Virus record (IMG/VR): IMGVR_UViG_3300006056_000031
Span: 1 to 15,910 of that record
Length of the DNA: 15,910 nucleotides
Direction: 5' to 3' (one strand)
Source: a virus
Lineage: Duplodnaviria > Heunggongvirae > Uroviricota > Caudoviricetes
In this document: one piece after another, positions 1 through 15,910 of the stretch
How positions within the stretch are numbered: position 1 is the stretch's first letter
Layout of the letters: each line of letters starts with the position of its first letter
Program-made: the position numbers and the translations under genes
The notes under the pieces: model-generated
Told to the model about the DNA's origin: nothing
The model's input: the letters and a program-made list of their open reading frames with translations, nothing else
The model's database searches: none

Positions 1-1
1 C

Positions 2-103
2 TGCTAACGATTTGCAGCTTGGCGTTCGGTTTTTGGCTTACCGAAATGTTCAAGTTTACCACAATACTAATAGCCAAAAACTGACGCTAAGGTGCTGTTA
101 TAG
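2..103. repeat. attC-like hairpin site 1
   Basis: TGCTAAC (2-8), 5-nt spacer GATTT, left arm GCAGCTTGGCGTTCGGTTTTTGGCT (14-38) complementary to right arm AGCCAAAAACTGACGCTAAGGTGC (72-95) with one extra T in the left arm, then T-GTTATAG (97-103). Confidence 0.85.
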
Positions 104-148
104 CCAGTGCTTTTAATGGAATTATTAACAATTAAACAAATATAAAAA

Positions 149-547
149 ATGGAAAAGATTTTAAGAATTGAAGAAACAACCTTCAAAAAAACAAAAGACG
201 ATTGGCAATCATTTGAAGGTTTCCAAATCATAACGGATTTACAAACTATCCAAATTGGAATTAGCAACGGTCAATCTTGTTGTGAAAATTTTGGATGTAT
301 AATCACCAACGATGAAACCAAAGAATTTATTGGTGCGGAATTAAAGTCATTGGCAATTGTTGATAATGCCTTGAATAATAAAAAGATTGAAGAATTGGAA
401 TATTTGGATAGCGGTGGGGCAATGTTTGTAAATCTTGAAACAAGCGAGGGTTTACTTCAATTCGTTGCCTATAATGCACATAATGGATATTACGGACACG
501 AAGCAGTTTTAGTCAGCAAGCAACTTAATCATGAAGAGGGTCTTTAG
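149..547 (+). CDS. Cassette ORF, hypothetical protein (132 aa, QSCCE motif)
   Basis: ORF with A-rich leader; bounded by inverted repeats 97-110 and 547-560. Confidence 0.85.
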   Translation: MEKILRIEETTFKKTKDDWQSFEGFQIITDLQTIQIGISNGQSCCENFGCIITNDETKEFIGAELKSLAIVDNALNNKKIEELEYLDSGGAMFVNLETSEGLLQFVAYNAHNGYYGHEAVLVSKQLNHEEGL

Positions 548-553
548 CATTGG

Positions 554-685
554 CTATAACGTTATTCAGCTTGTAGTCAGGCGTGGAATAGAAGCGTAAA
601 TTTTCGGATTAGAAACAAGTATTAAAAAACACGCAAGCGATTGGATAAAGCCTAAAGCCACGCTTGCTACAAACTGATGTTAGGC
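554..685. repeat. attC-like hairpin site 2 (132 bp)
   Basis: CTATAAC (554-560), spacer GTTAT, arm TCAGCTTGTAGTCAGGCGTGG (566-586) pairs with CCACGCTTGCTACAAACTGA (658-677) with one extra T, then T-GTTAGGC (679-685). Confidence 0.85.
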
Positions 686-686
686 G

Positions 687-908
687 ATGTATTTTATTAT
701 GAGTATTTTAGAAGCAGGAACAGAAATTAAAGAAAAACCAACAGTAGGTCAAGAATTTATGGAATGGGCTGAACAGTATTGGTTATTAGACAAATTAGTT
801 AAAATTGAAAAACCTGACGAGTTTGCAGGAGAAAAATGTGATTATGATTATATGCGTAATATTTTCATTGAAAAGATAAACGGAATTATTAAAGACAGGT
901 TGGGTTAA
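687..908 (+). CDS. Cassette ORF, hypothetical protein (start 687 or 699)
   Basis: 73 aa ORF bounded by inverted repeats 679-693 and 907-921; no recognisable domain. Confidence 0.75.
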   Translation: MYFIMSILEAGTEIKEKPTVGQEFMEWAEQYWLLDKLVKIEKPDEFAGEKCDYDYMRNIFIEKINGIIKDRLG

Positions 909-914
909 TATATC

Positions 915-1046
915 GCCTAACGATTCTCGGCTTTGTTTAGTGCGGGATTATGAAAACGAAATTATCAACTTAAAAATAAATTACAATGGAAAAAGAAAAT
1001 TTGAATGAAGCAGAAAAACCCGCATTGAACAAAACCGATGTTAGCA
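915..1046. repeat. attC-like hairpin site 3 (132 bp)
   Basis: GCCTAAC (915-921), spacer GATTC, arm TCGGCTTTGTTTAGTGCGGG (927-946) pairs with CCCGCATTGAACAAAACCGA (1019-1038), then T-GTTAGCA (1040-1046). Confidence 0.85.
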
Positions 1047-1177
1047 GTAGTGCCAAACGCAGAAATGAAATAACAAAGATACTATATCGAAATTCAACTG
1101 ATGATTCAGAGTGTATGAGAATTAGATTTGAGGACATTCAAAATATAATTGACTTGCTGAATGATTTATACGACTAA
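986..1177 (+). CDS. Cassette ORF, hypothetical protein starting inside hairpin site 3
   Basis: ATG 986 lies in the hairpin loop after an A-rich leader; the right arm and core encode PALNKTDVSSSA; stop abuts inverted repeat 1178-1192. Confidence 0.7.
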   Translation: MEKENLNEAEKPALNKTDVSSSAKRRNEITKILYRNSTDDSECMRIRFEDIQNIIDLLNDLYD

Positions 1178-1185
1178 GGCATTAC

Positions 1186-1317
1186 TGCTAACGGACTGCG
1201 TGTATAAGAAGTGGCGTAGAACTTACCAAAACATTACAAAAATTAACGAATTATAAATTAATAAATAACCAATCCAAAAATGCCGATAGTAGCCATTTTT
1301 TATACCCGCTGTTATCT
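1186..1317. repeat. attC-like hairpin site 4 (132 bp)
   Basis: TGCTAAC (1186-1192), spacer GGACT, arm GCGTGTATAAGAAGTGGC (1198-1215) pairs with GCCATTTTTTATACCCGC (1292-1309), then T-GTTATCT (1311-1317). Confidence 0.85.
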
Positions 1318-1346
1318 TTCAGTTGCGGGTTTTAAAACAAAACAAT

Positions 1347-1535
1347 ATGACAGTAAAAAATCTAATTAAGGAACTTCTTGATTATAATATGGATGCAGAA
1401 GTTCAAGTAATTGCACATTGCCAAAAGTATGATTATAGCATAACTATTGGAGGTTCAGAAGGAGTTGAAAAGAACAACACTAAAGAAGTTTCTTTTTATG
1501 TTGATGAATTGTGTAATAATGAAAATATAAATTAA
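1347..1535 (+). CDS. Cassette ORF, hypothetical protein (MTVKNLIKELLDY...)
   Basis: ATG 1347 after an A-rich leader is preferred over the TTG at 1323, which lies inside the inverted repeat. Confidence 0.75.
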   Translation: MTVKNLIKELLDYNMDAEVQVIAHCQKYDYSITIGGSEGVEKNNTKEVSFYVDELCNNENIN

Positions 1536-1536
1536 A

Positions 1537-1713
1537 ATGAAAGTTAATAAATTGGAAATTGGTAAAAACTATTACCATGGTAATTGCAAAAAGAAATTTA
1601 AGTGTGTAGAATTAAATACAAACATTGATGAAAACCAATCTGATTTTGTTGATTATAAAAAAACATTACACAGGTTTTACAATGACGATATGTACTTAAA
1701 TAAGCAAATGTAG
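1537..1713 (+). CDS. Second ORF of the last cassette, hypothetical protein (58 aa; absent from ORF track)
   Basis: Manual translation MKVNKLEIGKNYYHGNCKKKFKCVELNTNIDENQSDFVDYKKTLHRFYNDDMYLNKQM*; starts 1 nt after the previous stop, and its TAG overlaps inverted repeat 1713-1727. Confidence 0.7.
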   Translation: MKVNKLEIGKNYYHGNCKKKFKCVELNTNIDENQSDFVDYKKTLHRFYNDDMYLNKQM

Positions 1714-1720
1714 CAATTGA

Positions 1721-1778
1721 AGATAACTATTATATATACGCAACTTTTTATAAAACATCAATTATCAATAAGTTATAT
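1721..1778. other. Integrase-proximal att-like site without hairpin (candidate attI equivalent)
   Basis: AGATAAC (1721-1727) ... GTTATAT (1772-1778), only 58 bp, no long internal stem, ends 1 nt before the integrase ATG at 1780. Confidence 0.55.
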
Positions 1779-1779
1779 T

Positions 1780-2583
1780 ATGAAAAATCAAAAAATTATA
1801 AAGATTTGCGAAGGAAAGTTTATATATCTAAACTACTCGTCTAGAACAAGAGACAACTACTTATCCCATATAAAGCATTTTTTAGAAAGTCTAGGTGATA
1901 AACAAATTATACATTGTAATTCTTCTGATTTTCAATCTTACTTGGAAACTTATAACTTCACTTCAGTATCACAACAAAATCAAGTAATCAATGCTATTAA
2001 GTTTTTATATAGAGAAGTATTATGTAAAAAATACGACAAAGTCTCATTCAAAAGACCCAAAGCAGAAAAGAAACTACCTAGAGTTATTGATGGTGATTTT
2101 ATCAAACAGCAGCTTTCAAAGATAAAAAACCTAAAACACAAAACAATACTAACCTTAACATACTCAGTAGGATTGAGGGTGTCGGAAGTTGTTAATTTAA
2201 AAATTGAGGATATTGATTCTAAAAGGATGTTGATTCATATTAAAAACGCAAAAGGGAGAAAGGACAGAATTGTACCTCTTTCCCAAAACGTCCTAGAAAT
2301 ACTCAGGGTGTATTACCAACAATATAAACCAAATCAATTTTTATTCAATGGTCAAAATTCAATACAGTATTCAATAGGTAGTTGTCAAAAAATCTACAAA
2401 AAATATATAGATTCTAATTCATCAATACACACTCTAAGACATTCTTCCTTTACTAATCTACTTGAATCGGGTACAGATTTAAGGATAATACAAAAAATAG
2501 CAGGGCATTCCTCCTCAAAGACTACCGAAATCTACACACACGTTTCTAACAATCTACTTAGTAAGATTAAACTACCAATATAA
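1780..2583 (+). CDS. Tyrosine recombinase/integrase (integron-integrase/Xer-like, no IntI insertion)
   Basis: Catalytic set GLR, KGRKDR, HTLRH, AGH, TEIYTHV intact; N-terminal SAM-like helical domain (QNQVINAIKFLY). ATG 1780 preferred to TTG 1717. Confidence 0.95.
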   Translation: MKNQKIIKICEGKFIYLNYSSRTRDNYLSHIKHFLESLGDKQIIHCNSSDFQSYLETYNFTSVSQQNQVINAIKFLYREVLCKKYDKVSFKRPKAEKKLPRVIDGDFIKQQLSKIKNLKHKTILTLTYSVGLRVSEVVNLKIEDIDSKRMLIHIKNAKGRKDRIVPLSQNVLEILRVYYQQYKPNQFLFNGQNSIQYSIGSCQKIYKKYIDSNSSIHTLRHSSFTNLLESGTDLRIIQKIAGHSSSKTTEIYTHVSNNLLSKIKLPI

Positions 2584-4025
2584 TGACCACAAAGAAAAAG
2601 AAAAAACCAATAGTTGATGTAGATGTTCTTAATTCTGACCAAAAGGAAGCTTTTGAGGAATTAAGGGACTTTATATGCGACAGGGATGATGAGAATGTTT
2701 ATGTCCTCAAAGGATGGGCAGGTACAGGTAAGACCTTCTGTATAAGTATTCTTGTTAGATACATTCTGGAGGTGGTTCATCCCAAGAGTGCTTGGTATAA
2801 AATTGCTGTGACCGGACCAACTAATAAATCGGTTCGTGTTATAAAAAAAACTAGCAATCTAAGAAATCCAAGAGTTACTTTTCAAACCATACATAAACTT
2901 CTTGGTCTAACTGAGAAGATAACCAATGACGGACAACAAGTTTTTGTGAATCAGGAAAAAAACTTCAAACCACAGATCAACTCAATTAAGCTTCTAATTA
3001 TAGATGAGGTTTCCATGCTTAATGATGATCTTTTTCACGAGATCCTAAAATATAGAGACAAGCTAAAGATTATATGTATGGGAGATCCTGCACAGATACC
3101 CCCAGTTGGTAAACCTGATTGCATTCCATTTAGAGACGAGTTAGCAGATTCTTACGGGATAAAAACACTGCAACTCAAAAAGATAATGAGACAGAAGGAA
3201 GGTAATGCCATCATAGATGCATCTGTACTTATCCGGGAAGATCTTTGGTCGGAAAGAAATCCGGTTAATCCTGTCACCTCCTTAAATTCACTTGGTGAGG
3301 GTGTTGAATTTCTAAACCTTAATGATGGTGAAACAAGGAAGGGATTTGGTGATATACTTGCCAAATATTTTAAATCCGAAGAATTCAAAGGTGATTCAGA
3401 ATACTGTAAGATTATAGCATGGAGAAACAAGACCGTTTCCAGTATGAATAACATTGTTAGAAGGATCATATTTGGCGAGGATGAATGTAGAACCAAGATA
3501 CTTGTTGGTGAAAAACTAATTGCCAATTCCCCTGTTATAATACAGGGAAATCTTGTATTATTTAATACGAACGATGAGTTCTCAGTTGAGTCTACCAAAA
3601 TAAAGGAGATGAATATGGTTCTAAAAACATTCTTGCCACCTATAGAGGTGAAACTCAAGTTCTATGATGCGGTAGTTACGTATCTTGACGATGAGGACGA
3701 AATTGAAAAAACCTCCATAGAAATACTGCACGAGGATAGCGAAGCTGAATTTTCCAAAATAGCAAATCTTCTTAAGCTGAAGGCCATAGAAAAGAAGGGC
3801 AGGGACAAAAGCTGGATTGACTATTATGATTTTCTAAGAAACTTTGCTGATGTAAATTTTGGGTATTGCATCACCGCGCATAAATCGCAGGGGAGTACTT
3901 ATAACACATCTTTTGTGCTGGAGGATGATATAGATCAGAACTATAATGTGGTTGAGAGAAACCGAATCAAATACACTGCTTATACAAGATCGAGCAAAAA
4001 AGTCTACGTTTTGAAAAGATTTTAA
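2583..4025 (+). CDS. SF1B DNA helicase, T4 Dda/RecD2-like
   Basis: Walker A GWAGTGKT, Walker B LIIDEVSM, GDPAQIPPV, IMRQ, ITAHKSQGST, YTAYTR motifs. Confidence 0.9.
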   Translation: MTTKKKKKPIVDVDVLNSDQKEAFEELRDFICDRDDENVYVLKGWAGTGKTFCISILVRYILEVVHPKSAWYKIAVTGPTNKSVRVIKKTSNLRNPRVTFQTIHKLLGLTEKITNDGQQVFVNQEKNFKPQINSIKLLIIDEVSMLNDDLFHEILKYRDKLKIICMGDPAQIPPVGKPDCIPFRDELADSYGIKTLQLKKIMRQKEGNAIIDASVLIREDLWSERNPVNPVTSLNSLGEGVEFLNLNDGETRKGFGDILAKYFKSEEFKGDSEYCKIIAWRNKTVSSMNNIVRRIIFGEDECRTKILVGEKLIANSPVIIQGNLVLFNTNDEFSVESTKIKEMNMVLKTFLPPIEVKLKFYDAVVTYLDDEDEIEKTSIEILHEDSEAEFSKIANLLKLKAIEKKGRDKSWIDYYDFLRNFADVNFGYCITAHKSQGSTYNTSFVLEDDIDQNYNVVERNRIKYTAYTRSSKKVYVLKRF

Positions 4026-4078
4026 TTTGGTGAATAGTGAGAATGTTACAGCAATTCAACGGTAGCGGGAATATGCTA

Positions 4079-5011
4079 TTATCTCTTTTGGTTTTGAGCC
4101 ACTAATTGTTGTAGCTTTTTTATATTTTGAGATTCCTGAGAATATTGATTTTGATATTGTTTTGTTTGGAATTCTCTTGGTACGATATTACCAGGTCTCC
4201 ATCCTTTATCCCAAGATTGATTTAATAACTTGTTATCTTCCTTGGTTCCATTGCTACCAAAAGAAATTTTTACTAAATCCCAATCATACCCTTCAGATTC
4301 CGATTTAGTTTTTGGTGTATCTTTTTGTGCATGGTCATATCCCTTAGAATATCCAACACCGGCAGCTCCATATGCTGCGATTGGTTTAGCTACGTTTTTA
4401 AATGATTTTGCTACACCTTGTTTTTTTAAAGTTCCCTTAGCCGCTTTAGTCCCAGATTTAATAGTTGCTGATTCTCCAATTTTTTTCATTTCCGACTGTA
4501 TCAATTTTCTATGCTGTGTAATTTTGCTCACAACTTCCAATTCAGCGGATTGTAATTTTTTACCGAGTGATATTTTTTTTCCAATTTCCCCCAGAGCTTT
4601 TTGTCCCCATTTGGATAGTCCCACTTTACTTGCTAATCCATCAATAGCTGGAATCAAAGAAAAGAGTGCAATCAATCCTGCTGTTTTTTTATCCCCCTCA
4701 TTATAGTATAATTTGGCATCATATAATGCAATACTAGTGGAAAGTAAAGGCCCGACGAAAGGAATAAAAGCGGTTCCAATTTCTAGAATTGTTAAAATTT
4801 TATGTTTATCCTTTGGATTATAGAACCCATTAACCGATACTCCCGCTGGTTCATTTTTAATTCCACCCTCTTCCTCATAATCATTACTTCTTTTCTCTTC
4901 ATCTTTAGTGCGTTTTCTGTGTGGATATAATTTATCATCTTCAGGGTCAAATTCAGGGTCGGATTTTTCAAGTAAACCCTCATATTGTGTTAATGTCATT
5001 ACATGTTTCAT
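4079..5011 (-). CDS. Hypothetical protein with hydrophobic hairpin; putative virion/ejected protein
   Basis: Long ORF, ATG 5011 (MKHVMTLTQYEGLLE) preferred to TTG 5020; apolar segment ILEIGTAFIPFVGPLLSTSIALYDA...AGLIALFSLIP. Confidence 0.7.
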   Translation of the reverse strand: MKHVMTLTQYEGLLEKSDPEFDPEDDKLYPHRKRTKDEEKRSNDYEEEGGIKNEPAGVSVNGFYNPKDKHKILTILEIGTAFIPFVGPLLSTSIALYDAKLYYNEGDKKTAGLIALFSLIPAIDGLASKVGLSKWGQKALGEIGKKISLGKKLQSAELEVVSKITQHRKLIQSEMKKIGESATIKSGTKAAKGTLKKQGVAKSFKNVAKPIAAYGAAGVGYSKGYDHAQKDTPKTKSESEGYDWDLVKISFGSNGTKEDNKLLNQSWDKGWRPGNIVPREFQTKQYQNQYSQESQNIKKLQQLVAQNQKR

Positions 5012-5020
5012 AATATGCAA

Positions 5021-5974
5021 TTATTTTGTGGATGACCAAAAATTCTTCCCATTCGCATACATACTATTACCATCTGTAGGAAATATGGAATTTAGATTAT
5101 CTTCAACTGATTTTGAAGGGATCGGAAAAGCTGTGGTTTTACCTCTTTCATTCATATATTTCTTAATTATTTCATTTGGCCTATTAAAACCCCCCCAATA
5201 GTTGTTTGTTACCGCGTCAACCACATCCCTGTCTGTTTTTACTATTTCCCTGCTATTTGGATTATCTGGTAAAATCTCCTTCATTCTTTTATATAAGATT
5301 TTAAGATATTCCTTTGTTTCTGGTAACATTTTATTAAAGATGTCGTCTGTTATTACACTATGCCTTTTACCCTTAGACTCGTAAAATTTTTGGTCAAGCC
5401 AACCCGCAAGTTTAAAACTTTCATCCCCCCCAGCCATTTTAAATGAACCCGTGCCAATCGCTCCCGCAGTGGATGCTACCGGTTTAGTGGATGTTTTATT
5501 TGCTGTTTTTGTGGCTATTTTACCACCACCATTTTCAAGCCTAGTTATTATACCATCCAACAACTTCTCAATATTTCCTCTAAAATTTGAACCATTATGG
5601 AATTTTTCAGGTAGTAAATTTAGGTATTCATCCATATTAGATTTGGTAATCTTACCAGCTAATGCTAAATCCAAAATTGACTTTATTGTTGATGTTGGTA
5701 TCTCCACACCAATTGAGGATCTTAGATATTGTTGTCCTGATTTGGTTATAAGAACTTTCTCGGTTGCTGATGTAATTTGAGCAAAAAAACTCTCTATATT
5801 GTCAATCTTATCCGCAAAGATTCTCTCTAATTTTTTAGCAGTTTGCGCACCAAATAGTTTCATCAGTGTGGATGCTAATTCTTCAAGCAACAAATTATAC
5901 TCAGATTCCCGAACTAGGTAGGATTCATTTACGTAATTTTGAAAATTATAAATTTTAGTATTCACCATGGACAT
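5021..5974 (-). CDS. Hypothetical protein, putative virion protein
   Basis: 317 aa ORF, preceded by GATATATA motif; no recognisable catalytic motif. Confidence 0.75.
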   Translation of the reverse strand: MSMVNTKIYNFQNYVNESYLVRESEYNLLLEELASTLMKLFGAQTAKKLERIFADKIDNIESFFAQITSATEKVLITKSGQQYLRSSIGVEIPTSTIKSILDLALAGKITKSNMDEYLNLLPEKFHNGSNFRGNIEKLLDGIITRLENGGGKIATKTANKTSTKPVASTAGAIGTGSFKMAGGDESFKLAGWLDQKFYESKGKRHSVITDDIFNKMLPETKEYLKILYKRMKEILPDNPNSREIVKTDRDVVDAVTNNYWGGFNRPNEIIKKYMNERGKTTAFPIPSKSVEDNLNSIFPTDGNSMYANGKNFWSSTK

Positions 5975-5985
5975 TTTTATTTTAT

Positions 5986-5993
5986 TATATATC
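5986..5993 (-). promoter_or_regulatory. GATATATA motif, candidate late promoter
   Basis: 11 nt upstream of ATG 5974; same octamer precedes genes at 9886 and 14883. Confidence 0.4.
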
Positions 5994-6027
5994 CTCCAAA
6001 TTATTTTTATATCTCGAAAGAATTTAT

Positions 6028-6035
6028 TATATTTG
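6028..6035 (+). promoter_or_regulatory. Bacteroidota-type -7 promoter box TAnnTTTG
   Basis: TATATTTG in the divergent intergenic region, 18 nt upstream of ATG 6054; no clear -33 TTTG seen. Confidence 0.55.
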
Positions 6036-6053
6036 CAATATAAAAATCAAGAG

Positions 6054-6515
6054 ATGGATAAGGAATTACAAGAATCCGAAAATAGAGCATTGAATTACAT
6101 AAGATCAACTAAGGAATACTCTGATCTGAATTTTCAAGACAACAATAGTAAAATATGGGTTGCTCATAATTCTCTAATTTCAGCTGCCAAAATATACATC
6201 ATTGACAATTACAAATCCATTGATGACTACATGGATCTGGATCTTATATTAAGAAGCGGTGCAACCGGGAAGAGATTCTATTTTGGTCCAAAAAGAAACA
6301 GAAATGTTTCAAGATCAAAGGAGTTGACCAGAATATTAAAAGATCTAGATAACCAAACTATAGTTATAGAAAGCTTTGATGAAGCGATCTATGATTGGTC
6401 AGATGGGGATTTTTCGGTAGTATTCAACGGAGAATCATACAATTGGATAGATGATGATTCGGTTATAAGTATAGCGTCTTATATAGAAAAAAAGTTAGAA
6501 GAAAATGAGATATAA
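6054..6515 (+). CDS. Hypothetical protein
   Basis: ATG 6054 chosen because it follows the promoter box; track start 5967 overlaps the divergent gene. Confidence 0.8.
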   Translation: MDKELQESENRALNYIRSTKEYSDLNFQDNNSKIWVAHNSLISAAKIYIIDNYKSIDDYMDLDLILRSGATGKRFYFGPKRNRNVSRSKELTRILKDLDNQTIVIESFDEAIYDWSDGDFSVVFNGESYNWIDDDSVISIASYIEKKLEENEI

Positions 6516-7611
6516 TATTGAAGAAGTAAACAGCTACATAGCTAAGGGATTGGTTGATAAATGTCAACATAAAGAACTTCCCATTGCAATCTATAAATAT
6601 TCACGTAATTGCCAATTTGAATGGATCTGGGATGAGGTTACTATGAACATGAGGGGTACCGTTCTTGATGGGGAGGGAAATCTTATAGCACGGACTTTTC
6701 CAAAGTTCTTCAATATCGATGAGTCTAATATTCCAAACCTTCCGTTTGAGGTTTTTGAGAAACTTGATGGGTCATTAGGGATTTTATTTTTTTATGCCGG
6801 GGAATGGCATTTAGCAACTCAGGGATCTTTCTATTCTGATGTTGCTATTTATGGACAGGAGATACTAAAGAGAAATGAAACTTACAAGAGTGTTTTCTCC
6901 GAGAAGTTTACATTTCTTTTTGAAATTATATACCCGCAAAACAGGGTCGTTGTATCCTATGGCGATGATGAAAAATTGGTTTTATTAGCTGCTTTTAAGA
7001 CAGATTCCGGTCGGGAGGTACAGTATGATGAATTAAAAAGAGTTGCTGAAAGGACTGGATTCGAATGTGTCAAAAGATATGATGGAATAAAGGATCTTAA
7101 AAAGATAAAATCCATAATAAAACATAATCAGGAGGGATTCGTTATAAGATTCTCAGATGGTAGCAGGGTAAAAGTAAAAGGGGAGGAATATGTTAGACTT
7201 CATGGAGTTTTAACCGGATTCTCAAATTTGGATATCTGGAGATGTCTAAAAGAAGGCACCGATTACAGATCAATGATGGTTGATGTGCCTGATGAATATG
7301 ATGTCTGGGTTACAAATGTTGAGCAGGATCTTCTATCAAATTTTAATTTTATAGAAGCAACGATAAAGGCTGAATATAATCTATTAATCAAAAAGATCAA
7401 AAGTCAAACGCCAACTGAGGAGGAAAGATTAGATAGAAATTCTCCAGTTCTTAAAGCCTATAACAAGGAGTTTTTTGAGTTGGTGGAGGAGCACAGATTA
7501 GCAGGATATCTATTGGATCATAATAGTCGTAAGGATTATTCTAAATCCATATGGAACCAAATAAGACCAGATTACCAGAAACCATTTTGGGAGGATTACC
7601 CAAAAAAATAA
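6505..7611 (+). CDS. RNA ligase, T4 Rnl1 (RnlA)-like
   Basis: Nucleotidyltransferase motif I EKLDGSLG, ATQGSF, FEII, EGFV, RVKVKGEEY. Confidence 0.9.
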   Translation: MRYNIEEVNSYIAKGLVDKCQHKELPIAIYKYSRNCQFEWIWDEVTMNMRGTVLDGEGNLIARTFPKFFNIDESNIPNLPFEVFEKLDGSLGILFFYAGEWHLATQGSFYSDVAIYGQEILKRNETYKSVFSEKFTFLFEIIYPQNRVVVSYGDDEKLVLLAAFKTDSGREVQYDELKRVAERTGFECVKRYDGIKDLKKIKSIIKHNQEGFVIRFSDGSRVKVKGEEYVRLHGVLTGFSNLDIWRCLKEGTDYRSMMVDVPDEYDVWVTNVEQDLLSNFNFIEATIKAEYNLLIKKIKSQTPTEEERLDRNSPVLKAYNKEFFELVEEHRLAGYLLDHNSRKDYSKSIWNQIRPDYQKPFWEDYPKK

Positions 7612-7618
7612 AAATATA

Positions 7619-7936
7619 ATGATAACACCAGTACCATTCTTTTTATTAAATCAAAAGAGAAATAGCAAGGTTTCAAAACCTAAAATAGAAACACTAAACA
7701 AATACACCAAACTCTCTCCTGACGAGTTTATCAAACTTGTTGCAAAAAGAACAGAGGTTTCTGGGTTGACCGAATCTATTGGTTATATCAACAATTGGTA
7801 TGGATTCGACGACTTGAAGCACGAGGAAAAAATTAATTTCGTTAGAAGAATTGAAACGCCTGAATATTACAGTCTGGTTTCAAGGGTTAAAAGAATCATT
7901 AAAAAAGTCAGAAATGGAAGAGGTAATAAGTCATAA
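7619..7936 (+). CDS. Hypothetical protein
   Basis: 105 aa ORF in a tightly packed operon. Confidence 0.7.
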   Translation: MITPVPFFLLNQKRNSKVSKPKIETLNKYTKLSPDEFIKLVAKRTEVSGLTESIGYINNWYGFDDLKHEEKINFVRRIETPEYYSLVSRVKRIIKKVRNGRGNKS

Positions 7937-8150
7937 GGTAAGGGGTAAGGTTGGAGAACTCCTATGTAAGAATGGATTCGAAGATAACGGGAGAGGATTT
8001 TTCAATGAATACTGTTTAGTTATTGTGGAGGAGGATCATTATTATGTGGAGATGGACCAGGGACATATGTTTAGCCAGGATCTTAGTATCTATTGGCTGA
8101 TAGGGGTTCTTACTTATAACGGACTAATGGATAAAAATTATAAACAATAA
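7914..8150 (+). CDS. Hypothetical protein
   Basis: ATG 7914 (MEEVISHK) preferred to TTG 7851 to limit overlap. Confidence 0.7.
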   Translation: MEEVISHKVRGKVGELLCKNGFEDNGRGFFNEYCLVIVEEDHYYVEMDQGHMFSQDLSIYWLIGVLTYNGLMDKNYKQ

Positions 8151-8189
8151 CCTGGATTTCACCCAGGGCTAATATAAAAATATAAAACT

Positions 8190-8846
8190 ATGAAAATAAT
8201 ATTACAAGGACATCAGAAAATATTCTGGACATCTGATTCGCATTACAATCACTCTGGAATTTGTAGTGCTACTTCACACTGGCCTGAGGGAAGAGGAACT
8301 AGAAAATTCAATTCATTAAACGAAATGAATGACAGACTAGTATACGAGATTAATGCATCAGTAGGACCAAATGATATACTGATTCACCTAGGTGACTGGA
8401 GCTTTGGTGGTATCGAATCTATCTCGGAATTTAGAAACAGAATAAACTGTAAAACTATTCACCTATTTCTGGGAAATCATGACCATCATATAAAAAATAA
8501 CAGAGATAACGTACAGGATCTTTTTGCTAGTGTCAATAAACTTGAAACTATCGAACTTCGAGTACCACAGGGGAAGGAAACTAAGAAATACACATTTGAG
8601 TGTTGTCATTTTCCGATAGCTAGCTGGGATGGACTTGGGAAGGGATACTCGCATTTGCATGGACATGTTCATCTTCCTGGACATTTAAAGATACACAAGG
8701 GGAGAGCTATGGATGTTGGTGCGGATGGGAACAACTACAAGCCATATTCATTGAATGAAATATTGAAGGCATTGGAGGGAAGACCAAAAATGCACTTATC
8801 CCTACCAAAGGATCACCACACGGACGAAAACTACCAAGGAAATTAA
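8190..8846 (+). CDS. Calcineurin-like metallophosphoesterase
   Basis: Motifs SDSH, HLGD, LGNHD, CHFP, HGHVH, DVG. Confidence 0.92.
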   Translation: MKIILQGHQKIFWTSDSHYNHSGICSATSHWPEGRGTRKFNSLNEMNDRLVYEINASVGPNDILIHLGDWSFGGIESISEFRNRINCKTIHLFLGNHDHHIKNNRDNVQDLFASVNKLETIELRVPQGKETKKYTFECCHFPIASWDGLGKGYSHLHGHVHLPGHLKIHKGRAMDVGADGNNYKPYSLNEILKALEGRPKMHLSLPKDHHTDENYQGN

Positions 8847-8865
8847 CAATTAAAATAAAAATAAA

Positions 8866-9030
8866 ATGAAAGCAAATCTGTATTTAATAGCTCTAAGCAT
8901 CGTATTGTTACCAGCAATATATTTTATAAACGACGGTGAAAAACACTGGACCCAATTAATCCCTCTTGGATATTTAGCATATTCGTTTATAGTTGGTACG
9001 ATATCAGCAATCAGAGGAAATAGAAAATAG
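8866..9030 (+). CDS. Small two-TM membrane protein (54 aa; absent from ORF track)
   Basis: Manual translation MKANLYLIALSIVLLPAIYFINDGEKHWTQLIPLGYLAYSFIVGTISAIRGNRK*; A-rich leader; fills the intergenic gap. Confidence 0.75.
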   Translation: MKANLYLIALSIVLLPAIYFINDGEKHWTQLIPLGYLAYSFIVGTISAIRGNRK

Positions 9031-9034
9031 AAAT

Positions 9035-9502
9035 ATGCTCTATAGAATAAAAATAGGATCTCATGGGAGTTCATGGATACCTTCTATTACTTTTAGAGAA
9101 TCTATATCAGGATCTTTTTCCTTCCTTGGTGATTTTGAATATGTTATAGATTCCCAGGAGGACACTAATAAGTTAGTAGGGCTTTCCGATGGATGGACAC
9201 ACCACAAAAATTCGATAAGAATAGGATGGAGATGGAATAATGGACTGGAGTTAATGACCATAGTCTATAGGAATGGGGTAAGAGAAATAAAGTCGATGGG
9301 CTACATTGAAGCGAATAAGAAATATAAGTATCAGATACAAATTTTTGACGACTTTTATGGAATAAAGGTAACATCAGGAGATACCACATATGCGGAGCTA
9401 CTTGATAGATCCACAAAATGGAATTTCATAAGGGTTATACTAAAACCTTATTTTGGTGGAAAAAATAAAGCACCTAAGAGTTTTGATATATTGCTAGATT
9501 AA
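9035..9502 (+). CDS. Hypothetical beta-rich protein
   Basis: ATG 9035 follows the previous stop; aromatic beta-strand pattern (SIRIGWRW, PYFGG). Confidence 0.75.
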   Translation: MLYRIKIGSHGSSWIPSITFRESISGSFSFLGDFEYVIDSQEDTNKLVGLSDGWTHHKNSIRIGWRWNNGLELMTIVYRNGVREIKSMGYIEANKKYKYQIQIFDDFYGIKVTSGDTTYAELLDRSTKWNFIRVILKPYFGGKNKAPKSFDILLD

Positions 9503-9508
9503 AAAATC

Positions 9509-9814
9509 ATGGGAGAAATTAATATAGACGGAAGAGTCCTTAAGTACCAATTGATGGGTGACTGTAGTGAATATGATTCATGGGAATGGACTGAATTTTA
9601 CGAGGGAACAGAGACAGTAACCAAAAGAGTAAGATCCGGCTGGTTCGATTTATTTGGTACGAGAGTACAAGTTGAGGAACCGAAGCTGGTCTTTACTATA
9701 AACATGTCTTGTGAGAATGTTAGAATAACTAAGGGGGAATGGAGAAAAAGAATACTAAGAGAATTAGCTCTTCTTAATAGGAGAGGGGAATTAGAAAGGG
9801 GAGAATTAATATGA
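9509..9814 (+). CDS. Hypothetical protein
   Basis: 101 aa ORF; stop overlaps the next ATG (ATGA). Confidence 0.75.
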   Translation: MGEINIDGRVLKYQLMGDCSEYDSWEWTEFYEGTETVTKRVRSGWFDLFGTRVQVEEPKLVFTINMSCENVRITKGEWRKRILRELALLNRRGELERGELI

Positions 9815-9852
9815 AAGAACTATTTTTATTAAGAGGATTACCAGGAATTTAA
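9811..9852 (+). CDS. 5' fragment of split AAA_33/N4BP2-like P-loop kinase (MKELFLLRGLPG)
   Basis: ATG AAA GAA CTA TTT TTA TTA AGA GGA TTA CCA GGA ATT TAA gives the beta-strand and first half of a Walker A motif. Confidence 0.85.
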   Translation: MKELFLLRGLPGI

Positions 9853-9853
9853 C

Positions 9854-9872
9854 GATATATACTATATAAATA
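9854..9872 (+). promoter_or_regulatory. GATATATA plus TATAAATA, candidate late promoter for the inserted endonuclease
   Basis: GATATATA 9854-9861 and T4-late-type TATAAATA 9865-9872 upstream of ATG 9886. Confidence 0.4.
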
Positions 9873-9885
9873 TATTTAATATCTA

Positions 9886-10761
9886 ATGGAAGCTTTTTTT
9901 AAACAATGTCCTTCATGTAATTGTAGAATGGAATATAAGCAAAAATATTCACTAAATTATTCTATCAAGCATAATAAATTATGTAGAGCATGCTCTGCTA
10001 AAAATGCTGCATCTATTTTTCCGGATAGGGGTTGGAAAAAATTGAATGATGATGTTAAGTCTGGAAAAAAACCAAATGGATTTAAAGATAAAACGCACAA
10101 CAAAGATGCTAAATTAAAAATGTCTCTTGCTGATAAATCATATACTAAGACCATTAATTTTAAAAAAACCATGTCTAACGTAACTTCTGGTAAAAATAAT
10201 GGGATGTATGGTAAATCTTTCTATGATAGTTGGGTTGATAAATATGGTGAAAAAATTGCAGATTTGAAATTAATCGAGCATAAAGCTAAACAATCAGTTA
10301 ATAGTTCAGGTAAAAAAAATGGTATGTATGGTAAATTATCTCCGATAGGTAGCGGTAATGGATGGTCTGGATGGTACAAAGGATGGTTTTTTAGAAGTTT
10401 ACTAGAATTATCATATATGATAAACGTGATCGAAAGGTTTAATTTGGAATGGAAAAATGCTGAATATAAAAAATATACAGTAGAATATTTTAATGATGAT
10501 GTTTGCAGGACTTATAGAGCGGATTTTATAATTGAAGACAAATATATGGTTGAGGTTAAACCAAAAAAATTACACAATTCATACTCTGTAATTTTAAAAA
10601 TGGAAGCTGCTAAGTTATGGTGCATTAAAAATAATTTTGTATACAAATTAACAAGTTGCCCAAAATTATCAGATAATGAAATTTTAAATTTAATAGAAGA
10701 TAAAAAAATAATATTAACAAATAGATATAAAACAAAATTTGATGAGCAATTTAAAAAATAG
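9886..10761 (+). CDS. Putative homing endonuclease: CxxC zinc ribbon + NUMOD3-like repeats + TnsA-like PD-(D/E)xK domain
   Basis: CPSC...CRAC; GKNNGMYGK/GKKNGMYGK repeats; RSLLE...YRADF...VEVKP...KMEAAKLWC. Confidence 0.8.
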   Translation: MEAFFKQCPSCNCRMEYKQKYSLNYSIKHNKLCRACSAKNAASIFPDRGWKKLNDDVKSGKKPNGFKDKTHNKDAKLKMSLADKSYTKTINFKKTMSNVTSGKNNGMYGKSFYDSWVDKYGEKIADLKLIEHKAKQSVNSSGKKNGMYGKLSPIGSGNGWSGWYKGWFFRSLLELSYMINVIERFNLEWKNAEYKKYTVEYFNDDVCRTYRADFIIEDKYMVEVKPKKLHNSYSVILKMEAAKLWCIKNNFVYKLTSCPKLSDNEILNLIEDKKIILTNRYKTKFDEQFKK

Positions 10762-10799
10762 TAGCCCTCGCAAGGAACTTTTCCTTTTACGAGGGCTAC
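10761..10799. other. Strong RNA/DNA hairpin at the 3' end of the insert
   Basis: GTAGCCCTCG (10761-10770)/CGAGGGCTAC (10790-10799) perfect 10-bp stem enclosing AAGGAA-CTT-TTCCTT. Confidence 0.8.
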
Positions 10800-10810
10800 C
10801 GTAACCAGGA

Positions 10811-11176
10811 GCTGGTAAAACAACATTAGCTAAAATGTTAGTTGGAGAGAAAGACTATTGTCACAAAGAAGCTGATATGTATTTCATGGATCCCTATGGT
10901 AATTACAGATTTAATACTATGGAGTTAAAAGATGCTCATAAATGGTGTCAGGATGAAATGGAGTTTGTTATGACATATGAACATTCACCTGTAGTGGTAT
11001 CAAACACATTCACGCAGGAATGGGAAATGCAGCCATACTATGATTTAGCAGAAAAATATGGATATCGGGTTCATTCCTTGGTTATCGAAAATAGACACAG
11101 TGGCATCAATTCCCACGGTGTTCCCGATGAAACGCTGGAGAAAATGAAAAATAGATTTGATTTAAAACTCATATAA
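10811..11176 (+). CDS. 3' fragment of split AAA_33/N4BP2-like kinase
   Basis: AGKTTLAKM...EADMYF...VVVSNTF...HGVPDETLEKMKNRF; the frame is closed upstream by TAA at 10802-10804. Confidence 0.85.
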   Translation, partial: AGKTTLAKMLVGEKDYCHKEADMYFMDPYGNYRFNTMELKDAHKWCQDEMEFVMTYEHSPVVVSNTFTQEWEMQPYYDLAEKYGYRVHSLVIENRHSGINSHGVPDETLEKMKNRFDLKLI

Positions 11177-11916
11177 TGGAAGAAAAATATTTAACGCTTG
11201 ACGAAGCTAAGAAGAAATACGGAAGAACAGAAAATGGTAGATTCTATGGTGTGCATAAGATATTCAACATCCTCATAAACGATAAGCCTCATGGGGTTTA
11301 TAGTATTGATGGATATGAACACCAGCTAGGAAAAAACAATGGTGGACCTGCTGGATGGTGGCTTGATTATTCAACCGAGGTAAATCCGGAGAGAGAATTG
11401 GTTCCATATCTTGACCGGGGTGTTCACCGGATTTGTTGGGAGATCAAATACAAGCAGAGCAATAGAACCAAACATAAATGGGGAGAATGGAGAATTAATG
11501 CCACCGGGCTTTGCGAGATTTACGCAAACGGTAGACATGTTTACACTATGGTTAACTCGGATTTAGGTTCTGCACTTTCACATGCTTATGTTATGACGGA
11601 AAAACTTTTGCATCATGTTTATGATTTTATAAATCCGGAGAATGATAACGGCAGAAAGATCTATTACTACGGATTACCTGCAACAATTAGAGCTGGATAT
11701 GAGCCGGGTGAGATTAAAGTTTACCCTGACTATGAAAAGATACCAGAGGATAAATGGTGGAAAATATACGAGGAGAGAAAAACCCCTGCGGAAAACCTTG
11801 GATCCAAGGAGGATCGGGAAATGGAGGAATCTGATGTACAGGAACACAGGGATTATGGTTCAATTAATCATGGTGATGCTTTCTGGGATGGTATGATAAA
11901 CTGGTTTAGGAAATAA
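11176..11916 (+). CDS. Hypothetical protein
   Basis: 246 aa ORF, TAATG-coupled on both sides. Confidence 0.8.
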   Translation: MEEKYLTLDEAKKKYGRTENGRFYGVHKIFNILINDKPHGVYSIDGYEHQLGKNNGGPAGWWLDYSTEVNPERELVPYLDRGVHRICWEIKYKQSNRTKHKWGEWRINATGLCEIYANGRHVYTMVNSDLGSALSHAYVMTEKLLHHVYDFINPENDNGRKIYYYGLPATIRAGYEPGEIKVYPDYEKIPEDKWWKIYEERKTPAENLGSKEDREMEESDVQEHRDYGSINHGDAFWDGMINWFRK

Positions 11917-12323
11917 TGGGAATATTAGAGAAATCTGCCATTCTGGAATTAGATTGTCCAGGTCTAGATAAGGACCAATTAGATGTTATGGTTACAGAAT
12001 GTGAAAGAATTAAAAATGGGCTACTATTATTATTTACTGAATTTGTTTATCGACTACCATCTTCTGACATATTAAGTGAAATTTGTTTGCAGATTTCCAA
12101 CCTATTAGGTTTAACTAATAGCAATTTTTATGTTATATTAGAGGGCAGATGGGTATCAACCGAGGATATTAATGGTGATCTTAATTTTAAAGTACTTGAT
12201 GACCGCATTATTGATTTTGTATCACTGGTTGAGGCAATTAAAATAAAGACGAAACAAGGTGATGTTTTTCCTCTAGAAAGATATCTGGAGATATCAATAA
12301 TATTTTGGAAAATAACGAAGTAA
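11916..12323 (+). CDS. Hypothetical protein
   Basis: 135 aa ORF coupled to the upstream gene. Confidence 0.7.
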   Translation: MGILEKSAILELDCPGLDKDQLDVMVTECERIKNGLLLLFTEFVYRLPSSDILSEICLQISNLLGLTNSNFYVILEGRWVSTEDINGDLNFKVLDDRIIDFVSLVEAIKIKTKQGDVFPLERYLEISIIFWKITK

Positions 12324-12327
12324 AAAA

Positions 12328-13113
12328 ATGCCATATAAGAAAATATCGGGGATTTATATTATAACTAATACTATAAACGGTAAGGTTTATATTGGTAGTG
12401 CAAAATCTATCTTTAAAAGATTGCATCGTCATAGATACATGTTGGATAAAAATAGGCACACGAATAGACATATGCAATCATCATATAACAAGTATGGATC
12501 TTCTAGCTTTACTTTTGAAATAGTTGAGATAACAATTCTTGATAAAAAAATAATGGAGGATAGGGAGGAATTTTATATATTATCATTTAGATCAAACGAT
12601 AAAAAATTTGGTTATAATAAAAGATTAGATTGTAGAACAAACCTGGGAATTAATGCATCCGATGAATCAAGAGAAAAAATGAGGATTTCTCATATTGGAA
12701 TTAATCAAAGCAGTGAAGCAAAGAAAAAAATAGCAATTTCGCGATATAAGGAGATCTATAAGCTAGATTCTTTAGGAATTATACTTTGTAAATATGATTC
12801 TATAATTTCAGCTTCCTCTGAAAATGATATATGTAAACAGTCCATTTCTTCTGCTTGTATAGGAAAAATCCCACATGCTGGAGGATATTATTGGTCATTT
12901 GTTGATTGTTATGATGCATCAGATGAATTTGGGGAGATAAAAAGAACATATAAACAAAAAAAATTCATTTATAAAAATACGAAAACACTTGAAACGTATA
13001 GTAAATTGTGCGAAGTTGCAAAGATTCTTGGTAAGACCAGTTCCAATTTAACTAACGCATTTAATGGGAGAATTAAAAACAATACAAAATTTATAAGATA
13101 TGAAAGAGAATAA
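12328..13113 (+). CDS. Free-standing GIY-YIG homing endonuclease with NUMOD3/NUMOD1-like DNA-binding modules
   Basis: SGIYIITNTINGKVYIGSA, R..H, FTFEIVE, YN motifs; SDESREKMRISH and KEIYKLD...YWSF modules. Confidence 0.9.
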   Translation: MPYKKISGIYIITNTINGKVYIGSAKSIFKRLHRHRYMLDKNRHTNRHMQSSYNKYGSSSFTFEIVEITILDKKIMEDREEFYILSFRSNDKKFGYNKRLDCRTNLGINASDESREKMRISHIGINQSSEAKKKIAISRYKEIYKLDSLGIILCKYDSIISASSENDICKQSISSACIGKIPHAGGYYWSFVDCYDASDEFGEIKRTYKQKKFIYKNTKTLETYSKLCEVAKILGKTSSNLTNAFNGRIKNNTKFIRYERE

Positions 13114-13525
13114 CAGTGGCTTTAATTTGTTTCTTGATGACATACGCCACCCGTATGATTGCATAAGCTATATGCCATCTCCTGGAATATATTCAAAATA
13201 CGTGTGGGAAACGGTCCGCAGTTACGATGAATTCATTTCATTCATCTCGGAACATGGTCTGCCGGATCTAATATCCTTTGATCACGATCTAGCGGACGAG
13301 CATTATAATCCCGATATGTACAACGGACAGGAGATCTACAACAAACACTATTCCGAATTCAAAGAGAAGACAGGAATGGACTGTGCAAAATGGCTTGTCG
13401 ACTATTGCATGGATAATAAAAAGGAACTCCCTGATTTTGTCGTACATTCAATGAATCCAGCGGGAGCTGAGAACATCAAACAACTATTAACACAATTTAA
13501 AGAATTTCAACATAAAAATCAATAA
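13100..13525 (+). CDS. Cyclic-phosphate-processing receiver-like (REC-fold) protein
   Basis: LFLDDIR, VRSYDEF, ISFDHDL, TGMDCAKWL, VHSMNPAG pattern. Confidence 0.8.
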   Translation: MKENNSGFNLFLDDIRHPYDCISYMPSPGIYSKYVWETVRSYDEFISFISEHGLPDLISFDHDLADEHYNPDMYNGQEIYNKHYSEFKEKTGMDCAKWLVDYCMDNKKELPDFVVHSMNPAGAENIKQLLTQFKEFQHKNQ

Positions 13526-13526
13526 C

Positions 13527-14204
13527 ATGGATTACGGAGCAGAATTTAGAAAGTACGCACAAAGCGAGATGGGGGTTAGCTCATTAACAATGGACTATCA
13601 CGCAAAACAAATCGAGGCATCAATGACGCCAATGATTTTAGAGGAGAGGGAATTAAGGGTCACGCAGATGACTGTTTTTGATAGGTTGATGATGGACAGA
13701 ATCCTTTGGGTTGCTGGTCCGGTTAACGATAGGATGTCAACAATAGTTCAAGCACAACTTATGTTCTTGGATTCTGTTGAAGTTAAAGACATTACCATGC
13801 ACATTGATTCACCAGGTGGATCAGTTAAGAGCGGATTGAGTATGGTTGATGTTATGGATTATATCAAGTCCGATATTGCTACGATCAACACAGGTATGGC
13901 TGCTTCCATGGGATCGGTTCTTTTGGGAGCTGGAACAAAGGGAAAAAGATCATCACTAAGATTTAGTAAAGTTATGCTTCACCAATCTAGTGGGGGATTC
14001 ATAGGAAATATTCAGGATGCTGAAATTAACTGGAAAGAATGGAAAGAGGTAAACTCCATCTTGTTTGACCTACTCGGCGATTTCTGTGATAAGGATCCAG
14101 AACAAGTTAAGACGGATTCTCAAAGAGATTTCTGGATGAGTGCACAGGAGGCAGTTGATTACGGAATCATTGACGAGATCGTAAAGGGTAAAAGATTAAG
14201 ATAA
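13527..14204 (+). CDS. clpP: ATP-dependent Clp protease proteolytic subunit
   Basis: IDSPGGSV, GMAASMG (catalytic Ser), MLHQ (His), RDFW (Asp). Confidence 0.95.
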   Translation: MDYGAEFRKYAQSEMGVSSLTMDYHAKQIEASMTPMILEERELRVTQMTVFDRLMMDRILWVAGPVNDRMSTIVQAQLMFLDSVEVKDITMHIDSPGGSVKSGLSMVDVMDYIKSDIATINTGMAASMGSVLLGAGTKGKRSSLRFSKVMLHQSSGGFIGNIQDAEINWKEWKEVNSILFDLLGDFCDKDPEQVKTDSQRDFWMSAQEAVDYGIIDEIVKGKRLR

Positions 14205-14614
14205 TGGAAAGAAAGATACCAAGTAATTTAGGAGCGCAGATTCTACATCCTTTAATCGGGTGGGGTGATGAAATGCACACAGAGGAAAGGTATATGGAGA
14301 AGATACAGGAATTTGAAAGAAAGGTTGAGAAATCAATCATGGAAACTTTTAAAAGAATTGATATCCAAGGGATCGTTAAAACCGATCCCTATTCTCTTCC
14401 ATATAAGAAAGAAATTAAGGTGACATTAAGAGGTGAAAGCTATCTCAATGGACCATATGAGATCTTCAGGGTTGTTAGACCCATCATAAAGGAATTACTT
14501 AACGAGAATCTGTACAAAATTAGATTCTATGTTTATATTGACATCACAACAGAATCAAGATTTCCTTTAGGGATGGGCGAGATTAATTATTATTTTAGAT
14601 ATTATGAGCACTAA
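14204..14614 (+). CDS. Hypothetical protein
   Basis: 136 aa ORF, TAATG-coupled. Confidence 0.75.
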   Translation: MERKIPSNLGAQILHPLIGWGDEMHTEERYMEKIQEFERKVEKSIMETFKRIDIQGIVKTDPYSLPYKKEIKVTLRGESYLNGPYEIFRVVRPIIKELLNENLYKIRFYVYIDITTESRFPLGMGEINYYFRYYEH

Positions 14615-14867
14615 AGAAAAAGCAATAGAAAAAAGACATAGGTTTGTTATAGATTCAGTAAAAACATTTGGTCTGAATATCGATAATGATCAATGGGCAG
14701 AGAGAGGATGGATTAGAATAGAAAGCTTTGATCATAAAGATCTAAGACCTTTAATAATATATCAGGATGAGAATGAGGATGCAATTCTGGAGGAGCTTAG
14801 GAGTTATATGTATACCATAGGGGCTCATAGTTTTAAATTAAGGTTTAAAAGTTTATTTGATTTATAA
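14604..14867 (+). CDS. Hypothetical protein
   Basis: 87 aa ORF overlapping the previous stop. Confidence 0.75.
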   Translation: MSTKEKAIEKRHRFVIDSVKTFGLNIDNDQWAERGWIRIESFDHKDLRPLIIYQDENEDAILEELRSYMYTIGAHSFKLRFKSLFDL

Positions 14868-14870
14868 ATG

Positions 14871-14878
14871 GATATATA
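14871..14878 (+). promoter_or_regulatory. GATATATA motif, candidate late promoter
   Basis: 4 nt upstream of ATG 14883, preceded by TATAAAT. Confidence 0.4.
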
Positions 14879-14882
14879 GTGG

Positions 14883-15611
14883 ATGCTTAAACATATAAGG
14901 GAATATGAGGAATACAATTCCACTGACGAAACATTAAATGAGGGTCTTGGTGACCTTTGGGATAAATTCAAAAAGGCAGTTGGCGAATTCTTTACCAGAA
15001 AGAAGACAACAGAGATAAAGCCTAAGGCTAAGAATCTAGATCCCAATCTGATAACTGGTGAACATATGATTTATCTAACACATCAGCAGGGACCAACAGG
15101 TCTTGCTAATCTAATGGATATACTTAGAGGTGATATTAAAATGCAGCCGGAATCAAGGGACAAGCTTCTCAATAATATGCCACAGTCTGATCCTAGATAC
15201 GTTCAAGTACAAAATGGAAAAAGCAAACAGGCAGTTAAAGCATTTTTGGAATATCAGAAATCGACATGGGAGCAGTATAAAAAAGATGCGCTAACAAAAA
15301 TAAATGATCCACAAAATATCAAGGTTAAACAGGCAATAGAGAAGGCTAAGGTTAAGGTACCTGAATTTTCTAAGGACTTCATAACAACTGTTGCATATAA
15401 GGAATCTAGATTTAACCCAGATCCCAAGACAAATAAGGCATATAGAGGTTTATTTCAAATAGGCGACAGTGCCTGGAGTGAGCTTAAGAGAATTTATCCT
15501 ATAAAATATAAAGGAGCTAAAGCCCCTTTGTCCCCAATTAAGAACACCGAAGCCGGATGTGATTACTTAAAATTAGTTTATGATAGATTTGAGAATTTGA
15601 TTAAGCACTAA
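14883..15611 (+). CDS. Lytic transglycosylase (SLT/lysozyme-like fold)
   Basis: VAYKESRFNP (catalytic Glu174), AYRGLFQI, NTEAGCDYL. Confidence 0.85.
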   Translation: MLKHIREYEEYNSTDETLNEGLGDLWDKFKKAVGEFFTRKKTTEIKPKAKNLDPNLITGEHMIYLTHQQGPTGLANLMDILRGDIKMQPESRDKLLNNMPQSDPRYVQVQNGKSKQAVKAFLEYQKSTWEQYKKDALTKINDPQNIKVKQAIEKAKVKVPEFSKDFITTVAYKESRFNPDPKTNKAYRGLFQIGDSAWSELKRIYPIKYKGAKAPLSPIKNTEAGCDYLKLVYDRFENLIKH

Positions 15612-15910
15612 GCTATAAATCTTTCTCCTGATATTTCTGATAGATCTATCTCTTTCCCGTCTATTTTTATGGAAAGTATATTGATTTTCGATCCTTTTAC
15701 TAATCTTATTTCTTTTTCCTCGAAGGATACTGGCTCAACGTTGAGCCTTATGGTTGGATACCAATCAACCGAGGTTTCGTCTACTTCAGCTTCCATTATA
15801 GTCGTGAAAGGTAAATCTGTATTGTAACCCCAATGTGGCTCTGCACCTTCTGAATCCCACGACCAGTATATTCCAAGATGTTTTACTTGTGAAGATAATC
15901 TGGATTCCCA
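15608..15910 (-). CDS. C-terminal part of a hypothetical protein, open to the window edge
   Basis: Frame has no stop from 15910 to 15608: WESRLSSQVKHLGIYWSWDSEGAEPHWG...EEKEIRL... Confidence 0.75.
   Translation of the reverse strand, partial: WESRLSSQVKHLGIYWSWDSEGAEPHWGYNTDLPFTTIMEAEVDETSVDWYPTIRLNVEPVSFEEKEIRLVKGSKINILSIKIDGKEIDLSEISGERFIA

Follow-up and report, generated by a model that had tools for sequence, protein, structure and literature searches.

The window analysed here is a stretch of 15,910 nt that forms the start of a 79,910-nt (79.9 kb) phage contig, base 1 of the window being the contig start. An array of four hairpin sites, all on the + strand, occupies its left end (1-1314). 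Small + strand ORFs lie between the sites, and the array is followed by a junction (1717-1743) and a tyrosine recombinase gene (1780-2583). The features are as follows.

1-4, + strand: last 4 nt of the preceding cassette, truncated by the contig start
5-100, + strand: hairpin site S1 (TAAC 5-8, GTTA 97-100), head of cassette 1 (5-556)
149-547, + strand: cassette 1 ORF, 132 aa, DUF7448 (Pfam PF24240, E 4e-11; phrog_10011, unknown function)
557-682, + strand: hairpin site S2 (TAAC 557-560, GTTA 679-682), head of cassette 2 (557-917)
687-908, + strand: cassette 2 ORF, 73 aa (69 aa from ATG 699), no known family
918-1043, + strand: hairpin site S3 (TAAC 918-921, GTTA 1040-1043), head of cassette 3 (918-1188)
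986-1177, + strand: cassette 3 ORF, 63 aa, starting inside the loop of its own hairpin
1189-1314, + strand: hairpin site S4 (TAAC 1189-1192, GTTA 1311-1314), head of cassette 4 (1189-1723)
1347-1535 and 1537-1713, + strand: cassette 4 cargo, two ORFs of 62 aa and 58 aa, no known family
1717-1743, + strand: attI-like junction, TTGAAGATAA-CTATTAT-ATATACGCAA, 53 nt upstream of the recombinase
1780-2583, + strand: tyrosine recombinase, 267 aa, Xer/IntI-like (PF00589, E 4e-33, plus PF13495)

The pattern TAAC...GTTA with complementary arms was scanned for in the whole contig on both strands and in three shuffles. Exactly four matches were found in the 79,910 nt, all on the + strand, with none on the - strand of the contig and none in the three shuffles. 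The anatomy of four hairpin sites, a fifth junction, and a recombinase is real. An initial annotation made from sequence alone had described four hairpin sites alternating with small ORFs, a fifth att-like site, and an intact non-IntI tyrosine recombinase. The four sites held in the scan and against the shuffles, and three of them also with a covariance model; the fifth site held as a conserved junction that is not a hairpin; and the recombinase held as intact, with complete catalytic residues and no IntI insertion. The further claim, a leftward continuation of the array, is not readable in the window, which begins at the contig start, and S1 retains only 4 nt of the preceding unit.

Apart from the recombinase, the contig has no PF00589 gene. 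The recombinase starts at ATG 1780 rather than at TTG 1717, which opens the mechanical ORF. The tyrosine-recombinase signature (R, K, H-x-x-R, H/W, Y) is complete, and residues R133, K158, H217, R220, H243, and Y252 are invariant among 29 relatives. The best NCBIfam match is the XerA-type model (167.5 bits against a cut-off of 220); XerC and XerD give 140.3 bits (cut-off 335) and 139 bits (cut-off 330), and the IntI models TIGR02249 and NF011946 give 156.5 bits (cut-off 265) and 103.8 bits (cut-off 435). No Xer equivalog or IntI cut-off is reached. The nearest solved structures are VchIntIA, identified by Foldseek, and XerA, with P. abyssi XerA the best PDB sequence match. Residues 174-209 of the phage enzyme (36 aa) stand opposite residues 176-259 (84 aa) of VchIntIA (2a3v), and the alignment with IntI1 sets 317 aa against 267 aa. 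In the AF2 model residues 183-198 form a coil, and the extra IntI helix was not found. The insertion of VchIntIA touches the extrahelical bases of folded attC; its absence here means that a folded-strand mechanism would require another solution.

The enzyme resembles the Xer recombinases (XerA, XerC/D, XerH) in size, in its SAM-like N-terminal and catalytic domains, and in its catalytic residues, and the junction can be read like a dif-type site, with a 7-bp centre between two inverted arms of ~10 bp. Unlike Xer/dif systems, it scores under every Xer cut-off and is phage-encoded beside an array, and the sites it is paired with are hairpins, in place of a second dif.

Relatives of the recombinase are encoded on 227 IMG/VR contigs, and 80 of these loci (61-88% identity) were fetched, giving 81 arrays when the window is included. 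Arrays of 1-13 sites on the + strand lie upstream of the recombinase gene in the 80 loci, with L068 and L078 as exceptions. A few near-palindromic sites in these loci were scored on the - strand as well.

The sites follow one plan: flank, YTAAC, G, 4 nt, short stem, mismatch, long stem, large loop, long stem, T, GTTA, and flank. The core consensus over 324 sites is (A/C)TAAC-G and T-GTTA-(T/G), with spacers of 5 nt and 1-2 nt on the two sides, and with fixed G.T pairs. The DNA fold of S1 has an energy of -21.2 kcal/mol (z -3.5; scanner score 14.5) and that of S2 -20.6 kcal/mol (z -2.3; scanner score 13), while S3 and S4 have inverted repeats at 927-949/1016-1038 and 1195-1215/1292-1312, respectively. 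A covariance model trained almost wholly on sites from other contigs (S1 was in the training set) matched S1 at 2-106 (E 2.7e-6), S3 at 912-1049 (E 4e-6), and S4 at 1183-1320 (E 4.6e-7). Over the whole contig it found nothing beyond these three, S2 falling short of E 0.01. No match to the hairpin sites was found in Rfam.

The structure of the sites covaries. In a stem alignment of 71 sites, compensatory changes occur at 18 of the 25 stem pairs, and the proportion of paired cells is 96.7%, dropping to 34-55% when the partners are slid; none of 500 shuffles matched the covariation score. Of 303 sites, 91% have a + strand that folds better (p = 2e-43), and the source of this strand bias is the conserved G.T pairs. 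The flanks are also informative. Flanks of 10 nt that face each other across an ORF pair at 7.1/10 positions, compared with 3.5/10 for the two flanks of one site or for random pairs. The four flank pairs in the window are all complementary in this way, and their mismatches are G.T; for example, the 5' flank of S2 (547-556) is complementary to the 3' flank of S1 (101-110) at 9/10 positions, and the 5' flank of S4 (1178-1192) is 93% complementary to 1040-1054.

PeSLs of T4-type phages are promoter and terminator repeats whose recombination relies on homology (Arbiol et al., 2010, PMC2839356). One rival explanation is that the present hairpins are regulatory stem-loops of this type, with shuffling a by-product of homologous recombination, as in T4-type hyperplastic regions. 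In its favour, PeSLs lie on either side of small non-essential genes, cause modular shuffling, and make mini-circles (Arbiol et al., 2010, PMC2839356). The two systems share a stem-loop before each small accessory gene and a location in hyperplastic regions of large phages, and some hairpin families here recur in many cassettes. Against it, positions 1-2700 hold 12 sigma-70-like promoters where 14.4 are expected, which is no excess, and no intrinsic terminators; the Bacteroidota -7 motif is not enriched at the sites (20 of 324, against 17 in shuffles). A promoter or terminator role for the hairpins was rejected on these grounds. The stems, unlike those of PeSLs, are diverse and covary; since hairpins within one array differ and covary, they offer no long identity for recombination, and joints have only TAAC(G) in common, a core of 4-5 nt. 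Flank complementarity across ORFs, a dedicated recombinase, and a junction on its side are not PeSL features either. We consider this explanation very unlikely.

The cassette is a hairpin with the ORF or ORFs downstream of it, with crossover in the 5' TAAC. The unit boundaries are shown by homology blocks between arrays, in which a 5' TAAC lies within 12 nt of 20 of the 31 left ends and of 19 of the 28 right ends; merely 1-2 ends lie near GTTA, and about one third of the breakpoints are away from any TAAC. Where arrays share an ORF, the upstream hairpin was kept and the downstream one was not, by 4 to 0. The ORF at 986-1177 begins inside the S3 loop, so hairpin and downstream ORF form one unit. 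We also considered a unit made of an ORF and the hairpin that follows it, with an IntI beyond the left contig end. It was rejected by the breakpoints, which fall at the 5' TAAC rather than at GTTA, by the retention of upstream hairpins, and by the conserved non-hairpin right end of the arrays.

Cassette genes have a consistent orientation. In 331 cassettes the longest ORF shares the strand of the recombinase and reads towards it; in 19 it is on the other strand. The cassette 1 protein has 35% identity to a cassette ORF of locus L077. The initial annotation had suggested anti-host cargo, and this holds in part: 150 cassette proteins of the relatives include one Thoeris inhibitor (Tad6) and three DNA methylases, while Pfam and PHROG matches allowed no function to be assigned to any of the five cassette proteins in the window. 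The cargo is likely to be accessory and in part counter-defence, with that reservation for the five proteins here.

The last cassette ends at the attI-like junction, which does not fold into a stable hairpin. On its left, positions 1714-1723 are complementary to the right flank of S4 and are followed by TAAC (1724-1727) and then by the conserved TATTATATATA. Of 81 loci, 77 carry this arrangement, TAAC|TATTATATATA (TAAC|TATtATATAT), ~45-60 nt ahead of the recombinase start, with variable sequence to the left of TAAC, and the conservation of this putative insertion site is a direct observation. From this we infer that TTGAAGATAA is a cassette-derived arm and ATATACGCAA a fixed arm, inverted around the centre, and that the junction serves as the insertion point, with crossover in TAAC 1724-1727. 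Contigs from metagenome runs X1, X2, and X6 begin or stop at 1723-1727.

Natural turnover and re-ordering of cassettes are extensive. The 81 arrays contain 360 cassettes of 316 types. The neighbours of cassette types 0, 1, and 16 change between loci L017, L033, L034, and L056, and type 1 is distal in L017 and adjoins the insertion site in L033 and L034. The initial annotation would have been refuted by a fixed gene order without turnover in relatives, and the opposite was seen, including shifted positions and the swapped order in run X2 described below. It had also proposed the integrase-helicase pair as a landmark, and this failed: by tblastn, the helicase is present in only one (L077) of the 76 relatives with enough downstream sequence, on the opposite side of the array. 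A conserved integrase-helicase module was therefore rejected.

Comparison with metagenome runs was based on assembled contigs and not on raw reads, a level at which circles and rare excision joints escape detection. One contig of run X2 reads other sequence, 917-1188, 557-922, and other sequence, which places cassettes 3 and 2 in swapped order with a joint that shares 5 letters. The phage in X2 has a recombinase region 97.6% identical to that of the window and a different cassette as the neighbour of its insertion site. Contigs in X2 and X9 span exactly 557-922 (cassette 2) and 917-1188/1193 (cassette 3, with other neighbours). In X6 and X9, window cassettes at >=99% identity end at TAAC cores and have separate depths, without the recombinase of this phage. 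Skip joints with short sides (20-26 letters) were discarded as repeat cross-matches. Some hairpin families are common to many cassettes in the metagenome contigs, and depth over hairpins is very high and uneven.

The array could also be an artefact, that is, a chimeric assembly or a set of fixed, immobile intergenic repeats. In support, the array abuts the end of its contig, breaks at the array are frequent among related contigs, and in the probable source run the contig over 1309-1752, part of cassette 4, has a depth of 7.1, about half that of the backbone (15.4). This low depth may reflect junction heterogeneity, which is only a possibility; hairpins shared with other cassettes confound depth. 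Against an artefact, cassettes 1-3 and S4 have depths of 15.3-15.9 in the same run, in line with the backbone, and the architecture is repeated in 80 independent contigs from many samples. The 5 letters shared at the swapped joint in X2 are too short for a 31-mer assembly error. An artefact is all but excluded, and it remains possible that individual metagenomic arrays are mis-joined via shared cassettes.

Integrons are the textbook bacterial gene-capture device, and their chemistry is commonly attributed to a special IntI domain. The array resembles them, and sedentary chromosomal integrons especially, in its small cassettes, in its imperfect hairpin sites with AAC/GTT cores and crossover in the core, in the complementarity of cassette flanks across the cargo, and in very high cassette diversity. 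The shared traits also include an insertion site without a hairpin, next to a tyrosine recombinase gene directed away from the array, and better folding of one strand; VchIntIA is the nearest solved structure. By integron criteria, hairpin cores of RYYYAAC / GTTRRRY type with core crossover are met, as is an attI beside the integrase at the array end (its insertion role is inferred); cassette genes that read away from intI/attI under the control of a promoter there are not. The placement of the recombinase had initially been called unlike that of intI, and this is corrected: relative to the sites it sits as intI does, the flipped layout being integrase, attI, and cassettes, and the inverted elements are the cassette genes, which point towards the recombinase. 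Unlike integrons, the hairpin precedes its gene, genes are on the foldable strand, the enzyme is a phage protein that lacks the IntI insertion and scores under IntI cut-offs, and the carrier is a phage. An attC site has roughly symmetric spacers and extrahelical bases, unlike the spacers of 5 and 1-2 nt and the fixed G.T pairs found here.

Clusters of attC-type sites without an integrase have been described in phages as CALINs, whose sites are integron components usable by bacterial IntI1 (Qi et al., 2023, PMC9892861). They share with the present array attC-type site clusters, small cassettes, some DNA methylases, and lytic phages as carriers. The phage recombinase, the insertion site, and the present site family are not described there, and in contrast to CALINs the present array is coupled to its own recombinase across a large clade. 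No published account of the present system was found in the open-access literature searched, which leaves out most subscription journals; phage CALINs (Qi et al., 2023) are the nearest.

A second rival explanation builds on these CALINs. The array would be passive and moved by a host IntI or by a longer Bacteroidota homologue, and the phage enzyme would serve multimer resolution or integration. Several observations favour it. IntI1 recombines attC sites of virulent phages, including P12002L (Qi et al., 2023, PMC9892861), and this Polaribacter phage holds two sites of the present hairpin family without an annotated integrase. Sites of this kind also occur on Bacteroidota chromosomes, next to a longer recombinase homologue (42-50% identity) that could act in trans, and the phage enzyme is without the IntI insertion. 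In Polaribacter phage Freya the region upstream of the integrase varies in length; the scanner found no sites of the present family at positions 1-8000 of Freya_10. Against a passive array, the recombinase and TAAC|TATTATATATA junction are coupled to the array with the same polarity in those 77 of 81 loci, and the helicase that neighbours the recombinase here is absent from that place in relatives. The left arm of the junction comes from the conserved 3' end of each cassette, which fits a dedicated site, and Bacteroidetes have almost no classical integrons (IntegronFinder 2.0 paper). We regard this explanation as unlikely.

The array is likely to be a phage-borne, integron-like gene-cassette platform. 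The initial claim of a distinct, phage-carried cassette capture and shuffling system was supported by every computational test run, with catalysis inferred. A cassette consists of a structured site and one or two small same-strand genes, and cassettes are joined head to tail, the final one abutting the fixed non-hairpin insertion site beside the recombinase gene. Crossover is inside the 5' TAAC, probably as TAA|C. In the proposed mechanism, the 267-aa recombinase would excise cassettes as circles by site-by-site recombination, and cassettes from the phage itself, from co-infecting phages, or from host arrays would be re-inserted, preferentially at the insertion site. The substrate may be the folded + strand hairpin, as integron integrases use the attC bottom strand. 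That the adjacent recombinase is the catalyst, that the mechanism is single-stranded, that circles form, and that the insertion site is preferred are inferences without experiment, and insertion polarity is supported by few events only. A contribution from homologous recombination is possible because hairpin families recur across cassettes with high and uneven depth.

A bolder reading is that a minimal Xer-type enzyme, without the attC-reading domain, runs a true strand-specific hairpin-cassette platform common to large Bacteroidota phages and host chromosomes, counter-defence genes included, with genes opposite to the classical design. We lean slightly towards this reading. If it is true, the system would be either a separate origin of the integron principle or a sister lineage of it that has gone unrecognised, and that principle would be older or more readily evolved than assumed. 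It would supply a compact pair of recombinase and site that can be tested as a tool, and would account in concrete mechanistic terms for the hyperplastic regions of small genes in large phages. It would also provide a route for the exchange of small genes between phages and hosts, a common market that includes counter-defence genes. The array suggests how such large uncultured phages trade accessory genes.

Four imperfect hairpin sites (S1 to S4) lie within bases 1-1314 of the window, all on the + strand, and alternate with small + strand ORFs. They share one plan: a flank, YTAAC, G, four bases, a 3-4-bp stem, a mismatch and a long stem in the 5' arm, then a large loop and a return arm with a T-GTTA end.

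Features of the array and the adjoining genes (all + strand)
5-100, +: hairpin S1, TAAC core to GTTA core
149-547, +: ORF with DUF7448, between hairpin sites
557-682, +: hairpin S2, TAAC core to GTTA core
687-908, +: ORF between hairpin sites
918-1043, +: hairpin S3, TAAC core to GTTA core
986-1177, +: ORF starting inside the loop of S3
1189-1314, +: hairpin S4, TAAC core to GTTA core
1347-1535, +: ORF 3' of S4
1537-1713, +: ORF 3' of S4
1714-1727, +: left flank and TAAC of the fifth site (the junction); left flank matches the right flank of S4
ATG at 1780, +: tyrosine recombinase, 267 aa, starting 53 bases 3' of the junction TAAC
2583-4025, +: Dda/RecD2-like SF1B helicase, overlapping the recombinase stop codon (TAATG at 2581-2585)

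An architecture scanner returned exactly these four sites from the whole contig and had no hits on its opposite strand or in shuffled controls. Three of the four, and nothing else in the contig, were recovered by a covariance model whose training sites came almost entirely from other contigs.

The recombinase is encoded by 227 related contigs in IMG/VR, of which 80 (61-88% identity, many 100-360 kb long) were compared. Nearly all of those with upstream sequence available have arrays of 1-13 sites built to this architecture, upstream of the recombinase gene and on its strand (exceptions, loci L068 and L078); a few near-palindromic sites were called on the - strand too. The array terminates in TAAC/TATtATATAT at 77 of 81 loci, approximately 45-60 nt 5' of the recombinase gene, and many related contigs break exactly at the array. 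An assembly artefact is an unlikely explanation, as the architecture was found again in 80 contigs and the depth of cassettes 1-3 and hairpin S4 equals that of the backbone in the source run.

Among the relatives, sites of the 186-229-nt class (L044:60-279, L006:123-351, L013:2403-2621 and others) hold a whole small ORF in the loop, so the hairpin arms bracket cargo; the loop ORF of L044 encodes a CxxC...CxxC peptide, and the S3 loop, in which ORF 986-1177 begins, is comparable. Minimal sites of 48 nt (L004:4254, L005:5242, L008:1920 and about 55 more) have a nearly invariant loop, TCGTTTTAATG; none is among the window sites.

Sequence conservation across 324 unique sites is confined to the cores (A/C)TAAC-G and T-GTTA, an ATT in the 5' flank and a few positions of the stem. 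An alignment of 71 sites shows compensatory changes at 18 of 25 stem pairs; 96.7% of its cells are paired (34-55% with slid partners), and no shuffle reached the covariation score. Because the scanner preselects sites whose arms are complementary, the pairing figure is inflated; the variety of pair types is unaffected. Three or four stem positions have fixed G.T pairs with G in the 5' arm, and because of these, folding favours the + strand over its complement at 91% of 303 sites (p = 2e-43). By inference from this bias, the + strand is probably the recombination substrate, as in integron attC sites, where one strand is likewise singled out. A regulatory explanation of the PeSL kind (Arbiol et al., 2010) is unlikely; it fails on promoter and terminator content, on hairpin sequence diversity and on the 5-nt joints between cassettes.

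The mobile unit was defined by array comparison. The 10-nt flanks on the two sides of an ORF can pair at 7.1 of 10 positions, versus 3.5 for control pairs (a site's own two flanks, or random), and all four flank pairs in the window are complementary, with G.T as the mismatches. This is the trace expected if a circle, itself inferred, were linearised at a core, and alone it does not tell which core is cut. Array comparison does: homology blocks end at the 5' TAAC (left 20/31, right 19/28) and at GTTA in only one or two cases, and shared ORFs retained the upstream hairpin in four cases and the downstream hairpin in none. Together with the start of ORF 986-1177 inside S3, this indicates that a cassette is a hairpin plus its downstream cargo.

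Cassettes of the window (hairpin plus downstream cargo)
5-556, +: cassette 1
557-917, +: cassette 2
918-1188, +: cassette 3
1189-1723, +: cassette 4

The initial annotation had proposed cassette shuffling, and this part held. The 81 arrays contain 316 types among 360 cassettes. Types 0, 1 and 16 have differing neighbours in L017, L033, L034 and L056; in L033 and L034, type 1 adjoins the insertion site, but its position in L017 is distal. In X2, an independent wastewater study, one contig has the order other, 917-1188, 557-922, other, with window cassettes 3 and 2 reversed and a joint sharing only five letters, too short an overlap for 31-mer assembly to have created it in error. The phage in X2 shares 97.6% identity in the recombinase region, yet has a different cassette at the junction. 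In two freshwater studies (X6 and X9), window cassettes are present at ≥99% identity, each with its own depth, on contigs that end at TAAC cores and have different neighbours; the recombinase of this phage is absent from the X6 and X9 contigs. All X runs are stored as contigs, so the mobility evidence does not extend to circles or rare joints.

The sequence after the TAAC of the fifth site, TATTATATATACGCAA, forms no hairpin. As duplex DNA the junction reads TTGAAGATAA-CTATTAT-ATATACGCAA, which we infer to be two inverted TTGNNNATA arms about seven bases, similar to a Xer core site. Across loci, sequence left of the TAAC is variable and sequence right of it is conserved; the left arm would come from the conserved 3' end of every cassette. 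The recombinase, the sole tyrosine recombinase of the contig, combines a SAM-like N-terminal domain with a full set of catalytic residues. It falls under every curated cut-off (XerA-type, 167.5 bits versus 220; IntI, 156.5 versus 265; XerC/XerD, about 140 versus about 330). IntI1 aligns to it end to end and is longer by 50 residues. Thirty-six of its residues stand for 84 in Vibrio IntI (2a3v); therefore, the IntI-specific insertion is absent, and the AlphaFold model (pLDDT 84.9) has only coil there. The top structural match is IntI (E 1.8e-14), with archaeal XerA second. The flipped layout matches the classical integron, with a recombinase gene facing away, an insertion site and cassettes cut at G/TT. 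It differs in that the foldable strand carries the cargo genes, whose reading direction is towards the recombinase (331 cassettes versus 19 otherwise).

The main rival, that the array is passive and moved by a host enzyme, is possible but less likely. IntI1 can recombine phage attC sites (Qi et al., 2023), phage P12002L from that study has two sites of this hairpin family and no annotated integrase, and such sites in Bacteroidota genomes adjoin a longer recombinase homologue. Against it, array, junction and recombinase are coupled physically and in polarity, near-constantly, whereas the helicase beside the recombinase is not conserved at that place in relatives. The favoured reading is a phage-borne platform with the adjacent recombinase as its inferred catalyst.

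In the Polaribacter phage P12002L (NC_028924), the family sites are on the - strand at 32491-32695 and 38879-38936, and one adjoins a DNA methyltransferase gene. Qi et al. (2023) tested P12002L "attC" sites with IntI1; their identity with these sites is not established. In the cultured Bacteroidota strain Pelobium manganitolerans YS-25 (G001:C2:139046-149365), the covariance model scored at least 14 hits. Of these, seven fall within a 10-kb stretch just downstream of and on the opposite strand to a longer recombinase (45% identity to the phage enzyme), forming a chromosomal array that is arranged differently, since the recombinase gene turns its 3' end towards it. Many bacterial contigs break 100-200 nt past the longer recombinase gene.

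The contig totals 79,910 nt, of which the window is the first 15,910, and is estimated by CheckV to be about 30% complete; therefore, the phage is very large. Phage-typical genes 3' of the array include the Dda-like helicase, a T4-type RNA ligase, a phosphoesterase, a GIY-YIG homing endonuclease and a head maturation protease. Among 76 relatives with sufficient downstream sequence, only L077 has a helicase homologue (68% identity), at 1994-3415 and upstream of its array; thus, the array and recombinase module flanks the helicase on opposite sides in the two phages. Two neighbouring ORFs (313 and 317 aa; 4079-5974, - strand) have no Pfam or PHROG match; they make up a small island of inverted orientation that separates the helicase from the RNA-ligase operon. 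The homing endonuclease (12328-13113, + strand; phrog_314, E 7e-28) lies amid structural and replication genes.

Our literature search found only classical integrons, phage CALINs and PeSLs, and no description of this system. Classical integrons are almost absent from Bacteroidetes (IntegronFinder 2.0 paper). Between the ten Freya isolates (Polaribacter phage Freya_10, 1-4147), the stretch of small ORFs immediately 5' of an integrase 36% identical to the window recombinase varies by 0-4 kb. The scanner found no TAAC...GTTA hairpins in that region of Freya_10, so another type of site may underlie this variability. The cassette system is real, widespread and apparently undescribed, with its catalytic mechanism inferred.

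Domain and family searches gave no assignable function for the five window cassette proteins, and the majority of 150 cassette proteins from relatives have no Pfam match. Matches among the latter include Tad6 (an inhibitor of Thoeris), three DNA methylases, an Rv2179c-like exoribonuclease and an RNA ligase. While not shown for the array of the window, a counter-defence role is plausible for part of the cassette pool.

Follow-up and report, generated by a model that had tools for sequence, protein, structure and literature searches.

At the left end of the window, a 15,910-nt stretch of giant-phage DNA, four cassettes of small open reading frames (ORFs) and hairpins lie directly upstream of a tyrosine recombinase gene, all on the + strand:

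1–8, + strand: truncated right-arm end of an upstream cassette (CTGCTAAC), read from the sequence; the window begins where the contig begins
6–99, + strand: hairpin site 0, comprising AAC, a 5-nt spacer, an imperfect stem, a loop, the returning stem, 1 nt and GTT (scan and fold)
97–111, + strand: left arm (R′) of cassette 1 (repeat finder)
149–547, + strand: ORF of cassette 1, 132 aa, DUF7448 (ORF list, family match)
546–560, + strand: right arm (R″) of cassette 1, with the TAAC end as crossover point (repeat finder, run X2)
558–681, + strand: hairpin site 1, 124 nt, part of cassette 2 (scan, fold, run X2)
679–693, + strand: left arm of cassette 2 (repeat finder)
687–908, + strand: ORF of cassette 2, 73 aa, without a family match (ORF list)
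907–921, + strand: right arm of cassette 2 (repeat finder)
919–1042, + strand: hairpin site 2, part of cassette 3 (scan, fold, run X2)
1040–1054, + strand: left arm of cassette 3 (repeat finder)
986–1177, + strand: ORF of cassette 3, 63 aa, starting at 986 within the loop of hairpin site 2
1178–1192, + strand: right arm of cassette 3 (repeat finder)
1190–1313, + strand: hairpin site 3, part of cassette 4 (repeat finder, fold)
1311–1326, + strand: left arm of cassette 4, with one extra T (repeat comparison)
1347–1713, + strand: pair of small ORFs of cassette 4 (1347–1535 and 1537–1713)
1713–1727, + strand: right arm of cassette 4, the final cassette
1725–1745, + strand: attI-like insertion site, reading AAC and then TATTATATATA (conservation in more than 55 related loci, run X2)
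1780–2583, + strand: Xer/IntI-like tyrosine recombinase of 267 aa that lacks the integron-integrase-specific segment

The DUF7448 protein was the one family match among the cassette ORFs, and an Rfam search of the window matched no family. A terminator scan returned no intrinsic terminators, so the array hairpins are not of that kind. The contig has no terminal repeats, and the array therefore cannot be traced round a circle.

The ends of each cassette are complementary to one another. The original prediction had named four such inverted-repeat pairs, and all four are real and lie where it placed them. The repeat finder returned pairs 1–3 (97–111/546–560, 679–693/907–921 and 1040–1054/1178–1192) as 15-nt arms with 93% complementarity, consistent with the single mismatch expected in each, and the fourth pair (1311–1326/1713–1727) has one mismatch plus one additional T. 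As also predicted, the right arms begin at or within a stop codon (ORFs ending at 547, 908, 1177 and 1713). With GTTA/TAAC held fixed, we estimate a probability of about 1 × 10−5 per pair that 10 or more of the remaining 11 positions match; this was seen in 4/4.

The further claim that the two ends of a cassette match, whereas the two flanks of a hairpin do not beyond GTTA/TAAC, holds across 263 cassettes from approximately 75 related phage arrays. In this set of 263 cassette pairs and 335 sites, a cassette's own ends matched at a mean of 7.8 of the 11 positions from 5 to 15, compared with 3.9 for both flanks of one hairpin and 3.85 for random pairs (Mann–Whitney p = 2 × 10−59). Complementarity covers positions 1–10 and 12–15, and position 16 is near background. 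The mismatch recurs at position 11, where a T on the right arm faces a G on the left arm in all four pairs of the window; across related arrays, the right arm has T here in 96% of sites, and the left arm has G in 71%. The mismatch is thus systematic, a regularity that the original prediction overlooked. The repeats had been called private to each cassette; their sequences do differ among cassettes, but they are not wholly private, as their outer part has a loose consensus and the fixed T/G at position 11.

Covariation is also visible among relatives of single cassettes. Homologues of the cassette 1 ORF in related arrays retain paired ends of different sequence, as anticipated: next to the DUF7448 homologues of arrays L167, L168 and L176, the arms differ yet are self-complementary and show the same position-11 G/A. 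Two compensatory changes were found in one homologous cassette pair; only 1 of the 15 such pairs found was clean, most 'single' changes resulting from missed sites or chimeric cassettes. Twelve units without an ORF, built as GTTA-N5-TCGTTTTAATG-N5-TAAC, carry five distinct arm sequences, mostly paired at 9/9 positions.

Breakpoints between arrays define what one cassette is. The cassettes of the window, ends included, recur in other orders and contexts (another metagenome and other phages), as the original prediction had suggested checking. Where identical cassettes occur in other phages or metagenomes, the sequence breaks exactly at AAC; each hairpin therefore moves together with the gene downstream of it. 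The unit is thus a hairpin plus its downstream ORF, cut at AAC, and not an ORF plus its downstream hairpin, as first assumed. For example, positions 583–1542 of locus L019 and 2634–3593 of locus L035 share 99.9% identity up to an AAC, beyond which one locus has a hairpin and the other the attI-like site; L035 and L058 show the same AAC-ended sharing. In run X2, cassettes 3 and 2 appear in reversed order with a joint (1188→557) inside TAACG, different DNA lies ahead of position 5, and another cassette adjoins an attI-like site and integrase identical to those of the window. Several joints recorded as 'skips', with short sides (20–26 nt) in repeated hairpins, were left out. Left-hand breakpoints coincide with the starts of repeated hairpins, where metagenome assembly chimeras are possible; right-hand breakpoints have only TAAC in common, so this objection does not apply to them. 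Cultured Flavobacterium phages carry a block of hairpin and genes inserted at AAC. In one cultured phage (L001), a block has a truncated hairpin and arms that do not match, indicating that other kinds of rearrangement happen too.

The attI-like motif (AAC, then TATTATATATA; AAC↓TAT(N)ATATAT) lies about 50 nt ahead of the integrase start and is kept in more than 55 loci. The slot next to the integrase is variable: one cassette sits in mid-array in one phage and at the attI-like site in another. Judged by position and conservation, this motif probably serves as the integrase-adjacent site that receives new cassettes. The architecture is conserved: in nearly all of 80 loci, the array precedes the integrase and runs in the same direction, and almost no hairpin sites lie downstream of the integrase or on the other strand. 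In the window, no hairpin follows the final cassette. We also considered, and rejected, a host attC interrupted by a prophage, whose second half-site would lie elsewhere; a site scan found no more hairpin sites in the 80-kb contig, and the conservation of the array–integrase layout in approximately 70 loci also contradicts this idea.

Circularising each cassette in silico and folding the junction, a check proposed with the original prediction, gave the expected result: the cassette's own ends lengthen the hairpin by a 15–16-bp stem and gain about 7.5 kcal/mol. Fold energies averaged −22.1 kcal/mol for circularised junctions compared with −15.7 kcal/mol in the array context, and circularisation increased stability in 227 of 257 cassettes. 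The + strand folded more stably than the − strand in 249 of the 257; the coding strand is the better-folding strand. Arrays in Bacteroidota chromosomes agree with the phage arrays in hairpin polarity and in the position-11 T/G, with their ORFs on the opposite strand. The asymmetry is therefore a property of the DNA site and not of the mRNA. The paired ends had been read as the signature of units that existed as circles: covariation, junction folding and reshuffled cassettes support this, and from these we infer the circles themselves.

We consider it likely that the paired ends represent the outermost 15 bp of a recombination site, belonging to the mobile cassettes of a phage-borne integron-like system. 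Each cassette comprises, in order, a hairpin (AAC, 5-nt spacer, imperfect stem of about 20 bp, loop, 1 nt, GTT), a left arm, the ORF and a right arm with terminal TAAC. Within the array, a hairpin sits between the right arm of the preceding cassette and its own left arm, which pair only at TAAC/GTTA. On excision as a circle, the two arms of one cassette would come to flank its own hairpin, and the joined arms would form a 15-bp stem with a G·T at position 11, followed by a 4-nt bulge beside AAC and then the inner stem. The product would be a complete two-arm substrate on the coding (+) strand, provided that single strands fold in this way in vivo. The neighbouring 267-aa recombinase may recognise this fold by its shape, perhaps with the position-11 T/G as a cue, and would cut at AAC and join the circle to AAC↓TATTATATATA just upstream of its own gene, so that new cassettes would enter beside the integrase.

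The arms could instead pair in cis on a single-stranded array with the ORFs looped out, in which case branched junctions would present the sites for excision and a free circle would be unneeded. The covariation data fit this equally well as the circle model, the cassettes of the window are short (150–550 nt), and the ORF-less units show that the arms can make a stand-alone hairpin in arrays. However, loops of several hundred nucleotides carry an entropic cost, and cis pairing alone leaves insertion at the attI-like site unexplained, since that step requires a cassette that is free and has its whole site; we regard this model as unlikely. The cis-pairing and circle models are compatible with each other.

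Classical integron polarity, in which the − strand folds, crossover falls between G and TT, and a hairpin belongs to the upstream ORF, is disfavoured and strikes us as very improbable. It would account for stop codons that adjoin the AAC side, as in classical attC, for a longer arm that is the coding-strand 5′ arm, like the classical top strand, and for cultured phages that keep a methyltransferase cassette and hairpin Z together before differing cassettes. Yet shared cassettes stop at AAC, and what lies beyond is either a divergent hairpin or the attI-like site; the last cassette has no hairpin behind it; the ORF at 986 begins in its upstream hairpin; and the + strand folds better in 249/257 cassettes. 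We see hardly any more room for stems that work in mRNA, in processing, stability or ORF insulation, with G·U pairs explaining the coding-strand bias. The coding strand is indeed the more stable, and the fixed mismatch would be a G·U pair in RNA, but the Bacteroidota chromosomal arrays show the same polarity and T/G on the strand opposite their ORFs, the terminator scan found no terminator-like sites, and neither the AAC breakpoints nor the neighbouring recombinase would be explained. Matches arising by chance, or small transposons with terminal inverted repeats, suggested by no more than the general likeness of inverted ends around an ORF, are refuted by the covariation of 263 cassettes elsewhere, by the pattern in 4/4 pairs of the window, by arms that vary between units, unlike those of a transposon family, and by the absence of a transposase.

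The recombinase scored 156.9 bits against the integron integrase model TIGR02249 (cut-off 265), with model positions 181–253 unmatched, and 36 of its residues face 84 aa of VchIntIA (2a3v); it lacks the IntI-specific additional domain (I2 helix region) that marks an integron integrase. Among solved structures, XerA (4a8e; E = 3.5 × 10−30) is the closest in sequence, and the XerA_Arch model NF040815 gave 167.7 bits (cut-off 220). Xer sites are about 28 bp long, with two 11-bp arms around a 6–8-bp centre; the folded site here presents two arms, but with a bulge at the centre. One viral collection contains 227 relatives of the recombinase, and related arrays occur in Bacteroidota chromosomes too. 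Integron integrases act on folded attC sites by means of this missing segment (PMC4792948), and its absence counts against the proposed reading. We see about an even chance that, in phages and Bacteroidota, a minimal Xer-like recombinase without I2 carries out integron-type single-strand cassette recombination; that strand and site would be chosen through a long, sequence-free 15-bp R stem, an invariant T·G set a helical turn away from the cleaved AAC and a bulge adjoining this AAC, replacing the extrahelical bases read by the IntI domain; and that, in the phages, the sites point the other way with respect to the genes, with the hairpin in front, transcription towards the integrase and entry at the 3′ end of the array.

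Literature searches found no published description of this phage cassette system. According to integron doctrine, it is the IntI-specific domain that makes folded single strands usable for a tyrosine recombinase, and cassettes trail their attC site; this widespread phage platform shows neither feature. The covarying 15-bp ends and fixed T/G offer mutable handles on shape recognition by such an enzyme. How cassettes originate is an unsolved question to which the ORF-less units, the sharing of cassettes among phages and the fast evolution of the arms are relevant, and the system offers a possible mechanism for the exchange of methyltransferase and small early genes between large and small phages of Flavobacteriia.

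Several known systems resemble parts of this one. The PeSL motifs of T4-type phages are reportedly promoter/terminator elements thought to act through homologous recombination, and minicircles are said to have been seen; PeSLs are not known to have an AAC/GTT core, a dedicated tyrosine recombinase or covarying private ends. Common to both systems is the shuffling of small novel ORFs as units bounded by stem-loops (Arbiol et al. 2010, PMC2839356; Comeau et al. 2014, PMC4122927). The likeness to CTX phage lies in an I2-less Xer-type enzyme acting on a folded single strand, as we suppose for the present recombinase. With XerCD, the attP hairpin of CTX phage mimics a two-arm site; a single genome is integrated at dif, unlike the arrays of exchangeable cassettes with private arms described here. 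This folded Xer substrate is mentioned in PMC4792948.

IntegronFinder defines a CALIN as at least two attC sites with no integron integrase nearby; since the recombinase next to the array falls short of the IntI test, the array would be classed as one. Phage CALINs with attC-type sites and methyltransferase cassettes have been described for virulent phages, one of which infects Polaribacter (Flavobacteriaceae), and IntI1 can recombine phage attC sites (Qi et al. 2023, PMC9892861). That description includes no associated non-IntI recombinase, attI-like site, reversed polarity or extended covarying ends, and our scan of Polaribacter phage P12002L found just a few scattered weak sites of the present type.

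The closest comparison is with integrons. As a control, we parsed the chromosomal integron on Vibrio phage Va_90-11-286_p16 (MK672802), anchored on motifs, which gave six cassettes with adjacent attC sites. There too, ends are complementary within a cassette and not to the neighbouring one, over 8–13 bp (n = 6); the 15 bp found here is longer but not double, so that the original description of the repeats as about twice the classical 7-bp core was overstated. A classical attC is an imperfect hairpin of 57–141 nt with AAC/GTT bounding the R and L pairings. This form is seen in four sites of the window and in 335 sites of relatives, in size classes of approximately 45, 85 and 122 nt, the shortest lying under the classical range. 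Cassette ends are mutually complementary, restoring R″/R′ in the circle. Both systems have arrays of promoter-poor small ORFs between imperfect hairpins with invariant AAC/GTT, cross over at AAC on the 5′ arm of the folded strand, place the insertion site next to the recombinase gene, and read array, attI and integrase in sense along the folding strand. By contrast, the phage recombinase lacks the IntI-specific segment of about 48 aa, and the R stem has 15 bp with a fixed position-11 T/G. Extra bases lie on the cleaved arm, as a 4-nt bulge beside AAC, contrary to the two extrahelical bases on the opposite arm of classical attC; this, too, counts against the proposed reading. The element here resides in large lytic-type phages. 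Its ORFs lie on the folding strand, not antisense to the recombined strand, and units run AAC–hairpin–ORF–AAC, so that the hairpin heads the cassette where that of an integron trails it. The array thus behaves like a bacterial integron with a simpler enzyme and with its genes facing the opposite way.

The four inverted-repeat pairs of the original prediction are present at the cassette ends: a repeat finder recovered three of the four, and the fourth pairs with one mismatch and an extra T.

Paired arms of the window cassettes
97–111/546–560: arms of cassette 1, 15 nt, 93% complementarity (repeat finder)
679–693/907–921: arms of cassette 2, 15 nt, 93% complementarity (repeat finder)
1040–1054/1178–1192: arms of cassette 3, 15 nt, 93% complementarity (repeat finder)
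1311–1326/1713–1727: arms of cassette 4, one extra T and one mismatch

As also noted originally, all four right arms start at or in the stop codon of the preceding ORF. The single mismatch is identical in all four pairs, a left-arm G opposite a right-arm T at the eleventh position from GTT/AAC, a recurrence overlooked originally and added here. A right arm and the left arm that follows it are separated by an imperfect hairpin of constant layout: AAC, 5 unpaired bases, a stem of ~20 bp, a large loop, a single base and GTT. The window contains four hairpins of this design, and a site scan found no more elsewhere in the 80-kb contig. No hairpin follows the last right arm (...GATAAC, 1727); TATTATATATA comes next.

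The source is a single viral contig of 79.9 kb (35% G+C, estimated completeness 30%) without a terminal repeat; the window covers its first 15.9 kb, and the cassette array is confined to the first 1.7 kb. Window genes beyond 2583 form a typical large T4-like phage set, with a Dda-like helicase, RNA ligase, phosphoesterase and GIY-YIG endonucleases. Among these early genes, 12328–13113 encodes a GIY-YIG homing endonuclease, and 9886–10761 is another endonuclease-like ORF, followed by an AAA_33 kinase-like fragment at 10835–11176.

The tyrosine recombinase (267 aa, 1780–2583) starts 52 nt after the last AAC. It scored below cut-off against both XerA_Arch (167.7 bits, cut-off 220) and the integron model TIGR02249 (156.9, cut-off 265), the latter match being split between positions 6–180 and 254–312 of 315; its best solved relative is archaeal XerA. 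Residues 174–209 align opposite 176–259 of the Vibrio integrase of known structure (2a3v), which leaves the phage enzyme about 48 residues short in the region where the integron-specific I2 segment lies.

The viral collection holds 227 relatives of this recombinase, and we fetched 80 loci (61–88% identity) on contigs of at most 362 kb. Where upstream DNA suffices, nearly every locus has an array of hairpins with the window polarity, placed ahead of the recombinase gene and co-directional with it; almost no hairpins lie downstream of the gene or on the other strand. Hairpin lengths cluster at about 45, 85 and 122 nt. In more than 55 loci an attI-like motif, TAT(N)ATATAT, comes after the last TAAC, about 50 nt ahead of the recombinase gene. 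In locus L080 (8904–10895), a second hairpin run and a second attI-like motif, ATAAC TATTATATATA at 10895, lie downstream of the gene. Arrays of at least 13 hairpins of this type, with several DNA methyltransferases among their cassettes, occur in cultured virulent Flavobacterium phages (Muminvirus, Lillamyvirus), in which no integrase is annotated.

End statistics were compiled from 335 sites and 263 cassettes of related arrays. The left arm of a cassette agreed with the reverse complement of the next right arm in 66–100% of the 263 cassettes at positions 1–10 and 12–15, values biased downward because the site scanner overlooks some sites, and agreement fell to about 40% from position 16. By contrast, the two flanks of one hairpin past position 4 behaved as random pairs (26–55%). 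Over positions 5–15, the mean was 7.8 of 11 matches for cassette ends versus 3.9 for same-hairpin flanks (P = 2e-59), which upholds the proposal that cassette ends match while hairpin flanks do not beyond the core. Position 11 agreed in only 6% of cassettes, with T in 96% of right arms and G in 71% of left arms, a pair that is G·T on the + strand (coding for the window ORFs) and C·A on the − strand; the remaining mismatches are biased likewise, 122 giving G·T on the + strand versus 50 on the − strand. The arms are 'private', as first described, in that positions 5–10 and 12–15 vary and covary, but a loose consensus exists, roughly GTTAT.....AGT in the left arm.

Further support for arm pairing comes from two compensatory changes in one homologous cassette pair, from DUF7448 homologues and from 12 ORF-less units of the form GTTA-N5-TCGTTTTAATG-N5-TAAC, whose five arm variants are almost all 9/9 complementary. 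These units, found inside arrays and adjoining the attI-like site, could be empty cassettes or cassette precursors. The enclosed 11-nt motif TCGTTTTAATG is also the loop of the 45-nt hairpin class.

ORF-less units in comparison loci
L004:5920–5948
L008:348–376
L027:5927–5955
L006:5616
L015:2944
L020:2329 and 2720
L071:2136 and 5622

The array-borne homologues of the cassette 1 ORF (149–547, DUF7448), in L167 and L168 (80–81% identity) and L176 (52%), keep paired ends, the opposite of what was originally named as a refutation. Each has its own self-complementary arms, which differ from those of cassette 1 (97–560) at most variable positions and retain the position-11 G/A. Paired ends are absent from more distant DUF7448 homologues in ordinary phage gene contexts. 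Given proteins up to 81% identical with mostly different arms, either the arms change far more quickly than the gene or repackaging of the gene has happened more than once.

Joining the ends of each window cassette in silico produced the expected extension of the hairpin: an unbroken 15–16 bp stem below AAC/GTT, followed by four bulged nucleotides on the AAC side and by the inner stem. Across 257 cassettes, the mean + strand fold energy was −22.1 kcal/mol as a circle junction versus −15.7 in array context, with a median gain of 7.5 kcal/mol and an improvement in 227. We infer circles, enzyme activity and folding in vivo.

Comparisons between arrays placed the breakpoints. HSPs were mostly confined to hairpins, which form shared families, and those containing an ORF span TAAC, the hairpin, the ORF and the next AAC. 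A 99.9% identical stretch (L019 583–1542, L035 2634–3593) continues past ...TATAAC into a hairpin in one locus and into the attI-like site in the other; L035 1553–1827 and L058 4004–4280 break in the same pattern. Assembly chimeras at repeats cannot explain the right-hand breakpoints, because sequences there share only TAAC, with the caveat that left-hand breakpoints coincide with the beginning of repeated hairpins. In metagenome run X2, from another study, one contig joins a foreign cassette, window 917–1188, window 557–922 and a foreign hairpin, with the joint within TAACG; cassettes 3 and 2 are therefore reversed there. The same run has foreign DNA on both sides of cassette 1 (5–563), and a different cassette adjoining ATAAC/TATTATATATA, with 0 differences over 878 nt in the integrase region behind. 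The cultured phages snork9-1 and filifjonk9-1 differ by a block comprising its own hairpin and four small genes, inserted directly after ...TTATAAC. We conclude that crossover occurs at the AAC beside the bulge, that the hairpin belongs to the downstream ORF and that cassettes enter the slot next to the integrase. The hairpin assignment explains why the 63-aa ORF of cassette 3 starts at 986, inside a hairpin loop.

In otherwise 99.7–99.9% identical cassettes with different upstream neighbours, one of the few mismatches sits in the 5-nt spacer after AAC (GTCTG/GTATG in L019:583–590 versus L035:2634–2641; GTCCG/GTCTG in L019:55–62 versus L036:3367–3374), which may record strand exchange or a mix-up of repeated hairpins during assembly. 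In a four-gene block of filifjonk9-1 (L001:5934–6700), the left arm GTTATAGGC and the right arm GCGGTTAAC do not match, and the hairpin after the block is present in its 5′ half alone. The block looks fused at a shared CTGTTTTT stretch, not joined site-specifically; illegitimate rearrangements thus also occur. In run X3, summed contig depth (window 1–100 and 950–1320) reached 500–2400 over the hairpins versus 3–6 over the ORFs, so many other genomes in that wastewater sample share these hairpin families.

The + strand fold beat the − strand fold in 249 of 257 cassettes, and this bias towards the coding strand could reflect RNA structure. However, a terminator scan of the window was negative, and Bacteroidota genomes (Flavobacterium, Aequorivita, Seonamhaeicola and others) encode recombinase homologues (45–51% identity, longer N terminus); the arrays after these genes share the AAC-plus-5-nt polarity, the 10+3–4 bp covarying ends and the position-11 T/G but have them on the strand opposite the ORFs.

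Bacteroidota chromosomal arrays, cassette ORFs co-directional with the recombinase
L131:6800–12440
L105:6780–11190
L091
L149
L160

Thus, the asymmetry follows the site, not transcription, and the phage cassettes are gene-inverted relative to the site.

As a control, we parsed six cassettes with adjacent attC sites from the integron on phage Va_90-11-286_p16, named canonical Vibrio-type in PMC9892861. Their ends are complementary over 8–13 bp (n = 6), with no fixed-position mismatch in the six. The phage arms, at 15 bp, are indeed longer, but the original estimate of about twice a 7-bp classical core is too generous when these Vibrio cassettes already pair over 8–13 bp. Mutually matching cassette ends and a hybrid R box in the array are already established for integrons, so the principle itself is not new: the R box is altered with every integration, as described by Escudero et al. 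2016 (PMC4792948), who also explain what the I2 helix and extrahelical bases do. Qi et al. 2023 (PMC9892861) reported integrase-less attC clusters in virulent phages, among them a Polaribacter phage that carries methyltransferase cassettes, and recombination of phage attC sites by IntI1. In our literature search, no paper described a Xer-like recombinase accompanied by such arrays, their attI-like site or the covarying ends; the PeSL cassettes of T4-type phages (PMC2839356) are a looser analogue. The phage array departs from classical integrons in the 15-bp length of its paired ends, in the T/G fixed at position 11, in having a bulge next to the cleaved AAC, in the reversed polarity of its genes and in its enzyme. 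Array, insertion site and integrase in sense lie on the folding strand in the order of the classical bottom strand, whereas the phage ORFs lie on the folding strand and classical ORFs opposite it.

Follow-up and report, generated by a model that had tools for sequence, protein, structure and literature searches.

The first part of this phage contig raises a simple question. Four similar hairpin sites are lined up ahead of a tyrosine recombinase gene: are they the attC sites of an integron-like system, and does their lopsided geometry amount to a recognition code of its own? The window, meaning the whole stretch of DNA that was analysed, makes up positions 1-15,910 of an IMG/VR viral contig of 79,910 nt, which is rated 30% complete. 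Past the array, the gene content is that of a typical large lytic phage, with a Dda-like helicase, an Rnl1-type RNA ligase, a phosphoesterase and homing endonucleases. Near-identical DNA was found in wastewater and freshwater metagenomes from 13 studies.

We consider it probable that a large wastewater/freshwater phage carries an integron-like gene-cassette platform, with the four sites as its attC-equivalents. At the system level, the parts of an integron are all present, with a recombinase gene (1780-2583), a platform (1721-1779) and at least four cassette units, whose mobility was shown by comparison.

Array layout and site geometry in the window

The features of the array are listed below, all on the + strand. 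Site lengths were taken from 7-nt core to 7-nt core, and cassette units were drawn from one left core to the next left core.

2-103, +: site s1, 102 bp; TGCTAAC core, spacer GATTT, 24-nt stem, T before GTTATAG
8-559, +: cassette unit 1, s1 and ORF 149-547 (DUF7448); record 1 of sequencing run X2 spans 5-563
554-685, +: site s2, 132 bp; CTATAAC, spacer GTTAT, T before GTTAGGC
560-920, +: cassette unit 2, s2 and ORF 687-908; in run X2 it stands after unit 3, joined inside TAACG
915-1046, +: site s3, 132 bp; GCCTAAC, spacer GATTC, 23-nt stem, T before GTTAGCA
921-1191, +: cassette unit 3, s3 and ORF 986-1177
1186-1317, +: site s4, 132 bp; TGCTAAC, spacer GGACT, 18-nt stem, T before GTTATCT
1192-1726, +: cassette unit 4, s4 and ORFs 1347-1535 and 1537-1713
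1721-1779, +: attI-like platform; terminal core AGATAAC (TAAC at 1724-1727), hairpin-less, followed by a TAnnATATAT box; ends at the recombinase ATG
1780-2583, +: tyrosine recombinase, 267 aa; catalytic R-K-H-R-H-Y present, without the IntI-specific insertion

The initial annotation had described each of the four sites as AAC, five nucleotides led by a G and an arm, answered on the other side by an arm, a single T and GTT. This description was confirmed. The spacers of s1-s4 are GATTT, GTTAT, GATTC and GGACT, each facing a single T before GTT on the opposite arm, the arms are 18-25 nt long, and all four sites read TAAC ... GTTA. The coordinates and lengths given there also hold, with exactly 132 bp for s2, s3 and s4 and 102 bp for s1, where the contig begins 4 nt ahead of the TAAC. 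The loop of s4 is 76 nt long and A+T-rich. An extra T at stem position 12 is indeed confined to s1 and s2 within the window; a bulge at this position occurs in about 13% of the sites of the wider family, thus the extra T is not a conserved feature.

The 7-nt consensus RYYYAAC/GTTRRRY is complete in the R'' of s3 (GCCTAAC) and in the R' of s2 (GTTAGGC), and partial elsewhere. The sequence that follows the GTT of one site and the sequence that precedes the AAC of the next are complementary over 11-15 nt, and the ends of cassette unit 4 are likewise mutually complementary (1311-1326 and 1713-1727). The first 1800 nt contain four matches to the site pattern, all of the class with spacers of 5 and 1 nt (5,1), compared to a mean of 0.01 such matches in 200 shuffles, which excludes chance. 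The remaining 64 kb of the contig contain one weak look-alike only, at 45917-45970. This lone 54-bp AAC..GTT hairpin outside the window, with 5-vs-1 spacers, may be due to chance or may be a solitary site.

Folding energies of single sites are weak evidence. The top strand of s1 folds at -21.1 kcal/mol (z -3.96) and its bottom strand at -15.3. The folds of s2 and s3 are modestly better than those of shuffled sequences (z -1.8 to -2.1), and the fold of s4 is no better (z +0.49).

Conservation of the site family in viral contigs

Relatives of the recombinase with 61-88% identity are encoded on at least 227 viral contigs, some of them longer than 300 kb. We fetched 80 of these loci (L002-L081), and the geometry proved to be conserved in their homologous arrays: the 80 viral contigs contain 336 unique sites upstream of their recombinase genes. 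In 40 of the fetched loci, the density of sites of the same orientation and class was 0.99 per kb in the 6 kb upstream of the int gene, versus 0.025 per kb in the 6 kb downstream.

A spacer of 5 nt facing one of 1-2 nt was present in 220 of the 336 family sites, the most frequent classes being (5,2) with 134, (5,1) with 86 and (6,2) with 22 sites. G directly follows AAC in 295 of the 336 sites (88%), T directly precedes GTT in 307 (91%), and the family consensus of the long spacer is G-K-T-T-N. Each site consists of an R box, formed by TAAC/GTTA and 4-8 private flanking bases, a 5-nt bulge beside the AAC that faces only 1-2 nt (T), and a perfect stem of 11-13 bp (L box) ahead of the first irregularity. 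All four Watson-Crick pair types appear at each stem position, indicating that the structure is kept and the sequence is not, although stem statistics are partly circular, as the site finder demands a good 12-bp stem. An alternative site finder based on free energy, using constrained folds of every AAC..GTT pair, was too noisy, because longer spans always won, and stem scanners were used instead.

The fixed length of 132 bp suggested by the window turned out to be a preferred mode only. Lengths in the family are trimodal at 54, 94 and 132 bp, with clusters among the 336 sites at 53-56 (27 sites), 91-98 (92 sites) and 128-137 bp (112 sites). By sequence, the central loops of 113 sites in the 132 class form 70 clusters unrelated to one another. 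Site lengths thus appear quantised at approximately 54, 94 and 132 bp, in steps of about 38-40 nt, despite unrelated loops. Cellular arrays next to insertion-less recombinases likewise peak at 131-134 bp.

The median cassette unit is 362 bp long. Three orphan N6/N4 DNA methyltransferases and one RNA ligase are among the ten largest cassette proteins, and it is plausible that such cargo represents counter-defence genes. Genes of larger cassettes are located at L052:1208-2053, L034:1494-2288, L030:4586-5302 and L008:828-1895; the RNA ligase carries a PHA02142 OB-fold.

The recombinase and its relatives

The recombinase has the invariant catalytic residues R133, K158, H217, R220, H243 and Y252 (alignment A1). 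Integron integrases contain, between patch II and box II, a specific domain of about 35-45 aa with the ALER motif. When aligned with IntI1 of plasmid R46, the recombinase has a gap of 44 columns at the position of this ALER-containing domain. The integron integrase model TIGR02249 matched in two stretches, with 156 bits versus a cut-off of 265, and model positions 181-253 were skipped. In length and domains the recombinase is Xer-like, and its best solved match is the archaeal XerA.

For the maximum-likelihood tree, chromosomal Xer proteins of the same genomes served as outgroup. Genuine IntI, cellular insertion-less recombinases linked to arrays (several lineages) and the phage recombinases form a clade with 100/100 support, and Xer stands apart. 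Within it, genuine IntI is monophyletic and sits on a long stem, and a phage clade (98/94) unites the recombinase of the window with the integrases of the phages Freya and Ingeline. Inside the IntI-containing clade, the insertion-less forms could be either ancestral or secondary. Among the phage isolates in INPHARED, no close relative of the recombinase was found, the best having 38% identity.

The cellular relatives, with 40-51% identity, are mostly from Bacteroidota, but also from a Desulfitobacterium, from Nitrospirae MAGs and from two DPANN archaeal MAGs. They likewise lack the IntI insertion. Their arrays lie downstream of the recombinase gene, have the mirrored geometry (1,5) and contain genes that run the usual way. 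At six of the cellular loci (L121, L131, L149, L157, L158 and L162), the recombinase has an extra N-terminal domain of about 100 aa, which is absent from the phage enzymes; in bacterial and DPANN recombinases this domain shows a conserved I.I.F....IK....W....IP pattern.

The adjacency and co-occurrence of recombinase gene and sites suggest that the insertion-less, IntI-related enzyme acts on the sites next to it.

Lopsided spacers and extrahelical bases in genuine integrons

On the L'' arm, classical attC sites carry two or three extrahelical bases with a stem of 6 bp between them. In our stem scanner, the orfD attC of R46 gave a 5x6 spacer and two bulges. The textbook attC has an unpaired spacer of 5-6 nt on each arm (PMC5027507), and the claim that the geometry in the window, with 5 vs 1 nt, differs from the classical one is therefore correct.

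For comparison, 401 genomes were sampled from the phylum of Flavobacterium saccharophilum, 113 of which encode a full-length integron integrase above the curated cut-off. We fetched 20 loci with genuine IntI (L177-L196; >400 bits to TIGR02249), and 19 of them have arrays. This comparison is one phylum sample, and its sites form one close sequence family. In 301 small genomes of the class of genome G001 no genuine IntI was found; this was the wrong group and is uninformative.

The same asymmetry, on the gene strand 1-2 nt after AAC and 5-6 nt before GTT, was present in 11 of the 19 array-bearing loci with genuine IntI, and a symmetric spacer in two others. One of the asymmetric sites reads TAAC-A-stem..stem-GGGTC-GTTA, and its opposite strand gives the phage pattern AAC-G+4-...-T-GTT. 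Asymmetry is found in every site that is linked to an insertion-less enzyme, be it from a phage or from a cell. Given its presence beside genuine IntI, the 5-vs-1 asymmetry is not private to insertion-less enzymes; the lopsided spacer is a common but little-noted attC design.

The extrahelical bases behave differently. Bulges located 9 and 16 nt after AAC occur in nearly all sites of the true-IntI loci (29 of 40 bulges in one set). This 9/16 pattern was absent from the phage sites (0 of 132), 65 of which are without any bulge in the first 16 bp, and it was not found in the arrays beside the cellular insertion-less relatives. Of the features compared, the 9/16 extrahelical bases co-vary with the IntI insertion and the lopsided spacer does not. 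In the solved IntI-attC complex, as cited in PMC5027507 and PMC8138268, the insertion contacts the extrahelical bases, hence the joint absence of insertion and bases makes sense. The initial proposal of a different recognition code for an insertion-less recombinase is thus upheld in that the enzyme lacks the insertion and the geometry is conserved; its other part, the spacer as the code, conflicts with the same spacer beside full-length IntI.

Crossover point, cassette exchange and platform

According to three independent comparisons, the crossover falls within the left TAAC core, with a resolution no finer than TAAC(G). Exact swaps and insertions at TAAC were seen in an independent wastewater metagenome of the phage, in sister contigs, and in the cultured Polaribacter phages Freya_1, Freya_6 and Freya_10.

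In run X2, record 2 joins window positions 917-1188 straight to 557-922 inside TAACG, and otherwise shows no differences. Cassette units 2 and 3 are thus swapped in the X2 population. Contig ends or joints in four runs fall at 557-565 (s2), 917-922 (s3), 1188-1197 (s4) and 1723 (platform), where the homology of X2 starts, although Logan contigs break at any repeated word and loose ends alone are therefore weak evidence. Some contig ends lie at right cores (689, 1310), which is expected if similar hairpins sit on different cassettes. The joints 29-81, 1020-1292 and 1216-1292 were left out, as their sides measure 20-25 nt and may stem from related sites, and stretches of the window that lack contig cover in some runs are uninformative. 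In contigs of runs X3, X4 and X6, the ends of unit 4 and its complementary flanks are kept and the inside differs or is skipped (joints of 1337-1342 to 1706-1711). The same flanks of unit 4 may carry different cargo.

In the near-identical sister loci L017, L033, L034 and L056, shared blocks start at TAAC and stop at ..TAAC(G). Behind one gene block stands any of three elements, namely the hairpin-less platform or a site of 54 or 195 bp, and two blocks appear in swapped order.

Freya_1 has an empty platform, ...TTTACAAC/ACCCCTATAAC... (ACAAC/ACCCC), 50 nt before the integrase gene. Exactly at the AAC of this platform, Freya_10 carries an insertion of 4.9 kb of small genes and sites, and the array of Freya_6 is intermediate between the two. 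The flanks of the three phages are 99.7-100% identical (L198-L201, L084). Isolates of one phage species differ by 0 to 4.9 kb of cassettes. The paper describing the Freya phages does not mention cassette insertion (PMC8776804).

With the crossover in the left TAAC core, a cassette consists of a hairpin and the gene downstream of it. This arrangement allows ORF 986-1177, whose ATG is inside the s3 loop, to start within the hairpin of its own cassette. The platform, TAAC/TAnnATATAT, is conserved about 50-58 nt before the recombinase ATG in 33 aligned phage loci. The platform motif TATATACG (window 1728-1740) resembles the commonest stem (L-box) sequence of the family (..TATATACGC-T-GTTA).

Folding strand and gene polarity

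The top (coding) strand was the more stable one in 311 of 337 phage sites, with a mean difference of 2.74 kcal/mol, and G.T wobbles in the phage sites are polarised towards it. In the cellular insertion-less arrays, the non-coding strand is favoured. Gene direction and site polarity are opposed in the phage arrays (276:1), versus agreement in the true-IntI arrays (56:2) and in the cellular insertion-less arrays (29:1).

A canonical attC lies at the 3' end of the cassette gene, its crossover is at G/TT of R', and its bottom strand folds better. The phage sites depart from this polarity, with a crossover at the left TAAC, a favoured top strand and reversed genes. Read as its reverse complement, the locus has the classical order of integrase, primary site and array, the crossover is at G/TT by the long spacer, and all genes are inverted. 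In this reading the integrase faces away, and the short and long spacers of the sites come in their usual order. Inversion of every cassette gene means that the array is read along with the genes of the phage itself.

The folding bias points to the folded top strand as the likely substrate of recombination. In phages this strand is at the same time the sense strand of the mRNA, so that an RNA hairpin could add to this bias.

Proposed mechanism and alternative explanations

As comparison of related DNA shows, recombination joins sites inside the left TAAC(G) core, and the mobile units, each a hairpin with its downstream gene, are shuffled or inserted at the platform about 52 nt upstream of the recombinase gene. 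The insertion-less recombinase would presumably cut the folded top strand in the 5'-AAC beside the 5-nt bulge, in analogy to IntI on the bottom strand of attC. The loss of the extrahelical bases matches the loss of the protein insertion that reads them.

It could be argued that the 5-vs-1 spacer itself is a new recognition code, evolved for a recombinase without the IntI insertion. Every site linked to an insertion-less enzyme is asymmetric, the textbook attC has 5-6 nt per arm, and IntI1 failed on the phage site P12002L_attC1 (see below). We regard this explanation as unlikely, because identical asymmetry stands beside full-length IntI in 11 of the 19 loci sampled, and it is the extrahelical bases whose presence or absence goes with that of the insertion. 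A similarly low probability applies to a recombinase acting on double-stranded core sites, in the style of Xer/dif or a shufflon, with the inverted repeats as binding arms only. The arms are 54-132 bp apart around unrelated loops, the stems covary while the sequence drifts, and the G.T wobbles are strand-polarised. Moreover, the spacers behind the cut differ between partner sites (GATTT, GTTAT, GATTC, GGACT), so that a full two-strand exchange would create mismatches. These points outweigh the Xer-like length and domains of the enzyme, its match to archaeal XerA and the hairpin-less platform next to the int gene, all of which agree with a double-stranded mode.

Junctions within a 4-5 nt core of otherwise unrelated sites, too short for homologous recombination, also bear on the idea that the hairpins are mainly RNA elements (for processing, stabilising or termination) and that the rearrangements arise by homologous recombination between repeats. 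The hairpins are found just upstream of each ORF, one ORF begins in a loop, and the better-folding strand in phages is the mRNA sense strand, as such elements would have it. However, in the related cellular arrays, which have the same sites, the better-folding strand is antisense to the genes, and the sites are restricted to that side of the recombinase gene which ends in the platform. RNA elements are hence a very improbable account of the array, and an integron-like cassette platform is the explanation that we prefer.

Implications

According to current models, integron integrases need an extra domain that reads flipped-out bases in order to choose the DNA strand. The phages offer a natural cassette-moving system with an IntI relative that lacks the domain and sites that lack the bases, which makes strand choice and site recognition directly testable. 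The non-pathogenic Polaribacter phages Freya_1 (empty), Freya_6 and Freya_10 (filled) provide a cultured bench model. It also follows that phages maintain cassette banks of their own. Furthermore, a symmetric spacer fails to describe many genuine attC sites outside Proteobacteria, and this matters for attC detection tools.

Taken jointly, the observations allow a tentative reading, which we put forward as a possibility: a separate, perhaps ancestral integron branch, made up of insertion-less IntI relatives that act on hairpins devoid of extrahelical bases, with strand choice by a bulge only, cassettes turned round in phages and a length ruler. If this were true, strand choice would depend solely on a 5-nt bulge of biased sequence, G-K-T-T-N facing a single T. 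The phages would have turned their cassettes round, making the recombined strand the coding strand. The lengths of 54, 94 and 132 bp would come from a physical ruler, for instance a single-strand-binding protein that covers the loop with zero, one or two footprints.

Comparison with known systems

The phage arrays share many properties with the attC/IntI systems of class 1, Vibrio and sedentary chromosomal integrons. The sites have AAC/GTT triplets, and a single hairpin holds the R box, the spacer, the L box and a variable loop. Every cassette has its own complementary R-box flanks, one strand folds better than the other, and the crossover is in the AAC beside a 5-nt spacer. The array and a hairpin-less platform lie next to the integrase gene, and the recombinase belongs to the IntI clade. 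In contrast to integron attC sites, the phage sites have a spacer of 5 vs 1-2 nt and no extrahelical bases at 9 and 16, and in contrast to IntI, the recombinase is without the roughly 44-aa insertion bearing the ALER motif. The site is upstream of its gene, the better-folding strand is the coding one, and the array is read towards the integrase gene.

The chromosomal integrons of Bacteroidota with genuine IntI (L182, L184, L185, L190-L194) resemble the phage arrays in their lopsided spacer and in site lengths of 90 and 123-130 bp. Unlike the phage sites, their attC have bulges 9 and 16 nt from AAC and the usual gene polarity, and their integrase contains the insertion.

The 'inverted-integrase' integrons (Treponema type) and the archaeal integrons (Ghaly et al. 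2022) resemble the phages in that integrase and cassette genes point the same way. The inverted-integrase layout, int followed by the array, was found in the cellular insertion-less relatives. The phages differ from it, as their array precedes the integrase gene, and it is the cassette genes rather than the integrase that are turned round with respect to the polarity of the sites. A dif site is a single site of 28-30 bp with two arms and a central region of 6-8 bp, present once per replicon. The phage arrays, in contrast, contain hairpin sites of 54-132 bp, about one per kb, and their recombinase branches with IntI.

Clusters of attC without an integrase (CALINs) were described in phage genomes by Qi et al. 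2023 (PMC9892861). As here, attC-like sites separated small phage genes, and the cargo comprised orphan DNA methyltransferases. Using the published primer, we found that their P12002L_attC1 is a 54-bp site of exactly the type described here, on the gene strand between two methyltransferase genes. It was predicted by HattCI and not by INFERNAL, and was the only one of six phage attCs that was not recombined by IntI1 (PMC9892861). This hints that such sites need their own enzyme, P12002L_attC1 being the only experimental hint, one negative result. With a lowered scanner threshold, the A+T-rich DNA of P12002L and of the Ingeline locus yielded mainly noise, and only the site confirmed by the primer was kept. 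In Qi et al. (PMC9892861), no dedicated recombinase was found and IntI1 alone was tested, and the insertion-less enzyme, the platform and the reversed polarity were not described.

In a limited literature search, in which absence is no proof, we found no paper describing insertion-less integron-like platforms in phages. Compared to the known systems, what is unusual in the phage sites is that they are without flipped-out bases, are oriented opposite to their genes, and have an insertion-less relative of the integron integrases as neighbour.

Follow-up and report, generated by a model that had tools for sequence, protein, structure and literature searches.

Evidence for reversed cassette polarity and a gene start inside an AAC...GTT hairpin in a phage cassette array

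The locus, its hairpins and the recombinase gene

The window, i.e., the whole stretch of 15,910 nucleotides that was analysed, lies at the start of a viral contig of 79.9 kb with a CheckV completeness of 30%. Its first 1.8 kb contains four hairpins with AAC...GTT ends (6/97, 558/679, 919/1040 and 1190/1311), and a fifth AAC half-site at 1725-1727 is followed by a recombinase gene on the same strand. The features are summarized in Table 1. The array would represent the variable cassette region of a T4-like jumbo phage of Bacteroidota, in which each cassette consists of a hairpin followed by a gene. Gene starts are devoid of Shine-Dalgarno sequences and are preceded by A-rich leaders, and distant relatives of the window recombinase are carried by cultured Cellulophaga and Polaribacter phages, among them those of the Ingeline and Freya types, respectively; since both features point to Bacteroidota, the host is probably a member of this phylum.

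Table 1. Coordinates of the features at the cassette array of the window
Feature	Position	Strand	Remarks
Hairpin 2	558..681	+	Goes with downstream gene c2 (699-908); c2 lies behind c3 in L083
CTAAC junction	917..921	+	Invariant; contains the presumed exchange point; block left ends at AAC-1 to AAC-3
Hairpin 3 (AAC...GTT, 121-nt class)	919..1042	+	5' arm 927-946, bulge 923-926, loop 947-1018, 3' arm 1019-1038
AACTTAAA motif	967..974	+	19 nt before ATG; candidate cassette-borne initiation signal
Cassette gene c3 (P0001, 63 aa)	986..1177	+	Residues 1-18 from loop and 3' arm, 19-23 from R' box
R' box of c3	1040..1054	+	Translated VSSSA; complementary to 1178-1192 (15 nt, 93%)
R'' box of c3	1178..1192	+	Runs into the following CTAAC junction; block conserved up to 1193
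Putative mobile unit c3 (hairpin interior, gene and R'')	921..1191	+	Cut placed only within TAAC(G)
Hairpin 4	1190..1313	+	Opens cassette c4 (ORFs 1347-1535, 1537-1713)
TAAC junction and attI-like region	1724..1779	+	Directly before the recombinase gene; alignment of 20 relatives
Xer-like tyrosine recombinase, 267 aa, presumed cassette recombinase	1780..2583	+	PF00589 and PF13495 matches

The comparison loci are designated by L-numbers, L083 being the sister phage of the window. In most of the 80 related viral loci with upstream sequence, arrays of up to ~20 hairpins are situated directly upstream of the recombinase gene. Many related contigs end 0.2-2 kb upstream of this gene, and the hairpin arrays appear to break short-read assemblies. 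The related arrays provided 322 unique hairpins with the consensus AACG...TGTT, which fall into size classes of ~84 nt and ~121 nt. We also note near-invariant bases (94-97%) in the 3' arm of these 322 hairpins, namely T, A and T at -1, -7 and -15 from GTT, respectively; in the 5' arm, the G that follows AAC and a TT within the bulge are conserved.

The recombinase matches XerA and IntI models, both below their cut-offs and with the IntI match in two stretches; it scores 156.9 bits against TIGR02249 (cut-off 265, match split in two stretches) and 103.9 bits against NF011946 (cut-off 435). Its best solved relative is the archaeal XerC-like 4a8e, which we take to be Pyrococcus XerA, and IntI4 (2a3v) aligns over residues 30-173 only. 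The enzyme is classed as not IntI because the IntI match stays below the cut-off and 267 aa are too short for an extra domain; judging from its size and the split IntI match, the enzyme probably does without the additional domain that marks the IntI clade. The stop codon of the recombinase gene overlaps the start codon of a gene for an SF1/PIF1-like helicase (TAATG at 2581-2585) in the same operon, and this helicase might supply single-stranded DNA.

The ~55 nt preceding the recombinase gene are conserved in 20 relatives from exactly TAAC rightwards and unrelated to the left. The onset of conservation at TAAC suggests that the array ends at an attI-like site and that the exchange point lies at AAC. 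The region from TAAC to the recombinase ATG (1724-1779 and the 20 relatives) starts with TAT(T/A)ATATATA, contains a short inverted repeat of the ATCAAT..TATCAAT type, and may hold the recombinase promoter in addition to the attI-like site.

Hairpin 3 is real. Its R-box CTAACG (917-922) pairs with TGTTAG (1039-1044), and the arms at 927-946 and 1019-1038 pair with one mismatch plus wobbles, leaving a 4-nt bulge, ATTC, in the 5' arm. The hairpin folds with a z-score of -4.6 as + strand RNA and of -2.7 as + strand DNA, with none of 200 shuffles of the + strand as good; the - strand DNA is weaker (-1.9). The 72-nt loop (947-1018) includes the ATG at 986-988, which is the first ATG, GTG or TTG in a frame that opens after the TAA at 977-979. 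Codons 12-23 (1019-1054) read PALNKTDVSSSA, with V19 as the GTT core, and past 1040 the next in-frame ATG, GTG or TTG is the ATG at 1115 (M44). The original prediction, in which the ORF 986-1177 starts in the hairpin loop, the right arm and core encode PALNKTDVSSSA, and an early in-frame ATG is missing after 1040, is borne out by the letters of the window.

The strand selected to fold appears to be the one that carries the genes and has AAC in the 5' arm. In a strand-neutral set of 150 hairpins, detected by Watson-Crick complementarity alone, transition mismatches in the stems appear as G.T on the + strand in 300 cases versus 65 on the - strand (binomial p = 3e-37), and 122 hairpins favour the + strand versus 5 the - strand. 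This bias fits the folding of mRNA equally well as that of single-stranded DNA, the latter being presumably the folded substrate. In the G.T wobbles, the G mostly belongs to the 5' arm, which is non-coding, and the T to the coding 3' arm (252 vs 48). An Rfam search of window 1-2000 gave no match. A scan for promoters of the sigma-70 type returned 7 sites versus 9.2 expected, and a terminator scan returned no terminator-like sites or T-runs.

Cassette polarity and the exchange point

Cassette blocks shared between loci comprise a hairpin and the gene downstream of it, begin and end in the invariant TAAC, and are embedded in unrelated flanks. Hairpin 1 with gene c1 (window 5-572) recurs at L083 7192-7759 with 99.5% identity, hairpin 2 with gene c2 (557-925) at L083 8799-9167 with 99.7%, and hairpin 3 with gene c3 (917-1193) at both L083 8527-8803 and L087 381-658 with 100% and unrelated flanks, while the attI-like site and the recombinase (1723-3202) correspond to L083 11001-12480 with 99.1%. 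The order of the cassettes is c1-c2-c3 in the window versus c1-x-y-c3-c2 in L083, and the c3-then-c2 join is also found in a contig from a wastewater run. Further blocks running from AAC to AAC are shared by L025 and L071 (315 nt, 100%), L046 and L008, and L083 and L087, and one occurs as a duplicate within L093; the P0005 hairpin is unchanged behind two different upstream ends. No block of at least 95% identity bounded by GTT at both ends was found among the compared arrays. The bases to the left of the 917-921 junction are the R'' box of c2 (907-921), and at the other end of c3 contigs from three sequencing runs have loose ends at 1188-1193.

Two options had been proposed in the original prediction: either the hairpin belongs to the downstream gene and crossover takes place at the AAC end, or crossover takes place at GTT and the N-terminus is supplied by whichever cassette lies upstream. 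The same ORF was sought in other arrays, and the upstream hairpin, including the start codon, was found to move with the gene. The identical 63-aa protein and the intact hairpin are present behind at least three different upstream cassette ends (window, L083 and L087), and the exact protein occurs on contigs with differing neighbours. The first option is supported by the AAC-to-AAC blocks, whereas the second, as it was stated, fails with the identical hairpin and N-terminus behind different upstream cassettes. As judged from these sequence comparisons, the hairpin is linked to the downstream gene and the exchange is bounded by AAC, and the polarity would be reversed.

Scanning of metagenomes with a DNA pattern retrieved two loci, and the same kind of scan of viral contigs retrieved none. 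A tblastn search of five window cassette proteins against 80 related arrays returned almost no matches, the cassette content being too variable. The tblastx-based table of hairpin identities is noisy owing to short local matches and the two hairpin size classes, and served as a pointer only.

Classical polarity, in which crossover occurs at G/TT and the hairpin is owned by the upstream cassette, which supplies the N-terminus of P0001, is very unlikely. It would account for the sharp drop in protein and DNA identity of distant homologues exactly at GTT and for unitig breaks at GTT positions, and the single frame used by most loop-ATG hairpins, with GTT as a codon, would make hairpins interchangeable between genes. 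A precedent is known from integrons, where TIR-deficient cassettes rely on ORF-11 or on a start lying upstream (PMC8876359). Nevertheless, such polarity is at odds with an identical hairpin and full 63-aa protein behind three or more upstream ends, with c2 and c3 that are swapped in order between the window and L083 while each keeps its own upstream hairpin, with an array that ends at AAC beside the conserved attI-like site, and with the absence, among recent blocks, of any that is GTT-bounded on both sides. The private 15-nt R'/R'' repeats were also considered as proof of classical polarity and rejected, since either polarity joins the same boxes in the circle.

The linkage of hairpin and gene is not absolute. 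Altered hairpins are observed in copies in which the gene is identical or 93-98% identical. In L096, the gene is 100% identical while the upper stem and loop are different. In L089, L093 and L102, genes of 93-95% identity or less follow unrelated hairpin interiors, and the identity begins sharply at GTT. In L082, L084 and L086, the loop, 3' arm and gene are identical and a foreign 25-nt 5' arm breaks the stem; the swapped arms (L082:2891-2920, L084:1905-1935 and that of L086, aligned to window 919-946) result in duplex dG values of -9 and -7 versus -18. The contigs of these three loci show no recombinase within 10 kb, and the copies may represent fossil cassettes or have arisen by crossover within homologous loops. 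In one freshwater metagenome, unitigs break at both AAC and GTT, and the hairpin interiors differ in depth from the gene segments.

The altered hairpins and the assembly breaks at GTT and AAC indicate that hairpin and gene are separable. The likeliest source of the hairpin mosaics is ectopic recombination or conversion among many similar hairpins, which, unlike the unique genes, are multi-copy; site-specific exchange close to or at GTT may contribute to some extent. A weaker form of the second option thus appears to survive, in which hairpin interiors are replaced over longer divergence and the first 14-19 residues change along with them. There is a grain of truth in that option, as the fixed frame of most loop ATGs implies that a swapped hairpin would still start the gene. 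A separate case is contig 14 (2.3 kb) of run X3, which matches only the R'/R'' ends of c3 (window 1030-1057 and 1176-1193) separated by ~60 nt where c3 has its gene body of 120 nt; it resembles a cassette in which the private ends are retained and the content is different or deleted.

The mosaics also bear on a reading in which the hairpins are RNA elements, such as a start presenter, a processing site or a terminator, homologous recombination at the repeats shuffles the genes, as is the case for the PeSL regulatory cassettes of T4-type phages, and the recombinase is unrelated. The phage is T4-like, a type in which short repeats recombine avidly (PMC2839356, PMC4122927), the G.T bias is compatible with RNA folding, the mosaic hairpins with their 5'-arm and interior swaps resemble ectopic homologous exchange, and cassettes occur on phage contigs with no recombinase within 10 kb (L082 and L084). 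Homologous exchange, however, leaves the private 15-nt R'/R'' repeat unexplained, which an excised folded circle explains. Moreover, the junctions lie within five invariant bases even between unlike hairpins, the arrays abut the recombinase gene at a conserved TAAC site across related loci, and neither an excess of sigma-70 promoters nor terminator-like T-runs were seen. We consider this reading unlikely.

Probable translation from the hairpin loop

Thirteen homologues of P0001 were found, which are near-invariant from V19 on (45 C-terminal residues) and differ in the first 14-19 residues. Codons V19-C43 (1040-1114) lie before the only internal ATG and were compared at the DNA level between the window and five homologues. 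The synonymous:non-synonymous changes are 3:1 for L097, 5:0 for L100, 8:0 for L089, 5:0 for L093 and 9:1 for L102; read in either of the other two frames, most of these changes would be non-synonymous. As the differences are almost only synonymous in the ORF frame, the 1040-1114 segment is evidently translated in this frame, and as it is devoid of a start codon, initiation would have to occur upstream of 1040, inside the hairpin. In all recovered homologues, an in-frame ATG is located 42-57 nt before GTT, across at least six hairpin variants; the L096 copy was found by DNA pattern search, independently of ORF calling. Of the codons in the hairpin, near-cognate ones included, the ATG at 986 is presumably the one used for initiation.

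That the ORF 986-1177 is not made as annotated, the segment being non-coding or giving instead a 20-aa peptide from the ATG at 1115 or the product of a - strand ORF (970-1137), is the least probable of the readings considered. P0001 has no family in Pfam, NCBIfam or PHROGs and no neighbours in the ESM Atlas, and its N-terminal 18 residues are poorly conserved, which speaks for this reading. Against it stand the synonymous-only pattern upstream of 1115, which holds in the ORF frame and fails in the other two, and the near-invariance of the 45 C-terminal residues in 13 homologues. The - strand ORF 970-1137 is likewise without a family match, and the longest open frame lies on the + strand in 217 of 247 cassettes.

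The context of the ATG at 986 is that of other cassette genes, in which an A-rich stretch from -14 to -10 and an A at -3 precede the start and the second codon is GAA or AAA; the A-rich context is common to loop ATGs and the ordinary starts of cassette genes. A motif of the form A[AC]TT[TA]?AAA precedes 30 of 60 loop starts, mostly at -18/-19, versus 4 of 60 gene-body controls. The AACTTAAA motif of hairpin 3 could thus be a promoter or a ribosome-loading signal, and the loop motifs suggest that expression signals are cassette-borne. RNA-library contigs cover 540-749, 805-1167 and 905-1193; being assembled contigs, they are uninformative on strand, ends or transcription.

Gene starts within hairpins are common in the related arrays and are confined largely to one size class. 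The first ATG of the main ORF is located in the hairpin in 71 of 121 well-covered cassettes with long hairpins versus 3 of 62 with short ones, and the long hairpins appear to be long because they hold the gene start. In 192 unique long hairpins, a loop ATG open through GTT is found in frames 0, 1 and 2 in 91, 35 and 21 cases, frame 0 being that in which GTT is read as a codon, compared to 12, 5 and 4 in the - strand control; the frame-0 count thus exceeds chance. Cassette c4 has a different layout, in which two abutting small ORFs (1347-1535 and 1537-1713) are situated behind a single hairpin; a homologue of the first ORF in L083, 84% identical, lies behind a hairpin of the other size class.

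Proposed mechanism and relation to known systems

In classical integrons, promoterless genes are followed by attC, transcription is driven by a platform promoter, and expression falls with distance from attI. The cassettes described here would have the opposite geometry. Each would begin just after the TAAC of its own hairpin and proceed through the hairpin, the gene and the private R'' box to the next TAAC. Exchange would occur at TAAC on the gene-carrying strand, most likely through the Xer-like recombinase, which presumably cuts between A and C, and the array would terminate at the attI-like TAAC site right before the recombinase gene. We regard this reversed, integron-like exchange, taken as a whole, as likely, in a judgement drawn from comparative sequence data.

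The cassette genes read towards the attI-like site, so a Pc located there cannot drive them. A hairpin that lies upstream of the gene, in turn, can carry the start signals of the cassette. In the A-rich loop of hairpin 3, these would be AACTTAAA at -19 and the ATG at 986, with the 3' arm and R' box providing residues 12-23 of the 63-aa protein. More generally, a start module would comprise the loop motif and the ATG, followed by 14-19 leader codons whose frame relative to GTT is mostly the same, and such modules could be swapped between genes. It is conceivable, and proposed here only tentatively, that a second kind of integron, built independently, operates in jumbo phages of Bacteroidota: a Xer-like enzyme would cut the coding strand of 5' hairpins that act as portable start modules, and whatever gene fragment comes to lie behind such a hairpin would be expressed without a platform promoter.

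Such a phage-borne analogue would place the recombination site before the gene, where it is translated and appears to bring the start signals of the gene. The hairpin would serve both as a shuffling site and as a gene start, contributing the start codon and the first ~18 codons. If true, Xer-like enzymes gave rise to cassette capture more than once, a hairpin for DNA recombination can overlap a coding sequence and its translation start, and a way exists to express captured genes independent of position. Gene callers and integron finders that assume classical polarity would mis-assign the cassettes and truncate or miss small genes.

The array shares many features with integrons (IntI/attI/attC), especially the sedentary chromosomal ones. 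Small, unrelated and mostly co-oriented genes are located between imperfect palindromes with ...YTAAC/GTTRR... ends. The palindromes, i.e., the four window hairpins and the 322 unique ones elsewhere, are of attC type with RYYYAAC...GTTRRRY ends and unpaired bases. Complementary R' and R'' boxes, private to the cassette, flank each unit (679-693/907-921 and 1040-1054/1178-1192: 15 nt, 93%). As expected for attI, a conserved site is present beside the tyrosine recombinase gene at one end of the array. The cassettes are reordered and swapped between genomes at a fixed core point, and, read on the - strand, the order of recombinase, attI-like G/TT and cassettes is classical.

In contrast to integrons, every cassette gene of the window is antisense to the classical direction and points towards the recombinase. 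The hairpin, which is partly translated, is situated at the 5' end of the gene, the strand that folds appears to be the coding one, and the host is a phage. The blocks run from AAC to AAC and not as a gene followed by attC with crossover at G/TT. In the 5' arm, four unpaired bases bulge out beside AAC and the presumed cut, unlike in attC bottom strands, and this position makes the analogy to IntI chemistry a loose one.

Clusters of attC without an integrase (CALINs) have been reported in virulent phages including Polaribacter phage P12002L (PMC9892861). Similar to the present arrays, their attC-like hairpins separate small genes, and the phages include those of marine Flavobacteriia. The difference is that those sites were scored as classical attC by IntegronFinder/HattCI and tested with IntI1, and that the report is not known to describe a phage Xer-like recombinase, reversed polarity or start codons within the sites. 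In the literature searched, no phage cassette platform with a Xer-like recombinase was described as having reversed polarity or hairpins that are translated.

The closest functional analogue of a mobile module before a gene is PeSL of T4-type phages, which combines a sigma-70 promoter with a terminator hairpin and is exchanged by homologous recombination (PMC2839356, PMC4122927). PeSL stem-loop modules lie in hyperplastic regions before small accessory genes, to which they supply expression signals, and they mark the positions of gene swapping, possibly via mini-circles. The repeat module of the window is likewise upstream of an accessory gene, moves with this gene and marks exchange points. 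PeSL differs in that a dedicated recombinase and private inverted repeats are absent and the stem-loop is non-coding, and neither sigma-70 promoter-like nor terminator-like signals were enriched in the present scans.

Integron cassettes that borrow an upstream start, such as those using ORF-11/ORF-18 in attI1 and the aacA4 fusions (PMC8876359), resemble c3 in that an ORF crosses the recombination site and the DNA of the site contributes to the translation of the cassette gene. The start in those cases belongs to the platform or the upstream cassette and is position-dependent, whereas here it resides in the cassette's own hairpin, and an N-terminus that changes with the upstream cassette was not observed among the window, L083 and L087. 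A further likeness to chromosomal integrons, with their uniform attC repeats, is seen in the short hairpin class: many ~84-nt hairpins share a computed duplex energy of -18.7 (e.g., L009:9538-9621, L054:3983-4067 and L083:9161-9244) and are probably one near-identical hairpin that recurs in otherwise different arrays.

Follow-up and report, generated by a model that had tools for sequence, protein, structure and literature searches.

Introduction

Integrons are viewed as an invention of bacteria, dependent on a special domain of their integrase IntI, and the IntI insertion is thought to be necessary for the recognition of hairpins. Their cassette genes read away from the primary site attI, the Pc promoter is found at the integrase/attI end, and the intI gene is divergent. 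One partner in their recombination is folded and single-stranded, one strand is exchanged, and replication resolves the product. Here we compare integrons and other described systems with a locus at the start of a viral record, which was analysed as one stretch of 15,910 nucleotides (termed the window). As in integrons, represented by attI1 of class 1 and the Vibrio cholerae chromosomal integron, the window has a candidate double-stranded, non-hairpin site beside a recombinase gene. Also as in integron attI, one half of this site is conserved and platform-specific, and the putative crossover lies at an AAC/GTT triplet. Moreover, cassettes with imperfect hairpins appear to be inserted at the site, the newest nearest to it, and the first bases of each cassette pair with its own last bases. 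When the locus is read on the minus strand, the order is that of a classical integron, namely recombinase, attI, G/TT and cassettes.

Unlike the integron integrases, the recombinase is a protein of 267 amino acids without the IntI insertion, which scores below the integron-integrase cut-off. The cassette genes, in further contrast to integrons, point toward the site and thus in the same direction as the recombinase gene. Since they face the site, they cannot be expressed from a Pc-type promoter located on the attI side. Two more differences are that the paired end boxes measure 12-14 bp and carry a fixed G.T wobble, and that the platform shares a TATA box with the hairpins, in a host that appears to be a large phage.

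Clusters of two or more attC sites without an integron integrase nearby (CALIN) have been described in phages, for example in Polaribacter phage P12002L, where they were treated as classical attC sites that lack a cognate enzyme and an attI (Qi et al., 2023; PMC9892861). P12002L_attC1 was the sole site of the six tested that was not recombined by IntI1 (PMC9892861). Its sequence, given in the supplement of the same paper, has the form of the family analysed here, consisting of TAAC, G, a 4-nt spacer, a stem, the loop TCGTTTTAATG, the return stem, T and GTTA, and its loop is common to the 41-nt mini-hairpins of three of our loci (L016, L055 and L076). P12002L contains further such sites on the gene strand; no recombinase was found in this phage. 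The failure of IntI1 on P12002L_attC1 fits with a different cognate enzyme. Unlike the phage CALIN, the window has a dedicated candidate recombinase and a platform. The label CALIN would miss such a system, because it has no IntI and yet contains a non-IntI recombinase together with a platform.

In T4-type phages, small accessory genes located between stem-loops are shuffled among close relatives as promoter/stem-loop (PeSL) cassettes (PMC2839356, PMC4122927). The role of such arrays in large phages is what the PeSL cassettes and our locus have in common. Shuffling of PeSL cassettes is reportedly attributed to homologous recombination between the repeats, and neither a dedicated recombinase nor a fixed platform or an AAC/GTT crossover is known for them. 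The joints at our locus fall in a 4-base box beside the recombinase gene.

Finally, XerC/D and archaeal XerA are, alongside IntI, the closest relatives of the recombinase in both sequence and structure. The protein scores, however, under every Xer cut-off. Whereas dif-type sites are two-armed, this site is one-sided, since only its right half is conserved and its left half is variable and carried by the cassette. It would serve cassette capture rather than dimer resolution. In the literature we found work on classical integrons, the phage CALIN paper and the PeSL papers, but no description of a phage cassette system of this kind.

Results

The window and its relatives

The window makes up the initial 15.9 kb of a viral record of 79.9 kb, the completeness of which is estimated at 30%. 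Metagenomes of wastewater and freshwater from 13 studies contain near-identical DNA. Its genes include those for a Dda-like helicase, an Rnl1-type RNA ligase and a phosphoesterase, and this gene content points to a large phage. None of the window proteins has a close match among the proteins of cultured phages, and the helicase is less than 30% identical to any of them. Positions 1-1727 contain small ORFs with four imperfect hairpins between them, followed by the gene of the tyrosine recombinase (Table 1). The recombinase gene shares the plus strand with all cassette ORFs, which thus read toward the platform.

For comparison we used 80 related viral loci (L-numbers, 823 kb). Enough upstream DNA for counting platform conservation was present in 79 of the 80, whose recombinases are 61-88% identical to that of the window; together with the window this gives 80 sequences. 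All array variants are metagenome assemblies, in which the junction words must exist in reads. In addition, contigs of an independent wastewater run, which belongs to another study than the window (termed run X2), were compared with it. Weak joints of the 'skips' type, with sides of 20-26 letters, were left out of the evidence.

Table 1. Array, attI-like site and recombinase gene in window positions
Feature	Position	Strand	Description
Cassette unit 1	9-560	+	hairpin A and DUF7448 ORF 149-547; array truncated by the start of the contig
Cassette unit 2	561-921	+	hairpin B and ORF 687-908
Cassette unit 3	922-1192	+	hairpin C and an ORF that starts in its loop; order swapped in run X2
Cassette unit 4, newest	1193-1727	+	hairpin D (C of AAC at 1192, GTT at 1311), ORFs 1347-1535 and 1537-1713, terminal TAAC
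3' end of the last cassette, variable junction half	1713-1727	+	ends in TAAC; T1717 is wobble-paired (G.T) to the 5' end of the same cassette (1311-1326)
Candidate TAAC crossover box	1724-1727	+	homology between variants stops within these 4 bases, with breaks at -3 to 0 of the C
Conserved core of the attI-like site, TATTATATATAC	1728-1739	+	invariant TATA at 1733-1736, 5 bp from AAC
A/T-rich leader from the core to the recombinase start	1740-1779	+	moderately conserved; consensus ATTAA-AATCAATA, mean column identity 61%
Tyrosine recombinase gene	1780-2583	+	267 aa, Xer/IntI type without the IntI insertion; PF13495 and PF00589; catalytic R, K, HxxR, H and Y present

A conserved block without a fold precedes the recombinase gene

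The original prediction, made from the window alone, held that the last cassette ends in AGATAAC and is followed by an attI equivalent of 58 bp with neither a G-spacer nor a stem, which contains TATATATAC and ends in GTTATATT-ATG. The described elements were all found: AGATAAC is at 1721-1727 (with AAC at 1725-1727), TATATATAC at 1731-1739, and GTTATATT at 1772-1779, where it abuts the ATG at 1780-1782. The length of 58 bp is correct if counted from 1722 to 1779, but not as the interval between AAC and ATG, which measures 52 nt from behind the C to the start codon (1728-1779). As expected of a cassette end, GCAATTGAAGATAAC (1713-1727) is the reverse complement of GTTATCTTTCAGTTGC (1311-1326) except for one indel and one G.T position.

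The base that follows AAC in the window (1728) is T, as it is in 64 of 69 unique integrase-proximal sites, whereas 90% of 239 unique hairpin sites have a G there. This agrees with a site that lacks the G-spacer. A stem is likewise missing, since the segment 1716-1782 has a predicted folding energy of -1.5 kcal/mol (z = +0.79). Over the 69 unique homologous platform sites the mean z value is 0.0 and not a single site is below -2, compared to a mean of -4.9 for 273 hairpin sites.

The alignment of sequences upstream of homologous integrases, which had been proposed as a check, reveals AAC and TATNATATAT as conserved and the sequence to their left as variable (n = 80). TAAC/TATNATATAT is found 35-57 nt before the recombinase start in 80 of 80 sequences, with one substitution in L027. 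In an alignment of 58 sites (termed A1), AAC and the TATA at 1733-1736 are invariant, and conservation reaches at least 90% at T1724, T1728, T1737 and A1742. To the left of AAC the sites vary, except for the A-T of the cassette end, which gives rise to the wobble. Distances to the start codon differ by numbers that are not multiples of three, which indicates that the block is non-coding. The tight motif AACTATNATATAT has just two other matches across the 823 kb of loci, and TAACTATNATATAT occurs once in the window, where 0.15 occurrences are expected, and once in the whole 79.9-kb record. One part of the proposed site did not hold up. GTTATATT directly before the ATG is shared by only about 8 of the 58 aligned relatives and is thus not conserved, so that the conserved part is reduced to TAAC/TATNATATAT(A). 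The leader at 1740-1779 may contain accessory binding sites or a promoter. No platform motif was detected upstream of the 80 closest cellular homologues, which are mostly from Bacteroidota and at most 51% identical (66% for L085, a fragment of 184 residues); these homologues say nothing on the site.

These data also bear on whether the block is a decayed hairpin, that is, the last cassette's own site after loss of its stem. AAC (1725-1727) and GTT (1772-1774) are 45 nt apart, which is near the 41 nt of the mini-hairpin type. However, the block keeps its primary sequence while the recombinases diverge to 61-88% identity, in contrast to the variable hairpin stems, and none of the 69 variants folds. 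Moreover, the GTT before the ATG is not conserved, and AAC is followed by T instead of G. Decay, which the original prediction itself had named as one of two outcomes that would speak against it, is contradicted by the comparative data and is exceedingly improbable.

Array variants are joined to the block within TAAC

Six pairs of contigs (L047/L048, L047/L050, L070/L071, L042/L043, L052/L055 and L011/L076) are 97-100% identical over 846-858 nt on their right side, which covers the platform and the recombinase gene, and lose homology 3-5 bases before the C of TAAC. Moreover, L048 corresponds to L050 plus one hairpin-plus-gene unit of 797 nt, located between ...GCATAAC and TATCATATAT. A cassette X, which ends in ...GCATAAC, is common to both contigs; in L050 the platform follows directly, and the 851 nt to the right are identical. 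The extra unit of L048 thus lies between cassette X and the platform, which indicates that it was inserted at the platform.

Rearranged arrays were also seen. One shared cassette is found at the platform in L055 and internally in L016, and L016 and L032 share two blocks in swapped order, one of which adjoins the platform in L032. A contig of run X2 shows 0 differences to the window over positions 1723-3000 and 301 unlike letters before them, so that the integrase of this phage is found there behind a different cassette. In a second X2 contig the units 922-1192 and 561-921 are reversed, with a joint that is ambiguous over just five letters at the TAAC/G boundary. Judged from these sequence comparisons, the crossover is inside TAAC (1724-1727) and can be placed no finer than these four bases, within which we infer a cut at AA/C by analogy with integrons. 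An empty platform without a cassette was not found among the loci, and apparent breaks in the chain of units are indels in the end boxes.

Natural variants are therefore joined, and have gained a unit, exactly at TAAC. It follows that insertion takes place beside the integrase gene and that the cassette closest to this gene is the newest. This is what had been predicted, namely that new cassettes enter directly upstream of the integrase.

The same variants can be used to judge whether the block is a mere promoter or 5' leader of the recombinase gene, forming the passive end of an array in which cassette differences result from homologous or hairpin-to-hairpin exchange elsewhere. Such a role would suit an A/T-rich block 35-57 nt before a start codon, the more so as TATA tracts on the 3' arm of the hairpins also precede cassette genes and might be a phage promoter element. 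But swapping the last cassette needs a partner at the right end, and the breaks are inside TAAC in six independent pairs; nor does a passive end account for the exact insertion of a single unit at the junction (L048/L050). A scan of positions 1-2700 for sigma-70 promoters and terminators found nothing at the site, with no more matches than in shuffled sequences, and the window shows no enrichment of the T4-type late promoter TATAAATA. The tight motif is absent before other genes, and in L077 a second copy of the platform closes an array with no recombinase gene behind it. A promoter or leader as the sole function of the block is therefore improbable.

Each cassette consists of a hairpin and the gene to its right

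Hairpins were identified by a stem detector. All four hairpins of the window share one geometry, with AAC, five unpaired bases, stem-loop, one unpaired T and GTT, and three of the four measure exactly 119 nt from C to G. Over the 80 viral loci the density of hairpin sites on the plus strand upstream of the recombinase gene is 0.96 per kb, compared to 0.04-0.10 per kb elsewhere. Besides the G after AAC, the 239 unique hairpin sites are characterized by a T before GTT (91%) and an internal loop of 4-5 nt on one side and 1 nt on the other.

The limits of a cassette can be read from the one shared between L016 (2981-3255) and L055 (4004-4280). Homology extends from just after the left AAC, thus including the hairpin, to the right AAC; the bases that follow belong to the platform in L055 (TAGATTATATC...) and to another hairpin in L016. 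These limits define the unit as G-hairpin-GTTA-gene-TAAC. Each hairpin is accordingly part of the same unit as the gene to its right, and this explains why the last junction lacks one. No common sequence was found at the distal end of the arrays, where the left flanks of the first hairpins share just the usual form of a cassette end.

Each GTT is followed by 14 nt that pair with the 14 nt preceding the next AAC, most commonly by 13 Watson-Crick pairs and one G.T pair at position 11, and the same pairing is seen between the last hairpin and the integrase-proximal AAC. The T of the wobble (T1717, with its partner at 1321) is 11 bp from the crossover; it is 99% conserved family-wide and invariant in A1. 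The fixed wobble is possibly a strand selector. Mismatches in the hairpin stems, counted on the plus strand, comprise 706 G.T and 228 A.C, and this excess of G.T is an indirect hint that the plus strand is the folded one. On the minus strand the G.T wobble of the cassette ends becomes an A.C mismatch.

Measured from C to G over all loci, the hairpins fall into length clusters of 41, 80-83 and 117-121 nt. The 41-nt mini-hairpin type, with the loop TCGTTTTAATG, recurs in L016, L055 and L076 (e.g., L076:3536-3580). Beside the platform of L001 (5910-5950), and also in L024, there is a gene-less minimal unit, GTTATAAAATCGTTTTAATGTTTTATAAC, the end boxes of which are joined only by this loop. At the other extreme, L078:5198-5460 is a 'hairpin' of 262 nt, the loop of which includes the start of an ORF and most of a small gene. 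In the window, the ORF at 986-1177 also begins in a loop, that of hairpin C.

The recombinase resembles IntI and Xer proteins but falls below all family cut-offs

All best scores of the recombinase in searches with family models are under the respective cut-offs, with 167.7 bits for archaeal XerA (cut-off 220), 156.9 bits for the integron integrase model TIGR02249 (cut-off 265), 140.6 bits for XerC (cut-off 335) and 139.4 bits for XerD (cut-off 330). When the protein is compared to IntI4 (2a3v), residues 30-173 and 210-262 can be aligned, and the gap between the two blocks is 36 aa here versus 84 aa in IntI4. The protein would act like IntI without being one.

Its nearest homologues from isolates are only 36-38% identical and are annotated as integrases of Cellulophaga and Polaribacter phages. 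Tyrosine integrases of temperate phages are usually encoded beside attP, the core of which is shared with an attB of the host, and prophage junctions are then present in host genomes. Annotation and position would both suit a site that is the attP of the phage, used for integration into the host chromosome, with the cassette array as no more than its neighbour. However, phages that are otherwise identical differ in the left half of the site, and this half is always the end of a cassette. In addition, the record looks like that of a large phage of lytic type, given its Dda helicase, RNA ligase and phosphoesterase, and the motif is upstream of 0 of the 80 closest cellular homologues. We consider an attP very improbable.

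The Dda-like helicase is not a conserved partner after the recombinase, because among the loci it has this position in the window only. L076 is the sole locus with a homologue (1970-3418, 68% identical), which is found upstream of the array, indicating that the module of array and recombinase is placed differently in related phages. In the window, the stop codon of the recombinase gene and the start codon of the helicase gene overlap (TAATG, 2581-2585), a coupling that is not kept in relatives.

Platform and most hairpins share the position of a TATA box

All of 62 platform sites have the start of TATA at +6, that is, 5 bp from AAC. The anchor pattern had demanded TATA within 2-6 bases of AAC, so that its presence is partly built in, but its fixed position is not. 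On the 3' arm of the hairpins, TATA starts at -10 in 150 of 237 unique hairpins (63%) and at -8 in 39 more, and the commonest start of its partner on the 5' arm is +10. Once the 4-nt/1-nt internal loop is set aside, the box of the hairpins is also 5 bp from AAC/GTT. In the window itself, just one of the four hairpins has the TATA box. The same distance in both types of site makes the platform look like a double-stranded copy of the hairpin base. One enzyme could read both types through the common position of the box, which is a putative recombinase-binding element. The tract could instead, or also, be a promoter element.

With a probability of roughly 85%, we regard positions 1724-1779 as the double-stranded primary recombination site, an attI-like platform, of an integron-like cassette system carried by a phage. 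The block is present in 80 of 80 sequences and does not fold, and the junctions as well as the insertion of a single unit are located exactly there; the central claim of the original prediction, that the site is the attI equivalent, is thereby supported. In the proposed mechanism, the Xer/IntI-like recombinase encoded directly downstream would join an excised circular cassette, which presents the folded hairpin of its plus strand, to the platform by a crossover inside TAAC. The new cassette would thereby come to lie directly before the recombinase gene, with the previous cassette to its left and the fixed half TATTATATATA... to its right. The fixed half would mimic the base of a folded hairpin, with AAC, 5 bp and the TATA box. 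Adjacency and co-occurrence suggest the neighbouring recombinase as the catalyst, and its hairpin partner is presumably single-stranded.

A more far-reaching proposal, which we offer tentatively and at somewhat less than even odds, is that the system is a phage analogue of integrons with an origin independent of IntI. Its enzyme, a minimal Xer-like recombinase that lacks the I2 domain, would read folded plus-strand hairpins by means of the G.T wobble, the internal loop of 4-5 nt and the TATA box, and the platform would be a double-stranded mimic of the hairpin base inside the leader of the recombinase gene. If so, occupancy of the site would also tune expression of the recombinase, a tie that the original prediction had put forward as possible, and the newest cassette would be transcribed into its gene.

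An attI-like platform in this position would mean that a phage is fully equipped for gene capture, with recombinase, platform and hairpin cassettes, while using a simpler enzyme and reversed cassettes. With such an enzyme, the design of cassette capture would be either older or more easily evolved than thought. It would give phages a concrete route for swapping small accessory genes, probably including counter-defence genes, and published phage 'attC clusters without integrase' would gain a new reading. A site of about 16 bp (TAAC plus TATNATATATA) beside an enzyme of 267 aa is directly testable and could be a compact recombination tool.

Platform variants in divergent loci

Two loci deviate from the common arrangement. 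In L063 (5480-5650), a divergent relative, the platform has TTGAAC, and one hairpin is preceded by TATAAT in place of TATAAC; this hairpin may be a decayed site. L077 has a second copy of the platform (10889-10935), which is about 90% like the first over some 40 nt and closes a second array of hairpin cassettes. The second array is downstream of the recombinase gene and of a gene the size of the helicase gene, and no recombinase gene lies behind the second platform, which suggests that this copy is a platform used in trans.

Follow-up and report, generated by a model that had tools for sequence, protein, structure and literature searches.

A probable mobile nuclease cassette within Walker A of a phage kinase, with a candidate short ribosomal hop over its stop codon

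A 964-bp insert carrying a nuclease gene interrupts a kinase gene within its Walker A codons in a Caudoviricetes sequence (the window, 15,910 nucleotides of IMG/VR record IMGVR_UViG_3300006056_000031). Judged from its sequence, the insert is quite probably a mobile PD-(D/E)xK homing-endonuclease cassette that protects its target site and is skipped by a ribosomal hop of 5–9 nt. We also lean toward the broader proposal that related cassettes constitute a natural family of programmed short stop-hops, in which the ribosome, pushed on by a hairpin refolding behind it, would leave a Pro codon, slide across a stop and land 5–9 nt further along on a wobble-matched triplet. Such hops would have evolved as the self-immunity of a Walker A-targeting PD-(D/E)xK cassette and would be a second, independent and minimal form of the gene 60 principle. 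The features concerned are the following.

9509..9814, + strand: upstream gene, 101 aa, no family match.
9811..9852, + strand: 5′ stub of the ancestral kinase gene, reading MKELFLLRGLPGI and then a stop; it ends at the Walker A insertion point.
9840..9846, + strand: first copy of ACCAGGA, which includes the former P-loop codons CCA GGA and lies at the left insert edge; the empty-site alignment overlaps here.
9865..9872, + strand: TATAAATA, 13 nt 5′ of the nuclease ATG, seen in sequence only.
9886..10761, + strand: free-standing homing-endonuclease-like gene, 291 aa, with a CxxC...CxxC finger, NUMOD3-like repeats and a C-terminal PD-(D/E)xK (TnsA-like) domain.
10742..10804, + strand: cassette-borne kinase start, with an MSNLKNSSPR extension, a KELFLLRGLP recoded β1 strand and TAA.
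10761..10799, + strand: predicted two-tier RNA hairpin, its 3′ end falling on base 1 of the Pro codon proposed for take-off.
10799..10810, + strand: candidate recoding site, with CCG (take-off Pro), TAA (stop), CCA (landing) and GGA (resume; Gly of GxxGxGK).
10804..11074, + strand: probable co-conversion tract, 72–83% identical to the empty-site relative L064.
10808..11176, + strand: kinase body, an AAA_33 P-loop kinase of 122 aa plus stop, open and intact.

The initial annotation placed an endonuclease gene in the Walker A codons of an AAA_33-like kinase gene, and its description of the locus stands. The nuclease-like ORF lies between two copies of ACCAGGA, the second at 10804–10810 and 964 bp from the first; one TAA (9850–9852) occurs one codon past the first GGA and another (10802–10804) lies directly 5′ of the second CCA. 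The kinase 3′ part matches PF13671 (AAA_33; E 6e-10, 40 bits against a cut-off of 27), both halves of the gene are intact, and the 133-aa length given for a joined product is borne out, with GCT 10811 to 11173 giving 121 aa for the 3′ part. Both junctions are reproduced in independent wastewater assemblies from four other studies, with the TAA of the candidate recoding site unchanged, and the insert is therefore not an assembly artefact. On its left side, the TGA of the upstream gene overlaps the stub ATG at 9811, a layout also found in L064, and this overlap is the ancestral translational coupling of the upstream gene to the kinase. The stub aligns with the start of the uninterrupted L064 gene as far as 9847. 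Homologous stubs sharing this GGA/ATT junction are present in L172, while L173 and L102–106 carry other stubs. An L064-like ancestral gene acquired the insert at its Walker A Pro-Gly codons. Between stub and nuclease gene, TATAAATA (9865..9872) is a sequence that we take to be similar to a T4 late promoter.

The nuclease matches phrog_15427, "endonuclease" (E 7e-11). It has no Pfam match at E ≤ 0.01, and its weak, below-cut-off Pfam matches are to TnsA-like, PDDEXK_3 and NUMOD3 families. Among 18 homologs, E183, D213 and K225 are invariant and E223 is nearly so. Foldseek searches with the AlphaFold model (pLDDT 81) returned only weak matches, the best in the PDB being TnsA (1t0f; E 8e-3, probability 1.0). 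The predicted fold, together with these acidic and lysine residues as the putative catalytic set, assigns the protein to the PD-(D/E)xK class. Membership in the Vsr-like (EDxHD) family is not supported, I-Bth0305I and Vsr being weak fold matches only. Stubs ending in Walker A codons, in the window as well as in L172, L173 and L102, suggest that the enzyme cleaves the insert-free allele site-specifically.

Evidence of mobility comes from L064, a close, syntenic relative in which the empty site is present. Identity to L064 is 92–95% in the left flank and 88–97% after 11074, and the reduced-identity stretch between them probably represents a co-conversion tract. This comparison reveals the presence/absence polymorphism with flanking co-conversion that characterizes homing endonucleases. 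The same nuclease also adjoins very different kinase alleles: nuclease pS lies at 0–0.006, yet body pS rises as high as 0.51 (L108 against L109). Given how little the nuclease has diverged in comparison with the bodies, the cassette must move between kinase alleles. Uninterrupted alleles with 86–90% protein identity exist elsewhere (P0001–P0005). Kinase-body dN/dS between cassette-bearing loci is 0.04–0.23, a range that we rejected as proof of function given the far lower divergence of the nuclease; because the cassette is mobile among alleles, open bodies and low dN/dS may reflect recent invasion of healthy genes. Deep type-B pairs give no selection test, as their synonymous sites are saturated.

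The right side of the insert differs from its initial description. Only 33–39 nt and 49 nt lie outside the nuclease ORF, so that the flanks are indeed short, but the 49-nt flank, described as non-coding, is coding: it encodes a second copy of the N-terminus, in frame with the 3′ half. The start region reads MSNLKNSSPR-KELFLLRGLP-TAA-CCA-GGA, its ATG at 10742 overlaps the end of the nuclease ORF, and 8/10 codons of the second KELFLLRGLP copy are synonymously changed relative to the stub. Because this second N-terminus, with an ATG of its own, precedes the 3′ half, 9811–9852 is best read as a leftover stub and 10742–11176 as the working gene, with an in-frame stop. No Shine-Dalgarno sequence precedes ATG 10742 in the window, unlike the start of the stub, and expression would therefore depend on coupling to the nuclease ORF. 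Transcriptional slippage was rejected for this region, a homopolymer run being absent at the site in the window, as was termination-reinitiation, there being no ATG, GTG or TTG between the stop and the P-loop lysine.

The start layout of 10742..10804 is also found in 50 distinct relatives. The family set comprises 50 distinct cassette junctions at 97 loci on phage and metagenome contigs; as the detector demanded [RK]G.P ahead of the stop, these residues are in part invariant by construction. A stop lies directly 3′ of the Pro codon in 50/50 (TGA 24, TAA 21, TAG 5). When a pattern scan left the codon after CCT free, 18/18 kinase matches had TGA or TAA. The stop-to-Gly gap is 2 nt (n=6), 3 nt (n=35), 4 nt (n=7), 5 nt (n=1) or 6 nt (n=1), and the two halves consequently occur in all three relative frames. 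Family-wide, a pyrimidine-rich triplet directly precedes the Gly codon. The landing triplets are CTA, CCA, CCG, CCT, TCA, CTT, TTA and ACA, all pairable with a Pro anticodon (G-C or G-U) except ACA, whose first base is mismatched. By class, 21/50 are CCN, 23/50 are wobble-compatible (CTA, TCA, CTT, TTA) and 6/50 are ACA; CTA is the most frequent (18/50), and the window pair CCG/CCA is matched. Kinase bodies are open in 41/41 complete cases (116–277 aa), and the kinases of this family beside such a nuclease are all either cassette-type or continuous, with none broken otherwise.

Some properties of these sites tell against hopping. CTA, although the commonest landing triplet, is an imperfect Pro codon, and six cassettes land on ACA; the G+C-rich pairing between CCN and its anticodon should oppose take-off; and the gap is too small to accommodate an A-site stem-loop of the gene 60 kind.

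The predicted hairpin in the window has a lower stem of 10 bp (10761–10770 with 10790–10799) and an upper stem of 6 bp (10772–10777 with 10781–10786). Its folding energy of −24.2 kcal/mol (z −4.1) was equalled by 0/200 shuffles. A hairpin ending at the Pro codon is predicted in 50/50 cassettes, at −18.1 to −29.5 kcal/mol, whereas it is absent from 54 uninterrupted kinases (median −4.25, best −9.9) and from four nuclease-adjacent kinases with a continuous ORF and a substituted P-loop (−6 to −9). Covariation also favors the structure, with 85.7% paired versus 79.5% when shuffled (0/500) and 45–62% when slid, and deep cassette lineages have their own, fully compensated stems. A role as a terminator was ruled out, a U-tract and a terminator-like site both being absent.

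The GxxGxGK[ST] Walker A motif is complete only after the predicted hop. The body matches phrog_2071 (E 3e-37), and 5742 kinase homologs are mostly 131–134 aa with a continuous RGLPGxGK. A role as a polynucleotide kinase is only suggested, by phrog_505 (E 2e-4), by Pnkp1 (E 0.37) and by neighboring genes for an Rnl1-like ligase and a phosphoesterase; PDB sequence searches with the kinase and with a family profile gave no significant match, and the label is tentative. Neither blastn nor tblastn against GenBank phages returned a match. No tRNA or suppressor genes were found within the window, the record as a whole being 79.9 kb.

Under the mechanism that we propose, the nuclease would cut the intact Walker A coding sequence in cassette-free phages, and repair would copy the cassette in, carrying along part of the kinase body. 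As the sequence and its comparison show, the insert comprises the PD-(D/E)xK/NUMOD3 nuclease gene and, after it, a replacement start for the kinase, whose parts are an ATG, a 10-codon extension, a recoded β1 strand, a Pro codon, a stop and a pyrimidine-rich triplet. By disrupting the target site, the 6-nt TAA-CCA insert would protect its carrier. Ribosomes would initiate at 10742 and stall, with peptidyl-tRNA(Pro) paired to CCG and the A site facing a slow Pro-stop context. After sliding 6 nt they would pair again, on CCA, and continue translation from GGA, giving MSNLKNSSPRKELFLLRGLP-GAGKTT... with a normal P-loop. The hairpin, whose 3′ arm reaches the take-off codon, would fold again while the mRNA emerges from the ribosome, pulling it forward; the 5′ stem-loop of T4 gene 60 has been proposed to act in this way. 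Ribosomal bypass had been raised initially as a jump of 964 nt from GGA to GGA; that distance is not supported, since the insert has its own replacement N-terminus directly 5′ of the 3′ half, and the idea is kept as a candidate 6-nt hop, CCG-UAA-CCA (10799–10807).

The main rival to the stop-hop reading, also present in the initial annotation as a recent inactivating insertion, is unlikely. It holds that the kinase is dead and the cassette purely selfish, that the stop terminates translation, and that healthy alleles are constantly re-invaded, the hairpin and short ORF hitch-hiking or serving some other use. Movement of the cassette between alleles at a pace well above that of body divergence, gap indels that match the expectation for a neutral site and an ATG 10742 without a preceding Shine-Dalgarno sequence would all suit this explanation. 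It accounts poorly, however, for what has been retained. The ATG, extension, β1 strand, Pro codon, any-of-three stop and compensated, fixed-distance hairpin, all of which accompany the nuclease as it moves, persist in lineages whose nuclease synonymous divergence is saturated (pS 0.5–0.67). The β1 positions stay hydrophobic by way of several synonymous Leu, Val and Arg codons, and across 50 variants the 21-codon start shows no indel or nonsense change elsewhere. The hairpin is tied to the stop-containing insert only, not to nuclease adjacency, and two loci without a nuclease gene nearby (L165 and L170) keep the stop-containing gene and an open body.

A very improbable alternative is that the stop is read through or frameshifted and that the kinase gains one to three P-loop residues, with readthrough at 3- and 6-nt gaps, +1 shifting at 4-nt gaps and −1 or +2 shifting at 2- and 5-nt gaps. 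In its favor, both halves share one frame in the window, CCU-UGA-type sites are prone to shift and Pro-stop is a poor termination context. UAA readthrough is nevertheless very inefficient in bacteria, and L177 carries two tandem TAA codons. Three different mechanisms would be needed among close relatives, as in the KITRPSQ subfamily with its gaps CA, CCA and CTA, and a sense-codon insertion in the Walker A P-loop was found in 0/16 homologs read from the top 120 matches.

Hardly credible is any joining of the stub to the 3′ half by 964-nt splicing, by bypass from GGA 9844 to GGA 10808 or by DNA excision through the ACCAGGA repeat, routes that the clean 133-aa product of the repeat match had suggested; the non-ORF flanks are tiny, contigs from RNA libraries (in which DNA carry-over is possible) contain only unspliced sequence at 9679–9910 and 10666–10805, across both ends of the insert, four DNA runs contain no insert-less joint, and the first GGA is separated from its stop by one codon rather than adjacent to it. 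The initial annotation was correct that no intron core is present, as no Rfam family, group I and II introns included, reaches its gathering score anywhere in the window, and that the insert is not an intein, since its 964 nt are not a multiple of 3, stops occur at 9850 and 10802 and there is no Hint domain. The flank architecture recurs in part: related cassettes share the stop-containing start, while the upstream stub is absent from most of them (the divergent type and L107) and thus cannot be needed.

The closest comparison for the preferred stop-hop reading is the T4 mobA/gene 39–gene 60 cassette, which Bonocora et al. in 2011 reportedly described as a homing endonuclease with a 50-nt translational bypass. 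In both systems, a free-standing homing endonuclease travels together with an insert, presumed untranslated in the window, that interrupts a conserved motif in the neighboring gene. The insert opens with a stop immediately after the take-off codon, and a stem-loop is located on the 5′ side of that codon; an N-terminal extension comes with the cassette; and some loci have lost the nuclease while keeping the insert. The T4 nuclease MobA is, however, an HNH enzyme, whereas that of the window is PD-(D/E)xK/TnsA-like with NUMOD3 repeats; the host genes encode a topoisomerase and an AAA_33 kinase, respectively; and T4 takes off on Gly (GGA) and crosses a 50-nt gap, as opposed to Pro (CCN) and 5–9 nt in total for the proposed hop. 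Unlike gene 60, the cassettes have no room for an A-site stem-loop or internal Shine-Dalgarno sequence, and their landing codon is often only wobble-matched. The two systems share no sequence homology, and the cassette is best regarded as an analogue of gene 60-type bypass rather than a member. The carrier of the T4 MobA element is shielded from nicking by its bypass insert (Manning and Atkins 2022 preprint, 10.1101/2022.08.31.505936), and pairing of the exiting mRNA has been proposed as a forward driver of bypass (10.1101/2024.12.09.627546).

Synthetic stop-hops, with matched codons around a stop, function in E. coli (PMC5009743), and those of Weiss et al. 1987 (reviewed in PMC5009743), with 9 nt read as one amino acid, have exactly the same layout as CCG-UAA-CCA and its in-frame next codon in the window. 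Those hops were low-level, in artificial constructs without stimulators; the cassette layout, in contrast, is naturally conserved beside a conserved hairpin and extension and includes variants with 5-nt (L102), 7-nt (L097), 8-nt and 9-nt (L177) steps. According to a 2016 recoding review (PMC5009743), natural in-frame stop-hops were not known, though long expected. T4 Seg/Mob intronless homing and "fractured genes" (Dassa et al. 2009, PMC2677866) likewise combine a free-standing nuclease in or beside an interrupted target with co-conversion of the flank, but the cassette supplies a duplicate gene start and involves no split intein or two-subunit reconstitution. The byp elements of Magnusiomyces capitatus mitochondria (PMC5009743) are similar in being short bypassed inserts whose take-off and landing codons often match at two out of three positions; they differ in their length of 27–55 nt, their mitochondrial location and their lack of endonuclease genes and a 5′ hairpin.

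Programmed bypassing has so far been represented by one bacterial-virus example, T4 gene 60 with its homologs, and by the yeast mitochondrial byps. If the stop-hop reading is true, the cassettes would add a minimal system, in which a variable 5–9 nt hop is accompanied only by a 5′ hairpin, a pause at Pro-stop and a short extension of the nascent chain, and which could be used to probe ribosome release, sliding and landing, including the model of exiting-mRNA pairing as driver. At present, gene callers wrongly label such genes truncated or pseudogenes. The stop-hop reading, if true, would also mean that homing endonucleases can invade even the most highly conserved motifs of a gene and leave it alive.

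The initial annotation described a kinase gene split within its Walker A motif by an endonuclease insert, and this observation is confirmed, coordinates included. The ACCAGGA repeat at the two ends lies at 9840-9846 and 10804-10810, the 3′ part matches AAA_33 as proposed (E 6e-10) and also phrog_2071 (E 3e-37), and the reported lack of an intron core holds, with no Rfam family reaching threshold. What had been overlooked is a second kinase N-terminus: the 60 nt before TAA 10802 encode MSNLKNSSPR-KELFLLRGLP in the frame of the 3′ half, starting with a 10-residue extension. The elements of the locus are as follows.

9811-9852: 5′ stub of the ancestral kinase gene, reading MKELFLLRGLPGI*
9886-10761: nuclease ORF, 291 aa
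10742: ATG of the second N-terminus, overlapping the end of the nuclease ORF and lacking a Shine-Dalgarno sequence
10761-10799: two-tier hairpin ending on the first base of the Pro codon CCG (folding energy -24.2 kcal/mol, z -4.1)
From 10805: kinase continuation, beginning CCA GGA

The second start differs from the old one in 8 of the 10 shared codons, always synonymously. The junction reads CCG TAA CCA GGA; without TAA-CCA, the Walker A would be a perfect GLPGAGKT. Both junctions and the TAA recur in assemblies from four other wastewater or activated-sludge studies, and one 12.5-kb contig covers the whole stretch with two differences.

A history of stub, insert and replacement start is supported almost to the point of certainty. 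In the close relative L064, found on a 430-kb viral contig, the kinase gene is uninterrupted. Window 8184-9847 is 93.6% identical to L064, and the flanks of the insert, placed in L064 coordinates, overlap on ACCAGGA. Identity drops to 72-83% in the kinase body and returns to 88-97% past 11074; uninterrupted alleles with 86-90% protein identity exist elsewhere (homologs P0001-P0005). This combination of empty site and identity dip is what homing with co-conversion from a donor should produce. Most related loci have nuclease and kinase genes in divergent orientation and lack a stub; the two 5′ ends lie roughly 55 nt from each other. A co-directional nuclease, with the new ATG overlapping its stop, occurs in the window, L172, L173/174, L102-106, L107 and others. 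L172, whose nuclease is 56% identical, has the same stub and GGA/ATT junction as the window, and the stubs of L173 and L102 end a few codons away from that point. The stubs show where in Walker A the insertion took place and are otherwise dispensable.

Searches of IMG/VR and JGI metagenome contigs by kinase, nuclease and DNA pattern returned 97 loci with 50 distinct junction sequences, all of one design: ATG, a roughly 10-codon extension, a hydrophobic beta-1 strand, R-G-(V/L/I)-P, stop, short gap and GGN NNN GGN AAR, the invariance of R-G-x-P being partly imposed by the detector used.

Table. Composition of the 50 distinct junctions
Stop codon: TGA 24, TAA 21, TAG 5
Take-off codon (Pro codon before the stop): CCT 27, CCG 19, CCA 4
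Gap after the stop: 2 nt (6), 3 nt (35), 4 nt (7), 5 nt (1), 6 nt (1)
Landing triplet (before the resume Gly codon): CTA 18, CCA 12, CCG 7, ACA 6, TCA 3, CCT 2, CTT 1, TTA 1

Because the gap varies from 2 to 6 nt, the body is found in each of the three possible frames relative to the start, also among close relatives; members of the KITRPSQ subfamily have CA, CCA or CTA as gap. Locus L177 (minus strand, near 1461 of the reverse complement) carries tandem stops, two TAA, in a 9-nt insert (CCG TAA TAA CCT GGT). When the six bases after CCT were left free in a pattern scan, all 18 kinase matches had TGA or TAA, and none of 16 homologs read from the top 120 matches (5742 in all) had a sense insertion in Walker A. 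Cassette features persist across lineages whose nucleases are saturated at synonymous sites (pS 0.5-0.67), and several synonymous Leu, Val and Arg codons are in use at the conserved hydrophobic and basic positions of the cassette start. Comparison of these loci demonstrates the anatomy and conservation of the cassette. Cassette-type kinase genes with extension, hairpin, stop and open body also occur with no nuclease gene nearby (L165:1360-1809, with an apparent GTG start, and L170:7990-8421). The kinase body of one subfamily (L213, L214) has 277 aa and is probably fused to a further domain.

The window hairpin was matched by 0 of 200 shuffles. Each of the 50 junctions carries a hairpin (-18.1 to -29.5 kcal/mol) whose end lies at the Pro codon; the equivalent 63 nt of 54 distinct uninterrupted kinases have a median of -4.25 and a best value of -9.9. 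In an ungapped alignment of 18 sequences, 85.7% of cells were paired, against 79.5% in shuffled alignments (observed value reached in 0/500) and 45-62% when the 3′ partners were slid; five pairs had changed on both sides. Deep lineages have different stems, each fully compensated: UAGCCCUCG/CGAGGGCUA in the window, GGAGCCCUCU/AGAGGGCUCC in L107, CCCCUCUCA/UGAGAGGGG in L102 and GCACUCCCC/GGGGAGUGC in the main clade. The 3′ arm is formed by the Arg-Gly-Val/Leu codons, so the extension supplies the matching 5′ arm. In four loci (L235, L251, L240, L209) a family nuclease lies co-directionally before a kinase with a continuous ORF, no insert and a substituted P-loop (RGASGSGKS, RGVSGSGKS, RGCPSSGKS, RGLPGGGKS). 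The hairpin is absent from all four (-6 to -9 kcal/mol) and is therefore linked to the insert with the stop rather than to the nuclease. Kinases of the family next to such a nuclease showed no other kind of break.

A programmed hop is the best explanation of this design, and we hold it with reasonable though incomplete confidence. Ribosomes would take off at the Pro codon, pass over the stop, land on the pyrimidine-rich triplet that follows and continue at GGN; that CTA is the commonest landing triplet is a caveat. A hop alone would cover 2-6 nt gaps and tandem stops by one mechanism, and a normal P-loop would result only from it. Hayes, Bose and Sauer reportedly described Pro-stop in 2002 as a slow termination context. 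The main rival, that the interrupted kinase is simply dead, we regard as unlikely. Kinase bodies of cassette-bearing loci show low dN/dS (0.04-0.23), but open bodies and low ratios are no proof of selection after invasion, since the cassette keeps invading new alleles; the case for the hop accordingly depends on features that move along with the cassette. RNA splicing and DNA-level excision, both raised in the initial annotation, find no support, as RNA-library contigs over 9679-9910 and 10666-10805 are unspliced and unedited and no insert-less joints were seen in DNA runs, checks that rest on contigs and that rare forms could escape.

The CCG-UAA-CCA of the window has the classic layout of stop-hops, which are known from synthetic constructs, not from nature (PMC5009743). 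The hairpin occupies the position of the gene 60 5′ stem-loop, its apical loop starting about 22 nt before the take-off codon versus 26 nt in gene 60, and this position fits the proposal that the ribosome may be pushed forward by pairing of exiting mRNA (10.1101/2024.12.09.627546). The cassette would work like the T4 mobA/gene 60 cassette, as an analogue and not a member, differing in nuclease class, host gene, take-off codon and gap length and lacking the A-site stem-loop. A literature search found no description of natural stop-hops or of the kinase cassette.

The window opens a 79.9-kb IMG/VR virus record (completeness estimated at about 30%), of which it covers the first 15.9 kb, and carries phage genes for a Dda-like helicase, Rnl1-like RNA ligase, ClpP, SLT lysin and GIY-YIG endonuclease. 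Upstream of the kinase lie:

6505-7611: Rnl1-like RNA ligase
8190-8846: calcineurin-like phosphoesterase (match slightly under the Pfam cut-off)

Together with the kinase, whose substrate is only putative, they are compatible with an RNA-repair set. A 135-aa ORF (11916-12323) and a GIY-YIG homing endonuclease (12328-13113) are both missing from L064, which has only about 62 nt opposite window 11922-13130, apparently a second endonuclease insertion polymorphism of independent origin. Conversely, about 500 bp between kinase and next gene in L064 (3375-3872) are missing from the window. Many studies (2017-2025) have wastewater or activated-sludge metagenomes that contain sequence nearly identical to window 9600-11200, and mouse gut metagenome runs from a single study contain it too.

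The nuclease combines a CxxC...CxxC finger with NUMOD3-like repeats and a C-terminal domain. E183, D213 and K225 do not vary among 18 homologs, and E223 hardly does; the protein matches phrog_15427 and, below threshold, TnsA-like, PDDEXK_3 and NUMOD3 Pfam families, and its structure model (pLDDT 81) has TnsA as best PDB fold match (prob 1.0, E 8e-3). It is therefore classed as a free-standing endonuclease of PD-(D/E)xK type. It could not be shown to belong to the Vsr-like family that Dassa et al. described (PMC2677866), I-Bth0305I and Vsr being weak fold matches only. Purifying selection acts on the nuclease genes, which are intact and far less diverged than the adjacent kinase bodies (L108 versus L109: nuclease pS 0.006, body pS 0.51). 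Mobility of the cassette is demonstrated. At 9865-9872, 13 nt upstream of the nuclease ATG, stands TATAAATA, which we take to resemble a T4 late promoter; a generic sigma-70 scan gave nothing above chance.

A nuclease paralog in the same phage record (L002:1084-2055; G000:C1:69392-69934; 51% identity over the C-terminal 180 residues) is arranged head to head (5′ to 5′) with another P-loop ATPase gene (..IIGSPMSGKST..) without a stop. In L116 and L120/L121, the ORF before the family member ends in an intein-like block (GCVLEDTKIKIRK) and another ORF follows it, a layout resembling the 'fractured gene' split-intein arrangement (Dassa et al. 2009, PMC2677866). The nuclease would cut intact Walker A DNA, and the insert would confer self-immunity on its carrier, as demonstrated for the gene 60 insert and MobA (10.1101/2022.08.31.505936); P-loop substitution appears to be an alternative escape. 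Members in L122/L129, L126/L127 and L123 directly precede P-loop kinase genes of other kinds (..IEGGDRLGKST.., ..LEGQDNTSKTT.. and ..CGPSCSGKT..), which suggests that the whole nuclease family follows Walker A genes.
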